This document shows, one piece after another, positions 1 through 40,748 of a stretch of 40,748 bases of DNA. The DNA is taken from positions 1 to 40,748 of the forward strand of contig MEVH01000014.1 in the NCBI GenBank assembly GCA_001772665.1, in the 5' to 3' direction. The position numbers were made by a program, and so were the translations under genes. The stretch is from a candidate division WWE3 bacterium RIFCSPLOWO2_01_FULL_39_13. GTDB lineage: Bacteria > Patescibacteriota > WWE3 > 2-01-FULL-39-13. How positions within the stretch are numbered: position 1 is the stretch's first letter; each line of letters starts with the position of its first letter. The notes beneath the pieces were generated by a model. It did no database searches, was not told the DNA's origin, and saw nothing but the letters and a program-made list of their open reading frames with translations.

Positions 1-220
1 TACCAAGTTGGAATACAAGATCTGGAGAGAGAAGTTTAAAATGGGTCGCCTATTTGCGGAAGTCAGGAGAAAAGCCAAGAAAGACTAAATCTGAATATAG
101 TATTGCTTTTTAGGATAGAGATCCTTGGGGTGTTTAAAATTTTTAGCTCATAAGTCTGTTTTTGATACCATACATCGAGTTGCCTGCTAGTGGTTCTCCG
201 TGAGAAAATGAGATCATATC

Positions 221-571
221 ATGCCAAATGGAACCGATATCATAGACAAGCAGATTGCAGAAGCAATTGCCCGTATTGATCTTGTTCTTGACAGAAATGT
301 ACGTCTGGTCTGGGTTGTTCTTGCCATGTCTTCTGTGATCTTCATTGTCGGCGCTGTTCTTCTTCTTATTGGTTTCAAAAACGGTGACTGGAAGATTCTG
401 ACTCCTTCGGCTCTTATGACAGGTCTTTTGTACTGGCCGATAAACAAGATTCTTACAATCCGCAAAGAAAATATACAGCTTGCTGTTGTTCCTGCGCTGA
501 TAAAAACTCTTCCTCCTGAAAAAGCTGCCGAGCAGATTATTAAGTTAATAGAAAAGCTTGATACAAAATGA
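221..571 (+). CDS. hypothetical small membrane protein
   Basis: 116-aa ORF with hydrophobic stretches VWVVLAMSSVIFIVGAVLLLIGF and ALMTGLLYWPI. Its stop overlaps the next ORF start (ATGA at 568-571). Confidence 0.5.
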   Translation: MPNGTDIIDKQIAEAIARIDLVLDRNVRLVWVVLAMSSVIFIVGAVLLLIGFKNGDWKILTPSALMTGLLYWPINKILTIRKENIQLAVVPALIKTLPPEKAAEQIIKLIEKLDTK

Positions 572-1047
572 ATTTCAAAATAAGTTTTAAAGAGAAAATA
601 AATATAACGGATGATGTCAAAGGAAGCGTAGAAAACGTTGTACGGCTCCTTTTTAAAAAGGCTGCGATTTCGAGATCTCCTCGAAAAAGGGGAGGAAGAA
701 AAGATCCATACCTTAGCGCCGCCGACGGGCAGTTTCTGGGGGTTTTAGTGCCAAAAAGGGATCATCCTGAATCTATTTTCAACGAATACGGAATTTATGG
801 CAGTCACCTTTCAGAATTCAGCATTTTCAACGAAACTGGAATCTACGGAAGCGAAAATTCTATGTACAGCCCGTTTAATGAACTAACGGTGATTCCTCCG
901 AAAATTTTGTGCGCCGGAAAAGAGATCGGGAGCCTCACGAAAAACGACCATATAGAAAAAGCTGTTGATCCCGATGAGCTTTTCAAAGTTCTCCAAAAGA
1001 CTAAAAAAGTGAACTGGAAGAAGATATTTGGAAAACTCCTTGATTAA
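568..1047 (+). CDS. hypothetical protein with internal FNExGIYGS repeat
   Basis: 159-aa ORF translationally coupled to the upstream ORF. It has an internal duplicated motif (IFNEYGIYGSHLSEFSIFNETGIYGSENSMYSPFNE). No family recognised. Confidence 0.5.
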   Translation: MNFKISFKEKINITDDVKGSVENVVRLLFKKAAISRSPRKRGGRKDPYLSAADGQFLGVLVPKRDHPESIFNEYGIYGSHLSEFSIFNETGIYGSENSMYSPFNELTVIPPKILCAGKEIGSLTKNDHIEKAVDPDELFKVLQKTKKVNWKKIFGKLLD

Positions 1048-1119
1048 ACATACTGACATACTCCCTGATTCTCTGTAACTATTTATTGACTAAAGCAAAA
1101 TATAAAAATAGAATGATCT

Positions 1120-2844
1120 GTGCCCAGTAATAATAGATTATCTTCGTGGAATGTTTCCCCTCAGAATAAAAACGCTTCTAATGCAAAGTTTATATTTGTA
1201 TCAGGCGGTGTAATGAGTGCCGTTGGGAAGGGAGTGACAGCCGCCTCAATTGCTATGCTTCTTCAAAAACACGGTTATCGTGTAACTTCTATTAAATGCG
1301 AGAACAATCTGAACGTCGATTTCGGCACTATAAATCCTATTGAACATGGCGATCCTTTTTTGTGCTTTGACGGCTTAGAAGCTGATATTGACCTTGGCAA
1401 CTACGAAAGATTTTTAGAGCAGGAAGTCGGGCACCCGAACTTTATGACAATGGGAGAACTTTACCAGACAGTAATAAAAAACGAAAGAAGCATGAAGTAT
1501 GAAGGAGAAGATGTTGAACCTATTCCACATATTACAAATGAAATAACAAGGCGTTTTTATGAAACTGCTGAAAAAACAAAGGCCGATTTTGTCGTTATTG
1601 AGCTTGGAGGAACAGTTGGTGAATACGAGAATAACAACGGATTGTATTACGAAGCCGCCCGCCGGATGGCTTTTTGTAGCAAGGTGGCGCATGTCCATGT
1701 TACGTATGTTCCTATACCTCCGCATATTGGCGAGCCGAAGACAAAGCCTGCACAATTTGGGATCAAGTCATTGATGACCATGGGTATCCTCCCGGATTTT
1801 CTGGTGATAAGAAGCGAAGAGATCATTGACGATCAGAGAAGATATAAATTTGCATATAAATTTGATATTAATCCTGAAAATGTGTTTTCAGATGAAAATC
1901 TGGATGTTATCGAAGAAGTCCCTCTGCATTTGCTAAAACAGAAGTTAGATCTTAGGATACTAAAATTCTTTAAAATGAAGGCGAAAAAGAAGATTGATAT
2001 TTCGGCCTGGGAAAAATATGTGAATAGTCTAAAAACTGCCAAAAAGAGAAAAGTGAAAGTAGCTATTGTCGGCAAATATTTCTCGACCGGAAAATCGACC
2101 CTGACAGATTCGTATTACGCCTTGATAAAAGCATTAGAACACGCTTCTGTTTTTCATGAATATGACTTGGAATTATCTTTGATCAACTCTGAAATTGGTA
2201 AAAAGGATTTGTTGGATAAGTTAGAAGATGTCGATGGAATAGTTGTCCCGATAGGCTGGGGAGCCCGCGGGGTAGATGGAAAAATTGAAGCCGTAAAGTT
2301 TGCTCGTGAAAATAAGATTCCATATCTTGGATTGTGTTATGGTATGCAGCTTGCATGTGTCGAGTTTGCCAGAAACGTTGCTGGTTTAAAAGATGCTCAC
2401 AGTGTAGAGGTTGATCCAAAAACAAAGCATAAGATAATTCATAAAGTTCCATTTAATAGAAAGTATCAGGTAATAAAAGGAGATGGCTGTTCGATGCGTT
2501 TGGGATCTTTTGACTGTATCTTGAAAAAAGGGACAGTTACATATAAGTCATACAAAAAGCATAAAGGCTTCAAAAATGAATCCAAATCACTGATTTCCGA
2601 AAGGCATAGACACCGCTTTGAATTTAATAATAAGTATAGGGAGATTCTGTCAAAAAATGGCCTGGTTTTTTCAGGCACATCACCGGATGGTTATTTTGTT
2701 GAGTTTGTTGAACTGCCAAGAAGCGTCCACCCGTTTTTTGTCGGCACACAGGGGCATCCAGAGTATAAATCAAGACCATTAGCCCCGCACCCGCTGTTTA
2801 TAGACTTTCTTAAAGCAGGGATAGAGAAAGGTGGTCATACTTAG
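1120..2844 (+). CDS. pyrG: CTP synthase
   Basis: 574-aa ORF with synthetase N-terminal motif FVSGGVMSAVGKGV and glutamine amidotransferase motifs LGLCYGMQLA and GTQGHPEYKSRP. The GTG start from the ORF track gives about 20 extra N-terminal residues, so the exact start is uncertain. Confidence 0.95.
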   Translation: MPSNNRLSSWNVSPQNKNASNAKFIFVSGGVMSAVGKGVTAASIAMLLQKHGYRVTSIKCENNLNVDFGTINPIEHGDPFLCFDGLEADIDLGNYERFLEQEVGHPNFMTMGELYQTVIKNERSMKYEGEDVEPIPHITNEITRRFYETAEKTKADFVVIELGGTVGEYENNNGLYYEAARRMAFCSKVAHVHVTYVPIPPHIGEPKTKPAQFGIKSLMTMGILPDFLVIRSEEIIDDQRRYKFAYKFDINPENVFSDENLDVIEEVPLHLLKQKLDLRILKFFKMKAKKKIDISAWEKYVNSLKTAKKRKVKVAIVGKYFSTGKSTLTDSYYALIKALEHASVFHEYDLELSLINSEIGKKDLLDKLEDVDGIVVPIGWGARGVDGKIEAVKFARENKIPYLGLCYGMQLACVEFARNVAGLKDAHSVEVDPKTKHKIIHKVPFNRKYQVIKGDGCSMRLGSFDCILKKGTVTYKSYKKHKGFKNESKSLISERHRHRFEFNNKYREILSKNGLVFSGTSPDGYFVEFVELPRSVHPFFVGTQGHPEYKSRPLAPHPLFIDFLKAGIEKGGHT

Positions 2845-2893
2845 TCTTTTTTCTAAAGTCATTATTTTGATTTAATCATGCAGATTGTCTTAG

Positions 2894-3403
2894 CTAAGAC
2901 TCTTTGATTAGTTCCAGCCTTTTTAGTGCAAGTTGGGCAAGTATTTTTCCTTCTTGTTCGTAAGAATATAATTTCGGATTAAACCCAGTATGAATAACTC
3001 GCTCGAGATATTTAAAATAATCTTCTTCATTCATAGTTAATGCGGCAACAGAATGTGCGTGAAATACTGGTAGAAAAAAATCAAGATTGTTTGCAACAAC
3101 GCCTCCCCTTTCTTCCCCGAACTTTCCCTCTGGGTCAAATGGATAGTTATATTCTTCAAATGTGATGTTACCTTTTTGAAGAAAGCTTTTTGTTTTTGCT
3201 AAACAGCCATCGACTGTTATTCTAATGATGAGTTCAGGTTCGAAGAAAAAATGGAACAGATGGTCATTTTTAAGAGCATGGTCATAAATCTCTTTGACTA
3301 AGCCTTTTAATTGGAGCATATCTTCAATAGCAATATTTCCATTATCCAAAATTGGAACGTACTCTTTTATATGTATAGTTTTAATCCGCATATTTGTCAT
3401 CAA
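2894..3403 (-). CDS. hypothetical protein
   Basis: 169-aa ORF that fills the intergenic space. No motif recognised. Confidence 0.5.
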   Translation of the reverse strand: MMTNMRIKTIHIKEYVPILDNGNIAIEDMLQLKGLVKEIYDHALKNDHLFHFFFEPELIIRITVDGCLAKTKSFLQKGNITFEEYNYPFDPEGKFGEERGGVVANNLDFFLPVFHAHSVAALTMNEEDYFKYLERVIHTGFNPKLYSYEQEGKILAQLALKRLELIKES

Positions 3404-3478
3404 TTAATTACAAAAATGTTAATTTTATTACAATCTTTTTCGAGACATTCCATTTCGAAAAGGAAGTAGGACTTGGTG

Positions 3479-3931
3479 TTATTTAGAAAGAAGATCTCGG
3501 ATCCTTTTTTCAATTTCTTCTCGCTTTATTTTCTCGCTTTTGGCTTCAGAACTAACAGCTTTTCTACCTTCACCTAATATCCTACTAGGATCCAGCATAA
3601 TTGATTGTACCCTACAATAATCAGCATATAACGAAAGGTTATAGTCTTTCCAATCATCTTGGATTTGAAGCAAGACGCTATCGTTAAACTTATATCTTTC
3701 GAGACTTCTTGTATAATCATCGACAAAATTACGAAGATTTCTTAATTCATTTGACCACATTTCTATATCCCGTTTATAATTTTCTGTATCTTCACCTAAA
3801 AGAATCGCCTCTTTTAAGTCTTTATTGGTTTGTTCTATGTATCCCTCTAGTTCTTTCACAGTTACCTGATACCAATATCTGTCGATATCATCAGAATCCT
3901 TAAATGGTCCAAACAGCCCGTCGTGACTCAT
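3479..3931 (-). CDS. hypothetical protein
   Basis: 150-aa ORF, charged and helical in composition. No motif recognised. Confidence 0.5.
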   Translation of the reverse strand: MSHDGLFGPFKDSDDIDRYWYQVTVKELEGYIEQTNKDLKEAILLGEDTENYKRDIEMWSNELRNLRNFVDDYTRSLERYKFNDSVLLQIQDDWKDYNLSLYADYCRVQSIMLDPSRILGEGRKAVSSEAKSEKIKREEIEKRIRDLLSK

Positions 3932-4043
3932 AATTCGTTTATTCTATCAGTTTTTCCACTAAATAGCATTGTTTTGATAACCAATAGGTTGCTTTCGTGT
4001 TTATGTTTAATTATAGGCTGTTCCAAGATGCTATTATTATGCT

Positions 4044-5846
4044 ATGGATAATATTTCTGCGGTGCGCGAAAAGGTTAATATTATTGAGCTTATAAATTCT
4101 TATGTCCCGTTGAAAAAGGCAGGCAAAAACTATAGGGCGAATTGCCCGTTTCATAAAGAAAAAACCCCTTCTTTTATGGTATCGCAGGATCTTCAGCGAT
4201 ACCGCTGTTTTGGCTGTGGCAAAAGCGGGGACATTTTTACCTTTGTTATGGAATTTGAAGGTATAGACTTTTCTGACGCCCTGAAAATGCTTGCTGAAAG
4301 AGCTGGGGTAACGCTGAAGTTCGAAGGGGGTAAGTCCAAAGTCGAAAGGGATCAAAATAAAAGGATAGTAGAGATAAACAAGACCGCTGCGAGGTTTTAT
4401 GCGTTTCTCCTCGTAAATCATAAGTTTGGAGAAAAAGCCCGAAAATATCTTAAAGAACGCGGTATCAAATCGTCTACTATTAAGGAGTTTCAGATAGGCT
4501 ATGCACCGAATTCATGGGACAGCTTGTCGAAACATCTTATAAAAAAGGGATATTCTCCAAAAGATATAGTAGATGCCGGACTCGGAAAATTTCGCACAGG
4601 AAATAAAGACACATACGACATGTTCCGCAGGAGGCTTATGTTTCCTCTTTTAGACCACATGGGAAAAATTATCGGTTTTGCGGGACGTGCTCTTGCAAAA
4701 GACCAGGAGCCTAAGTACATAAATACTCCAGAAACCGCAATTTTCCATAAAGAAAGATTTTTGTTCGGACTTGATAAGGCAAAATCATATATCCGCCAGA
4801 AAAATGAGGTAGTAATAGTAGAAGGAGAGTTTGATATGATAACTCCTTTTCAGGCCGGGTTTAAAAATATCGCTGCATCCAAAGGCACCGCTTTGACCCT
4901 TGGACAGGCTGCCTTGGTAAAACGCTATGCAAATACAGCAATACTAGTTTTTGACAATGACCCTGCTGGGGTTGAAGCCTCTATACGCGGTACGGGAATC
5001 CTTCTAAATGCTGAGCTTGATTTAAAAGTTGCCTCGATTCCAGCGCCTTTTAAGGATCCTGATGATTTGGCGAAAAGCGATCCTGTAAAGTTCGGAGAGG
5101 TTCTGCAAAAAGCGCTTCCTATCTGGGACTATTACTTCGCGTACGCATCAAAAAAATACAACCTTTCTGACGTTTTTGAAAGAAAGAAGGCATCAGCGTT
5201 TCTTTTAGAAATTATCAAGGGCATAGAAAATGGAATTGTCAGGTCAACTTATGTTAAGAAATTCTCCACCCTTTTTGATGTACCCGAAGAAACTGTACTT
5301 GCAATGCTTGAGAAATCTCTACAGAAAGGTTCATATTTCGAATTTAAGCGTGATGAAACATCGGTTGATCCCGTTATTATAAAGGATGGCTTGTCTGAAT
5401 ATCCGGGCAGTGAAATTTATCTGCTCGCCCTTTTTGCAATGGCAGATAAGGCTAGTTTGAAAAAATACCTTTCTGAAACACCTGAAGATTATTTTACAAA
5501 CGAAGAAACCCGTCAGGTTTTAGAGGCGATGAAGTCCGAGGCGAAAGCCAAAACATTTAATGCCAGAAGCTTTTATGATAAACTTACGAACTATAAGAAA
5601 ACTTCCCATGATTTGTTTGAGAAAGTATATTTACTTGATTTAGATGAACGCCTGCATGATCCAGATGCTTTTGACCGCGAAATCCGCACGGCTGTAAATA
5701 GGCTTAAAAAGGGCTTTCTTGTGAGAATGCTTAAAGATATATCTAAAGCCATTAAAAAAGCTGAAACGGTTTCAGATTCGAAGCTTATCGAAAAGCTTCA
5801 GAAAGAGGTTAAAAAGCATACTGCTGATCTTGCGCTGGCCGAGTAG
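4044..5846 (+). CDS. dnaG: DNA primase
   Basis: 600-aa ORF with CHC2 zinc finger CPFHKEKTPSF...CFGCG and TOPRIM motifs VIVEGEFD and VFDNDPAG. It lies directly upstream of rpoD, the classic dnaG-rpoD arrangement. Confidence 0.93.
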   Translation: MDNISAVREKVNIIELINSYVPLKKAGKNYRANCPFHKEKTPSFMVSQDLQRYRCFGCGKSGDIFTFVMEFEGIDFSDALKMLAERAGVTLKFEGGKSKVERDQNKRIVEINKTAARFYAFLLVNHKFGEKARKYLKERGIKSSTIKEFQIGYAPNSWDSLSKHLIKKGYSPKDIVDAGLGKFRTGNKDTYDMFRRRLMFPLLDHMGKIIGFAGRALAKDQEPKYINTPETAIFHKERFLFGLDKAKSYIRQKNEVVIVEGEFDMITPFQAGFKNIAASKGTALTLGQAALVKRYANTAILVFDNDPAGVEASIRGTGILLNAELDLKVASIPAPFKDPDDLAKSDPVKFGEVLQKALPIWDYYFAYASKKYNLSDVFERKKASAFLLEIIKGIENGIVRSTYVKKFSTLFDVPEETVLAMLEKSLQKGSYFEFKRDETSVDPVIIKDGLSEYPGSEIYLLALFAMADKASLKKYLSETPEDYFTNEETRQVLEAMKSEAKAKTFNARSFYDKLTNYKKTSHDLFEKVYLLDLDERLHDPDAFDREIRTAVNRLKKGFLVRMLKDISKAIKKAETVSDSKLIEKLQKEVKKHTADLALAE

Positions 5847-5852
5847 ATAATT

Positions 5853-7118
5853 ATGGCTGAAAAGACAAAAAACAATCCAAGAATTCAAAGTCTTCTCAAT
5901 CGTGGAAGAAGCAAAGGCTATGTGACTTATGAAGAGGTTTTGGATGCAATGCCTGAAGCCGAAGAAAACCTCGAGATTCTTGATGAAATTTATACAACAT
6001 TTCTGGACGAGAAAATTGATGTTGTCGACCAGGATGATATTGATCTAATAGCAGACAGCAATATTGCCGACCTTGAAAAGGAGCTTAAAGCGACTTCTCT
6101 TCAGGCGACTTTAGACCGTGCGGTGACAAGTGATCCGGTTAGGATGTATCTTCGTGAGATTGGCCGTGTTGCGCTTCTTACTGCTGTTGAAGAAATCGAG
6201 CTTGCGAAAATGATAGAAGCGCAGAATTATGAAAGGGCGCTTGAACGATTGAAAAAAGAAGGAGTAATAAGGCCTTCGTCTAAACAGATAGCAAGAATCA
6301 TGCTTGAGCCTGATTTAATGGACAATCTAGGCCGTGTTAAAGAGGCGAAAAATCAGCTTGAAGACATAAAGAAAAATAGAAAGACTTTTGCTATGAAAAA
6401 GGCGCGGGTGAGGCTTATAGATTCTAATCTCCGGCTTGTTGTTTCAATTGCTAAGAAATACATGAACAGAGGCTTAACTTTTTCTGACCTGATTCAAGAG
6501 GGAAATATCGGCCTTATGCGTGCAGTCGATAAGTTTGACTGGCGCAGAGGATTTAAATTTTCGACTTATGCAACCTGGTGGATACGCCAGGCTATTACGC
6601 GTGCCATTGCTGATCAGGCTCGTACAATAAGGATTCCAGTACACATGATTGAAACTATCAACAAATTAAAGCGCGTTCAAAGGGAGCTGGAGCAAAAACA
6701 TGAGCGCGAGCCGACAGCAAAAGAAATTGCAAAAGTTCTTGAAATAGAGCCTGAAAGGGTAGAGGAAATTCTAAAAATCGCCCAGGAGCCTTCTAGTTTG
6801 CAGACGAAGGTTGGCAGCGAGGGCGACACCGAGCTGGCAGAATTTATACAGGATGAAGATACAGAGTCTCCTGAGCAGTCTGCCTTATACGAGCTGTTAA
6901 AAGCCCATGTTGTTGAGGTCTTAGATACTCTTAGCGACAGAGAGCGCAAGGTTCTTGAACTTCGCTTCGGACTAAGAGACAACAATTCGCGTACACTCGA
7001 AGAAGTCGGCAAAGTTTTTGGAGTAACAAGAGAACGTATTCGCCAAATTGAAGCAAAGGCTTTAAGAAAACTTCGACATCCGTCAAGAAGCCGAAAACTT
7101 AAAGATTATTTGGAGTGA
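5853..7118 (+). CDS. rpoD: RNA polymerase primary sigma factor (sigma-70 family)
   Basis: 421-aa ORF with region 2 [27 protein letters not shown] and region 4.2 [30 protein letters not shown]. Confidence 0.95.
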
Positions 7119-7159
7119 GACATAAAACTGTTGTCACAATAAGGCAATACCAAAGCAAT

Positions 7160-7576
7160 CTATTTGAACGGATTTAATGTTGATACTTCTTTGTATTTTC
7201 TAAAGTGGCTGTCGTTGTTGGTAGCGATTTGGTCAACATTATATTCAATCATCATAGCTACAATTAGCGCATCAAATACTGCATATGATTTGATTTTATA
7301 TTTTGCGATTAACTTTTTCAGGATTTGATAAGTTTCTTCAGATGGATATAAGACAGGCAAAATCTTTATTATTTGGTCTATTGCTTTTATGGCGTTTCTC
7401 GGACTAAATGGATTAGAGAATAACTTTTCAGATGTTATGCTTCTGTAAGTCTCGCTGACATTTTGCAGTGTAATATATGAATCATGTTTTCTTAAATATT
7501 CTATTGACCTGTCGTGTAATTCAGAGTCCTCGTTGAGGGAGTAAATTAAAATGTTGCTATCTAGTAATGTTTTCAT
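7160..7576 (-). CDS. vapC: PIN-domain toxin (VapC-like)
   Basis: 138-aa ORF with PIN acidic residues in LLDSNILIY, FDALIVA and ATNNDSHF. It overlaps the upstream antitoxin-like ORF by 20 nt. Confidence 0.8.
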   Translation of the reverse strand: MKTLLDSNILIYSLNEDSELHDRSIEYLRKHDSYITLQNVSETYRSITSEKLFSNPFSPRNAIKAIDQIIKILPVLYPSEETYQILKKLIAKYKIKSYAVFDALIVAMMIEYNVDQIATNNDSHFRKYKEVSTLNPFK

Positions 7577-7928
7577 CTGTACTGTAGATATTTTCTCTTG
7601 TGAGTGCTGCCTTTTGTTTTCCCATGGGTTTTGTAATCAGCCGTATTTTATGTACTCTTTGATTTTTAGATTGGCTGGAAATGTAATGTCGGAGAGCCTC
7701 GTTTAGAACGTGCTGTAATGTTTGATTTCTTTTCCGCGCCAGTTCTTGTGCATTCCTTTTGGTTTCTTTATCTATCCTTAATGTTGTTTTCGTAGTCAGC
7801 GATGACATTGCGTCATTCATATCACCATTCTGCCATATTGCCATATCGACTGTCAAGGACTCGAGTCTTAAATCGCCTCTTTTTGTCTGGCAATTTAAAC
7901 TGCCATAAGGTAAAATTTCCGTGTTCAT
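7557..7928 (-). CDS. putative antitoxin of the PIN toxin (VapB-like, RHH-like)
   Basis: The ORF overlaps the vapC start. The segment TTLRIDKETKRNAQELARKRNQTLQHVLNEAL resembles a ribbon-helix-helix DNA-binding antitoxin. AGGAA lies 6 nt upstream of ATG 7928, but internal Met codons (7820, 7808) are alternative starts. Confidence 0.55.
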   Translation of the reverse strand: MNTEILPYGSLNCQTKRGDLRLESLTVDMAIWQNGDMNDAMSSLTTKTTLRIDKETKRNAQELARKRNQTLQHVLNEALRHYISSQSKNQRVHKIRLITKPMGKQKAALTRENIYSTDENITR

Positions 7929-7976
7929 TAATATTCCTAAACATTCTGCGGTAGCTTTCGATGAGTTCTCAGCGAT

Positions 7977-8023
7977 ACGCCGAAGGCGGAAAGCTGTAGA
8001 CGAATTAATCCGCCGAAGGCGGA
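7977..8023. repeat. pair of short GC-rich palindromes (CGCCGAAGGCG and TCCGCCGAAGGCGGA)
   Basis: Two near-identical stem-loops at 7978-7988 and 8009-8023, in the spacer between the antitoxin promoter region and tRNA-Asn. Confidence 0.4.
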
Positions 8024-8068
8024 CAACGGAAAATTATCGTTTGGAGTAATAGGAAAAATAAATATCAT

Positions 8069-8143
8069 TCCGCGGTAGCTCAACGGTAGAGCAGAAAGCT
8101 GTTAACTTTAAGGTTGCTGGTTCGAATCCAGCCCGCGGAGCCA
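8069..8143 (+). tRNA. tRNA-Asn (anticodon GTT), CCA encoded
   Basis: Hand-folded cloverleaf: acceptor TCCGCGG/CCGCGGA, D arm GCTC-AACGGTA-GAGC, anticodon loop CTGTTAA (GTT), variable AGGTT, T arm GCTGG-TTCGAAT-CCAGC, discriminator G, CCA at 8141-8143. There is one G-A mismatch at the top of the anticodon stem. Confidence 0.9.
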
Positions 8144-9739
8144 GGATGGATCGGCAGGTGCAGAAAAGCCTGCTTTTGTAGTTATATCAACAAGTTCTAC
8201 TGGTTCGAGCCGTTCTTTTTCTTTATACTTCCCATCCGATGCGTTTTTGAGTATAAAAAATGGATTCTTCAGGTTAAATGAGATTTTTTTGTCCTTTAAG
8301 ATGAAGTTCGAGCCAACGTAATTTAGTATGTCCCTCTTATCCCTTAAAGTGCCGGTTTTGAATTTACTTGTTACATTTTGAGCAAGATCAAATGCATCTT
8401 CTACGTTATCGATCCAGTTCTTTTGCTGATAATTAGAATCGGTGAGCTTTTCTTGGCACTTATTCAGATCTGACTGCAGCCTTTCCTTTTTTTCACAGTA
8501 TTCTGTATCTGAAATATGTCCGTCTAGTTTGAGATCGAGCAGCTTGTCCAGCTTTTCTTTTATTGATTCTTCTTCACTTCTAAAATTGCTATTGATTTGA
8601 CCCCTGCTTTCAGATTCTCTCCTATGGGCTTCTTTTAGGTATTTTATAGTCCATTTCTTAAAGTCTTCATGTATTTCTATCTTCCCGAGAATCTCAAGTA
8701 TCTGGCTCTCTAGCTTTTTTGCTGTGATAGCTTTCTGTTTACACTTAATTTTCTTACTCTTTTTGGTGCAGTGATAATAATCGTAAATAGCAAGTCTCTT
8801 AGTTCTTGCGAAGTACTTTTCTCTATGTTCTGCTGTAATGGAACAATCGCATTCACCGCACTTGATCATTCCTGTAAACGGAAAGTCGTGATTCTGAGGG
8901 CGTTTTTTATCTGTTCTGCCTAGGAGTTGTTGAACTTTATCAAACTCTTCTTTTGTAACCATTGGTTTGTGCTTCCCATCGTACCATACACCGTTGACCT
9001 CAAACTTTCCATAATAAAAGGGGTTTGATAACAAGTCATATAGGCCGCTTCTTGAAATTGCTTTGCCACCTATTCTTTTTCTCTTGATGCTTGTGTAATT
9101 CCATTCTTCATCGGCGATTTTTGCTATCTCTGGTACTGTATTGGTTCCCGCAAGTGCTAAATCCCACATTTTTCTTACCAGCAGGAATCTTTTATGGTTG
9201 ACTGTAATGATTTTGTATCCTTTTTCTCTATCCGGGGTGTTCATGTAGCCTTGGGGGGCAACGAAAGGGTACCAGCCCATTTCCAGTTTCTTTTTAAGAC
9301 CTCTTTTAACATTTACGCCTTTTACATCGTTTTCAAACTTGGCATTTATCATAAAGAAGCCAAGCATCATTTTGCTCATAGGTTCATTTGGGAAGTCTTG
9401 CGAAGGAGTGATTATCCTTTCTAGGATCCCTTCGTCCAGCAATTGAGTTAGATTTGCACCATCGATTGGGTTTCTTGAAAGCCTGTCTGGTGACCATACT
9501 AGTATTCCTTGTGCTTTTCCCAATCTGATGTTTTCTAGCATGGTTTGATACTCTGGTCTGGATAGAGGCTTTTTAGCGCTTCTTGATTCCTGAATTATTT
9601 GAACTATTTCTAAATTTCTCTTATCTGCAATGTCTTTTAGTGCATCAATTTGAGATTCTAGCGATAGAACCTGTCGATCTTCGCGATCTGTAGATTTTCT
9701 TGTGTACATTATGTATTTGGTTTTATCTGTATCTTTCAT
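8108..9739 (-). CDS. large serine recombinase (integrase)
   Basis: 543-aa ORF with resolvase-type catalytic domain (YTRKSTDREDRQ, SLESQ, PDRLSRN), zinc ribbon CGECDC...YYHC and a long coiled-coil C-terminus. The last 36 nt are antisense to the tRNA-Asn 3' end. Confidence 0.9.
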   Translation of the reverse strand: MKDTDKTKYIMYTRKSTDREDRQVLSLESQIDALKDIADKRNLEIVQIIQESRSAKKPLSRPEYQTMLENIRLGKAQGILVWSPDRLSRNPIDGANLTQLLDEGILERIITPSQDFPNEPMSKMMLGFFMINAKFENDVKGVNVKRGLKKKLEMGWYPFVAPQGYMNTPDREKGYKIITVNHKRFLLVRKMWDLALAGTNTVPEIAKIADEEWNYTSIKRKRIGGKAISRSGLYDLLSNPFYYGKFEVNGVWYDGKHKPMVTKEEFDKVQQLLGRTDKKRPQNHDFPFTGMIKCGECDCSITAEHREKYFARTKRLAIYDYYHCTKKSKKIKCKQKAITAKKLESQILEILGKIEIHEDFKKWTIKYLKEAHRRESESRGQINSNFRSEEESIKEKLDKLLDLKLDGHISDTEYCEKKERLQSDLNKCQEKLTDSNYQQKNWIDNVEDAFDLAQNVTSKFKTGTLRDKRDILNYVGSNFILKDKKISFNLKNPFFILKNASDGKYKEKERLEPVELVDITTKAGFSAPADPSWLRGLDSNQQP

Positions 9740-9880
9740 AATAAAAATGACCGCCTCGTTGCAATTACGTCAACGAAGACTTAGACAAGATGACCCGTCT
9801 TGTCTACGGTGTTAATAATTGCAGTGGCATTATCTCCTAAAATCTAATTACTTTCCAATTTGCCCGTTCATACTCAAATT

Positions 9881-10519
9881 TTATATCTCATCAGCGTCAT
9901 TTTCGAATACGTCTGATATGGGATCAGAATCAGGATCAATATCCACATCTTCGTTCATATCTTTATATACCCCCTTAAAGGCTCTTATATGCGAAACGTA
10001 GTCATCGACTGTTCTAAGACCCTTATAGTCTGCCCATTCTGCATTCACGAAGATGTGTGATTTTGCAGAATCTTTTTGAAAACTTGCATCATTAACTATG
10101 GCGTTTGAAACAAACTCGTGAAGGTTTAGTACACCGACCCGCCCCCCTTTATTAACGTCGATTTTCTTCTGATAAAGACCGAACCCCTTTATTGCAATCC
10201 GTTCATCCGGACGAATATATAATAACCCCTTATTAATTAACTTTTTTTCTGCTCGATAAACTGTAGAAGCGGAGGCACTGTAAAAAGACGCCACTTCTCT
10301 GTTATTTAGGTCATAAGAGCCAAATATGGTGAAGTGGTCATGATCCCAGTCAGCAATTACTGTCAGCAGGAGGGAGTAGAGCAAGTATTCGCTTGAAGTT
10401 AGCTTCTTGTCACGTAAAAGGTGAAAAGTGTTGCGTGGGTACTTTGCATATCCGCTGCTTCTTGCCTGTATTAGGCGGTCAATTTCAAGTTGTTTGGCTG
10501 CCGGGCTTTTTCTTTTCAT
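9881..10519 (-). CDS. hypothetical protein, possible winged-helix DNA-binding protein
   Basis: 212-aa ORF with the segment ASTVYRAEKKLINKGLLYI (wHTH-like) and an acidic C-terminal tail. No family recognised. Confidence 0.5.
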   Translation of the reverse strand: MKRKSPAAKQLEIDRLIQARSSGYAKYPRNTFHLLRDKKLTSSEYLLYSLLLTVIADWDHDHFTIFGSYDLNNREVASFYSASASTVYRAEKKLINKGLLYIRPDERIAIKGFGLYQKKIDVNKGGRVGVLNLHEFVSNAIVNDASFQKDSAKSHIFVNAEWADYKGLRTVDDYVSHIRAFKGVYKDMNEDVDIDPDSDPISDVFENDADEI

Positions 10520-10694
10520 CTTGTATAGTCTTGTCTTTCCTGTTCAGAACTAAGTAAACGAAGTTGATCAATTCTTCGCCCTGCTCTTTGGTCTGTCCTA
10601 TATCAAGGGTCTTTCCGAAAACCTTCCCGTAGAGTTCTGAGAACTCTCTAAGAGCCTTTTCGCTTAAACTGATGGGTAGAGCAGTCTCGGCCAT
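10485..10694 (-). CDS. hypothetical small protein
   Basis: 69-aa ORF in the same orientation and overlapping its neighbours, consistent with operon packing. No motif recognised. Confidence 0.35.
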   Translation of the reverse strand: MAETALPISLSEKALREFSELYGKVFGKTLDIGQTKEQGEELINFVYLVLNRKDKTIQDEKKKPGSQTT

Positions 10695-10951
10695 TATCGA
10701 GTACCTCCTTTAGAAAAAATAAGGTCTCTCAATGACTTTTGGGCATTTACAAAAGACTTTGCGTTCACGTTTTTGGTAGTGGTTTCTGTCCAATAGGATT
10801 TCGAAAGTGTGCCGCAGGTAGATTTGTGATCTTCAAATACGAAGAAGAAATATCGGTCATCTCTTTCGAGTTCAAGAAGAGGTACTCCGGTTGCATAAAG
10901 AAAACTCGCCTCGAAAATGTCTTTCGTTTGATATATTTTGTCCCTATTCAT
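10694..10951 (-). CDS. hypothetical small protein (DUF5659-like from memory)
   Basis: 85-aa ORF. The pattern FEASFLYATGVPLLELERDDRYFFFVFED resembles small phage/MGE proteins of the DUF5659 type. This is a weak, memory-based assignment. Confidence 0.45.
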   Translation of the reverse strand: MNRDKIYQTKDIFEASFLYATGVPLLELERDDRYFFFVFEDHKSTCGTLSKSYWTETTTKNVNAKSFVNAQKSLRDLIFSKGGTR

Positions 10952-11065
10952 ATCTAAATCGTTTGCATAATCAGTCCTATGCCTCGGTTGGATTGAATAT
11001 AAAGCTGTTCAGTTATTCCGTCGGTAATTTCTTAATGGTCTGATAAACCTTTACTATGCCACCCA

Positions 11066-11165
11066 AAGCCCCCAACTTCAGTCTGGGGATGAAAAGGCGG
11101 TCGCCAAAGGCAACCTCGCGAAGCGTAGGCATAGGAAGCCGCCAACTTTAGTTGGCGGTATTCAC
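11066..11165 (+). repeat. IS200/IS605-like hairpin mini-element (PATE-like), copy 1
   Basis: An imperfect hairpin CCCCCAAC-TTCA-GTCTGGGG followed by GATGAAAAGGCGGT resembles the left end upstream of tnpA at 40338-40372 (CCTCCAGC-TTCA-GCTGGAGG GATGGATAGGCGGT). A second hairpin GCCGCCAAC-TTTA-GTTGGCGGT lies at 11138-11159. Confidence 0.45.
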
Positions 11166-11893
11166 TAAGGAGTGAGAAGTTGTTTATAGCTTTCGATTGC
11201 TTGGTACACGCCTTGTTTTGTTATGTATTTATACTTCTTGGAAATTCCTGTATGGCCCATACCATGTTTCCACAGCCAGTACCACTCTCTATCACGCCTG
11301 ATGTTTCCTCTTGTGTCAAAGATCTTGAACTTACCTTTTAGAACAAGTTGTATATATTCCTTGGTTATTTTTGGGATTTGCTCGTAGTAGACCTTTTCGA
11401 CATCCTTGAGGGTGGTGCCTGGGTATAAAACAATAGACATCTCTGGTTTTGTTGAGCGGTTCCATTCGAGTGTTAAGTTCGCATGTGCTAATGGTAATGG
11501 TATCGCTGAACTGTGTTTATTGCAAAGTACAGCATTCATTATAGGTATCCAAAAATAAGGGGGTTTTTGGTACTTTGAACATAAATCATTTATGGTTTTA
11601 GTGAATTTAGTTTCTGGTCTAGAGTAGACTTTTCCGCCTGAATCTAAATTGTCGAAACTATTATTTGGAAATGTCACACCAAAAGCTTTACCTATTTCTT
11701 TACTGATCCACTTAGATCTGTCGTTTAGACTAATAGGTGACTTTAACCCTAGCTCCGCTCTAAATTTAACAACATCGAGGATGAAGTCTTCTCTGTCGAA
11801 TAGTGCAGCTAAGTTGGTATACAGCCAATCGTTATCAATTTTAATGCCGATTGGCAATTTGATTTTGTCTTGTTTTGTTTCCATGTTAAGCAA
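11165..11893 (-). CDS. hypothetical protein
   Basis: 242-aa ORF. The C-terminal RDREWYWLWKHGMGHTGISKKY segment may be HTH-like. No family recognised. Confidence 0.5.
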   Translation of the reverse strand: MLNMETKQDKIKLPIGIKIDNDWLYTNLAALFDREDFILDVVKFRAELGLKSPISLNDRSKWISKEIGKAFGVTFPNNSFDNLDSGGKVYSRPETKFTKTINDLCSKYQKPPYFWIPIMNAVLCNKHSSAIPLPLAHANLTLEWNRSTKPEMSIVLYPGTTLKDVEKVYYEQIPKITKEYIQLVLKGKFKIFDTRGNIRRDREWYWLWKHGMGHTGISKKYKYITKQGVYQAIESYKQLLTP

Positions 11894-11904
11894 AAATGAC
11901 CATT

Positions 11905-12354
11905 TTAGCTTTCGGTGATTTTCTGTTCCTTGTATTCACTATTAGCTATGAAAACATGGTCTTTAAGCCTGAGGGAACTATCAGGGATTACATAAGTAAT
12001 GCCCGTGATTCTGTCTTCATGTGTATTTACATCCAGTATCTGTTTTGTAGAAAATTCATCTTTCTTTTTTCTTTCTAAGTATTTGAATGCCAGGCTCGGA
12101 TCAGTCTTGATAGCCTTAATGACTGTTTGTCTGGCCAGTAAGACAGGCTTCATTTTTAATTGCTGTTTTTCCTCGGAATATGCAGGATTTTTCTTCTGGT
12201 ATGCATATAGAGTATCTGGATGAATATCCGCATACAAACAGGCTTCCTCGTCCGTACAGCCCAGCAGAAATGCCTCTCTTAATTTTCCGAGTATTTGCTT
12301 TGTTATTACCGTAGGTCTTCCTGCCATAGGTTCATTATAACTATAGGGATACAA
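11905..12354 (-). CDS. HTH DNA-binding protein (small-terminase-like N-terminal domain)
   Basis: 149-aa ORF. GRPTVITKQILGKLREAFLLGCTDEEACLYADIHPDTLY resembles the HTH N-domain of phage small terminase or MGE DNA-binding proteins. Confidence 0.45.
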   Translation of the reverse strand: MYPYSYNEPMAGRPTVITKQILGKLREAFLLGCTDEEACLYADIHPDTLYAYQKKNPAYSEEKQQLKMKPVLLARQTVIKAIKTDPSLAFKYLERKKKDEFSTKQILDVNTHEDRITGITYVIPDSSLRLKDHVFIANSEYKEQKITES

Positions 12355-12450
12355 ATATGGTAAATTGTTGTGAATATAACTGAATAATCAGTCGCCTGAA
12401 CCCGGGGAACCATCTTTGGGCGTGCCGTAAAAACCGATATGTACAAAAAA

Positions 12451-12512
12451 GTGAATACCGCCAACAGAAGTTGGCGGATTCCTTTGCAGCCTCTGACTGA
12501 AGTTTGAGACCT
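12451..12512 (-). repeat. IS200/IS605-like hairpin mini-element, copy 2 (inverted, shorter)
   Basis: GTGAATACCGCCAAC-AGAA-GTTGGCGG is the inverted counterpart of 11138-11165. A degenerate copy of the first hairpin lies at 12490-12511. Confidence 0.4.
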
Positions 12513-12594
12513 TAAACGGTATAGTATTATTCTGCATAAGAAAAAGACACCGAATCTACTTATAAGTTAATACTCCACCAGCACGGCCTATAGT

Positions 12595-12623
12595 TTGACT
12601 TTTGATGATAAAAATACTATAAT
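12595..12623 (+). promoter_or_regulatory. near-consensus sigma-70 promoter
   Basis: TTGACT (12595-12600), a 17-nt spacer, then TATAAT (12618-12623). A second candidate is TTGAGT 12785-12790, an 18-nt spacer, then TATAAT 12809-12814. Confidence 0.4.
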
Positions 12624-13043
12624 CCCCCCATTATCGCAACATATTCAATTGCTGAATACATCGTTACATATTGCACTTTTATATATGTATAGGACTACCG
12701 ATAAAAAGCAGACTAATTTTGCTCTTAAAGGTTCTATCTGTACAAAGACAAAAATAGAGGCGTTTATCTCTAGCGCAGGTTCTATTGAGTCTTACACCTG
12801 TCAAATCTTATAATTTCCCCTTTGAAAACTAAATACTTACTTGCCTGCATTAAGCTAAATAAATTGGCTTGATGGAGGAAAGTAAACTCCTTAGAAACCC
12901 ATAATTGCTATGGAATTTCTAAGCACATTAACATCGGGTCTAGCGCTCCTTAAGTATCATCCGTGCCGTTGAGTTAATCAATTAAGTTAGTCGAAGGATA
13001 AGTGATTAATTCACCGGCGCGGAAGAGAATAAGGAGAAATAAG

Positions 13044-13832
13044 ATGAAAAAGTTTGTGTTTGTGGCGATGTTTGCCACAATTTTGTTCGCTCTCGTACTG
13101 GGAGGAGCGGACGCAGGAGGAGGAATTTCGCCAGCTATTGTGGCGGAATTCGCCGGAACACCTCAGTACTGGGCTCCGGAGATATTTAATTCCGGGACGA
13201 TGACACTCACGCTGAAGCTTGGTGATGCTGGCTTTGACCAGTTGGATAGTGGACAGATGACTATCCGGTCTAGGACAAGTGGCGTTTTCAAGTTGCGTAA
13301 TGCGTGGGTGTGCGATGGGAAAACATGCCTCTGGGTCATGTACCTCCCACAGAGTACAGATGAACTGTGGATCGAAACGCCAGTGCAAGTTGACTGGACA
13401 GGCTTCGGCGCGTGGAAGGTACGAAGTGCCCAGGACGGGTTGTACAAATCCGAAGATGCCACGCAGATCTTGTTGCGGGTCAGCCCCCCTGTCTACCGTG
13501 ACTGGGGTGGTCAGTTCAATCCAACCTGGGATTGGGCGTTAGTTGCGGAACCACAGTGGGCTGCGGCTCAATGGCTCTGGTGGGATCAGGTACGCGTGGA
13601 GATTCGTACGACTTGCAGTGGGCATGGAGATAACCATCAAGGGTTATTTAAGTGGATCGGGGTTCCACCCTGGGGCAAATTCGGTAACGGGGTTTACCGT
13701 AATTGGCTCCATGAGCCTCTTGAGCAAGTAGACTGGTACATAGATCACCCCGGAGGTTGGTCCATGATAGGTACCACGTATGGTCCAACCTGTTGGGGGG
13801 GAATCACCTACCTGCCTTTAGCCTCACGCTAG
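13044..13832 (+). CDS. secreted Trp-rich protein of unknown function, GC-rich foreign gene
   Basis: ATG 13044 lies 6 nt after AAGGAGA (13031-13037). The N-terminus MKKFVFVAMFATILFALVLGGADA is signal-peptide-like. There are 19 Trp in 262 aa. A hand count of 13441-13500 gives 34/60 G+C. The ORF-track start at 13002 is an upstream in-frame extension. Confidence 0.7.
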   Translation: MKKFVFVAMFATILFALVLGGADAGGGISPAIVAEFAGTPQYWAPEIFNSGTMTLTLKLGDAGFDQLDSGQMTIRSRTSGVFKLRNAWVCDGKTCLWVMYLPQSTDELWIETPVQVDWTGFGAWKVRSAQDGLYKSEDATQILLRVSPPVYRDWGGQFNPTWDWALVAEPQWAAAQWLWWDQVRVEIRTTCSGHGDNHQGLFKWIGVPPWGKFGNGVYRNWLHEPLEQVDWYIDHPGGWSMIGTTYGPTCWGGITYLPLASR

Positions 13833-13843
13833 TCCCGAAACCT

Positions 13844-13924
13844 GGGAGGGTTAGAACAGTCGTTTGCGCTGTGCGCATCTGCCCGCGCTAAAATGCGCCA
13901 GCAACGACTTGTTCTTTCCCTCCC
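13844..13924. other. long imperfect GC-rich inverted repeat
   Basis: GGGAGGGTTAGAACAGTCGTT (13844-13864) pairs with AACGACTTGTTCTTTCCCTCCC (13903-13924). The loop contains smaller GCGC palindromes. Confidence 0.5.
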
Positions 13925-13966
13925 GCAGTTCCTTTTTATCTTAGAACTGCTTAGGATTTTTTCTTT
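13925..13966 (+). terminator. stem-loop plus T-run
   Basis: GCAGTTC (13925-13931) pairs with GAACTGC (13944-13950) and is followed by TTAGGATTTTTTCTTT. Confidence 0.45.
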
Positions 13967-14311
13967 ATATTCTTCAATCTCAGCCCTCACGCTATACACA
14001 TTCAAAACACTTCAGGCTTATTTCACTTACTTATTGTCTTTGACCTCCAAAAAGATAATCTGCCATTTTTTGGTTCGTGGACTCAGGAGAAAAGTTTGAT
14101 ATGGCGACTTTTTTTACTCTTTCCGAAACAGCAGCTCTTGCGTCAGGACTTAATCCCATAAAGGTTGTTATGTGCTGGCTTAATTTGACAAAATCTTCGT
14201 ATGGCATTGGTACGTTGGGATTATCCACAAGGTAACAATCTTGTTAAAAGTATGGTATGAGTTCAGCTGATCCTCGAGCATTAAAGCCTATTACTGGTAA
14301 ACCATGCGCTG
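13953..14311. repeat. 359-bp direct repeat R1 (partner 34293-34651)
   Basis: Gapless alignment at a constant offset of 20340 nt, roughly 85-90% identical by eye. The last ~150 nt are nearly identical. Confidence 0.85.
14031..14311 (-). pseudogene. glycosyltransferase 3'-end remnant
   Basis: Encodes ...VDNPNVPMPYEDFVKLSQHITTFMGLSPDARAAVSERVKKVAISNFSPESTNQKMADYLFGGQRQ, matching the C-terminus of the GT at 34371-35696. A premature stop is present (LIPYF*QDCYLV) and homology ends abruptly at 14311. Confidence 0.85.
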
Positions 14312-14393
14312 TAGGGTATAATCCATCAGATGAAGAAGTTTAGAAGTCAGTAGAATTTCAAGAAAAGGGGTTCAACCACGAAATTATAAAATA

Positions 14394-14732
14394 ATGGATA
14401 AAAAAGTATTTAATTATAGCGAGCTATTAACATTTCCGCCTGATTCAACAATAGGATCAGCCACAACCTCACCTTTAAGTAAAATCAACGGACCTCATAT
14501 ATTCTATGCTTATCAAGGAAACCCCACGTACACGTCACTTTCTAGTGTTGTGATGGGAACAGTTGTTGGGTGTAGAAATGGAAGCGACACTATACCCTAC
14601 AAATTTGATGCATGGCGAATTATATCTACAGGAACAGCTTCGCTTGTTCGTTATAAAGAAATTAAGAAAAATGATATACCTTATCACCACACCAACGAAA
14701 TACCAGAATGGAAAAATAAAAAACTACTATAA
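14394..14732 (+). CDS. hypothetical protein
   Basis: 112-aa ORF. No motif recognised. Confidence 0.4.
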   Translation: MDKKVFNYSELLTFPPDSTIGSATTSPLSKINGPHIFYAYQGNPTYTSLSSVVMGTVVGCRNGSDTIPYKFDAWRIISTGTASLVRYKEIKKNDIPYHHTNEIPEWKNKKLL

Positions 14733-15074
14733 GTCCACAAAACACCTTCTAACATCCTCTGCTATGTAGAGCCAGATAGAACAGGAAGCACATTCGAGTA
14801 TAGTATCGAAGGGACTTTTCAAGTCGTAGCGTATCTTTTCGCCATCCAGCGTACAATTCGAAAGTACAAGACTCAGAAGTTCCTTCTTTTGCTCAGGTTT
14901 CGAACTTTCAAACAGCTCGCTTGCCCGTGATGCGAGAGAAAGTATTGTGTTTGCAGTCACATAGTAGTCATCTTCAGCTTTGCTTAACTTTTCCAGTTGC
15001 TTAACAGCCTTATTCTTTGCACTCGTGTATCTTTCGTATCTTTTGTCGTATACATCGATAGTAATTCCCCGCAT
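14727..15074 (-). pseudogene. large serine recombinase, C-terminal fragment only
   Basis: 115 aa align to the C-terminal quarter of the 25302-26792 recombinase (ILSLASRASELFESSKPEQKKELL...WLYIAEDVRRCFVDL). No catalytic domain lies upstream. Confidence 0.75.
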
Positions 15075-15258
15075 GGTTTATAGGAGCCGGTAAGCCTGAC
15101 AACAGAAAAACACCTCACTGGAAGGTATATGGCGTAATCGCCACATTTATTTGGGTTTTGCTATTAGTTTTAGCAAATACAATTTTGTAGATGATTCTTG
15201 CGAAAAGAACTTAAAAATGCAACATGAAAAATATGTAAATCACCAGTTTTAATTTATA

Positions 15259-15792
15259 ATGGGTTTTATGAAAGTTAAATACGTAAAAGACTTCGAGTAT
15301 GACGCTTTTATGATATGGATTATGTTGAGCGATGATGATCCTTCTGGTGTTAAAAACCGTGCCAAGAGCATGGGGATCAGTAAGACCGAATTGAAGCGAA
15401 TTTATGGAGTGGAAGATTATCAAGATGCAAAAGGTTATGTTGAAAATCTTGCCAAGAAAAAATATTCAAAATGTGAAGAGGACATAGACCGCGTTATTCC
15501 TCTATACCAGAAAGAATGGGATAAGATTAACGACACCTTTTCTAGCGAGGTCGAAAAGGTAACCGGCAGAAAATGGAAATACAACATTTACAAGGTAGTG
15601 GTCGGCCCGTTCCATCCCGGGATAAGTACTCAGGAGGGGGATACTGTAGTGAGAAGTGCTTTTGAAGATTCAGAAGGACAAAAAAGAATAACAGCGCATG
15701 AAATACTCATGTCCCACATCTGGTGCATATTCTTTGAGAAATTATCCACAGCTCAAACCATTAATGAGCAAATTAAAAGGTATTTATCTTAA
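15259..15792 (+). CDS. hypothetical protein
   Basis: 177-aa ORF. No motif recognised. Confidence 0.45.
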   Translation: MGFMKVKYVKDFEYDAFMIWIMLSDDDPSGVKNRAKSMGISKTELKRIYGVEDYQDAKGYVENLAKKKYSKCEEDIDRVIPLYQKEWDKINDTFSSEVEKVTGRKWKYNIYKVVVGPFHPGISTQEGDTVVRSAFEDSEGQKRITAHEILMSHIWCIFFEKLSTAQTINEQIKRYLS

Positions 15793-15980
15793 AGAAACAG
15801 ATTTCAACGAGTATTTATCAAATAGCATGGTGGTGCTAAATAGTAAAGAGTATTCAAATAAAAGCCTTGCATAAAAGTGTAGCCACCACTACATTTATTT
15901 CTGATTCTACATGCTTGCGCTTGATGAAGCCGAAAATGTTTAGGGACTTGTATTTTAGTCTATTTTCTGGGATTTCCTAA

Positions 15981-16355
15981 TTAAGTGTTGTCTTTAGATT
16001 TTATTGTGGAGTTCTCTTCGAGATCTGTTATTAGTTGAGATAGTCTATCGGTTTCTTCCAGACGAGACCTTGGATTTGTTTGAGAGTCTGGATTGGGTAT
16101 TTCTAGTTTTGGAGCTAAATCAAGAATATTCTCTAATTCCGTACGGGTTTCCATATTGTCGATAGCTAGTAGTGACGTCACATAGTATGGATACATCATA
16201 TATCCAATTGTTCCTGCTTCGTATTGGTCTCTTAAGAAGGTTAAATAATCAATGATTGCGTTCCGTTGCTTCTCGGGTTCTGGGTCTAAAATCGCGTTCC
16301 ACTTTTCGGATAGTACTTCGTCTAGTTTTTTTAGGTTTAAGATTTCTTTCATCAT
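15981..16355 (-). CDS. hypothetical protein
   Basis: 124-aa ORF. No motif recognised. Confidence 0.45.
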   Translation of the reverse strand: MMKEILNLKKLDEVLSEKWNAILDPEPEKQRNAIIDYLTFLRDQYEAGTIGYMMYPYYVTSLLAIDNMETRTELENILDLAPKLEIPNPDSQTNPRSRLEETDRLSQLITDLEENSTIKSKDNT

Positions 16356-16647
16356 GGGTATTGTATAATAAATTACGATTTGATAAAGAGGCCAAATGCA
16401 GTGTGGTCTCCAGGGTGGTATGTGATTGATGAAGCATGCAAAAATAAAAGTTTCATAACACGGCAGGTTTTTTACGTGTTCTGTTATGAGGTTTTTATAC
16501 TCTCGATCAGGGCATATTAGACAATCCTCCGAAATAGTAGCGAATAGCTACACCTTAGCCCTGAATGAGTAAAAAAAGCCTCTGTGCCAAGCAGTTTCCT
16601 ACTGATAGTAGACGAACTGCTTGTCCGTCTCCTAAGATTGATGTGTA

Positions 16648-17370
16648 GTGTCGTTCACGCAAAAGATTATGGATAAAAAATACTTAAGAAAAATACGACA
16701 ATTAGGACTAACAGGAGAGCAGGTGCGCCATGCCTTTGTTGATGGTATACAGACTATGGTTGAAACCCGGGAAAAGATGGGATCTGACTGGAAATTAGGT
16801 CACGACAGGTACAGTATTGTGGACTTGGAGCGTCTTATTCCAGAAAGTCATAGGGTATTCAAGGATAGATCCGTATTTATTTTTGATGCAAAGTATGGAT
16901 ATTGTGTTACTAAAAAAGACTCTAAAGGGATTATGCGTATATATCTGGATTTCCCGTATAGGGATAAGTTTGATGCCGGAGAAGCCAGTTATTTAATCCA
17001 CGAGATCGGTCATTACATAACAAAAAATAGATCAAAGAAGACTAAATATGAGCGTGAATTGGAGGCAATAAAATTACAACTTAAATTTGACAATCAGGTT
17101 AAGAACAAAGATTCCCGTAATTATTTACGTTCACTGGATTTTGCGGAATATGTTCTGGGGTTTTATGAGTTTTATACGAAATGGCTAGGTCTTGAGCCTA
17201 TTACAGTGACGACTATTGTTAATGCGATTTTAAAGTTTGCGTATGAAGACATCGGAAAAATATACAAGGACGAAACACCGCTTGAGCTTGGATGGTACAC
17301 GGTTTACGGAGTCTGCCTAGCTGAATTATTGTTGAATAATACACGTTGTAAACCTATCCCAAAACTCTAA
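16648..17370 (+). CDS. hypothetical protein with HExxH zinc-metallopeptidase motif
   Basis: 240-aa ORF containing SYLIHEIGHYI (HExxH). The track start is GTG; an in-frame ATG at 16669 is an alternative. Confidence 0.5.
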   Translation: MSFTQKIMDKKYLRKIRQLGLTGEQVRHAFVDGIQTMVETREKMGSDWKLGHDRYSIVDLERLIPESHRVFKDRSVFIFDAKYGYCVTKKDSKGIMRIYLDFPYRDKFDAGEASYLIHEIGHYITKNRSKKTKYERELEAIKLQLKFDNQVKNKDSRNYLRSLDFAEYVLGFYEFYTKWLGLEPITVTTIVNAILKFAYEDIGKIYKDETPLELGWYTVYGVCLAELLLNNTRCKPIPKL

Positions 17371-17537
17371 GATGAATCGGTATTATTATGATTAAAGCCA
17401 AATCGTCAAAATTTTATGGTTTGCTAACTTGTATTTCCACCCTTTTTAACTTTTGAAAACGGGCTCCGCCCTCTTGCGGTTACGATGGTGTGGGCAACTG
17501 TCCTTACGATAGTTTCCGCATTAAATGTACATGGTTG

Positions 17538-17565
17538 TTGTAGTTTTGCGATTTTATCCTATAAT
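17538..17565 (+). promoter_or_regulatory. promoter of Cys-rich peptide gene, copy A
   Basis: TTGTAG (17538-17543), a 16-nt spacer, then TATAAT (17560-17565). The -10 box and downstream leader are conserved with copy B (34078-34083). Confidence 0.45.
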
Positions 17566-17599
17566 ATAGCGTAATCCTAAGGAAAGGAGGTAAAGGCAA

Positions 17600-17707
17600 A
17601 TGAGAATGCGCAAGCTCTGGCAGCGCGTCCGAGTCTGGGTGCATCGAGCCATTTGCGGTCGTTGCAAACGCGACGACCACTGTGGACACTGTCCCTGCTG
17701 TCGTTGA
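17600..17707 (+). CDS. 35-aa cysteine-rich peptide (copy A)
   Basis: GGAGG (17586-17590) lies 9 nt before the ATG. The peptide is MRMRKLWQRVRVWVHRAICGRCKRDDHCGHCPCCR*. All 6 nucleotide differences from copy B in the last 19 codons are synonymous. Confidence 0.7.
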   Translation: MRMRKLWQRVRVWVHRAICGRCKRDDHCGHCPCCR

Positions 17708-17733
17708 CAGCGGAGGTAAGTGGTTCACACTGG

Positions 17734-17798
17734 CCTGGGCGGTTATGTGGCTGACAAGCCAATTTACAAAACATAACCGCTCAGGATTTTCTCTTTTT
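17734..17798 (+). terminator. rho-independent terminator of peptide gene A
   Basis: 14-bp stem CCTGGGCGGTTATG (17734-17747) / CATAACCGCTCAGG (17772-17785) with one G-U pair, followed by ATTTTCTCTTTTT. Confidence 0.6.
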
Positions 17799-18080
17799 GC
17801 CCCAGTTTTTAAACGTTTCAAGGCTTTAACTCTTTTGTAGCGATCGTTTCATTTGTGGTAGTCATTCATAGTAATCTTCCTTAAGGCATTTATTTTACCT
17901 TAAGTGGTGCACTTCGTTTTAGAATCAACACAGTTTTTAGGTCTTGACACTGCTCCTGTATAATCGTTCTAACACTGTTCACGGTTCGGGTCAGGGAATG
18001 ATCCTAAATTTTTTAGGATGCTAATCAATTATTTGAAGTGTTACTGAGAAAACTTGATAAGAAATGATAAGGAAATGAAG

Positions 18081-20789
18081 ATGAATGAGGCGCAAACTCG
18101 AAAAAAATATATAGACGAGAAACTTAAAAAGGCGGGTTGGAAAAACATCATTCCATATGCCCCTGACCTCGATATTTCAAAACTCCACAAAACAGCTATA
18201 GAAGAATACCCAACTGAAAGAGGGCCTGCTGACTATGGCTTATTTTTACAAGGAATGTTAGTTGGAATAGTAGAGGCAAAAAAATTAGCCGTGGGGCCTC
18301 AAAATGTGCTCATGCAGGCTCATAGGTATGCCGATGCAATGGTTTTAAGGGATTCAGGGGCGCCTCCTTATGGAGTTCCATTCATCTACTCAACAAATGG
18401 CACTGTTATTTGGTTTGAGGATTTAAGGCATGATTACAGTAGGTCAAGAAAAGTAGCCGGATTTCATACACCAGAAGCAATAGATGAATTTATGAATTTT
18501 GACCTCAACACAAAGTTAGACTGGTTTACTAACAATCCACCAAATGCAAAAAAGCTAAGGTACTACCAAAAAGAAGCCATAGAAAATATTGAGAAAGCAA
18601 TACAGCAGAACAAAAGAGCAATGCTTGTTGCTATGGCTACTGGTACGGGAAAAACATACACGGTTGCATCTTTGATTTACAGGTTACTAAAATCAGGGGC
18701 TAGTAAAAGAGTCCTGTTTTTGGTTGATAGAAAGGCTTTGGCGGCGCAAGCTGTAACCGAATTTGCTTCATACGAGACTGAGGATAATCTGAAATTTAAT
18801 CAGATATATCAAGTATATAGCCAACAATTTCAAAATGGCTTTTTTAGCGCCGATGAGAAAATTGATTTTACTGTATTACCAAATTCATATCTTACCAATC
18901 CAGACGGGAGTCAGGTTTTTGTTTATGTAAGCACAATCCAAAGAATGAGAATTAATCTTTTTGGTAAAGAAGGAATGTTCTCGGAAAGCGGAGATTTTGA
19001 CCCAGAAGATGATGCAGACAAGCTGGATATCCCTATTCATGCTTTTGATACCATAATTGCAGATGAATGCCACAGAGGTTACACGGCAGAAGAAACCAGC
19101 AAATGGCGAGAGGTATTAGATCATTTCGATGCCACGAAAATAGGCTTAACAGCAACTCCTGCTGCACACACAACATCATATTTTAAAAATATTGTATACA
19201 GATATCCTTACGAGAAAGCGGTTCAAGATGGGTATTTAGTCGATTATGATGCTGTGAAAATTAATTCGGGCATCAGGTTGCAAGGACTAACAATCAAGGC
19301 AGGTGATGAAATAGAAAACATCGATCCAGATACTGGTGTACAACAACTAGACCTTCTAGAAGACGAAAAACAATTTGAGGCTTCTGATATAGAACGAAAG
19401 GTTACCTCTCCAGATAGCAACAGAAAGATAATCGAAGAGATAAAAAAATATACAGAAGAGCACGAAAAAGAAACTGGAAGATTTCCTAAAATATTAATTT
19501 TTGCCCATAACGATTTACAACACACATCACACGCAGATCAAATAGTAGACCTTTGTCGAGATGTCTTTGGTAGAGGCGATGCGTTTGTCCAGAAAATTAC
19601 AGGAGCACCAAATGTTGATAGGCCATTGCAAAGAATAAAAGAGTTTAGAAATAGACCTGATCCACACATTGTTGTTACGGTAGATATGTTAACTACAGGA
19701 GTAGATATACCTGCACTCGAATACCTCGTTTTTATGAGATCTGTTAAGTCAAGAATTCTATTTGAACAAATGATGGGTAGAGGCACTAGACTTTGTAAGC
19801 AATTTCCAAACGGTTTAGATACACCACCAAAGACTAACTTTACGGTTTTCGATTGTTTCGGAGGCACACTTTTAGAAAGTTTTAGAAATGAAACCGGAAT
19901 AACAGAAACCGCACCTCTTTTACCAACACGGTCTCTTGAACAAATAATTGAAGATATTAGCAATAATGTTGACCTTGAGTACAATACTCGCTGTTTAATA
20001 AAGCGGCTTCAAAGGATAAATAAAACAATAACGGCAGAAGGCCGGGAAATGTTAGAAAAGTTTATAGAAGATGGCGATATAGGCGAATTTGCAAAGAATT
20101 TACCCGAAATGCTCGATAATGAAAGGGGCAAAACTCTAAAGCTTCTTACTAACCAAGAGTTTATAAATTTTCTTAGAAACTATCCTAGAGCTCCAAGGCG
20201 ATTTATTAAGGCTATTGAGTCAGAAGATACTGTTACTTCAGAATATGTATTTAGAACAACTGATGGAAAAGAATTAAAAATAGGAGATTATATAGAGGCT
20301 TTCGAAAGGTTTGTAAAAGAAAATCCCGAGCATGTAGAAGCGATCTCTATAGTATTGGATAAGCCCAAAAAGTGGGGCACACAGGCTCTAAGAGAGCTTA
20401 GAGCATCTCTTAGACAACAACCCGAGAGGTTTACAGAAGACAATTTAAGAAAGGCATATAAATACCCGCTTGCCGATATTATCTCAATGGTCAAGCACGC
20501 AGGAAAAGATGAACCTATTTTATCTGCAAAGGAACGTATTGATCTTGCTATAGAGAAGGTTTTTGGTAACACTAAACTATCTCCTCAACAAGAAAAGTGG
20601 GTTTCGTTGATAAGCTCACATTTAATAGAAAATTTAACTATAGAAAAGGAAGATTTTAACAATATGCCAATATTTGTTGATAGTGGAGGTAGTTTTCAAA
20701 AGGTTAATCGAGATTTCGATAATAATTTAGAGGTGTTTATTAATCAGATAAATTTGGCAATACCGGAGGTTTACGCTTATGCAAAATAA
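18081..20789 (+). CDS. hsdR: type I restriction enzyme, R subunit
   Basis: N-terminal NEAQTRKKYIDEKLKKAGW, Walker A MATGTGKTYT, DEAH-like IIADECHRG and motif VI QMMGRGTR. ATG 18081 is preferred because AAGGAA lies 6 nt upstream. The ORF track starts at TTG 18054. Confidence 0.9.
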   Translation: MNEAQTRKKYIDEKLKKAGWKNIIPYAPDLDISKLHKTAIEEYPTERGPADYGLFLQGMLVGIVEAKKLAVGPQNVLMQAHRYADAMVLRDSGAPPYGVPFIYSTNGTVIWFEDLRHDYSRSRKVAGFHTPEAIDEFMNFDLNTKLDWFTNNPPNAKKLRYYQKEAIENIEKAIQQNKRAMLVAMATGTGKTYTVASLIYRLLKSGASKRVLFLVDRKALAAQAVTEFASYETEDNLKFNQIYQVYSQQFQNGFFSADEKIDFTVLPNSYLTNPDGSQVFVYVSTIQRMRINLFGKEGMFSESGDFDPEDDADKLDIPIHAFDTIIADECHRGYTAEETSKWREVLDHFDATKIGLTATPAAHTTSYFKNIVYRYPYEKAVQDGYLVDYDAVKINSGIRLQGLTIKAGDEIENIDPDTGVQQLDLLEDEKQFEASDIERKVTSPDSNRKIIEEIKKYTEEHEKETGRFPKILIFAHNDLQHTSHADQIVDLCRDVFGRGDAFVQKITGAPNVDRPLQRIKEFRNRPDPHIVVTVDMLTTGVDIPALEYLVFMRSVKSRILFEQMMGRGTRLCKQFPNGLDTPPKTNFTVFDCFGGTLLESFRNETGITETAPLLPTRSLEQIIEDISNNVDLEYNTRCLIKRLQRINKTITAEGREMLEKFIEDGDIGEFAKNLPEMLDNERGKTLKLLTNQEFINFLRNYPRAPRRFIKAIESEDTVTSEYVFRTTDGKELKIGDYIEAFERFVKENPEHVEAISIVLDKPKKWGTQALRELRASLRQQPERFTEDNLRKAYKYPLADIISMVKHAGKDEPILSAKERIDLAIEKVFGNTKLSPQQEKWVSLISSHLIENLTIEKEDFNNMPIFVDSGGSFQKVNRDFDNNLEVFINQINLAIPEVYAYAK

Positions 20790-22197
20790 TACTGATGTTG
20801 TAAATAAATTATGGGGATTTTGCCACATTCTAAGACATGACGGAATGGATTATGGCGACTATGTAGAACAGCTAACATTCCTGCTATTTCTTAAAATGGC
20901 AGACGAAAAAGGTGTTGAGATTCCTAAGGCATACTCATGGGAAGTACTTAAATATAAATCGGGAACAGATCTCACAGATTTTTATCAAGATCTATTAAGA
21001 ACTTTATCTAAAGAAGATGGCATTCTAGGGGATATTTTTGCAGAGGCTCTATCAAAATTCACAAAGCCCGTAAATCTCAAAAAGCTTATCGACCTTATAG
21101 ATGACATTGATTGGTCTGGTTTGAATGTTGATGTAAAGGCAGAAGCCTATGAGGGTTTACTTGAAAAGTCTGCGAGTGAAGGTAAAAAGGGTGCTGGGCA
21201 ATACTTTACGCCTAGGGTTTTGATCAATGCGATTGTTAGATGTGTTAAGCCAGATCCTAGAGTTTCAAAAGAGTTTACAGTATCAGATCCCGCATCTGGT
21301 ACGGGTGGGTTTTTGGTTTCGGCGTATCAATGGTTTTTAGACGAAGTTGGAAGTGCTATTAATCGTGATGATTTAGATAGGATTAGGAAGCAAACTTATT
21401 ATGGTACAGAGCTTGTGGCAAGACCAAGGAGACTTGCTCTAATGAATTTATATCTGCATGGAATACTTTCACAGATAAGATTAGCTGATTCAATTTACGA
21501 GCCTGATAAAGGTGATCGGTTTGATGTAGTACTTACAAATCCTCCTTTTGGTACTAAGGGAGCAAATCAAGTGCCCGAAAGGCAAGATTTTACTATTGGT
21601 ACAAGTAACAAGCAGTTAAATTTTGTACAGCATATATTAACCATATTAAAATCAGGCGGAAGAGCAGCGGTTGTTTTACCAGACAATGTTTTATTTGCAG
21701 ATCAGGCAGGGGAAATTTTTAAAATCTTAATGCAGGATTGTAATTTGCACACAATCTTAAGACTTCCAAGAGGTACATTTACTCCATATTCACAAGGTGT
21801 TAAAGCAAATGTAATCTTTTTCACTAAAGGTTTGCCGACAGAAAAAGTTTGGATTTATGATGCCAGAACTAATGTCCCTATAGTTACTAAAAAAGATAGA
21901 CCATTAACAGATAAGCACTTTGATGAATTTGTTAAATGTTATGGAGATAATCCAGGCGGAACTTCTAAACGAAGTGAAGATTGTTCAAAAGAAGGCAGAT
22001 GGAAACCGTTTTCAATAGAACAAGTAAAAGAAAGAAATTACAAGTTAGATAGCTTTAAATGGTTAAAAGATGAGGATCTAGAAGACCCCGACGATCTACC
22101 AGACCCAGAAGAATTAATAACCGACATTTTATCCGAACTAAAAGAAGCTATCGATGGATTAGAAAAAATACAGGAGGAACTGGAGAATGGAGACTGA
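20779..22197 (+). CDS. hsdM: type I R-M N6-adenine DNA methyltransferase, M subunit
   Basis: 472-aa ORF with SAM motif DPASGTGGFL and catalytic LTNPPFG. It overlaps hsdR by 11 nt. Confidence 0.93.
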   Translation: MQNNTDVVNKLWGFCHILRHDGMDYGDYVEQLTFLLFLKMADEKGVEIPKAYSWEVLKYKSGTDLTDFYQDLLRTLSKEDGILGDIFAEALSKFTKPVNLKKLIDLIDDIDWSGLNVDVKAEAYEGLLEKSASEGKKGAGQYFTPRVLINAIVRCVKPDPRVSKEFTVSDPASGTGGFLVSAYQWFLDEVGSAINRDDLDRIRKQTYYGTELVARPRRLALMNLYLHGILSQIRLADSIYEPDKGDRFDVVLTNPPFGTKGANQVPERQDFTIGTSNKQLNFVQHILTILKSGGRAAVVLPDNVLFADQAGEIFKILMQDCNLHTILRLPRGTFTPYSQGVKANVIFFTKGLPTEKVWIYDARTNVPIVTKKDRPLTDKHFDEFVKCYGDNPGGTSKRSEDCSKEGRWKPFSIEQVKERNYKLDSFKWLKDEDLEDPDDLPDPEELITDILSELKEAIDGLEKIQEELENGD

Positions 22198-23527
22198 AGA
22201 TATCAAATGGAAACAATACAAACTTGGTGACATTGCGGAATACCAAAACGGTAGAGCTTTTAAAAAAAGTGAATGGAAAAAATACGGATTACCTATAATC
22301 AGAATTCAAAATCTCACGGGAAGTACAAAAATAGTCAATTATGCTGATAATAACTACGACGATAAATTTTCAGTTAAGGAAGGGGATTTGTTGTTATCAT
22401 GGTCAGCAACTTTAGGCGTCTATAATTGGATAGGAAAAGACGCGTGGTTAAATCAGCACATATTCAAGGTAAATCCTAACGAGAATATTGTAACCAAGGA
22501 TTTTTGTTTTTACATTCTTCAAAAAGCAATAAAGGAACTTTCTTCAAAAACACATGGGACGGGAATGGTGCATATAACAAAAAAGATTTTTGAAGATCAC
22601 TTAATATCTTTGCCTGAAAAGATCAGCGATCAAATTAAATTAACAAAAAAGCTTGATGATATAGGCGAATATAAAAGTAGTGTGTCTGGCACACTTATTT
22701 CATCTTCAATTAAAGCCAGTTTCTTTCGCCAAGCAATCCTCCACGCTGCAGTCACCGGCAAATTGACAAAGGATTGGAGAATTAAGAACCCAAAATCAAC
22801 ACCTGTTCAGGAAATTATAAATAAGATCAAAACCAAACGACTAGATGAGGCTAAAACAGCTTCTAAACGCAAGGGAATTGAGCGTATATACGCCGAAGAC
22901 GAAAACAATTCTAATTCTGATTTACCAGAGGAGTGGGAATTTGTTTCACTAGCAAAGTTGTGTAAATCCTTTGATTACGGAACTTCTAAAAAGTCATCAA
23001 AAACTGGTAAGATCCCTGTTTTAAGAATGGGAAATCTCCAAGAAGGCAGTATTAACTGGGAAAATTTAGTGTATACCTCAGATAAGCCAGAGGTTGAAAA
23101 ATACAAATTGCAACCAAATACCGTTCTCTTTAATAGAACCAATAGCCCTGAATTGGTCGGAAAAACCTCAATATACAAAAGTACCCGAGACGCAATCTTT
23201 GCGGGATATCTAATTAGAATAGTGAATTATCCGGAATTAGATCCTGACTATTTAAATTATTATCTTAATTCTTCACATGCAAAATCATACTTTCGTGATA
23301 TCAAAACCGATGGCGTAAGCCAGTCAAACATAAACGCACAAAAATTAAGCAAGGTAGGAATACCTTATTGTTCTATTCAAGAACAGAAAGAAATCGTAAA
23401 AAGGGTAGAAAAGTTATTTGCGCTCCAAGAAGACATTTTAAAAAAGATCGGCGATGCCGAAGTTAAATCAGAACAGCTCACTCAATCTGTCTTAAATAAA
23501 GCTTTTAGTGGAGGGTTGGTAAATTGA
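22187..23527 (+). CDS. hsdS: type I R-M specificity subunit
   Basis: 446-aa ORF with two target-recognition-domain halves (LGDIAEYQNGRAF... and FVSLAKLCKSFDYGTSKKS...), each followed by a conserved helical spacer. It overlaps hsdM by 11 nt. Confidence 0.88.
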   Translation: METEDIKWKQYKLGDIAEYQNGRAFKKSEWKKYGLPIIRIQNLTGSTKIVNYADNNYDDKFSVKEGDLLLSWSATLGVYNWIGKDAWLNQHIFKVNPNENIVTKDFCFYILQKAIKELSSKTHGTGMVHITKKIFEDHLISLPEKISDQIKLTKKLDDIGEYKSSVSGTLISSSIKASFFRQAILHAAVTGKLTKDWRIKNPKSTPVQEIINKIKTKRLDEAKTASKRKGIERIYAEDENNSNSDLPEEWEFVSLAKLCKSFDYGTSKKSSKTGKIPVLRMGNLQEGSINWENLVYTSDKPEVEKYKLQPNTVLFNRTNSPELVGKTSIYKSTRDAIFAGYLIRIVNYPELDPDYLNYYLNSSHAKSYFRDIKTDGVSQSNINAQKLSKVGIPYCSIQEQKEIVKRVEKLFALQEDILKKIGDAEVKSEQLTQSVLNKAFSGGLVN

Positions 23528-23528
23528 T

Positions 23529-24314
23529 ATGAAATTTTTACAGAATAAATTCATCATTTTAGCTACAATATCTATCTTTATTACAGTTTTAGTCTTGCTT
23601 TATTTTTACGGATACAAGTTGGGCGTCGTGCAAGAGGAGGCTTCCTCAATCATTGTAAATGCAATACTGATGCTACTTGCAACTTTTATTGGTATTTCAT
23701 TACCTCTTTATGCAAACTCTGAAAATGAGAGACAAAGGAAAAACGAAGAATTAAAAACCTCTTACATTTCTATAGCACGATATGTTGGAGAAGAGCTAGC
23801 AGATAACATAATTCAAATTGAAGACTTAATGTCTAATAACAAAAAAACAATCAAAGAATTGAAAGATAAACTTGCCCAGACCACTGAAGAACAAGGGGCT
23901 CGACAGTTATTAGGCGTCTGGAAAGCTTTTTCAGATGACTTATTAATTGGGCTAGAAGATATCAACCATAGGGCATTGATTATGTCGGGGGTCCTCACGA
24001 AACTTCCTGACAATGTCGTAAATTCGGAAATAAAACTCGCCTACTCTAAGATGGCTAATCTAAAACAAAGACTTAGAAGAATATCATTTTTCTTTGGAAT
24101 GATACTTCTTCCACCGCCCGATTTCCCCAAGCAAGTAATTATGGGTATGTTAAAAAGCAAAGTTCCAGAGTCAATCAAAAGTGTTACTGAAGATATTAAT
24201 ATATTTATTGAATCTGCGAGAGGGGCTATTAAGAAAATCAACAAAATAATCGAACCGTATGGGAAGGAAATAAAAATTGTAGTTGATGGAAATCAAAATA
24301 TGCAGAATTTATGA
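23529..24314 (+). CDS. hypothetical 2-TM protein appended to the type I R-M operon
   Basis: 261-aa ORF starting 1 nt after the hsdS stop (TGATATG). Two N-terminal hydrophobic helices (FIILATISIFITVLVLLYFYGY and IIVNAILMLLATFIGISLPLY) precede a helical soluble region. Confidence 0.55.
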   Translation: MKFLQNKFIILATISIFITVLVLLYFYGYKLGVVQEEASSIIVNAILMLLATFIGISLPLYANSENERQRKNEELKTSYISIARYVGEELADNIIQIEDLMSNNKKTIKELKDKLAQTTEEQGARQLLGVWKAFSDDLLIGLEDINHRALIMSGVLTKLPDNVVNSEIKLAYSKMANLKQRLRRISFFFGMILLPPPDFPKQVIMGMLKSKVPESIKSVTEDINIFIESARGAIKKINKIIEPYGKEIKIVVDGNQNMQNL

Positions 24315-24391
24315 TAGAAAAACGAGAATTGGCAAATAAAATAGTTGAGATTATGGGGAGATTATAAACAACCAAGATTGTAATTACACAG

Positions 24392-25090
24392 ATGAAAAAG
24401 GGTGGCAAAGGAAAAGTTAACAAAAAATGCATCTATTGTGGCAAAAAAGCTGAAACTAAAGATCATATACCTTCAAAGAATTTATACCCAAAAACAAAAG
24501 GTTTAAATTTTACTACGGTTCCGAGCTGTAATAAATGCAATCAAAGTTTCTCAAGTGATGAGGTCTTTTTTAGAGACCATATTACAGCTTTTTCACTTGA
24601 TAAATCGATGAATGCTAGCTACTTATTTGATACAAAAATTAAAAGGTCAATCATAAAAGACAAGACACTAGCAAATTATATGTTTAACAAAATGAGTATT
24701 GTTGAGGTCAAAACACCACAAGGCTTATATATGGGCAAAAAGACTGCAATAACAATGAATAATAATGATTGGCAACATATCTATAAAGTTTTGGATAAAA
24801 CAATAAAAGGCTTAGTATACATTGAGCTAAATAAAGTACTACCAAAAGGTCATATCATTAAACACTTTGTTAAAACTGGTCCAGAGCTTGAAAAAAAGCA
24901 TAAAGATATATTAGATATTATGAACTGGAATACTTCGTTTTATCCTGACATTTTCCTTTATGGTTTTAACAGAGTACCAGAACGATTTGATTCGATATGG
25001 ATAACACAATTTTTTGGAACGGTTGTCTTTATGACCTTTATAAGACACAAAGATCAACCTAGTAATTTGCCAGATGTGCAAACGGCTTAG
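24392..25090 (+). CDS. HNH-like nuclease domain protein
   Basis: 232-aa ORF. The N-terminal CIYCGKKAETKDHIPSKNLYP...VPSCNKCN fits a CxxC...DH...CxxCN beta-beta-alpha-metal finger. The C-terminal ~170 aa are unassigned. Confidence 0.5.
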   Translation: MKKGGKGKVNKKCIYCGKKAETKDHIPSKNLYPKTKGLNFTTVPSCNKCNQSFSSDEVFFRDHITAFSLDKSMNASYLFDTKIKRSIIKDKTLANYMFNKMSIVEVKTPQGLYMGKKTAITMNNNDWQHIYKVLDKTIKGLVYIELNKVLPKGHIIKHFVKTGPELEKKHKDILDIMNWNTSFYPDIFLYGFNRVPERFDSIWITQFFGTVVFMTFIRHKDQPSNLPDVQTA

Positions 25091-25301
25091 AGCGTTTATC
25101 AAATTCCCTCTACAATCTTAACCATCCCCGCCTCAACTAATTCAAGCACATGGTTGGTGCATAAAGCCTGTATAGTATCGCTGTGTTTTGGGGGGGCCAA
25201 ATGGATATTAGTATAAATGGTATAGTTTGAATTCTTCCCGGGAAAAAGACCAGAAAACAAGTTAATGAGCTCTTAAAACTTTTAGGCCAAAAAGAACTTG
25301 A

Positions 25302-26792
25302 TTAACCCACATAACACTTCCTAACATCTTCGGCTATGTAGAGCCAGGAAGAACTATTGACCGATTCTGCTATTGTGTCGAAAGATTTTATCCAGTCATA
25401 ATGCAGGTTTTCATCATCTAAAGACAAGTTCTGAAGTGCGGTATTTATTAAGACCCTTTTTTGCTCTGGTTCAGAACTTTCAAACAGCTCTCTCGCCCTT
25501 GAGGCAAGGTTAAGCACGTAATTTGCGTTGATATAATAGGTTTCGTCGGCTTCACGGGTATTAGACATTTTTCTTTCCAAACTTTCTTGCTTGGTACGAT
25601 ACTCTTTTCGTTTTTTTTCATAGAAGCTATTAGTAATACTACGGTCGAGCATGTCTTCGTACATCCTTTCGATTCTTGTTTCGTATTTTTGGTATTCGGT
25701 TTGGTACCTTTCGTGTAAATCCTTCTGAAAATGCTTTTTATCTTCGTGAGATTCTTTTAATGATTTGGTTATTTCATCAACAGCTTCTTGTGGAAGCTTA
25801 ATTTGACCGAATATATCAAGGAATCGTTGTGTAAGTGTGTTCTCGTTTAACCATTTTGCGTCGTGCTTGCCTTGGTATTGAGTGCAATGATAGTACACAT
25901 ACTGCCCCTTTTTCTTTTCAGGAGTAATCATGCAACCGCATACTGAACATCTTATTAGGCCTCTGTATAAATAGGGTAGCCCGGCATATTTGAATTTTTT
26001 CTTATTATGCCCGGCCTTTACTTCCTGAACTGCATCAAAAAGCTCCTTGGAAACAATTCGGTCGTATTTATGTGGATACAATTGCCCGTCATATAACATT
26101 GTTCCGTGATAGAACGGGTTTCTTAGGATTTGATCTACTTTGCTTTTGGTGCATTTCAGGTTGAAGATCTCGACCAGCTTATTTCTGATCTCTAACATTG
26201 AATAGCTTTTAGTTGAGTACCATTCAAAGATTTTCTTTACAATCTCTGCTTCTGGTTGTTCGATCTCTATCCACTTTTTATTTTTATCTATGTCTACATT
26301 TCTGTATCCAAAGGGAGCCTTCCCTGGCCACTCGCCATTTTCTAGCTTTCTTTGCGCTGTAATTTTCGAATCTTCTTTCAGCCGGTTAAGATATTGCTTG
26401 GCAAGGTATACCTTCGTGTCCCAGTCGGTAATATCCCTGCCTACAGAGTTTTTGTCTATGACAAGCCTATCGTAAACGAAATGGATCTCTTTATCGTAAT
26501 CAAGCCTTAATTCATCTATAGCGACGGCATCTCTGTAATTTCTTGTTATGCGGTCTACACGATAGGCGATAATTGCTTTAACATCATCGTTGGCTTTTAC
26601 AAAATCAAGCATTTCCTTAAATTTTCTTCTTATCTTGTAATCGGCACTTTCGCTAAATACATACTCGATAGTTTTATTAAATCCTTTTTCTTTTGCGTAT
26701 TCCCTTAGCATCGGTAACTGAATATCTTGTAAAGATAAACCTTCTTTTTCTTGTCTTAGGGTTGATACACGGGCTAGGATGACGGCTTTCAT
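25302..26792 (-). CDS. large serine recombinase (integrase)
   Basis: 496-aa ORF with catalytic ILARVSTLRQ, VDRITRN, zinc ribbon CSVCGC...YYHC and a coiled-coil C-terminus. Its start overlaps the upstream gene's stop (ATGA 26789-26792). Confidence 0.92.
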   Translation of the reverse strand: MKAVILARVSTLRQEKEGLSLQDIQLPMLREYAKEKGFNKTIEYVFSESADYKIRRKFKEMLDFVKANDDVKAIIAYRVDRITRNYRDAVAIDELRLDYDKEIHFVYDRLVIDKNSVGRDITDWDTKVYLAKQYLNRLKEDSKITAQRKLENGEWPGKAPFGYRNVDIDKNKKWIEIEQPEAEIVKKIFEWYSTKSYSMLEIRNKLVEIFNLKCTKSKVDQILRNPFYHGTMLYDGQLYPHKYDRIVSKELFDAVQEVKAGHNKKKFKYAGLPYLYRGLIRCSVCGCMITPEKKKGQYVYYHCTQYQGKHDAKWLNENTLTQRFLDIFGQIKLPQEAVDEITKSLKESHEDKKHFQKDLHERYQTEYQKYETRIERMYEDMLDRSITNSFYEKKRKEYRTKQESLERKMSNTREADETYYINANYVLNLASRARELFESSEPEQKRVLINTALQNLSLDDENLHYDWIKSFDTIAESVNSSSWLYIAEDVRKCYVG

Positions 26793-28273
26793 CGTAAATA
26801 CTCTTTTGTAACTATTTTATCGATCTCTTTCATTAGCTTGTCTGTTTCGGTTAGCGCAACAATTATTTTCTGATAATGTTCGATGTCTGAATTATTAAGT
26901 GTCCTTCCTTTACGATCTTTTAGCCACTTTTGAGCGGGTTGGTAGCCTCCAATGTAAAAATTCCAGGCGACTTCCGAGATATTCCCAAAATATTGGCTGG
27001 AATTGATAAAAACGTTCCCTTCCTTATATTCTATTTTTTCTACTGTATCGGAACCTGCTATCGGATAAGTAGTAATAAGTTTGTTTACCTTTGGCGATTC
27101 TAGCAAATGAAGTGCCCTAAGTTCCGAGCCAAGACTTACTAACTTTCGAAAGCTATTTTTATCTTTCGGATAAGGCAAGCGCGGAAAATCAATTTTTAAG
27201 AACTCCTTGTATTTTTGTCGATATTTTGGAGAATGCAAAACAGCGTAAATATAGTCAAAAATATCTTCCGGCGAGACCTTGCCGACAGTTACTTCTATTT
27301 CATCGACTATTTCTTTTTTGAGGTTTGAGGTTCTAGTTCCATCTTCATAATAAAGATAAAGAGGGAAAGCATAGCCTGTTTCTTTTGTTTGTAGTGAAAC
27401 GGCACAAATATCAACGATATCTTTAGTTATAAAGGCATGTTGAAAACTAAAGGTGCTCTGTTGCCTGCAGGTTAACAGGGCAAGGTTATCTTTTGAAACG
27501 AGATGTTTGAAGACTTTTCGACCTGGTCTGCTGACTAAAGATGGGTCGTAGTAGATCCATCGGTAATCGAATGGCCTATATTGAATTTGCTTTATGTAAC
27601 CTTCATTGAAGGATTTTCTTTTTAATCTTTCGGTTAACTTATAGCTACTTGAGTCAATAACACGAAATGTTTGTTTGAAATTTTCGTCATAATCACCAGA
27701 CAAAAGTTTTTGCATTCTAAACTCCAAAGAATCTTTGTTCCTATCAATGAATAACGCATCCCTGTCGGTTTTTACTCCAGAGTTTGAGATTGGGAATATC
27801 TCATCAACTACGAACCCTTTTTCATATTCTTCATTCGCACCAAAATCTTTAGGTACAAAGAAATAATTCGGGTGGGAATAATTAAGCTTCTCCCATATAA
27901 CATTTTTTATAGTGCTTTCGTTGAGTTTCTTAAATTTGAATTCTTGTGTCCCATAAATTTCGGCATGGCGGACTGTTCCTAAGTCAACCTGTTTCCCGTC
28001 CTTACGAATCAATATATTGATTGATACTCCCTGCTCAATATTGAACACGTTCTCATCCTTGCTACCATTAGGTGCATGTTCTTTCTTTTTGGTACTCCCA
28101 TGAAGATCAAGAATGTAAATATCGTCAAATGTTTCTAGCAGATGCTTTCTCATCTGGCGATGAGTGACCCCGTCGATAAAAGAATTGTTTGTGATCATAG
28201 CGACAATTCCACTCCCATTCTTCTCTATAAAATGTTCTGCGAAACGGATAAACTTAATGTAGTCGTCATCCAA
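26789..28273 (-). pseudogene. type IIG/ISP-like R-M enzyme, C-terminal part (downstream of in-frame TAG)
   Basis: DDDYIKFIRFAEHFIEKNGSGIVAMITNNSF...LDLHGSTKKKE... and the C-terminal IGGYQPAQKWLKDRKGRTL element are typical of single-chain N6-adenine R-M enzymes. The frame is continuous with 28328-29875 through a single TAG. Confidence 0.8.
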
Positions 28274-28327
28274 GTTGATTTTTCTTTCATTTAGCCCTTC
28301 TTTGTATACCTTAATAAGATTCTGTAT

Positions 28328-29875
28328 CTATTTGCCTTTATTGGAGGAACTGACACTATATGGGGGGTTTCCCATTACAACCATTATTGGTTTTTCATTT
28401 TTAATTCTAGAGGCTTCTTTAGCTTCTTCGGCAATACTAGCACCGAAGTCGAATGCCAGAAGTTCAGGCTGGTTAGTTACCTCTTCGAGAGAATTTGTTA
28501 AGTAGATGCCAAGTCTGGCTTTACCCATGCGGGTTTCGTTAAAGTATAAAAAACCTGTTTCCTTAAGTGCCATGCTGAGTTTTAAGTGCGCGATGGTGTA
28601 TGGAGCCATCATTAATTCGAAACCGTATATCCGTGGGAGTAATTCATGGTGCACATATGAAGGCCAACGTCCTTTCTGTCCAGAGTTTTTGATCCGGGTG
28701 TATATTTTGCCTATAACATCGCTGATAAACGTTCCAGTTCCTACTGCGGGATCAAGTATCTGGACTTTGTGAAGGCCGTTACTGGTTCTTGCCGTATTTG
28801 CGAGACCTTTGGGTAAGTTAAATTCGTTTTCGAGAAGATAGTCAACCGAGCGCACTATAAACTGTACAACCGGAAGTGGAGTATAGTAGGCACCCATCCT
28901 TTTTCGCAAGTCGTCGTCATACTCTTTTAAGAAGTCTTCGTAGAAATGGATTACTTGATCCTGTGCACGTTGAGTTCCTTTTTTGATAGTATTTTTGAAG
29001 TATTGACCCATGAGTTTAGCAACATCTGCATGGGTATATACCTCGCATAATTCATCTACTATGTATGAAAGTTGTTTTTCGAAATTTCTGCCTGCTATAT
29101 GGTCGAAAAAATGACCTAAAAATGGATTAGAAGCAGGAATGAGTTCTCTGGCTTCTTGTCGACTAAAAGTGTTCAATGATTTGTCATAGAAACGGGCAAC
29201 AAAGAGTCCATATACCAGGGTTTGGGCGTACATATCAGCAAAGGTATCGGGTGTGAGATCATGTACAAGCAGTCTTTTAATAGTTTCGTATAAATTCATG
29301 AGTTCGAAATTTTTGCCTGATTCTGTTGCAAGGATTTGTCGCATATTATCCCTTATTCTTTGTCCTTTACCTCCCATTATTTTTGCAAGGTGCTTTCCAG
29401 AACGGATTGGTTCTTTATGTGATGCTGTAAAATCGAGCAATGTCTTTGCAATGTATTCGTAGTTCTCTGGTTCAGGAGTTATTGTTCGTTTCTTTATATC
29501 GTGGGTTCCGATTGTAATAGGTTCTCCATAAGGCAAACCGTTTCTATAGAATCTGAATTCAAGATAATCAGTGAGGATCAAGTTCGCATAGCCGTAGTAT
29601 CTAGACATTTGCTCCGATTTCTCGATCTTATCCAAAGACTCACCGATATCCTTTGTTTCGATATAGAGAATTGGAATATCGTTTTTTATTACGACAAAGT
29701 CTGGTTTGTTGCCTTTTCTTGCTTTAGGGTCGTGGTCAAACCTGTGGACATTGATTTCCTTAAATACTTCTCTGAGCATGATCTCAAAGTCAGCTCGATA
29801 GCCATATTCGGATGTTTCATCATGGGAGAATTTGATTGAAATCGATTGGATATAGTTTTCTAAAGTCTCCTTCAT
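28328..29875 (-). pseudogene. type IIG/ISP-like R-M enzyme, N-terminal part (nuclease-like module plus MTase motifs I-IV)
   Basis: PD-(D/E)xK-like PDFVV...LYIETKD, SAM motif ILDPAVGTGTF and catalytic MGNPPYS. It ends at TAG 28328-28330. Confidence 0.8.
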
Positions 29876-30063
29876 TATCTCTTAACCTCGATGAAATTAT
29901 TTAAATCAACCTTTTTTATTCTGTACTGCTTGCCGGCCTTATAAGCTACAAGTTTTCCTGCCTGTATCCAGCGGTAAACAGTTAAGTAGGCTACTTTCAA
30001 CATTGTTGCTACTTCCTCTATGGTGTAATACTCGTCCTCTATGTTATTGTTCATTTTTATCAT
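29875..30063 (-). CDS. excisionase-family helix-turn-helix DNA-binding protein
   Basis: 62-aa ORF. YTIEEVATMLKVAYLTVYRWIQAGKLVAYKAGKQYRI matches the excisionase/MerR-type HTH pattern. Its stop overlaps the R-M gene start by 1 nt. Confidence 0.7.
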   Translation of the reverse strand: MIKMNNNIEDEYYTIEEVATMLKVAYLTVYRWIQAGKLVAYKAGKQYRIKKVDLNNFIEVKR

Positions 30064-31186
30064 TCCTTATCATCCTATCATGGATTGCAACTAACCTTAA
30101 TGGCTCAAATTTCTCTATTTCTGTCCGCAATTTTGAGAATACCTCTGTTGTATCTGGCTGTTTTAACTCTTTCATTTTTCTATTTAAGTTGTACCAGTAA
30201 TAGTTTCCGTATGGTTCTATTATCTGCCGGTATTCCCGCACCCCTATCTCGTCGAGCAGTCCTCTAAAGCAAGTTAGTTCGAGTGCCTGCGTGGGCTTTA
30301 GGTCTGGGTTGGCTCTTAAAATCTCCTTAAAGGTTTTAACATGGCTATCGTGTTTATATGCCAATATCGGCGGATATGCTCCTTCGATTTCGTTAATGTA
30401 GTGAAGCAGTACCTTTTTAGCGATTTTTTGGTTGAAGATGTTTGTAAAAGTAGGTTCTGCTACCACGTCTACCTTTTTAAGAATTTGCCTGATCTTTGAT
30501 CTTCCGTTTAGCCGTATTTCGACTCTTAGTACCTCGAGAGGTTTTTGCTTTTTTAAAAGATCTAACAGGCTTAGCTGAATAGCATTGTCCTTTTCTTCGG
30601 CTCTCTTATCGCTTAGCTCGCCTTTTTGTAGGTCTCTAATCTTATCGTAGAAGACTACCTCAAACGTGTTGGCATGGTATTTAAAGCTGTGTCCTTCGTT
30701 TCTAAAATCTGTTCTGTTTGTATCCAATTTCTTGTTGATATTGAGCTTGGCTAGCTGTTCGATGTAGGTATACGGGGTCGAATAGTCGGTCAAGGCTATA
30801 TTTTTAGAGTAATGGATAGATGATACAAGTGCATCTTGTAGGTTATTTTCAAATACATAAACGCCCATGTCTTTCAGTACGGCTTTCAATTTTTGAATGA
30901 CATTGGAAAAGTCTTCATCTGCTACCTCATCAAAATTGTTGCCGAAAACCAGTTTCGGAGCAGAAAACTCAATTGCCAGTGTTTCACCAAGGCGTCCTGA
31001 GCAATTAAATCGGTTTGTAAGCGTGAGTTTGGGTTTGTATATCCCGCTTTTTAACTCTGTTGTTGTAGGATTTTGAACCAGCGTGAAGTATCCCCTTGAT
31101 GGATTCGTTATATCTTTTTCGAATTTACTTTTATCTACCATTGCAAGCATAGATTTATCCAGCATTAATTTGACTGTATCTACCAT
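30044..31186 (-). CDS. putative rolling-circle replication initiator (phage gpII/CRI-like)
   Basis: 380-aa ORF. IEFSAPKLVFGNNFDEV resembles the (E)GSPAKFLQGHNVFG signature of gene II/CRI-family replication proteins. This is a memory-based assignment. Confidence 0.5.
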   Translation of the reverse strand: MVDTVKLMLDKSMLAMVDKSKFEKDITNPSRGYFTLVQNPTTTELKSGIYKPKLTLTNRFNCSGRLGETLAIEFSAPKLVFGNNFDEVADEDFSNVIQKLKAVLKDMGVYVFENNLQDALVSSIHYSKNIALTDYSTPYTYIEQLAKLNINKKLDTNRTDFRNEGHSFKYHANTFEVVFYDKIRDLQKGELSDKRAEEKDNAIQLSLLDLLKKQKPLEVLRVEIRLNGRSKIRQILKKVDVVAEPTFTNIFNQKIAKKVLLHYINEIEGAYPPILAYKHDSHVKTFKEILRANPDLKPTQALELTCFRGLLDEIGVREYRQIIEPYGNYYWYNLNRKMKELKQPDTTEVFSKLRTEIEKFEPLRLVAIHDRMIRNDKNEQ

Positions 31187-31448
31187 AGCTCATTACTTCT
31201 TCAAACTTTTTAACGACTTCAGCGTGTATTAAGGTTGCAAAGTTCTTATTGATAGGGTGAAAAATGTTTATTTGCCTGTTCCTAACGATTTTTGTTGGAT
31301 AAACAAGCCTATATCCACCCTGTGGTCTAGTCATAATGCCAATTGAGCTCAAATATAGGTAATCATTTAAAACGAAGCTGGCAAAGGCTACTAGCCCGTC
31401 TTTCGGCTTAATTGGCACTATTTGTATTTCGGTTAGCGTTGCATTCAT
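31155..31448 (-). CDS. spoVG: SpoVG-family protein
   Basis: MNATLTEIQIVPIKPKDGLVAFASFVLNDYLYLSSIGIMTRPQGGYRLVYPTK...FHPINKNFATLIHAEVVKKFEEV follows the SpoVG pattern. ATG 31448 is preferred over the TTG at 31475 used by the ORF track. Confidence 0.72.
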   Translation of the reverse strand: MNATLTEIQIVPIKPKDGLVAFASFVLNDYLYLSSIGIMTRPQGGYRLVYPTKIVRNRQINIFHPINKNFATLIHAEVVKKFEEVMSYGRYSQINAG

Positions 31449-31605
31449 GACTTTTTTTCTTCTGCTGTTGGTCAACTTCCATCAACAAACTAAAAAACTT
31501 AATTAGACGGTTTTTATATTCGATATATTCAGCCTCGGACAACTCCCTGTCATATACTTGCTCGAGATAAGTCTTTAAATCCTGCTTATCGGCTACTAAT
31601 TCCAT
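31408..31605 (-). CDS. hypothetical small protein
   Basis: 65-aa ORF at the head of the operon. Its 3' end overlaps the SpoVG-like gene. No motif recognised. Confidence 0.3.
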   Translation of the reverse strand: MELVADKQDLKTYLEQVYDRELSEAEYIEYKNRLIKFFSLLMEVDQQQKKKSHECNANRNTNSAN

Positions 31606-31704
31606 AATTAGGTATAGCTTATAGAAGAGGGTCGAGACAGTCGCTATTTCAGCGCTACTTCGGGGTGAAACTGATTACTTCGGATTGGAAAGGATTAAGG
31701 ACAG

Positions 31705-32739
31705 CTAAAACTTAAGTCTTTTAATACCCTGTTCATCCAGCTGTTCTTGCGTAATGGGGTTATTGAATTGAATTTTAGACTTAGATACCTTAAAGAAAAC
31801 CTGCCTGAATTCACCTTTAAACCCTAGTTGCTCCACAAATTTATTAAGGTCTTTAATAGAATTTTCTTTGGAAGCTTCTTTTATTTCATCGCCAGTTTTT
31901 TCAGTGTTTGGATTTTTATAAAGATAACTAAAGATAGTGTCATTTAAACTGAACAAGGCCAATTTTTTAAATAGAAAACCATTTATTATAATTTCCCTTG
32001 TTTGCTCCGAGTAGGTAATTTCGTAAACAGGCTTGTTTGTAGGGCTTTGGATGCTTTCTGTGGGCTTTGGGTCGTTCTTAATAATTTTCTCGTATTCTTT
32101 TTCATACCAATTAAGCACCTCGAAGTATCTATTGCCAAGTTTAAGGTGTACTAGCTTATCAAAATTATTAGGCCAGATTACTTCTTTAATGGCACTTTCT
32201 TTTTCAAGCTTTCTAAGCATGGTAAATCTTTCATCTGAATACTGCGATTTCTCCCTTTCATTTTTCGCTTTACTGTGGTGTACTTGTGGGATTGCGATGT
32301 TATCTTCGGGTGCGGTTATCTGCCGGCTTGTCTCGATCTCTTGCAATAAGCTCCAGATTTTTTCAAGCGACTTTCTGTTGAGTTTTGGCCTATTGACGTT
32401 AGCAGTGGACGGTTCCTGACCAATGAATTTCTGGTACGCTGGATCTTTCTTGATCTCTTGGTAGTATCCGTCAAACTTGGGTGTAACCTCAATACCATAG
32501 TATTCATTCTCATAATTGGATAGGCCGTAATCATTTATCTCGGGGAGTTTCACTACTTTTAGTATTTTGTCGTCATTTTGAAACTTGTACAAAAGACGCA
32601 GTAATTCATCTGTTGGATAATGACTATCTAAATCCCCCGATGGGTGCAGCAAAATCGGCTGCCCTTTAGGTGTTATGATTTTCTTATCATCAATCTTATT
32701 TAGGAGGAAATATATTTTTCCTTTACCTGATAAGGTCAT
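31705..32739 (-). CDS. hypothetical protein
   Basis: 344-aa ORF. No motif recognised. Confidence 0.5.
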   Translation of the reverse strand: MTLSGKGKIYFLLNKIDDKKIITPKGQPILLHPSGDLDSHYPTDELLRLLYKFQNDDKILKVVKLPEINDYGLSNYENEYYGIEVTPKFDGYYQEIKKDPAYQKFIGQEPSTANVNRPKLNRKSLEKIWSLLQEIETSRQITAPEDNIAIPQVHHSKAKNEREKSQYSDERFTMLRKLEKESAIKEVIWPNNFDKLVHLKLGNRYFEVLNWYEKEYEKIIKNDPKPTESIQSPTNKPVYEITYSEQTREIIINGFLFKKLALFSLNDTIFSYLYKNPNTEKTGDEIKEASKENSIKDLNKFVEQLGFKGEFRQVFFKVSKSKIQFNNPITQEQLDEQGIKRLKF

Positions 32740-32812
32740 AGTTCATTACATCTTTAATTCTAGTTAACATATTTTATCAGTTTTTAGTAAAATACCGGTA
32801 GTTTTTATAGCA

Positions 32813-33517
32813 ATGAAGTTAAAGATACCAGCATATACGATTTTTAAAGAGGAAATTTTTAAGAAGTTAACTTCAAAGAGGAAAAATGCCTTGTTTTGCT
32901 GGTCTTTGTTAGATACTTCAAGCTGGGAAGAGATACCTCCTAAGTATTACCCGGACTATAAAAACGGTCACAAGAAAGTAATTGAGATTATGAAAATGGG
33001 CAAAAGCATAAAAGAATTAGTAGATGAGGATATGAATTACTTTATTAGAAGATTTGTAAACGGCGAATTTCTCAGCAATTTTTTATTAGCTGCTGAGCTT
33101 GAAAATCAGCTGGATAGTTCTTGGAGGCTTGACTTAGATAACCTACAGCAAGCTGTATTCCCTGATGTTCTATTTATAAGTAAGTCCAACAGTAGAAAGG
33201 TAAACATCGAAGTAAAGGGAGTGATTAGCGCCTCGAATTTGAAAAACAGGATAGAAGATGAGGTAATACCGCATTTAAGAGATGAAAATTATAAGGAGTT
33301 TGTATTGTTACTATTGTTTCCTGTTTGTCCTGGGGAAAATCCTAATAGGGTTAATCAGCTGATCGAAGGTTATTATATTTATGAGACGGTGATGAACAAG
33401 GGTGGACAAAAAGTCTTATGTCAGTGTATTAAGCAAGATGCGGACGGTGACAGAAAAGCATTTTCTTTAGAGAAGTTAGTAGGTCGTTTGATTGCCGGGT
33501 ATTTTAGTAAGGCTTGA
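32813..33517 (+). CDS. hypothetical protein with PD-(D/E)xK-like motif
   Basis: 234-aa ORF. FPDVLFISKSNSRKVNIEVKGV fits the D...ExK restriction-endonuclease-fold core. Confidence 0.45.
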   Translation: MKLKIPAYTIFKEEIFKKLTSKRKNALFCWSLLDTSSWEEIPPKYYPDYKNGHKKVIEIMKMGKSIKELVDEDMNYFIRRFVNGEFLSNFLLAAELENQLDSSWRLDLDNLQQAVFPDVLFISKSNSRKVNIEVKGVISASNLKNRIEDEVIPHLRDENYKEFVLLLLFPVCPGENPNRVNQLIEGYYIYETVMNKGGQKVLCQCIKQDADGDRKAFSLEKLVGRLIAGYFSKA

Positions 33518-33529
33518 ATTGCTTAGTTA

Positions 33530-34027
33530 ATGTGGGATAGTATAGGTATGGATCAACTATTAATGTCAAAAGACGTCGATACAACTAAAAACGTGATTTT
33601 GTACATGCTTGGGAAGATGTGGCTTTTTGCAGAGGGGAAAAAGAAACTCATGAAGTTGATGTTCTTGTTGGAGTATTACAATATATCGAGCGGAAAGCTA
33701 TCGACGAAACAATTCCTAGGGAACGATTTCTATATATATAATTACGGTGTTTTTAGCAAAGATATTATGAGATCTATTTCCACTCTTATAGATCAAGGTA
33801 AAATACAGGATGGGTTCCCGTTAATCAATATAGATAGTTCTAAGTCATCACTAGAAAAAAGGGTAAAAGATAAGGTAGATGCCATCCTTGATAAGTTCGG
33901 TAAATTTTCAGGATACCAGCTGGAAGTATCGACCTTAAAAATGCTTGGGATTGAACCTCATGAAAAGAAGAAGTACTTCGGACAAGATATTCCCCAGATT
34001 CTCAATCAGACGAAGGTTGCAGAGTAG
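33530..34027 (+). CDS. Panacea (DUF4065) domain protein, putative antitoxin
   Basis: 165-aa ORF. KKLMKLMFLLEYYN...FYIYNYGVFSKDI follows the DUF4065/SocA-GepA-like pattern (KLxKLLY...WxYGPV). Confidence 0.55.
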   Translation: MWDSIGMDQLLMSKDVDTTKNVILYMLGKMWLFAEGKKKLMKLMFLLEYYNISSGKLSTKQFLGNDFYIYNYGVFSKDIMRSISTLIDQGKIQDGFPLINIDSSKSSLEKRVKDKVDAILDKFGKFSGYQLEVSTLKMLGIEPHEKKKYFGQDIPQILNQTKVAE

Positions 34028-34054
34028 CCTTATGTCTATAAGTACCCCATAATA

Positions 34055-34083
34055 TTTACCTTTTTGTGTTTCTACCCTATAAT
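34055..34083 (+). promoter_or_regulatory. promoter of Cys-rich peptide gene, copy B
   Basis: TTTACC (34055-34060), a 17-nt spacer, then TATAAT (34078-34083). The leader GTAATCCTAAAGAAAGGAGG is conserved with copy A. Confidence 0.45.
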
Positions 34084-34117
34084 ACGTCGTAATCCTAAAG
34101 AAAGGAGGAAAATTGTC

Positions 34118-34219
34118 ATGCGGAAGTTCTGGCGATGCGTCAAGAAGCTTGTGCATCAGGCAATTTGCGGTCGTTGCAAGCGCGACGATCACTGCGGGCA
34201 CTGCCCTTGCTGTCGTTGA
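34118..34219 (+). CDS. 33-aa cysteine-rich peptide (copy B)
   Basis: GGAGG (34104-34108) lies 9 nt before the ATG. The peptide is MRKFWRCVKKLVHQAICGRCKRDDHCGHCPCCR*. See copy A for the synonymous-substitution evidence. Confidence 0.7.
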   Translation: MRKFWRCVKKLVHQAICGRCKRDDHCGHCPCCR

Positions 34220-34242
34220 CAGCGAGCAATGACCCGCACCGG

Positions 34243-34306
34243 CCTGGGCGGTTATGGTGGCTAACAAGCCGATTTACAAAACATAACCGCTCAGGATTTT
34301 TTCTTT
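34243..34306 (+). terminator. rho-independent terminator of peptide gene B
   Basis: Stem CCTGGGCGGTTATG (34243-34256) / CATAACCGCTCAGG (34282-34295), then ATTTTTTCTTT. Confidence 0.6.
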
Positions 34307-34651
34307 AAATTTCACAACCTCAACCCTTACGCTATACGTATTCAAAACACTTCAGGTTTATTTTGCTTACTTATTGTCTTTGAGCTCCAAAAAGATAATC
34401 TGCCATTTTTTGATTTGTAGACTCAGGAGAAAAGTTTGATATGGCGACCTCCTTTACTCTCTTCGAAACTGTGGCTCTTGAGGCTGGATCTAATCTCATA
34501 AAGGTTGTTATGTGCTGGCTTAATTTGACAAAATCTTCGTATGGCATTGGTACGTTGGGATTATCCACAAGGTAACCGTCTTGTTCAAAGTATGGTATGA
34601 GTTCAGCTGATCCTCGAGCATTAAAGCCTATTACTGGTAAACCATGCGCTG
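34293..34651. repeat. 359-bp direct repeat R2 (partner 13953-14311)
   Basis: Covers the spacer plus about the last 93 codons of the intact glycosyltransferase gene. Confidence 0.85.
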
Positions 34652-35696
34652 CGGCTTCAACGGTTACCAGCCCGAATCCTTCTATTGTAGAGGAAATGAA
34701 AAACATGTCAGCGTTTGTATATAATCTGCATAAGTCTCTGTCGGTTGGTCTTTCTATAACAATGACTTTTGTGTTTTTTAGTTCAAGGTTTATAGACCCA
34801 ACACTTTCTTTAACAAATGCTCCGAAAGGACTTTCAGCATCTCCAGCTATGACGAATCCTGCTTTTCTATCTGGATAAGATTCAGCTAAATATTGGTCAA
34901 ATCTTGGAATAAAGTGTAGTAACCTTCCAATTCCTTTTTTTCTTGTAATTCTGCCAGTTGTAAGTATTGTGAATCTATTTTCTAGAGATTCGTCAATTGA
35001 CTTGGCATCGGTTCTTTCAACCTGACAGTTATGACAAAGTTTGGATGCAGGATATACTATTGCTGTTTTTGAAGGCTTGGCTTTTGGAAACACTTTCTCA
35101 AAGGCAGATTTGTTTGCCTGAGAGTTGAAAACTGCATTCAAATTGCAAATACCAGATGCCATCCACAGCCACTTTCTTAACCAATAGAGAGGTTGTGTTG
35201 CAATGTATTTAGCATATTCTTCGGCGGATATCCTGTCTAAGTCAGAGGGTCTTATGTCCAAAGGACTATTCCAGATTACATTGACTAACCTTCTCTGTTC
35301 TGCTGATAACCTTCTAATTAACGCCAAACCTAACATATCAGGGCTATTGACCAGTATAGAATCGAGACCCCCGGTTGTTATGTCTATAAACACACGGTTG
35401 AACTCGTGCATATTTGGCAGTTTATTTAGTGGCCAGCTATTAGCTGCGGTAGCAATAGGCCAAGTTCTAACGTTAGGATCAATAAGTAAAAAATCCTCTT
35501 TAATGAAAGATATCTTTTGTGGAAATACCAGGTCGACCTCAGCTCCCGTTTGTGCTAGAAATTCTGTAAAGGAAAGTACTGTTCTTTGTATTCCTCCATC
35601 TGATCCAGGCGGATATTCCAAGCTAATTAACACACGTTTGTTCGTCAGATCTCTTATAGATGTTTCTGTTTCTTCTTTGTATTCTTGAAACCTCAT
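34371..35696 (-). CDS. glycosyltransferase (GT-B fold, GT4-like)
   Basis: 441-aa ORF with the C-terminal signature EGFGLVTVEAAAHGLPVIG. Confidence 0.85.
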   Translation of the reverse strand: MRFQEYKEETETSIRDLTNKRVLISLEYPPGSDGGIQRTVLSFTEFLAQTGAEVDLVFPQKISFIKEDFLLIDPNVRTWPIATAANSWPLNKLPNMHEFNRVFIDITTGGLDSILVNSPDMLGLALIRRLSAEQRRLVNVIWNSPLDIRPSDLDRISAEEYAKYIATQPLYWLRKWLWMASGICNLNAVFNSQANKSAFEKVFPKAKPSKTAIVYPASKLCHNCQVERTDAKSIDESLENRFTILTTGRITRKKGIGRLLHFIPRFDQYLAESYPDRKAGFVIAGDAESPFGAFVKESVGSINLELKNTKVIVIERPTDRDLCRLYTNADMFFISSTIEGFGLVTVEAAAHGLPVIGFNARGSAELIPYFEQDGYLVDNPNVPMPYEDFVKLSQHITTFMRLDPASRATVSKRVKEVAISNFSPESTNQKMADYLFGAQRQ

Positions 35697-36571
35697 TATT
35701 TTTCAAGCAGGTGCCAAAAGTATTTTAGTTTACCGGCTTTCATAAGTTCGTGTAGCGCAACACAGGACTTTCTGCTTTCGGTTATAACGGGGGGTACCGT
35801 TTGCTCTTCTTGAAGTCTTTTTGCTGAATTTTCACCCATTCTTCTTGCAGATGGAAAAGTTTGCCTTGTAATATCAAGTGATAGTAATGGCACTCCGAAA
35901 CATGTAGCTTGAAGCATTGCTCGAAACTCATCTAATGTTCTAAATTCAGATATGAACCATCCGCGGTGCATATTATCCAGATGTTTCGCTTCATCTGTTG
36001 TTAAAGGCAGGTCATTTAAAACAACGTCAGCAACAAACAATTTGCCACCTTTTTTTAATACGCGGTAAGCTCCTTGAATTGATTTTGCCTGGTCTGTGGA
36101 ATGACAGAGGCTTTCGCAGAATATAACTATGTTAAAAGAGTTGTCAGGGAAGCATGGCTGGTTGTAATCTCCCAGTATGTACCATAAATTGCTAAGACCA
36201 CTGGAAACTCTATATTTATTTGCCGTTGACGCCTGCGAAGGTGTGATATTAGTGCCGATTACGAGGGAATTCGGATATGCAGTTGCTATTTGGTAGGAAA
36301 TGCTACCGACCCCGCATCCGTTTTCTAAAATAGCCGTGCTTGCTTTCGGGTCTATGTCTAGTAAAGATATGATCTTTTTCGTCATTAGTGTTACTGATTC
36401 AAACTGGTCAATTTCATTACCGTCTGGATGATATCCTGAATGTAGTGCGTACGGTGCGGTATAACCTTTCGGGGCTTGAGTCCAATTTCTATATGCTTTA
36501 TCTGCAAGAGTAAAGTATTCCTGAACACCGTCGGTCACTTCACTCGGAGGGAGAGGAGATAAATTAATCAT
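35696..36571 (-). CDS. class I SAM-dependent methyltransferase
   Basis: 291-aa ORF with motif I ILENGCGVGS. Its stop overlaps the GT start by 1 nt (TAATG). Confidence 0.8.
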   Translation of the reverse strand: MINLSPLPPSEVTDGVQEYFTLADKAYRNWTQAPKGYTAPYALHSGYHPDGNEIDQFESVTLMTKKIISLLDIDPKASTAILENGCGVGSISYQIATAYPNSLVIGTNITPSQASTANKYRVSSGLSNLWYILGDYNQPCFPDNSFNIVIFCESLCHSTDQAKSIQGAYRVLKKGGKLFVADVVLNDLPLTTDEAKHLDNMHRGWFISEFRTLDEFRAMLQATCFGVPLLSLDITRQTFPSARRMGENSAKRLQEEQTVPPVITESRKSCVALHELMKAGKLKYFWHLLEK

Positions 36572-36637
36572 AGTAATTCTGCGAAATGATGTATACTTTC
36601 TCTACATAAAAGCTTATAGTATGCCTGCGAGTATTAT

Positions 36638-37672
36638 ATGTTGGAGCTCCTTGGTAAGCAAATCGAAGACAGAATTAAATATCCAGCTGTTAAAGATGTA
36701 TACCTGGAGTGGGAAAAAAGAGGACTATTAGAAGAAAGCTTATCGTTCCTTGGAACTTTACCCGAAAATGATGCAGAAGTTGTGGCACACAGTCTCGTTG
36801 CGCATGTTCATAGGGAGAAAAGCTTATTTATGGATCTGGTAGGTGATAATCTTGGTATTGAAGAAGACGTTCGAAAGCCAGTTGCAGTCTCTTCGGATAT
36901 ACTCTGGGCTTTATCTCTTATGATTGATGATATTGAAGATCAAGATTCCGTTAGAGGAAATCTGCCGTCCTGTTGGGCGAAATATGGGAAAGGTGAAACA
37001 ATAGGTGCAGCATTTTCTACATTAGGGTCACTAACGCGATATTTAGCTGACAGATCCCAAAATAAGCATATTCGTTCTGCCTGCATGCACTATGTTGCCT
37101 TAGGGTTAAGATCAATAACCGAGCATAAATATATGGATTTAGATACTCCTATAGGAGTTATCGTCAGCAACTACGAAAACAGATGTGATTTTCATGCGAC
37201 CCTACAGATAGCTGTTTTTCATGACCTGATTTTAAAAGGGAGATATCCTGACTTAAGAGATAAAACTATTGCAGGTTTTCGCTGTATAAACCGGGCAGGG
37301 CAGTTAATTAATGACTTGAAAGATATTGCCCAAGGAGATATCTATGAAAGGGGTTTTAGCGATATAAGAAATGGTGTTCCCACTGTTCCTTTAATTTACT
37401 TGTATAGGAATCTCAATACTTGGCAAACGAGAGCTTTTTTGAATATGTTTGGAAAAGGTTACGTTAATACTGAAGAAAGGCAGCTATTAAATTCTATGGT
37501 GTCGGACAGTAAAGTTATTGAAAGGACAATGGCGCGCATAGGTGATGAATATGAAAAAGGATTGGAGTTTTTGTCAGTAGTAATAGATGACCCGAGTCTT
37601 TTGTGGTTTGAACGATGGGTTGGGTATAAAAAGTCAAGTTTTTTGGTCCAGCTAAGTTCGATTGATAAATGA
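36638..37672 (+). CDS. polyprenyl-diphosphate-synthase-like protein (isoprenoid synthase fold)
   Basis: 344-aa ORF. The first Asp-rich motif LMIDDIEDQDSVRG is present. The second is replaced by INDLKDIAQGD (NDxxD). Confidence 0.6.
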   Translation: MLELLGKQIEDRIKYPAVKDVYLEWEKRGLLEESLSFLGTLPENDAEVVAHSLVAHVHREKSLFMDLVGDNLGIEEDVRKPVAVSSDILWALSLMIDDIEDQDSVRGNLPSCWAKYGKGETIGAAFSTLGSLTRYLADRSQNKHIRSACMHYVALGLRSITEHKYMDLDTPIGVIVSNYENRCDFHATLQIAVFHDLILKGRYPDLRDKTIAGFRCINRAGQLINDLKDIAQGDIYERGFSDIRNGVPTVPLIYLYRNLNTWQTRAFLNMFGKGYVNTEERQLLNSMVSDSKVIERTMARIGDEYEKGLEFLSVVIDDPSLLWFERWVGYKKSSFLVQLSSIDK

Positions 37673-38856
37673 GACTAGCTTTACTTTTTCATATAAATAT
37701 TAATCATTTGTCCTTGAGCCCAAGAGAACGCAGCACATATATAGAGTCTGATTTGATAGAGATCTTAAAGGCGATGAGTTTTTGCGTAAATGTATCTATT
37801 TGTACAGAAGATTTATTTATACTAAAGTCCTGGAATCGTGACACTTTCGATTCGCTGGTAAATCATGATTACGTTAAATTCTTGTTAGCTCCACATACAC
37901 ATATATTGCCGATACTATTCCCAGAGAATTATTTGGAGAATGTTTCTTTGGGCAAGATGTTATTAAACCGGCTTGTAAATAAAAGTAAAATTATCAATGT
38001 GGGATATCCTGTAGAGGTTGAGCTGCCGGAGTCTCAAATTAATGATTTATACGGAATTTGGAAGGGTATAGTGCTTGGGGAAACACGGTTAAAAATTGCA
38101 GGTTTAGAGCAAAAAAATTATCCGCCTGTATTTGGCGTACAACAAAATGGAAAGATAATTCGATGTTATTTATCAAGGCGAGAGTTTAATTACAGAAAAT
38201 ACTTACATTTGTATCTCTTGGATAAAAGCACCAAGAAAGAAGTATACGAGGCTGTAAAATCAGATTTTGACGCATATGCCAGTGATCTTTATCTCCTTGC
38301 GAGGATTGATATGGAGGTGTTTTCTTTTAATAAAACTATTCATGGAGGTTCCATTAAGAAAATGGCTGAAAAAGTCAGGATTCTGTATGAATATTTTCTT
38401 AGAAATGGAGTTGAATTTATCCATTTAGATGAATTGGTACCCAGCGATAAAAACTCGCAGTGTCTTTCAAAATACCAGATTAGTTGCAATACGCAAGAAG
38501 ATAATAAATGGGGTAGTCAGGCATTGCAAGATCAGGTAAAAATCCGACTCAATACGCAATCTGTATGCTCTACATGCAGGTATCTGCATCTGTTAAGTTT
38601 GATGTGTTCTGATTACTATTGCACAGAGTCAAAAGATATTGTTCTTACGGGGGAGTCTTTGGCTAGACAGAAAGTTATAATTGTCAAAGATAGAAGATAT
38701 AGAGATCCCGAGTCTAGTGTAAAATTACAATTAGTAGGATCTGAAAATTCTCAGGAAAATAACAGAATAATAAAAAGAATAAAGGATTCGGATATTAAAA
38801 AGTATTTTATACATTACTTAAAGGCTGTAAATGAGGTCGAGAAAATATTAAGATGA
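37669..38856 (+). CDS. hypothetical protein, weak GH57-like resemblance
   Basis: 395-aa ORF with a 4-nt overlap to its neighbours on both sides. LLAPHTHILPILFPE resembles the HxILP motif of GH57-type glycoside hydrolases. Low confidence. Confidence 0.4.
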   Translation: MRLALLFHININHLSLSPRERSTYIESDLIEILKAMSFCVNVSICTEDLFILKSWNRDTFDSLVNHDYVKFLLAPHTHILPILFPENYLENVSLGKMLLNRLVNKSKIINVGYPVEVELPESQINDLYGIWKGIVLGETRLKIAGLEQKNYPPVFGVQQNGKIIRCYLSRREFNYRKYLHLYLLDKSTKKEVYEAVKSDFDAYASDLYLLARIDMEVFSFNKTIHGGSIKKMAEKVRILYEYFLRNGVEFIHLDELVPSDKNSQCLSKYQISCNTQEDNKWGSQALQDQVKIRLNTQSVCSTCRYLHLLSLMCSDYYCTESKDIVLTGESLARQKVIIVKDRRYRDPESSVKLQLVGSENSQENNRIIKRIKDSDIKKYFIHYLKAVNEVEKILR

Positions 38857-39365
38857 AAGTAACTGGTGTACATGTTTTACTTATAAATTCAGATAACAAG
38901 TTTTTACTCACTCAAAGGAAGGATGTTCCCTTATGGGTAATTCCAGGTGGGACGGTTGAGAAAAATGAAGATCCCAAAAAAGCCTGTGAAAGGGAGCTTT
39001 TCGAAGAGACACGGGTAAAGGCAGGTAGGCTCATTTTAGCTGCGAAGTACAAAGTGAACAATGGAGTCTATAAAAATTTGTATATTATGCGTGTGCCTGA
39101 ATTTAATATAGATGTTTTTATAGATAAAAAAGAAGTTAAAAGTTATGGATGGTTTACAATCGAAAATCTTCCAAGTCCGATGAGTCTTTATGAGATTTCC
39201 AGGGTTTATGATGCAGTAAACTTTAAAGGCAAGATGATAGAACGAGCTCTAAGCGTAAATATAAAGAAGGAGTTTTTAAACCAGCTGAAAAATCCGTTTA
39301 TATTTCTTTTATTGCTTGCAAGCTTTGTGATAAACAGGCTTACGAACAAAAGCTTTAAATTATAG
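38853..39365 (+). CDS. Nudix hydrolase with C-terminal hydrophobic tail
   Basis: 170-aa ORF with Nudix box GGTVEKNEDPKKACERELFEETRV and a C-terminal FIFLLLLASFVI hydrophobic segment. Confidence 0.85.
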   Translation: MKVTGVHVLLINSDNKFLLTQRKDVPLWVIPGGTVEKNEDPKKACERELFEETRVKAGRLILAAKYKVNNGVYKNLYIMRVPEFNIDVFIDKKEVKSYGWFTIENLPSPMSLYEISRVYDAVNFKGKMIERALSVNIKKEFLNQLKNPFIFLLLLASFVINRLTNKSFKL

Positions 39366-39372
39366 AGAGTTT

Positions 39373-40311
39373 TTATACATGCTGAAGCATCTCAAGTTCG
39401 ACCCTGCTGATCTCAAACTCAACCTCTCTGTTTCGAAATGCGTCCTTTAGGCGGAGCCAGGAAGAACTATTAACCGATTCTGCTATTGCATCGAACTGCT
39501 TTATCCAGTCATAGTGCAGGTTTTCGTCACTTAAAGACAAGTTCTGAAGTGCGGTATTTATTAAGATCCTTTTCTGCTCTGGTTCAGAACTTTCAAATAA
39601 CTCTCTCGCCCTTGAGGCAAGGTTAAGCACGTAATTTGCGTTGATATAATAGGTTTCGTCGGCTTCACGGGTATTAGACATCTTCCGCTCAAGTATTTCC
39701 TGTTTTGCCCGATACTCTTTTCGTTTTTCTTCATAGAAGCTCTTAGTAATACTACCGTCGAGCATGTCTTCGTACATCCTTTCAATTCTTATTTCGTATT
39801 TTTGGTATTCGGTTTGGTATCTTTCGTGTAAATCCTTCTGAAAATGCTTTTTATCTTCGTGAGATTCTTTTAATGATTGTGTTATTTCTTCTGCTACCGC
39901 TTGAGGCACTTTAATCTGACTGAATATGTCCATAAACTGTTGGGTAAGTTTGTCTTCTGTGTACCATCTCGCCTCGTGTTTACCTTGATACTGTGTGCAG
40001 TGGTAATAGACATATTGTCCCTTTTTCTTTTCTGGTGTGATCATACAGCCACATATGGCACATTTTATTAGACCTCTGTACAAATAGGGGAGTCTGGCAT
40101 ATTTGAATTTCTTCTTATTGTGTCCGGCCTTTACTTCCTGAACTGCATCAAAAAACTCCTTTAAAATGACTCTATCGTACTTGTGCGGGTGCAATTGCCC
40201 ATCGTACAGCATTATTCCGTGATAGAACGGGTTTTTGAGAATTTGATCTACTTTGCTTTTGGTGCATTTCAGGTTGAAGACCTCGACAAGCTTATTTCTG
40301 ATCTCTAGCAT
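39373..40311 (-). pseudogene. large serine recombinase, N-terminally truncated paralogue of 25302-26792
   Basis: 312 aa, roughly 85-90% identical by eye to residues ~185-480 of the 25302 copy. The catalytic domain is missing. Homology to the full-length gene stops at 40327, where the IS200/IS605-like end begins. Confidence 0.85.
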
Positions 40312-40327
40312 CGAGTAGCTTTTAGTC

Positions 40328-40748
40328 TGCCGTTAAACCCTCCAGCTTCAGCTGGAGGATGGATAGGCGGTACAGACGACCGGTAGGGTACAATAAAAGG
40401 TGTGAGGTTTCAGAAAAGTACACATGCAGTGTATCGTTTGCAATACCATGTCGTCTGGACTCCTCGATATCGTCGGGAGATATTTGTAGAGGGAGTCAAA
40501 CAGTACCTCGAGAAGGTATTACAGCATATTGATATGTTGGACGATGATATCGAGGTACAACAAGTCAATGTTCAAATAGATCATGTACATCTGGTGATGG
40601 TGATACCGCCACGAATTGCCATAGCCGAAGTAGTGCAGTTCATGAAATCACGAACGGGAAATGTTAAATATACTTTTAAAATGTGCGTAGTTAGAAAATA
40701 ATTTTGTGCAATCATTGATCTTGGAAATATTTCTCCGGATTGGAGGTG
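40328..40748 (+). mobile_element. IS200/IS605-family element remnant (left end plus truncated tnpA), runs to window edge
   Basis: Subterminal hairpin CCTCCAGC-TTCA-GCTGGAGG (40339-40358) upstream of a Y1/HUH transposase ORF. It interrupts the recombinase gene. Confidence 0.65.
40402..40701 (+). pseudogene. tnpA: IS200/IS605 TnpA (HUH/Y1 transposase), 3'-truncated
   Basis: STHAVYRLQYHVVWTPRYRREIF and the HUH motif DHVHLVMVIPP are present. After ...FMKSRTG the sequence diverges and stops. The C-terminal helix with the catalytic Tyr is missing. Confidence 0.75.

Follow-up and report, generated by a model that had tools for sequence, protein, structure and literature searches.

This study identified a previously unannotated gene, present in two copies (A and B) in the window, i.e., the whole 40,748-nt stretch of DNA that was analysed. 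Together with its relatives it encodes a positively charged mini-protein of 33–37 residues with six cysteines. In the explanation that we favour, and which we hold to be rather probable, each copy is a free-standing promoter-to-terminator unit for a translationally gated, metal-binding micro-protein, with the structured mRNA under selection. A transcript of about 210–227 nt would encode the 33–37-residue product, in which an N-terminal cationic amphipathic helix would be followed by an invariant C-terminal six-Cys cluster flanked by His. The mRNA itself would be selected for a closing stem (P0) and four hairpins (H1–H4). The Shine–Dalgarno sequence (SD) would pair with the pyrimidine-rich 3' tail in P0, and the AUG would pair with about codons 16–19 in H1; H2 would lie within the coding core, H3 would join the coding core to the 3' UTR, and H4 would be the terminator. 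A conserved leader UCCU could also mask the SD in the nascent RNA. Because SD and AUG would be paired in P0 and H1 and the SD masked by UCCU, translation is predicted to be strongly gated or held low, from a compact RNA that is probably stable. The unit is accessory and has been copied into unrelated sites; both of its occurrences in the window lie where defence modules meet, on a chromosomal island of a CPR/Patescibacteria genome.

Gene layout and evidence for translation

The two copies form one repeat (17544–17796 versus 34062–34306, 79.6 % identity, E = 3e-53), and judged from this alignment their similarity far exceeds chance expectation. The homology unit of about 250 bp is bounded by the promoter at one end and the T-run at the other (Table 1). 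The layout given in the preliminary description (ORF, TATAAT, GGAGG 9 nt before the ATG, 14-bp stem, T-run and second copy) matches the sequence throughout, and its proposal of a small gene equipped with a promoter-like -10 box, an SD and a terminator-like hairpin of its own is supported. In the alignment of the -10 region, CCTATAATA is kept in copy A, copy B and one metagenomic variant, L009. The consensus promoter scan called a full -35/-10 promoter for copy B and none for copy A, whose -35 is poor. The terminator scan did not call the copy A hairpin, solely because its 'loop' is 24 nt long; in the MFE fold, its stem comprises 15 bp, i.e., the 14 bp described earlier plus one pair. On the 3' side of the third-cassette remnant, the next sequence is a leftover of a glycosyltransferase gene 3' end, the one also found after copy B.

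Table 1. Cassette features in the window; folds, promoters and terminators are predictions.
Feature	Position	Strand	Details
-10 box TATAAT, copy A	17560..17565	+	read from the sequence; -35 poorly defined; homology with copy B begins at 17544
Upstream anti-SD UCCU, 5' leader of copy A	17575..17578	+	predicted pairing with AGGA of the SD in nascent RNA
Shine–Dalgarno GGAGG, copy A	17586..17590	+	9 nt, then ATG at 17600
ORF, copy A	17600..17707	+	35 aa, MRMRKLWQRVRVWVHRAICGRCKRDDHCGHCPCCR*; amphipathic cationic N-terminal helix and C-x2-C-x5-C-x2-C-x-C-C tail
Hairpin H1, copy A	17596..17656	+	outer stem GCAAAUG/CAUUUGC, start codon against codons 17–19 (predicted)
Hairpin H2, copy A	17657..17678	+	GGUCGUUGC-AAAC-GCGACGACC; entirely within codons G-R-C-K-R-D-D (predicted)
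Hairpin H3, copy A	17681..17729	+	5' arm, codons C-G-H-C-P-C-C-R; 3' arm, 3' UTR; stop codon at apical loop (predicted)
Terminator hairpin H4 and U/C-rich tail, copy A	17734..17798	+	arms 17734–17747 (cctgggcggttatg) and 17772–17785 (cataaccgctcagg), then attttctcttttt; inner GGCU/AGCC mini-hairpin, unpaired AAUUUACAAA (predicted)
Promoter-like site TTTACC-17 nt-TATAAT, copy B	34055..34083	+	consensus promoter scan
Shine–Dalgarno GGAGG, copy B	34104..34108	+	9 nt upstream of AUG
ORF, copy B	34118..34219	+	33 aa, MRKFWRCVKKLVHQAICGRCKRDDHCGHCPCCR*
Terminator hairpin and U-rich tail, copy B	34243..34306	+	stem 34243–34256 / 34282–34295
Terminator remnant of a third cassette, decayed	13945..13962	+	3' arm and T-run, gaactgcttaggattttttcttt

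A metagenome search added two variants, L009 and L011 (identical to L012 and L023). The ORF is intact in the same frame in all four variants, and frame +1 is the only one open across them. The distance from GGAGG to AUG is exactly 9 nt in each case, while the spacer sequence varies, and every indel within the ORF comprises whole codons. The six cysteines are invariant despite TGC/TGT switches, and an Arg is retained in L009 through the two-base change CGC to AGA.

Over the Cys core, copies A and B differ at six nucleotides, distributed as 0/0/6 over codon positions 1/2/3 (Sd = 6, Nd = 0), so that the earlier count of six synonymous third-position differences is exact. Comparisons across variant pairs gave 0/0/6, 1/1/5, 1/1/7 and 3/3/10. 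Among the four variants, dN/dS is 0–0.14 in the core and 0.11–0.24 overall, and pS is 0.60–0.75, with synonymous sites near saturation. These values support purifying selection on a translated small gene, as had been proposed from two copies; in the four-variant comparison, no frame-breaking indels were found and the substitutions are concentrated at third codon positions. The peptide is thus almost certainly translated, since the frame, the SD spacing and the six cysteines are kept, and dN/dS is low where synonymous sites are nearly saturated.

These data also bear on the possibility that the cassette is a structured non-coding RNA, the ORF being incidental and the coding signal a by-product of a GC-rich fold. 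The very strong fold z-scores and compensatory changes described below are in keeping with it, and most of the six frames are stop-free in this GC-rich stretch, so that an open frame is weak evidence. In addition, no gene was called between the genes that flank the cassette in three copy-B contigs (L001, L003 and L004), and exact look-up found no record of peptides A and B as called gene products. RNA pairing, however, has no three-base periodicity, yet the core differences gather at third positions in each comparison above, and core dN/dS remains low although synonymous sites are near saturation. With the Arg kept through AGA, the whole-codon indels and an SD spacing that is constant where the spacer sequence is not, we regard a purely non-coding element as highly improbable. 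Antisense ORFs at 17504–17821 and 33935–34267 were rejected as genes, as they lack conservation and the A/B differences hit their first codon positions; a short antisense ORF starting in the terminator loop meets a stop after 7 codons in copy B.

The peptide has a net charge of +5 to +8 and a GRAVY of -0.45 to -0.91 in the four variants (+8 and -0.76 in copy A), an N-terminal hydrophobic moment of 0.6–0.8, and a highest Kyte–Doolittle mean of 0.27–0.82 in any 11-residue window. AlphaFold2 placed residues 4–24 of copy A in a helix with moderate confidence (mean pLDDT 70), the Cys tail not being resolved. The C-x2-C-x5-C-x2-C-x-C-C motif is invariant in all four variants, giving at least two CxxC pairs in a protein of fewer than 70 aa; it is preceded by His as H-x3-C-x2-C in A, B and L011 and by Glu as E-x3-C-x2-C in L009. 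Judged from this Cys/His spacing, the His-flanked cluster is a probable metal-binding site, with Zn(II) as the most likely ion, and the metal-binding micro-protein suggested in the preliminary description is a reasonable reading. There is a likeness to the haloarchaeal C(P)XCG proteins and Brz, which are also shorter than 70 aa, have at least two CxxC pairs as their main feature and are often missed by annotation, with functions that these reports give as regulatory or unknown (PMC11241148, PMC2253796). The motif here, C-G-R-C-x5-C-G-H-C-x-C-C, differs in lacking the C(P)XCG consensus; in addition, it comes from a bacterial (CPR) host, only four variants are known, and zinc binding is putative. 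According to one of these reports, several C(P)XCG mini-proteins do not bind zinc, and sequence motifs are unreliable predictors of zinc binding (PMC11241148).

Conserved predicted fold of the mRNA

Each transcript of about 210–227 nt, when folded singly, yielded the same four-hairpin architecture, with z-scores of -7.1, -7.2, -6.0 and -8.2 for the four variants and none of 200 shuffles folding as well. In a model-guided alignment, 88 % of the cells were paired, versus 38–46 % when the partners were slid. Pairs changed on both sides numbered 8, versus 3.8 ± 1.5 in shuffles, of which 3 of 500 reached 8; these covariation statistics are weak, as they come from four distinct sequences and from a counting alignment fitted to the copy A structure. 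By element, 94 % of the cells in H2 (helix 4) are paired, four pairs in H3 (helix 5) are altered on both sides, and H1 has outer arms of different sequence in B and L011 with pairing preserved. At a Gly-codon wobble position in H3, the pair made with the 3' UTR is A-U, G-C or U-A, depending on the variant.

The six synonymous A/B differences take on a second meaning in this fold: three are compensated in the 3' UTR, one converts G-C to G-U, and two lie in loops. The preliminary description had treated compensatory base changes as support for an RNA structure instead of a coding frame. Such changes were found and argue for an RNA structure, but the coding frame is not refuted by them; as far as the comparison of variants indicates, coding and structural constraints act together on the same sequence.

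The AUG of copy A is predicted to be paired with P = 0.86–0.95; across all variants, the per-base pairing probability of the AUG is 0.79–1.00, the exception being its A in L011 (0.37). Positions G1–A3 of the SD reach 0.81–1.00, and its last two bases fall to 0.30–0.71 in A, B and L011. The leader UCCU is present in all four variants, and a local 4-bp UCCU/AGGA hairpin of about -3.2 kcal/mol is predicted in each nascent RNA. The conserved fold is therefore predicted to hide the ribosome-binding site and start codon of its own mRNA, with the SD and AUG mostly paired. The P0 helix (helix 1), in which the SD faces the U-rich tail, shows no compensatory change, and base pairing between a purine-rich SD and a U-rich tail could occur without selection.

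Distribution, genomic context and base composition

The family comprises four sequence variants so far, all from uncultured CPR/Patescibacteria DNA. Those relatives of RpoD for which an organism is named belong to Patescibacteria/WWE3, which supports a CPR bacterium as the host. Among 1.84 billion protein representatives, the single match was the L011 peptide, and the gene calls of a JGI metagenome already include one variant (P0006). The terminator 20-mer was found in a WWE3 MAG, and contigs in which the SocA-like neighbour of copy B recurs hold only cassettes identical to B. With the A and B peptides fused as one query, a word-indexed search across 5.8 billion protein clusters returned no relative, nor did back-translated peptide motifs among 185,579 species-representative genomes, blastn (cassette) or tblastn (peptide) against plasmids and phages, or scans of viral contigs, where seven 17-mer matches were judged to be chance by the covariance model. 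Terminator 20-mer matches in L006 and L007 lie inside a coding-looking stretch without the hairpin 5' arm and T-run, and were likewise assigned to chance. No cassette was found near homologues of the glycosyltransferase adjoining copy B or in rpoD-linked regions of related genomes, and exact look-up of the 240-aa protein encoded ahead of copy A gave no record. In agreement with the earlier view that the motif fits no named family, Pfam, NCBIfam, PADLOC and PHROGs assigned none to the peptide (NCBIfam giving one sub-cut-off match only), a PDB sequence search with the peptide gave no match, and Rfam gave nothing at the gathering threshold across the window and nothing at E <= 5 over 12400–18100. 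Within the latter interval, a GC-rich stretch at 13000–13940 that had been considered as a large non-coding RNA proved to be a gene whose product has a signal peptide.

Copy A precedes hsdR by 346 nt on the same strand, and its short ORF is followed by a terminator, an arrangement that would suit a leader peptide/attenuator or an anti-restriction factor tied to the type I restriction–modification (R-M) operon downstream. An attenuator calls for a co-directional gene right after the terminator, whereas the next gene is convergent in copy B and L011. A TTGACA/TATAAT-like sequence for hsdR itself was read by eye at about 17946–17968, although the promoter scan output did not include it; in the other contexts the cassettes adjoin no R-M genes; PADLOC and PHROGs gave no match; and the whole peptide is under purifying selection, unlike a stalling leader. 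A dedicated role in the R-M operon is thus scarcely credible on these data, and the position upstream of the operon looks incidental. When the genes next to the cassette in the window, L009 and L011 were scanned with Pfam, no maturase, radical-SAM protein, exporter or sigma domain was found, most neighbours having no Pfam match, and the neighbours are unrelated from one context to another. Because these contexts are unrelated, the links to R-M systems, maturases or transporters raised in the preliminary description are not supported, and the neighbours give no clue to a function.

The cassette has a G+C content of 0.52 (A) and 0.51 (B), versus 0.38 for the whole window. The earlier hand counts of 37/60 for 17601–17660 and 20/60 for 18061–18120 are exact, but the conclusion that the cassette is compositionally foreign does not follow: the high G+C need not mean a foreign origin, because each of the four variants, although their contexts are unrelated, has 50–52 % G+C. 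It may be explained by the GC-rich fold together with the Cys, Arg and Gly codons.

Functional readings and significance

The main rival to the gated metal-binding micro-protein is a type-I-toxin-like module, in which a harmful peptide, perhaps with a cationic helix that acts on membranes or nucleic acids, would be kept silent by an mRNA fold that blocks translation until processing or remodelling, the RNA antitoxin having been overlooked. The cassette shares much with the mRNAs of hok/Sok, aapA1/IsoA1, dinQ and timPR: these are self-contained, roughly 200–400 nt long, with an ORF of fewer than 40 aa, often multi-copy, unannotated and located in islands, and the present unit is likewise accessory with several copies. 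Such mRNAs are described as inert, with an anti-SD and a 5'–3' interaction masking the SD and the start codon in a stem (PMC8594479; PMC5416894, PMC5066626), as is predicted here; sequestration of SD and AUG by a local anti-SD and a 5'–3' interaction belongs to the toxin-mRNA determinants of T1TAdb (PMC8594479). The strongly amphipathic, cationic N-terminal helix would also fit. The product, however, is hydrophilic, strongly basic and Cys-rich instead of a hydrophobic membrane peptide, and has no hydrophobic helix by the GRAVY and window values given above, whereas hydrophobicity is a criterion for type I toxin prediction in work cited by T1TAdb (PMC8594479). The homology unit of about 250 bp yielded no conserved antisense promoter or RNA, with only a weak 9/12 site in copy B alone, in scans that are consensus-based; CPR promoters may differ from the consensus, and an antitoxin RNA may be trans-encoded. 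The terminator is not bidirectional, with no A-run ahead of the stem, and no sequence similarity was detectable between the cassette and any described family. Further, the invariant six cysteines under purifying selection suggest a folded, ligand-binding product and not a membrane-inserting toxin. Taken together, we consider the toxin module unlikely.

An almost identical terminator also ends unrelated DnaJ-type zinc-finger mini-genes (L005/L008, L010 and L011 4566–4860). These sister cassettes encode proteins of 70–76 aa with a weak PF00684 match (E = 5.7e-6, 26.9 bits in L010, against a cut-off of 32.7 bits). The -10/leader layout is common to the peptide cassettes and the sisters L005/L008 and L010, the L011 sister being different; in L011, the sister cassette stands in a tandemly duplicated unit adjoining the peptide cassette, and the L010 sister mRNA has no SD:tail closing stem. 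In contrast to DnaJ central-domain-like CXXCXGXG mini-proteins of the Anti-TRAP type, the four Cys6 peptides show no PF00684 match and no CXXCXGXG repeat, and they have no detected similarity to the sister ORFs. A more speculative and quite unlikely reading is that the unit is a translation-locked type of micro-gene cassette, new and present in CPR bacteria, in which a terminator 'handle' (3' half AUUUACAAAACAUAACCGCUCAGGAUU, nearly invariant) and the shared -10/leader would frame interchangeable Cys-rich ORFs, the terminator would double as a recognition site, and the Cys6 peptide would be a metal-dependent effector or toxin. If this were true, the ORF types would be the Cys6 peptide and the DnaJ-type zinc-finger mini-protein, the terminator could be recognised by a protein, by an RNase or in recombination through which cassettes are copied or exchanged, and a non-membrane Cys6 effector or toxin would be made only upon RNA remodelling.

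The peptide could also be a small regulatory zinc-finger protein acting on transcription or RNA, either a minimal relative of the ZAS anti-sigma factors or a nucleic-acid-binding zinc knuckle, which we think decidedly doubtful. The ZAS signature H-x3-C-x2-C occurs in three of the four variants, copy A alone gives a weak NCBIfam anti-sigma match (NF052368, E = 0.0028), the peptide is basic with a helix preceding a Cys/His knuckle, and precedents such as Brz of Halobacterium have been reported (PMC2253796). The NF052368 score, however, is 17.4 bits against a cut-off of 50 bits, with no Pfam match; the His is replaced by Glu in L009; at 33–37 aa the peptide reaches about one third of the anti-sigma domain length; and no sigma-factor gene was identified among the scanned neighbours, most of which lack a Pfam match. 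A precursor of the RiPP or bacteriocin type, whether like ranthipeptides and sactipeptides or a leaderless cationic bacteriocin, would suit a short, Cys-rich and cationic peptide. The peptide, however, stands among unrelated neighbours, which in none of the four variants include a maturase (radical-SAM or other), a protease, an immunity gene or an ABC exporter, matches no NCBIfam/Pfam precursor model (SCIFF or other) at E <= 10 and, with the full 33 aa conserved, has no leader/core organisation, which leaves only a very slim chance for this role.

To our knowledge, the small proteome of CPR/Patescibacteria is essentially unexplored, and the present gene adds a verified, unannotated micro-protein family to it. 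As the family is very small, its impact will be limited unless a role is found. The cassette nevertheless presents a clean case of two overlapping constraints, protein and mRNA structure, on one short sequence, where 'synonymous' changes are not neutral and where dN/dS or covariation taken singly is incomplete. The ribosome-binding site is predicted to be locked in the manner of type I toxin mRNAs, yet the peptide is a hydrophilic Cys6 product and no antisense partner could be recognised, a combination that would fall outside existing categories. The cassette may therefore serve as a concrete object for asking how CPR bacteria gate translation.

Coding signal and relatives of the cysteine-rich peptide

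The elements that the preliminary description had assigned to the first cysteine-rich cassette (copy A), i.e., a TATAAT -10 box, a GGAGG spaced 9 nt from the ATG, a 35-codon ORF, and a stem followed by a T-rich run, were all read at their positions (see table), as was the ORF of the second cassette (copy B). Both belong to a single repeat with 79.6 % identity (E = 3e-53), whose homology extends from approximately 16 nt 5' of the -10 box to the T-run. As previously claimed, six sites distinguish the Cys core of A from that of B, each a synonymous change at a third codon position. The earlier hand counts of G+C (37/60 and 20/60) were reproduced exactly, although the proposal that the cassette is compositionally foreign does not follow: all four variants (A, B, and the metagenome loci L009 and L011) have 50-52 % G+C, so that high G+C need not imply foreign origin.

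The comparison of the four variants indicates with high confidence that the Cys6 ORF is coding. Frame +1 is open in all four and no other frame is, which is weak evidence alone since the majority of frames in this GC-rich stretch are open. The GGAGG-AUG spacing is exactly 9 nt in every variant despite differing spacer sequences, the ORF-internal indels are whole codons, the six Cys are invariant despite TGC/TGT switches, and an Arg is kept in L009 via CGC to AGA, which requires two base changes. The dN/dS across relatives (Nei-Gojobori), a comparison proposed at the outset, was 0-0.14 over the 16 core codons, compared with 0.11-0.24 overall, and pS was near saturation (0.60-0.75). Pairwise core differences at codon positions 1/2/3 were 0/0/6, 3/3/7, 1/1/5, 3/3/6, 1/1/7, and 3/3/10; three-base periodicity of this sort is not a property of RNA pairing. 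The N-terminal half is more variable (dN/dS 0.27-0.65) and keeps a cationic amphipathic pattern (hydrophobic moment 0.6-0.8).

The motif, which the preliminary description had not recognised as a named family, gave no match in Pfam, NCBIfam, PADLOC, PHROGs, PDB or Rfam. The only weak lead was a ZAS-like H-x3-C-x2-C (NF052368, 17.4 bits; cut-off, 50), which has no counterpart in L009. A word-indexed search of 5.8 billion protein clusters and a motif scan of 185,579 species genomes found no relative of the peptide, nucleotide and six-frame searches of plasmid and phage DNA found none of cassette or peptide, and the viral contigs scanned contained none. The relatives were revealed by a 20-mer spanning the terminator loop and 3' arm, which matched a candidate division WWE3 MAG (L005) among genome contigs and L008 to L012 among metagenome contigs; homologous peptide genes are present in L009 (MLQKLWQCARRILEYICGRCRRDDHCGRCCCCR) and L011, identical to L012 (MQKLLQGARKLWHYVVCGRCKRDDHCGHCECCKNQR). 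When 1.84 billion representative proteins were searched exhaustively with HMMER, the L011 peptide (P0006) was the sole true relative, one other match being set aside as a repeat artefact; through P0006, another identical copy (L023) was reached. The family thus comprises four distinct sequences known so far. Among the genes of the window are pyrG, dnaG, and rpoD, and wherever an RpoD relative bears an organism name, it belongs to WWE3, Parcubacteria or Patescibacteria. The host is one of the CPR/Patescibacteria, and the family is new, tiny, and CPR-restricted.

Predicted fold of the cassette mRNA

Folded singly, each of the four predicted transcripts adopted a common architecture, in which a closing stem (P0) joins the SD to the pyrimidine-rich 3' tail, H1 brings codons 16-19 together with the AUG region, H2 lies within codons G-R-C-K-R-D-D, H3 pairs codons C-G-H-C-x-C-C with the 3' UTR, and H4 is the terminator. 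The z-scores against dinucleotide shuffles were -7.1, -7.2, -6.0, and -8.2, with 0/200 shuffles folding as well. Of the six synonymous A/B changes, three fall on pairs of H3, where the opposite, non-coding strand has changed to match (U-A to C-G, A-U to G-C, C-G to U-A); a fourth converts a G-C pair of H2 to G-U, and the other two are in loops. At the Gly wobble position of H3, the variants have A, G or U opposite U, C or A, respectively. In H1, the outer arms of B (AAAUUGUC/GGCAAUUU) and L011 (GAGCUACG/CGUGGUUU) are almost wholly different in sequence, and both pair. In a model-guided alignment of the four sequences, 88 % of cells were paired, compared with 38-46 % with slid partners. Pairs changed on both sides numbered 8, compared with 3.8 +/- 1.5 in shuffles (3/500 reached 8), a count based on only four sequences and a structure derived from copy A.

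The SD and AUG are predicted to be mostly base-paired. The per-base pairing probability was 0.79-1.00 for the AUG, except the A in L011 (0.37), and 0.81-1.00 for SD bases G1-A3, the last two SD bases falling as low as 0.30-0.71. The leader UCCU is conserved and is predicted to form a small hairpin with the SD AGGA in all four nascent RNAs. These models predict a conserved RNA structure besides coding. The preliminary description had held that compensatory changes would refute coding; the compensated changes coexist with the coding signal, and the two constraints in fact act on the same bases.

Sister cassettes and the surrounding island

The neighbours of the cassette are unrelated between the window, L009, and L011; the scan of these neighbours identified no maturase, exporter or sigma factor, and most lack a Pfam match. 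Copy B and the L011 cassette face convergent genes. A leader/attenuator role is therefore unlikely, and so is any specific link with the type I R-M operon.

The L011 peptide cassette is part of a unit duplicated in tandem and has a sister cassette next to it. Sister cassettes encode 70-76-aa DnaJ-type CXXCXGXG mini-proteins unrelated to the Cys6 peptide; those of L005/L008 and L010 have a similar -10/leader, and that of L011 differs. In the WWE3 MAG (L005/L008), the orthologous locus has flanks 85-87 % identical and no peptide cassette; this is a presence/absence polymorphism, and the gene is therefore accessory. Between the two CXXCXGXG halves of the MAG's zinc-finger ORF there appears to be a frameshift, as the second half (CGGTGTRTRRCPTCHGSGKS) is in another frame; a pseudogene, an assembly error, and recoding are possible explanations.

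The terminator is almost unchanged between peptide and sister cassettes. Its 3' half (ATTTACAAAACATAACCGCTCAGGATT) is nearly invariant, part of this conservation being ascertainment as the search 20-mer lies inside it, although copies A, B, and the L011 sister were found independently; changes in the 5' arm are uncompensated. The duplicated flanking genes of L011 are 69 % identical and the two terminators clearly more alike (by eye on the alignment), which suggests gene conversion or a second terminator function.

The window passes from a chromosomal part, with pyrG, dnaG, rpoD, and tRNA-Asn (GTT), to an island. The island encodes a type I R-M system and an apparently split Type ISP enzyme along with three large serine recombinases, and it also has a GT4 'conflict' system and a SocA/Panacea-domain gene accompanied by its upstream neighbour. 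The tRNA 3' end, overlapped by the 3' end of a recombinase gene, is the likely integration point; in related genomes (L025/L026), a similar recombinase lies directly 3' of rpoD. Both cassettes stand at inter-module junctions, and two decayed duplicates mark an eroded, older third junction. The exact spot expected for a cassette is occupied by a gene of 50-60 % G+C (window, 38 %) with a clear signal peptide (MKKFVFVAMFATILFALVLGGADA...) and no Pfam match.

Positions of the cassettes and other features (window coordinates unless a locus is named)
Feature	Position	Strand	Remark
Copy A -10 box	17560-17565	+	TATAAT
Copy A SD	17586-17590	+	GGAGG
Copy A ORF	17600-17707	+	35 codons
Copy A terminator stem	17734-17747 / 17772-17785	+	T-rich run follows
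Copy B ORF	34118-34219	+	
A/B repeat	17544-17796 / 34062-34306		
tRNA-Asn	8069-8143	+	
Large serine recombinase	8108-9739	-	543 aa
Inverted repeats	11129-11166 / 12450-12487		38 nt, 89 % complementary, GC-rich hairpin within each; enclose two minus-strand genes (242 aa, 149 aa)
Signal-peptide gene	13045-13832	+	own long terminator hairpin, ~13830-13925
Decayed duplicate	13945-14311		copy-B terminator 3' arm and glycosyltransferase gene 3' end; 90 % to 34285-34651
Decayed duplicate	14735-14936		serine-recombinase gene 3' end; 71 % to 25307-25508
Serine recombinase	25302-26792		overlaps stop codon of Type ISP enzyme
Type ISP R-M enzyme	26789-29875	-	apparently split: HSDR_N/N6_Mtase (515 aa), Type_ISP_C (494 aa); also in metagenome contigs L001/L002
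Gene pair directly upstream of copy B	32813-34027	+	234 aa, then SocA/Panacea-domain protein (165 aa); looks like a toxin-antitoxin pair
Candidate conflict system, between copy B and truncated recombinase	34371-39365		GT4-conflict glycosyltransferase, SAM methyltransferase, polyprenyl synthetase, 395-aa protein, NUDIX hydrolase; similar set in a Daviesbacteria genome (L021)
Truncated serine recombinase	39373-40701		312 aa, no N-terminal resolvase domain; 86 % DNA identity to 25341-26213
IS200-like Y1 transposase fragment	40402-40701		after truncated recombinase ORF
Sister cassettes	L005:169-438; L008:1931-2188; L010:380-717; L011:4566-4860 (-)		
Duplicated flank-plus-cassette unit	L011:2400-5500	-	upstream copy zinc-finger ORF, downstream copy Cys6 ORF
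Zinc-finger ORF of WWE3 MAG	L005:206-400		also L008

The gene product and the comparison with type I toxins

The cassette is a genuine micro-gene, unannotated and almost certainly translated, whose conserved mRNA is predicted to occlude itself. The best-supported reading is a translated micro-protein comprising a cationic helix and a Cys6(His) cluster, whose synthesis would be held down by the mRNA hiding its own ribosome-binding site. AlphaFold2 placed a helix at residues 4-24 of the copy A peptide, with an undefined tail (pLDDT 70). That the cluster probably binds a metal is inference only, since zinc binding is absent from several CxxC mini-proteins of haloarchaea (PMC11241148).

The main rival to this micro-protein reading, short of a claim of membership, is that the cassette is type-I-toxin-like. 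The predicted RNA logic fits the determinants of type I toxin mRNAs in T1TAdb (PMC8594479), namely a local anti-SD, a 5'-3' interaction, and a buried start codon; however, the peptide is hydrophilic, without a hydrophobic helix, and the copies have no antisense promoter in common, and we regard this possibility as unlikely. The family would differ most from known systems in joining a hydrophilic Cys6 product to RNA gating of the type-I-toxin kind, without a recognisable antitoxin.

What the first reader, a model, noticed from the sequence alone, without database searches (positions are those of the whole stretch)
39373..39475. Recombinase paralogues diverge exactly at a shared GAGCCAGGA core that matches the tRNA-Asn end: candidate att crossover inside the coding 3' ends
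The recombinases at 25302 and 39373 are roughly 85-90% identical by eye up to ...AESVNSSSWL. After codons TCC-TGG-CTC they become unrelated. The 25302 copy ends YIAEDVRKCYVG*, and the 14727 fragment ends YIAEDVRRCFVDL*. The 39373 copy ends RLKDAFRNREVEFEISRVELEMLQHV*. The breakpoint falls on GAGCCAGGA at 25341-25349 and 39454-39462, and on GAGCCAG at 14769-14775. The 12-mer GCGGAGCCAGGA at 39451-39462 is identical to 8135-8146. That second site is the tRNA-Asn acceptor/CCA end fused to the distantly related integrase at 8108, which also reads S-W-L there. So all four recombinase 3' ends in this window share one short core at the same codon position, with interchangeable distal arms. That is what attP, attL and pseudo-attB junctions would look like. 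If so, the 25302 and 14727 copies carry one arm type, possibly the element-native P arm, and the 39373 copy carries a tRNA-end-like B arm.
Basis: partly seen in the sequence, partly recalled or inferred. Interest (0 to 1): 0.65.

Follow-up and report, generated by a model that had tools for sequence, protein, structure and literature searches.

The report
Integrase islands stacked at tRNA-Asn
Four mobile DNA islands lie head-to-tail behind one tRNA-Asn gene. Each was brought in by a large serine integrase whose own gene ends on its attachment site, so neighbouring integrase genes swap their last codons at one six-base core. This kind of system is known from Dehalococcoides, but I found no paper on this tRNA-Asn family.

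Summary
GAGCCAG occurs four times on the + strand, each time at the W-L codons of a large serine recombinase (LSR) gene. The 25302 and 39373 paralogues are about 87% identical to the right of the core and unrelated to its left.

The core is an att crossover region. In about 80 related loci, similarity to int25302 stops exactly at that Leu in 60 of 79 cases. The ORF then usually runs into the antisense of tRNA-Asn: 34 of 38 distinct tRNA arms.

The arm fused to the 39373 copy is not a B arm. It is a P-type arm, because its T-loop-like motif sits 5 bp further from the core, which marks attP against attB half-sites. Its RLKDAFRNRE... tail is the conserved native C-terminus. In nine single-element loci this tail lies, not fused to an integrase body, at the far end of the element.

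Every non-tRNA arm in the window belongs to the element on its left, not to the integrase it is fused to. The window therefore holds a tandem array: tRNA-Asn, E1, E2, E3, E4. E2 and E3 carry restriction-modification systems; E3 also carries other defence-type genes.

The closest known system is the Dehalococcoides ssrA islands (DsiB). No excision was observed.

The parts
8069..8143 (+). tRNA-Asn(GTT) gene with encoded CCA. Its 3' part is the B arm of the attL site. The T-loop TTCGAA at 8121-8126 lies 11 nt from GAGCCA.
   Evidence: ARAGORN. Rfam RF00005, 68.5 bits. Sequence read.
8138..8143 (.). Core GAGCCA, junction 1 (attL: tRNA B arm | int8108 P' arm). The predicted crossover dinucleotide is GA at 8138-8139.
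   Evidence: core TGGCTC in nearly all family junctions. Dyad-axis analysis. The exact dinucleotide is an inference.
8108..9739 (-). int8108, an intact large serine recombinase of 543 aa and the integrase of island E1. Its last nine sense codons and stop codon (8108-8137, RGLDSNQQP*) are tRNA-Asn antisense.
   Evidence: Pfam Resolvase + Recombinase + Zn_ribbon_recom. Translation. 24% identical to int25302.
8138..14770 (.). Island E1 (about 6.6 kb): int8108 plus small ORFs of unknown function. Its distal part holds a 367-bp relic of an E3-like glycosyltransferase gene (13945-14311), so E1 may be a composite.
14727..14768 (-). Distal arm of E1: a P-type arm that closes the reading frame of the int14727 relic with YIAEDVRRCFVDL*. 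TTCTAA lies 16 nt from GAGCCA.
   Evidence: The tail motif [IV]x[ED]DVR[TKR] recurs among native-type tails of int8108 homologues.
14769..14774 (.). Core GAGCCA, junction 2 (E1 P arm | int14727 P' arm).
14775..15074 (-). Relic of the E2 integrase. Only residues 384-484 of the int25302 family remain (46% identity), so E2 cannot move on its own.
14769..25342 (.). Island E2 (about 10.6 kb). Cargo is a Type I restriction-modification system, hsdR/M/S at 18054-23527, plus an HNH-like ORF at 24392-25090.
   Evidence: Pfam.
25302..25340 (-). Distal arm of E2: a P-type arm that closes the int25302 frame with YIAEDVRKCYVG*. TCCTAA lies 16 nt from GAGCCA.
25341..25346 (.). Core GAGCCA, junction 3 (E2 P arm | int25302 P' arm).
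25341..26792 (-). int25302 body (residues 1-484), an intact large serine recombinase and the integrase of island E3.
   Evidence: Pfam. More than 1000 homologues. The fold of its paralogue matches LSR-DNA complexes 4KIS, SPbeta and phiC31.
25341..39455 (.). Island E3 (about 14.1 kb). Cargo: Type ISP restriction-modification enzyme in two ORFs (26789-29875), SocA/Panacea-domain protein, GT4 'conflict' glycosyltransferase, methyltransferase, polyprenyl synthase, NUDIX.
   Evidence: Pfam.
39373..39453 (-). Distal arm of E3, which is the native P arm and native C-terminal tail of int25302 (RLKDAFRNREVEFEISRVELEMLQHV*). It is now fused to the int39373 body. TTCGAA at 39432-39437 lies 16 nt from GAGCCA.
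   Evidence: 85-87% identical to the two tail sites not fused to an integrase body in L007. Top PWM score of 43.3.
39454..39459 (.). Core GAGCCA, junction 4 (E3 P arm | int39373 P' arm).
39454..40326 (-). int39373, a paralogue of int25302 (86% aa identity) and the integrase of island E4. It has lost residues 1-193, including the catalytic domain, so it is inactive.
40327..40701 (+). IS200/IS605-type insertion that truncates int39373. It has a hairpin-bearing end and a Y1 transposase ORF at 40402-40701.
   Evidence: Pfam Y1_Tnp. Alignment break at 40326.

Best explanation
The window holds the chromosome of a Patescibacteria-like groundwater bacterium (pyrG, dnaG, rpoD, a PIN toxin pair, tRNA-Asn). 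Behind the tRNA lies a tandem array of four integrative islands, E1 to E4.

**How each island is built.** Each island was integrated by a large serine recombinase of a family that targets the 3' end of tRNA-Asn. The attP site of these elements lies on the last codons of the integrase gene itself. The P' arm is the coding sequence up to ..W-L. The six-base core TGGCTC (GAGCCA on the tRNA strand) is the W-L codon pair. The P arm encodes the native C-terminal tail, mostly 27-48 codons counted from the W codon.

**What integration does.** Integration separates the integrase body from its tail. The body now reads into the tRNA antisense (..WL[PR]xxDSN..*). The tail goes to the far, tRNA-distal end of the island.

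**Why the tails look swapped.** In an array, each integrase body is followed by the tail of the island next to it on the tRNA side. So int14727 carries E1's tail, int25302 carries E2's tail, and int39373 carries E3's tail. E3's tail is the native tail of int25302.

**What is shown.**
- The fixed breakpoint at the core.
- The tRNA-Asn target.
- The P-type and B-type arm architecture with a 5-bp shift.
- Reciprocal junctions in other genomes.
- An independent tandem array.

**What is inferred.**
- The crossover dinucleotide is GA (tRNA positions 71-72). If so, the integrase's own W-L codons re-supply G73-CCA to the tRNA.
- Islands stack because attL keeps the whole conserved B arm (the tRNA), while the B' side seems unconstrained. 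A further element could then integrate next to the tRNA again, which would make the tRNA-proximal island the newest.
- The full-length integrase with its native tail is made only from the excised circle, or when a neighbouring island supplies a tail.
For: 1. **Fixed breakpoint.** tblastn of int25302 against 87 fetched loci ends at residue 484 (the Leu of S-W-L) in 60 of 79 alignments that reach the C-terminus, and at 483-484 in 65.
2. **Target.** Of 38 distinct junctions with a tRNA called by ARAGORN, 34 are tRNA-Asn(GTT), 3 tRNA-Gln and 1 tRNA-His. The core is TGGCTC. Among the 120 best homologues of int25302, 59 end in ..DSN.. tRNA-antisense tails and 38 stop within 4 aa after WL. int8108 homologues show the same pattern.
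3. **Arm types.** After the core, the B-arm consensus is CccgG..aGGAtTCGAACC and the P-arm consensus is ccC.Ta.tgGAcG..TTtcGaAAc. The inner 12 nt are in register. The distal B motif fits the P arms only at offset +5: mean score 0.04 bits, against -10 or lower at every other offset from -3 to +9. Rutherford et al. 2013 placed the zinc-ribbon-domain motif at bp 16-24 in attP and 11-19 in attB half-sites (PMC3783163). All three non-tRNA arms of the window have the hexamer at 16 nt.
4. **Reciprocal junctions.** Core plus P-type tail, in the integrase's orientation and not fused to an integrase body, lies 5.8-10.4 kb from a tRNA-Asn-integrated integrase in L007, L026, L051, L067, L076, L079, L085, L086 and L087. 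L007 has the same host synteny as the window (rpoD next to tRNA-Asn). Its integrase is 74% identical to int25302, and its own tail (WLGVLDAFRNREVEIE..) is of the window's 39373 type.
5. **Independent tandem array.** In L017 an integrase with a P-type tail is followed 7.8 kb later by a second integrase that reads into tRNA-Asn. L052 has three P-type core sites in direct orientation.
6. **Tails are kept as coding.** The median open length is 36 codons in the integrase frame, against 8 and 10 in the other two frames.
7. **The proteins are LSRs.** Pfam finds Resolvase + Recombinase + Zn_ribbon_recom. The model's best fold matches are LSR-DNA complexes (4KIS, E 2e-7; SPbeta; phiC31).
8. **Crossover position.** Dyad symmetry of 11 reconstructed attP sites peaks at the axis between T5 and C6 of TGGCTC: 94 of 264 matches, 0.356. 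This coincides with the paralogue homology break directly left of G25341/G39454.
Against: - No excision product, circle junction or empty site was seen. Contigs of four public runs laid on 24000-40748 show no joints at 5-10x depth. All other contigs with the identical RpoD carry the same array. No fetched contig is circular.
- The internal junctions are P/P' hybrids. Canonical serine integrases recombine only attP x attB, or attL x attR with a directionality factor. How such arrays form and whether inner islands can leave is unexplained. The proposal that attL can serve again as a target is an inference, drawn from the lack of any B' consensus and the lack of a clear dyad signal in the B/B' reconstructions.
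- The YIAEDVR arms match the P consensus only weakly. They were not found by the PWM at a threshold of 12 bits.
- E1 contains a relic of an E3-like gene, so E1's tail may not be native to int8108.
- The dyad-axis signal is modest: 0.356 against a runner-up of 0.333, with background about 0.25.
- Two of the four integrases are dead, so much of the array is probably fixed.
Confidence: 0.8

Rival explanations
1. The YIAEDVR arms are the native P arms of the integrases they are fused to (25302 and 14727). The arm on the 39373 copy is a B-type or pseudo-attB arm derived from a tRNA end, so 39373 would be an integrated attL-like copy.
For: The 12-mer GCGGAGCCAGGA is shared with the tRNA end. There is a TTCGAA in the arm.
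Against: TTCGAA sits 16 nt from the core, not 11 nt. That is the attP register. The arm encodes a 26-aa tail conserved in both integrase families. In nine loci this tail lies at the far end of single elements whose integrase is joined to a real tRNA-Asn. No tRNA or tRNA fragment is detected at 39373-39453. Between the 14727 and 25302 ORFs the YIAEDVR tails are 9/11 identical while the adjacent bodies are 46% identical, so the tails do not co-evolve with the bodies they are fused to.
Confidence: 0.05
2. Ordinary 3' decay, or a chance boundary of a segmental duplication or gene conversion between the two paralogues, with no site-specific recombination involved.
For: The two copies do recombine or cross-assemble. 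Contigs L005 and L006 switch from the 25302 copy to the 39373 copy about 400 bp inside the gene. Paralogue-swapped variants appear in Logan contigs.
Against: The break is at the same codon in four genes of the window, including one only 24% identical to the others. It is at residue 484 in 60 of 79 alignments from unrelated contigs. The sequence beyond the break falls into defined classes (tRNA antisense or P-type tail), not random decay.
Confidence: 0.02
3. Same att system but a different history. The array was not built by serial integration next to the tRNA. It arrived wholly or partly as a pre-formed composite (accretion and en-bloc transfer), or was reshaped by deletions and homologous recombination between integrase paralogues. 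Then the order of islands says nothing about their age, and some 'islands' are fragments.
For: E1 carries a 367-bp relic of an E3-type glycosyltransferase gene next to its tail. E2 has only a 115-aa integrase relic. E1's and E2's tails are near-identical although their integrases belong to different families. L052 and L007 have integrase-less segments between P-type cores. McMurdie et al. describe the same for 15 integrase-less ssrA islands and invoke accretion.
Against: Nothing excludes it. It is compatible with the main explanation for what the junctions are and differs only on how the array formed. Canonical LSR rules disfavour both attP x attL and the excision of inner islands.
Confidence: 0.3
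4. A programmed switching system (shufflon or invertase-like) that exchanges alternative C-terminal cassettes of one recombinase.
For: Alternative C-termini are joined at one short conserved sequence.
Against: All four cores are in direct orientation, not inverted. The 'cassettes' are 6-14 kb apart, with unrelated cargo between them. Two of the four genes are dead. The same tails lie at island ends in single-element loci.
Confidence: 0.01

Closest known systems
Dehalococcoides ssrA-specific genomic islands with the large serine recombinase DsiB (McMurdie et al. 2011, PMC3146451)
   Same: An LSR gene sits at the tDNA-proximal edge of the island on the reverse strand. Its 3' end always overlaps attL, and its stop codon lies in the target RNA gene or in the adjacent island. 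The C-termini therefore diverge. Islands are stacked in tandem, some without an integrase. Cargo is adaptive. The authors already suggested that the integrase might be complete only on the circle or downstream of a neighbouring island.
   Different: - The target here is the CCA end of tRNA-Asn (some relatives use tRNA-Gln or tRNA-His), not tmRNA.
- The repeat between junctions is 6-8 bp, not 20 bp.
- By Pfam, no second small serine recombinase (DsiA) or six-gene integration module lies next to the integrases.
- Hosts are mainly Patescibacteria, Chloroflexota and Omnitrophota.
- Homology to DsiB itself was not tested, because no DsiB sequence was in hand.
Canonical phage large serine integrases (Listeria A118/LI, phiC31, Bxb1, SPbeta) and their attP/attB architecture (Rutherford et al. 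2013, PMC3783163)
   Same: Same domain set and fold. Short att sites. Inner parts of the half-sites are in register, and the distal motif is shifted 5 bp outward in attP relative to attB.
   Different: attP lies inside the integrase's own coding sequence. attB's strong half is a tRNA 3' end. The integrase C-terminus changes with the integration state. Elements form tandem arrays, which the strict attP x attB rule would not predict. No relative was found in IMG/VR viral contigs.
SCCmec and other SCC elements with CcrAB/CcrC at the 3' end of rlmH (orfX)
   Same: LSR-driven islands inserted at the 3' end of a conserved housekeeping gene. They often form tandem composite islands separated by short direct repeats of the core. 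(From my own knowledge, and from the comparison drawn in PMC3146451.)
   Different: SCC uses a protein-coding target and usually two recombinases. The ccr genes are internal to the element and do not overlap the att site.
Tyrosine-integrase tDNA islands (Islander/TIGER type), and integrases whose gene contains attP (Myxococcus phage Mx8 intP/intX, Sulfolobus SSV1)
   Same: Integration into the 3' part of a tRNA gene, with the element restoring the tRNA end. Tandem arrays at tDNAs. In Mx8 and SSV1 integration alters or splits the integrase gene. (Mx8 and SSV1 are from memory and were not checked here. Islander: PMC4383910.)
   Different: A different enzyme superfamily and chemistry. Tyrosine systems carry long identity segments (tens of bp of the tRNA), whereas here only about 6 bp are shared.

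Membership tests
Large serine recombinase (serine integrase) | N-terminal resolvase-type catalytic domain with the serine nucleophile | tested here: met
   PF00239 matches int8108 (2e-24) and int25302 (5e-11). S10 lies in an invariant R-V-S-T motif in the 28-sequence alignment. The domain is absent from the 14727 relic and from the IS-truncated 39373 copy.
Large serine recombinase (serine integrase) | C-terminal recombinase domain plus zinc-ribbon domain with an inserted coiled coil | tested here: met
   PF07508 and PF13408 match. The AF2 model of the 39373 ORF (mean pLDDT 87.8) has two long helices at 137-185 and 190-233. The best fold matches are 4KIS, SPbeta and phiC31 integrase-DNA complexes.
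Large serine recombinase (serine integrase) | attP and attB half-sites share inner motifs in register, with the distal (zinc-ribbon) motif 5 bp further out in attP | tested here: met
   38 B arms were compared with 16 P arms. The distal motif fits only at offset +5. The rule itself is from PMC3783163.
Large serine recombinase (serine integrase) | Strand exchange at a 2-bp central dinucleotide, and directionality controlled by a recombination directionality factor | not testable with these tools
   There is only an indirect placement of the dyad axis at GA. No candidate directionality factor was identified.
Dehalococcoides-type tDNA islands with an att-overlapping LSR (ssrA-GI / DsiB) | The integrase 3' end overlaps attL, and the stop codon lies in the target RNA gene or in the adjacent island | tested here: met
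   Described for DsiB.
Dehalococcoides-type tDNA islands with an att-overlapping LSR (ssrA-GI / DsiB) | Tandem islands in direct orientation downstream of the target gene, some without an integrase | tested here: met
   Four cores in direct orientation in the window. L017, L052 and L007 show the same.
Dehalococcoides-type tDNA islands with an att-overlapping LSR (ssrA-GI / DsiB) | The target is the tmRNA gene ssrA, with a 20-bp direct repeat | tested here: not met
   The target is tRNA-Asn. The shared core is 6-8 bp.
Dehalococcoides-type tDNA islands with an att-overlapping LSR (ssrA-GI / DsiB) | A conserved six-gene integration module including a second small serine recombinase (DsiA) | tested here: not met
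   The ORFs next to int8108 and int25302 have no resolvase-domain match in Pfam. This test is at Pfam level only.
Dehalococcoides-type tDNA islands with an att-overlapping LSR (ssrA-GI / DsiB) | Sequence homology of the integrase to DsiB | not tested
Some close homologues are labelled Dehalococcoidia.

The most novel reading that the evidence does not exclude
The integrase's C-terminus reports the integration state and is used as a switch. The conserved native tail, mostly 27-48 codons counted from the W codon, is joined to the enzyme only on the excised circle, or when a neighbouring island donates a tail. Integration into the tRNA replaces it with 2-13 arbitrary residues.

If the tail is needed for integration, or blocks excision, the element would carry a built-in control of directionality without a separate factor. 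An integrase inside an array would then be re-armed by its neighbour's tail.

A second possibility is that attB recognition rests almost wholly on the tRNA half-site. That would explain why islands can stack at one tRNA despite the attP x attB rule.
Probability: 0.25. Interest if true: 0.7.

Novelty: new member of a known kind. Interest (0 to 1): 0.45.

Why it matters
1. **Annotation.** It explains a recurrent oddity: hundreds of recombinase ORFs in Patescibacteria, Chloroflexota and Omnitrophota with unrelated C-termini ending in ..DSN... It also gives a simple rule for finding island boundaries in these poorly studied genomes: the core TGGCTC with either tRNA-Asn antisense or a P-type tail.
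2. **Defence islands.** In this lineage, restriction-modification and other defence cargo is delivered and stacked at one tRNA gene by serine integrases, not tyrosine integrases.
3. **Support for the structural model.** The family is a natural data set for the model of serine-integrase site recognition. One recognisable motif, the tRNA T-loop, sits in the attB register in the host and 5 bp further out in dozens of attP arms.
4. **Practical use.** Integrases with a highly conserved tRNA-end target and a readable attP inside their own gene are easy to mine for att pairs.
5. **An open question made testable.** McMurdie et al. (2011) asked whether such an integrase is complete only on the circle. 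The native tail can now be identified, and this work shows it is conserved and kept open, so the question can be tested directly.

Tried and rejected
- **Reads and contigs for excision.** The four best public runs (Logan contigs only, 5-10x) were laid on 24000-40748. They gave no joints, only paralogue cross-assembly. This is uninformative, not negative evidence.
- **L005/L006 as an 'empty site' for E3.** They join the E2 end to the IS-truncated copy. However, the switch lies about 400 bp inside the integrase gene, within a stretch of high identity between the two copies, not at the core. This is either a homologous deletion or an assembly chimera, and it was rejected as evidence for site-specific excision.
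- **Strain polymorphism at the tRNA.** Six other contigs with the identical RpoD all carry the same array.
- **Single-protein scan of species genomes.** It gave only 4 loci. The alignment-based metagenome scan was the productive one.
- **Viral origin.** There are no relatives in IMG/VR.
- **Circular contigs.** None were found among the fetched loci.
- **Structure of the native tail.** The AF2 tail residues 287-312 have block-mean pLDDT of about 49-62, so nothing can be said about them.
- **Further att-like sites inside E1-E3.** There are none beyond the four.
- **Literature.** Searches found no paper describing a tRNA-Asn-specific serine integrase family. That is absence from the searched library only.
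- **Symmetry of the attB reconstructions.** No clear dyad signal was found.
Full report
**1. The observation.**

GAGCCAG occurs on the + strand only at 8138, 14769, 25341 and 39454. Each copy is the antisense of the Trp-Leu codons, plus one base of the codon before them, in a minus-strand recombinase ORF.

The 25302 and 39373 copies align at about 87% from the core rightwards to 26213/40326, where an IS200/605-type element cuts the second copy. Directly left of the first G of the core they become unrelated.

The 12-mer GCGGAGCCAGGA is found only at the tRNA-Asn end and at 39451. About 0.07 matches are expected by chance. tRNA-Asn(GTT) lies at 8069-8143 with an encoded CCA.

**2. Context.**

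Positions 1-8143 are ordinary chromosome: CTP synthase, DnaG, RpoD and a PIN toxin pair. The nearest named RpoD homologues, at 55-60% identity, are from Parcubacteria, WWE3 and Nomurabacteria. Identical contigs come from groundwater metagenomes. The host is therefore most likely a Patescibacteria (CPR) bacterium.

The ORFs at 8108 and 25302 are complete large serine recombinases with Resolvase + Recombinase + Zn_ribbon_recom domains. The 39373 ORF lacks the first 193 residues. The 14727 ORF is a relic covering residues 384-495 of the int25302 family. int8108 is only 24% identical to int25302.

Between the recombinases lie a Type I restriction-modification system (18054-23527) and a Type ISP enzyme (26789-29875). 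There are also a SocA/Panacea protein, a 'conflict-system' glycosyltransferase and other genes.

**3. The break is a property of the family.**

int25302 has more than 1000 homologues (E <= 1e-10), and int8108 has more than 2000. Their alignments to the query stop at about 97-98% coverage. Their C-termini fall into classes.
- Most read ..W-L-[P/R]-x-x-D-S-N.., or stop within four residues of W-L.
- A minority carry longer tails: either ..L-x-D-x-F-R-N-R-E-[IV]-E-[FL].. or ..[ED]-D-V-R-T-x-[FYW]...

D-S-N is GAT TCG AAC, the antisense of the tRNA T-loop.

A metagenome scan with a 28-sequence alignment returned 80 loci. tblastn of int25302 ends exactly at residue 484, the Leu, in 60 of the 79 alignments that reach the C-terminus. 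The DNA after the core TGGCTC is tRNA-Asn(GTT) antisense in 34 of 38 distinct tRNA junctions, tRNA-Gln in 3 and tRNA-His in 1.

So the core is where element DNA meets target DNA, and the family targets the CCA end of tRNA-Asn.

**4. Which arm is which.**

The sequences after the core were compared. The tRNA (B) arms have the consensus CccgG..aGGAtTCGAACC. The non-tRNA arms have ccC.Ta.tgGAcG..TTtcGaAAc. The first 12 nt are in register. The distal T-loop motif reappears in the non-tRNA arms only at an offset of +5. The mean PWM score there is 0.04 bits, against -10 or lower at every other offset tested.

Rutherford et al. showed for the Listeria integrase that attB carries the zinc-ribbon-domain motif 5 bp closer to the centre than attP: bp 11-19 against 16-24 (PMC3783163). 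The non-tRNA arms are therefore P-type arms.

In the window the hexamer lies 11 nt from GAGCCA in the tRNA. It lies 16 nt from GAGCCA in all three other arms: TTCGAA at 39432, TCCTAA at 25319 and TTCTAA at 14747.

Its likeness to the tRNA end is the in-register inner part that P and B arms share.

**5. Whose arm is it.**

L007 has the same host synteny as the window (rpoD, then tRNA-Asn). It carries one integrase that is 74% identical to int25302 and reads into the tRNA. At 6.2 kb from that junction, in the same orientation and not preceded by any integrase body, lies TGGCTC followed by an open frame WLGVLDAFRNREVEIEVSKIGLELYIT*. A second such site lies further out. Both are 85-87% identical in DNA to window 39413-39460.

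A PWM built from P arms finds the same arrangement in L026, L051, L067, L076, L079, L085, L086 and L087. Each has a P-type tail not fused to an integrase body, 5.8-10.4 kb from the tRNA-Asn junction and in the integrase's orientation.

Hence the tail is the tRNA-distal end of the element. On circularisation it would close the element's own integrase frame.

The tails stay open for a median of 36 codons in the integrase frame, against 8 and 10 codons in the other two frames. So they are maintained as coding sequence well beyond the 8-9 codons that an att half-site needs.

**6. The window as an array.**

With int at the tRNA-proximal end and the tail at the distal end of each element, the window reads as follows:
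- tRNA-Asn | E1 (8138-14770: int8108 ... tail YIAEDVRRCFVDL)
- | E2 (14769-25342: integrase relic, Type I R-M ... tail YIAEDVRKCYVG)
- | E3 (25341-39455: int25302, Type ISP R-M and other cargo ... tail RLKDAFRNRE..)
- | E4 (39454 onwards: IS-disrupted integrase).

Each integrase body is thus fused to its neighbour's tail. That is why paralogous bodies carry unrelated ends, and why the 14727 and 25302 ORFs are 46% identical in the body but 9/11 identical in the tail.

L017 is an independent example. An integrase with a P-type tail is followed by a second integrase that reads into tRNA-Asn. L052 has three P-type cores in a row.

No further att-like site lies inside E1-E3.

**7. Crossover position (inferred).**

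Eleven attP sites were rebuilt from each integrase end and its own tail. Their dyad symmetry peaks at the axis between T5 and C6 of TGGCTC (94 of 264 matches), which is GA on the tRNA strand. In L026 the symmetry is obvious: GTCAA...TTGAC at equal distances from that axis.

This axis puts the T-loop motif at about bp 14-19 in attB and 18-25 in attP, within the published windows. It also coincides with the homology break between the paralogues.

If this is right, the discriminator base and CCA of the tRNA are re-supplied by the integrase's own W-L codons. That would explain why these two codons are nearly invariant (W483 and L484). The signal is modest, with a runner-up of 0.333, so the dinucleotide remains a prediction.

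**8. How arrays could form (inferred).**

After integration, attL still holds the complete tRNA arm. The B' arms recovered from the unfused tail sites show no consensus, and the attB reconstructions show no clear dyad signal. The enzyme may therefore depend mainly on the tRNA half-site. If so, an occupied tRNA would still be a target, and new islands would insert next to the tRNA.

This conflicts with the strict attP x attB rule for model serine integrases, and it is not shown here. Accretion, en-bloc transfer and deletions are equally possible:
- E1 holds a 367-bp relic of an E3-type glycosyltransferase gene.
- E2 has lost its integrase.
- Integrase-less segments occur in L007 and L052.

**9. 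What was not found.**

There is no evidence of current mobility:
- no joints in the contigs of four runs;
- no variant arrays among contigs with the identical RpoD;
- no circular contigs.

L005 and L006 join E2 to the IS-truncated copy, but they switch copies 400 bp inside the gene, so they are a homologous deletion or a chimera. The AF2 model is confident for the recombinase, zinc-ribbon and coiled-coil parts. It is not confident for the tail.

**10. Comparison with what is known.**

The closest described system is the ssrA-specific islands of Dehalococcoides. [quoted passage not shown] The authors proposed that dsiB may be fully functional only on the circle or downstream of a neighbouring island (PMC3146451).

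The present family differs in three ways. Its target is tRNA-Asn. Its common core is short. By Pfam, it lacks a second small recombinase and a conserved integration module.

SCC elements are a further analogue of LSR islands stacked at the 3' end of a housekeeping gene. Mx8 and SSV1 are tyrosine-integrase analogues of an attP inside the integrase gene. These last comparisons are from memory.

I found no paper on a tRNA-Asn-specific serine integrase family.

**11. Verdict.**

The finding is real and mostly well interpreted. The core is an att crossover region inside the coding 3' ends. The assignment of arms has to be corrected. All three non-tRNA arms are P-type, each belongs to the neighbouring island, and the 39373 tail is the native tail of int25302.

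It is a new member of a known kind of system, with a clear natural illustration of the attP/attB register rule and a testable idea about a state-dependent integrase C-terminus.

Noticed in passing
L007 10035-10460 (also L073, L079 and L045 at their integrase junctions): In the related genome the tRNA-Asn gene is split in the anticodon loop by a group I intron of about 330 nt (Rfam RF00028, 91.5 bits, E 4e-24). ARAGORN therefore misses the tRNA. Three other loci break off at the same point of the tRNA (..GTTAC|..). The window's own tRNA-Asn has no intron.
   Followed up: partly
window 13945-14311 and 34285-34651: A 367-bp repeat at about 90% identity. The second copy is the 3' part of the GT4 glycosyltransferase gene of island E3 (34371-35696, minus strand). 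The first is a gene relic near the distal end of E1. It suggests E1 is a composite that includes the remains of an E3-like island. Contig depth is about doubled over the E3 copy in run X1.
   Followed up: partly
window 40327-40748: An IS200/IS605-type element (hairpin CCCTCCAGCTTCAGCTGGAGG, then a Y1 transposase ORF at 40402-40701) is inserted in the E4 integrase at the codon for residue 194. The same insertion is present in contigs L005 and L006.
   Followed up: partly
L005 and L006 (whole contigs): Two independent metagenome assemblies give a contig that is 100% identical to window 24238-25740, then switches to 100% identity with the 39373 copy and its IS. This is either a 14-kb deletion of E3 by homologous recombination between the integrase paralogues or a recurrent assembly chimera.
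   Followed up: partly
window 26789-29875: The Type ISP restriction-modification enzyme is split into two ORFs. ORF 28328-29875 carries the N-terminal and methylase part, and ORF 26789-28273 carries the Type_ISP_C specificity part. A 54-bp gap separates them. It may be a frameshifted or nonsense pseudogene, or a genuine two-gene form.
   Followed up: no
P0011, P0071, P0132; L014 2323 onwards; L069 1118 onwards: A third class of tails follows the W-L core (..AFQN.SY[IV]GE[LM]RQRWEEIK[RK]L..). It fits neither the tRNA-antisense class nor the two P-type flavours. It could be another attP type or a protein-coding target.
   Followed up: no
window 12001-15000: G+C rises to 0.45 against 0.33-0.41 elsewhere in the window. 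This stretch covers the distal part of E1, including the ORF at 13002-13832, which has no Pfam match.
   Followed up: no
L052 1900, 11456, 12282; L007 1472, 3012, 3816: Several P-type core sites in direct orientation bound short segments of 0.8-2.3 kb that have no integrase. This resembles the integrase-less ssrA islands of Dehalococcoides.
   Followed up: partly
L092 3162-3401: The contig is identical to window 5763-8924, then diverges inside the int8108 body for its last 240 bp. It could be a variant integrase or an assembly switch.
   Followed up: no
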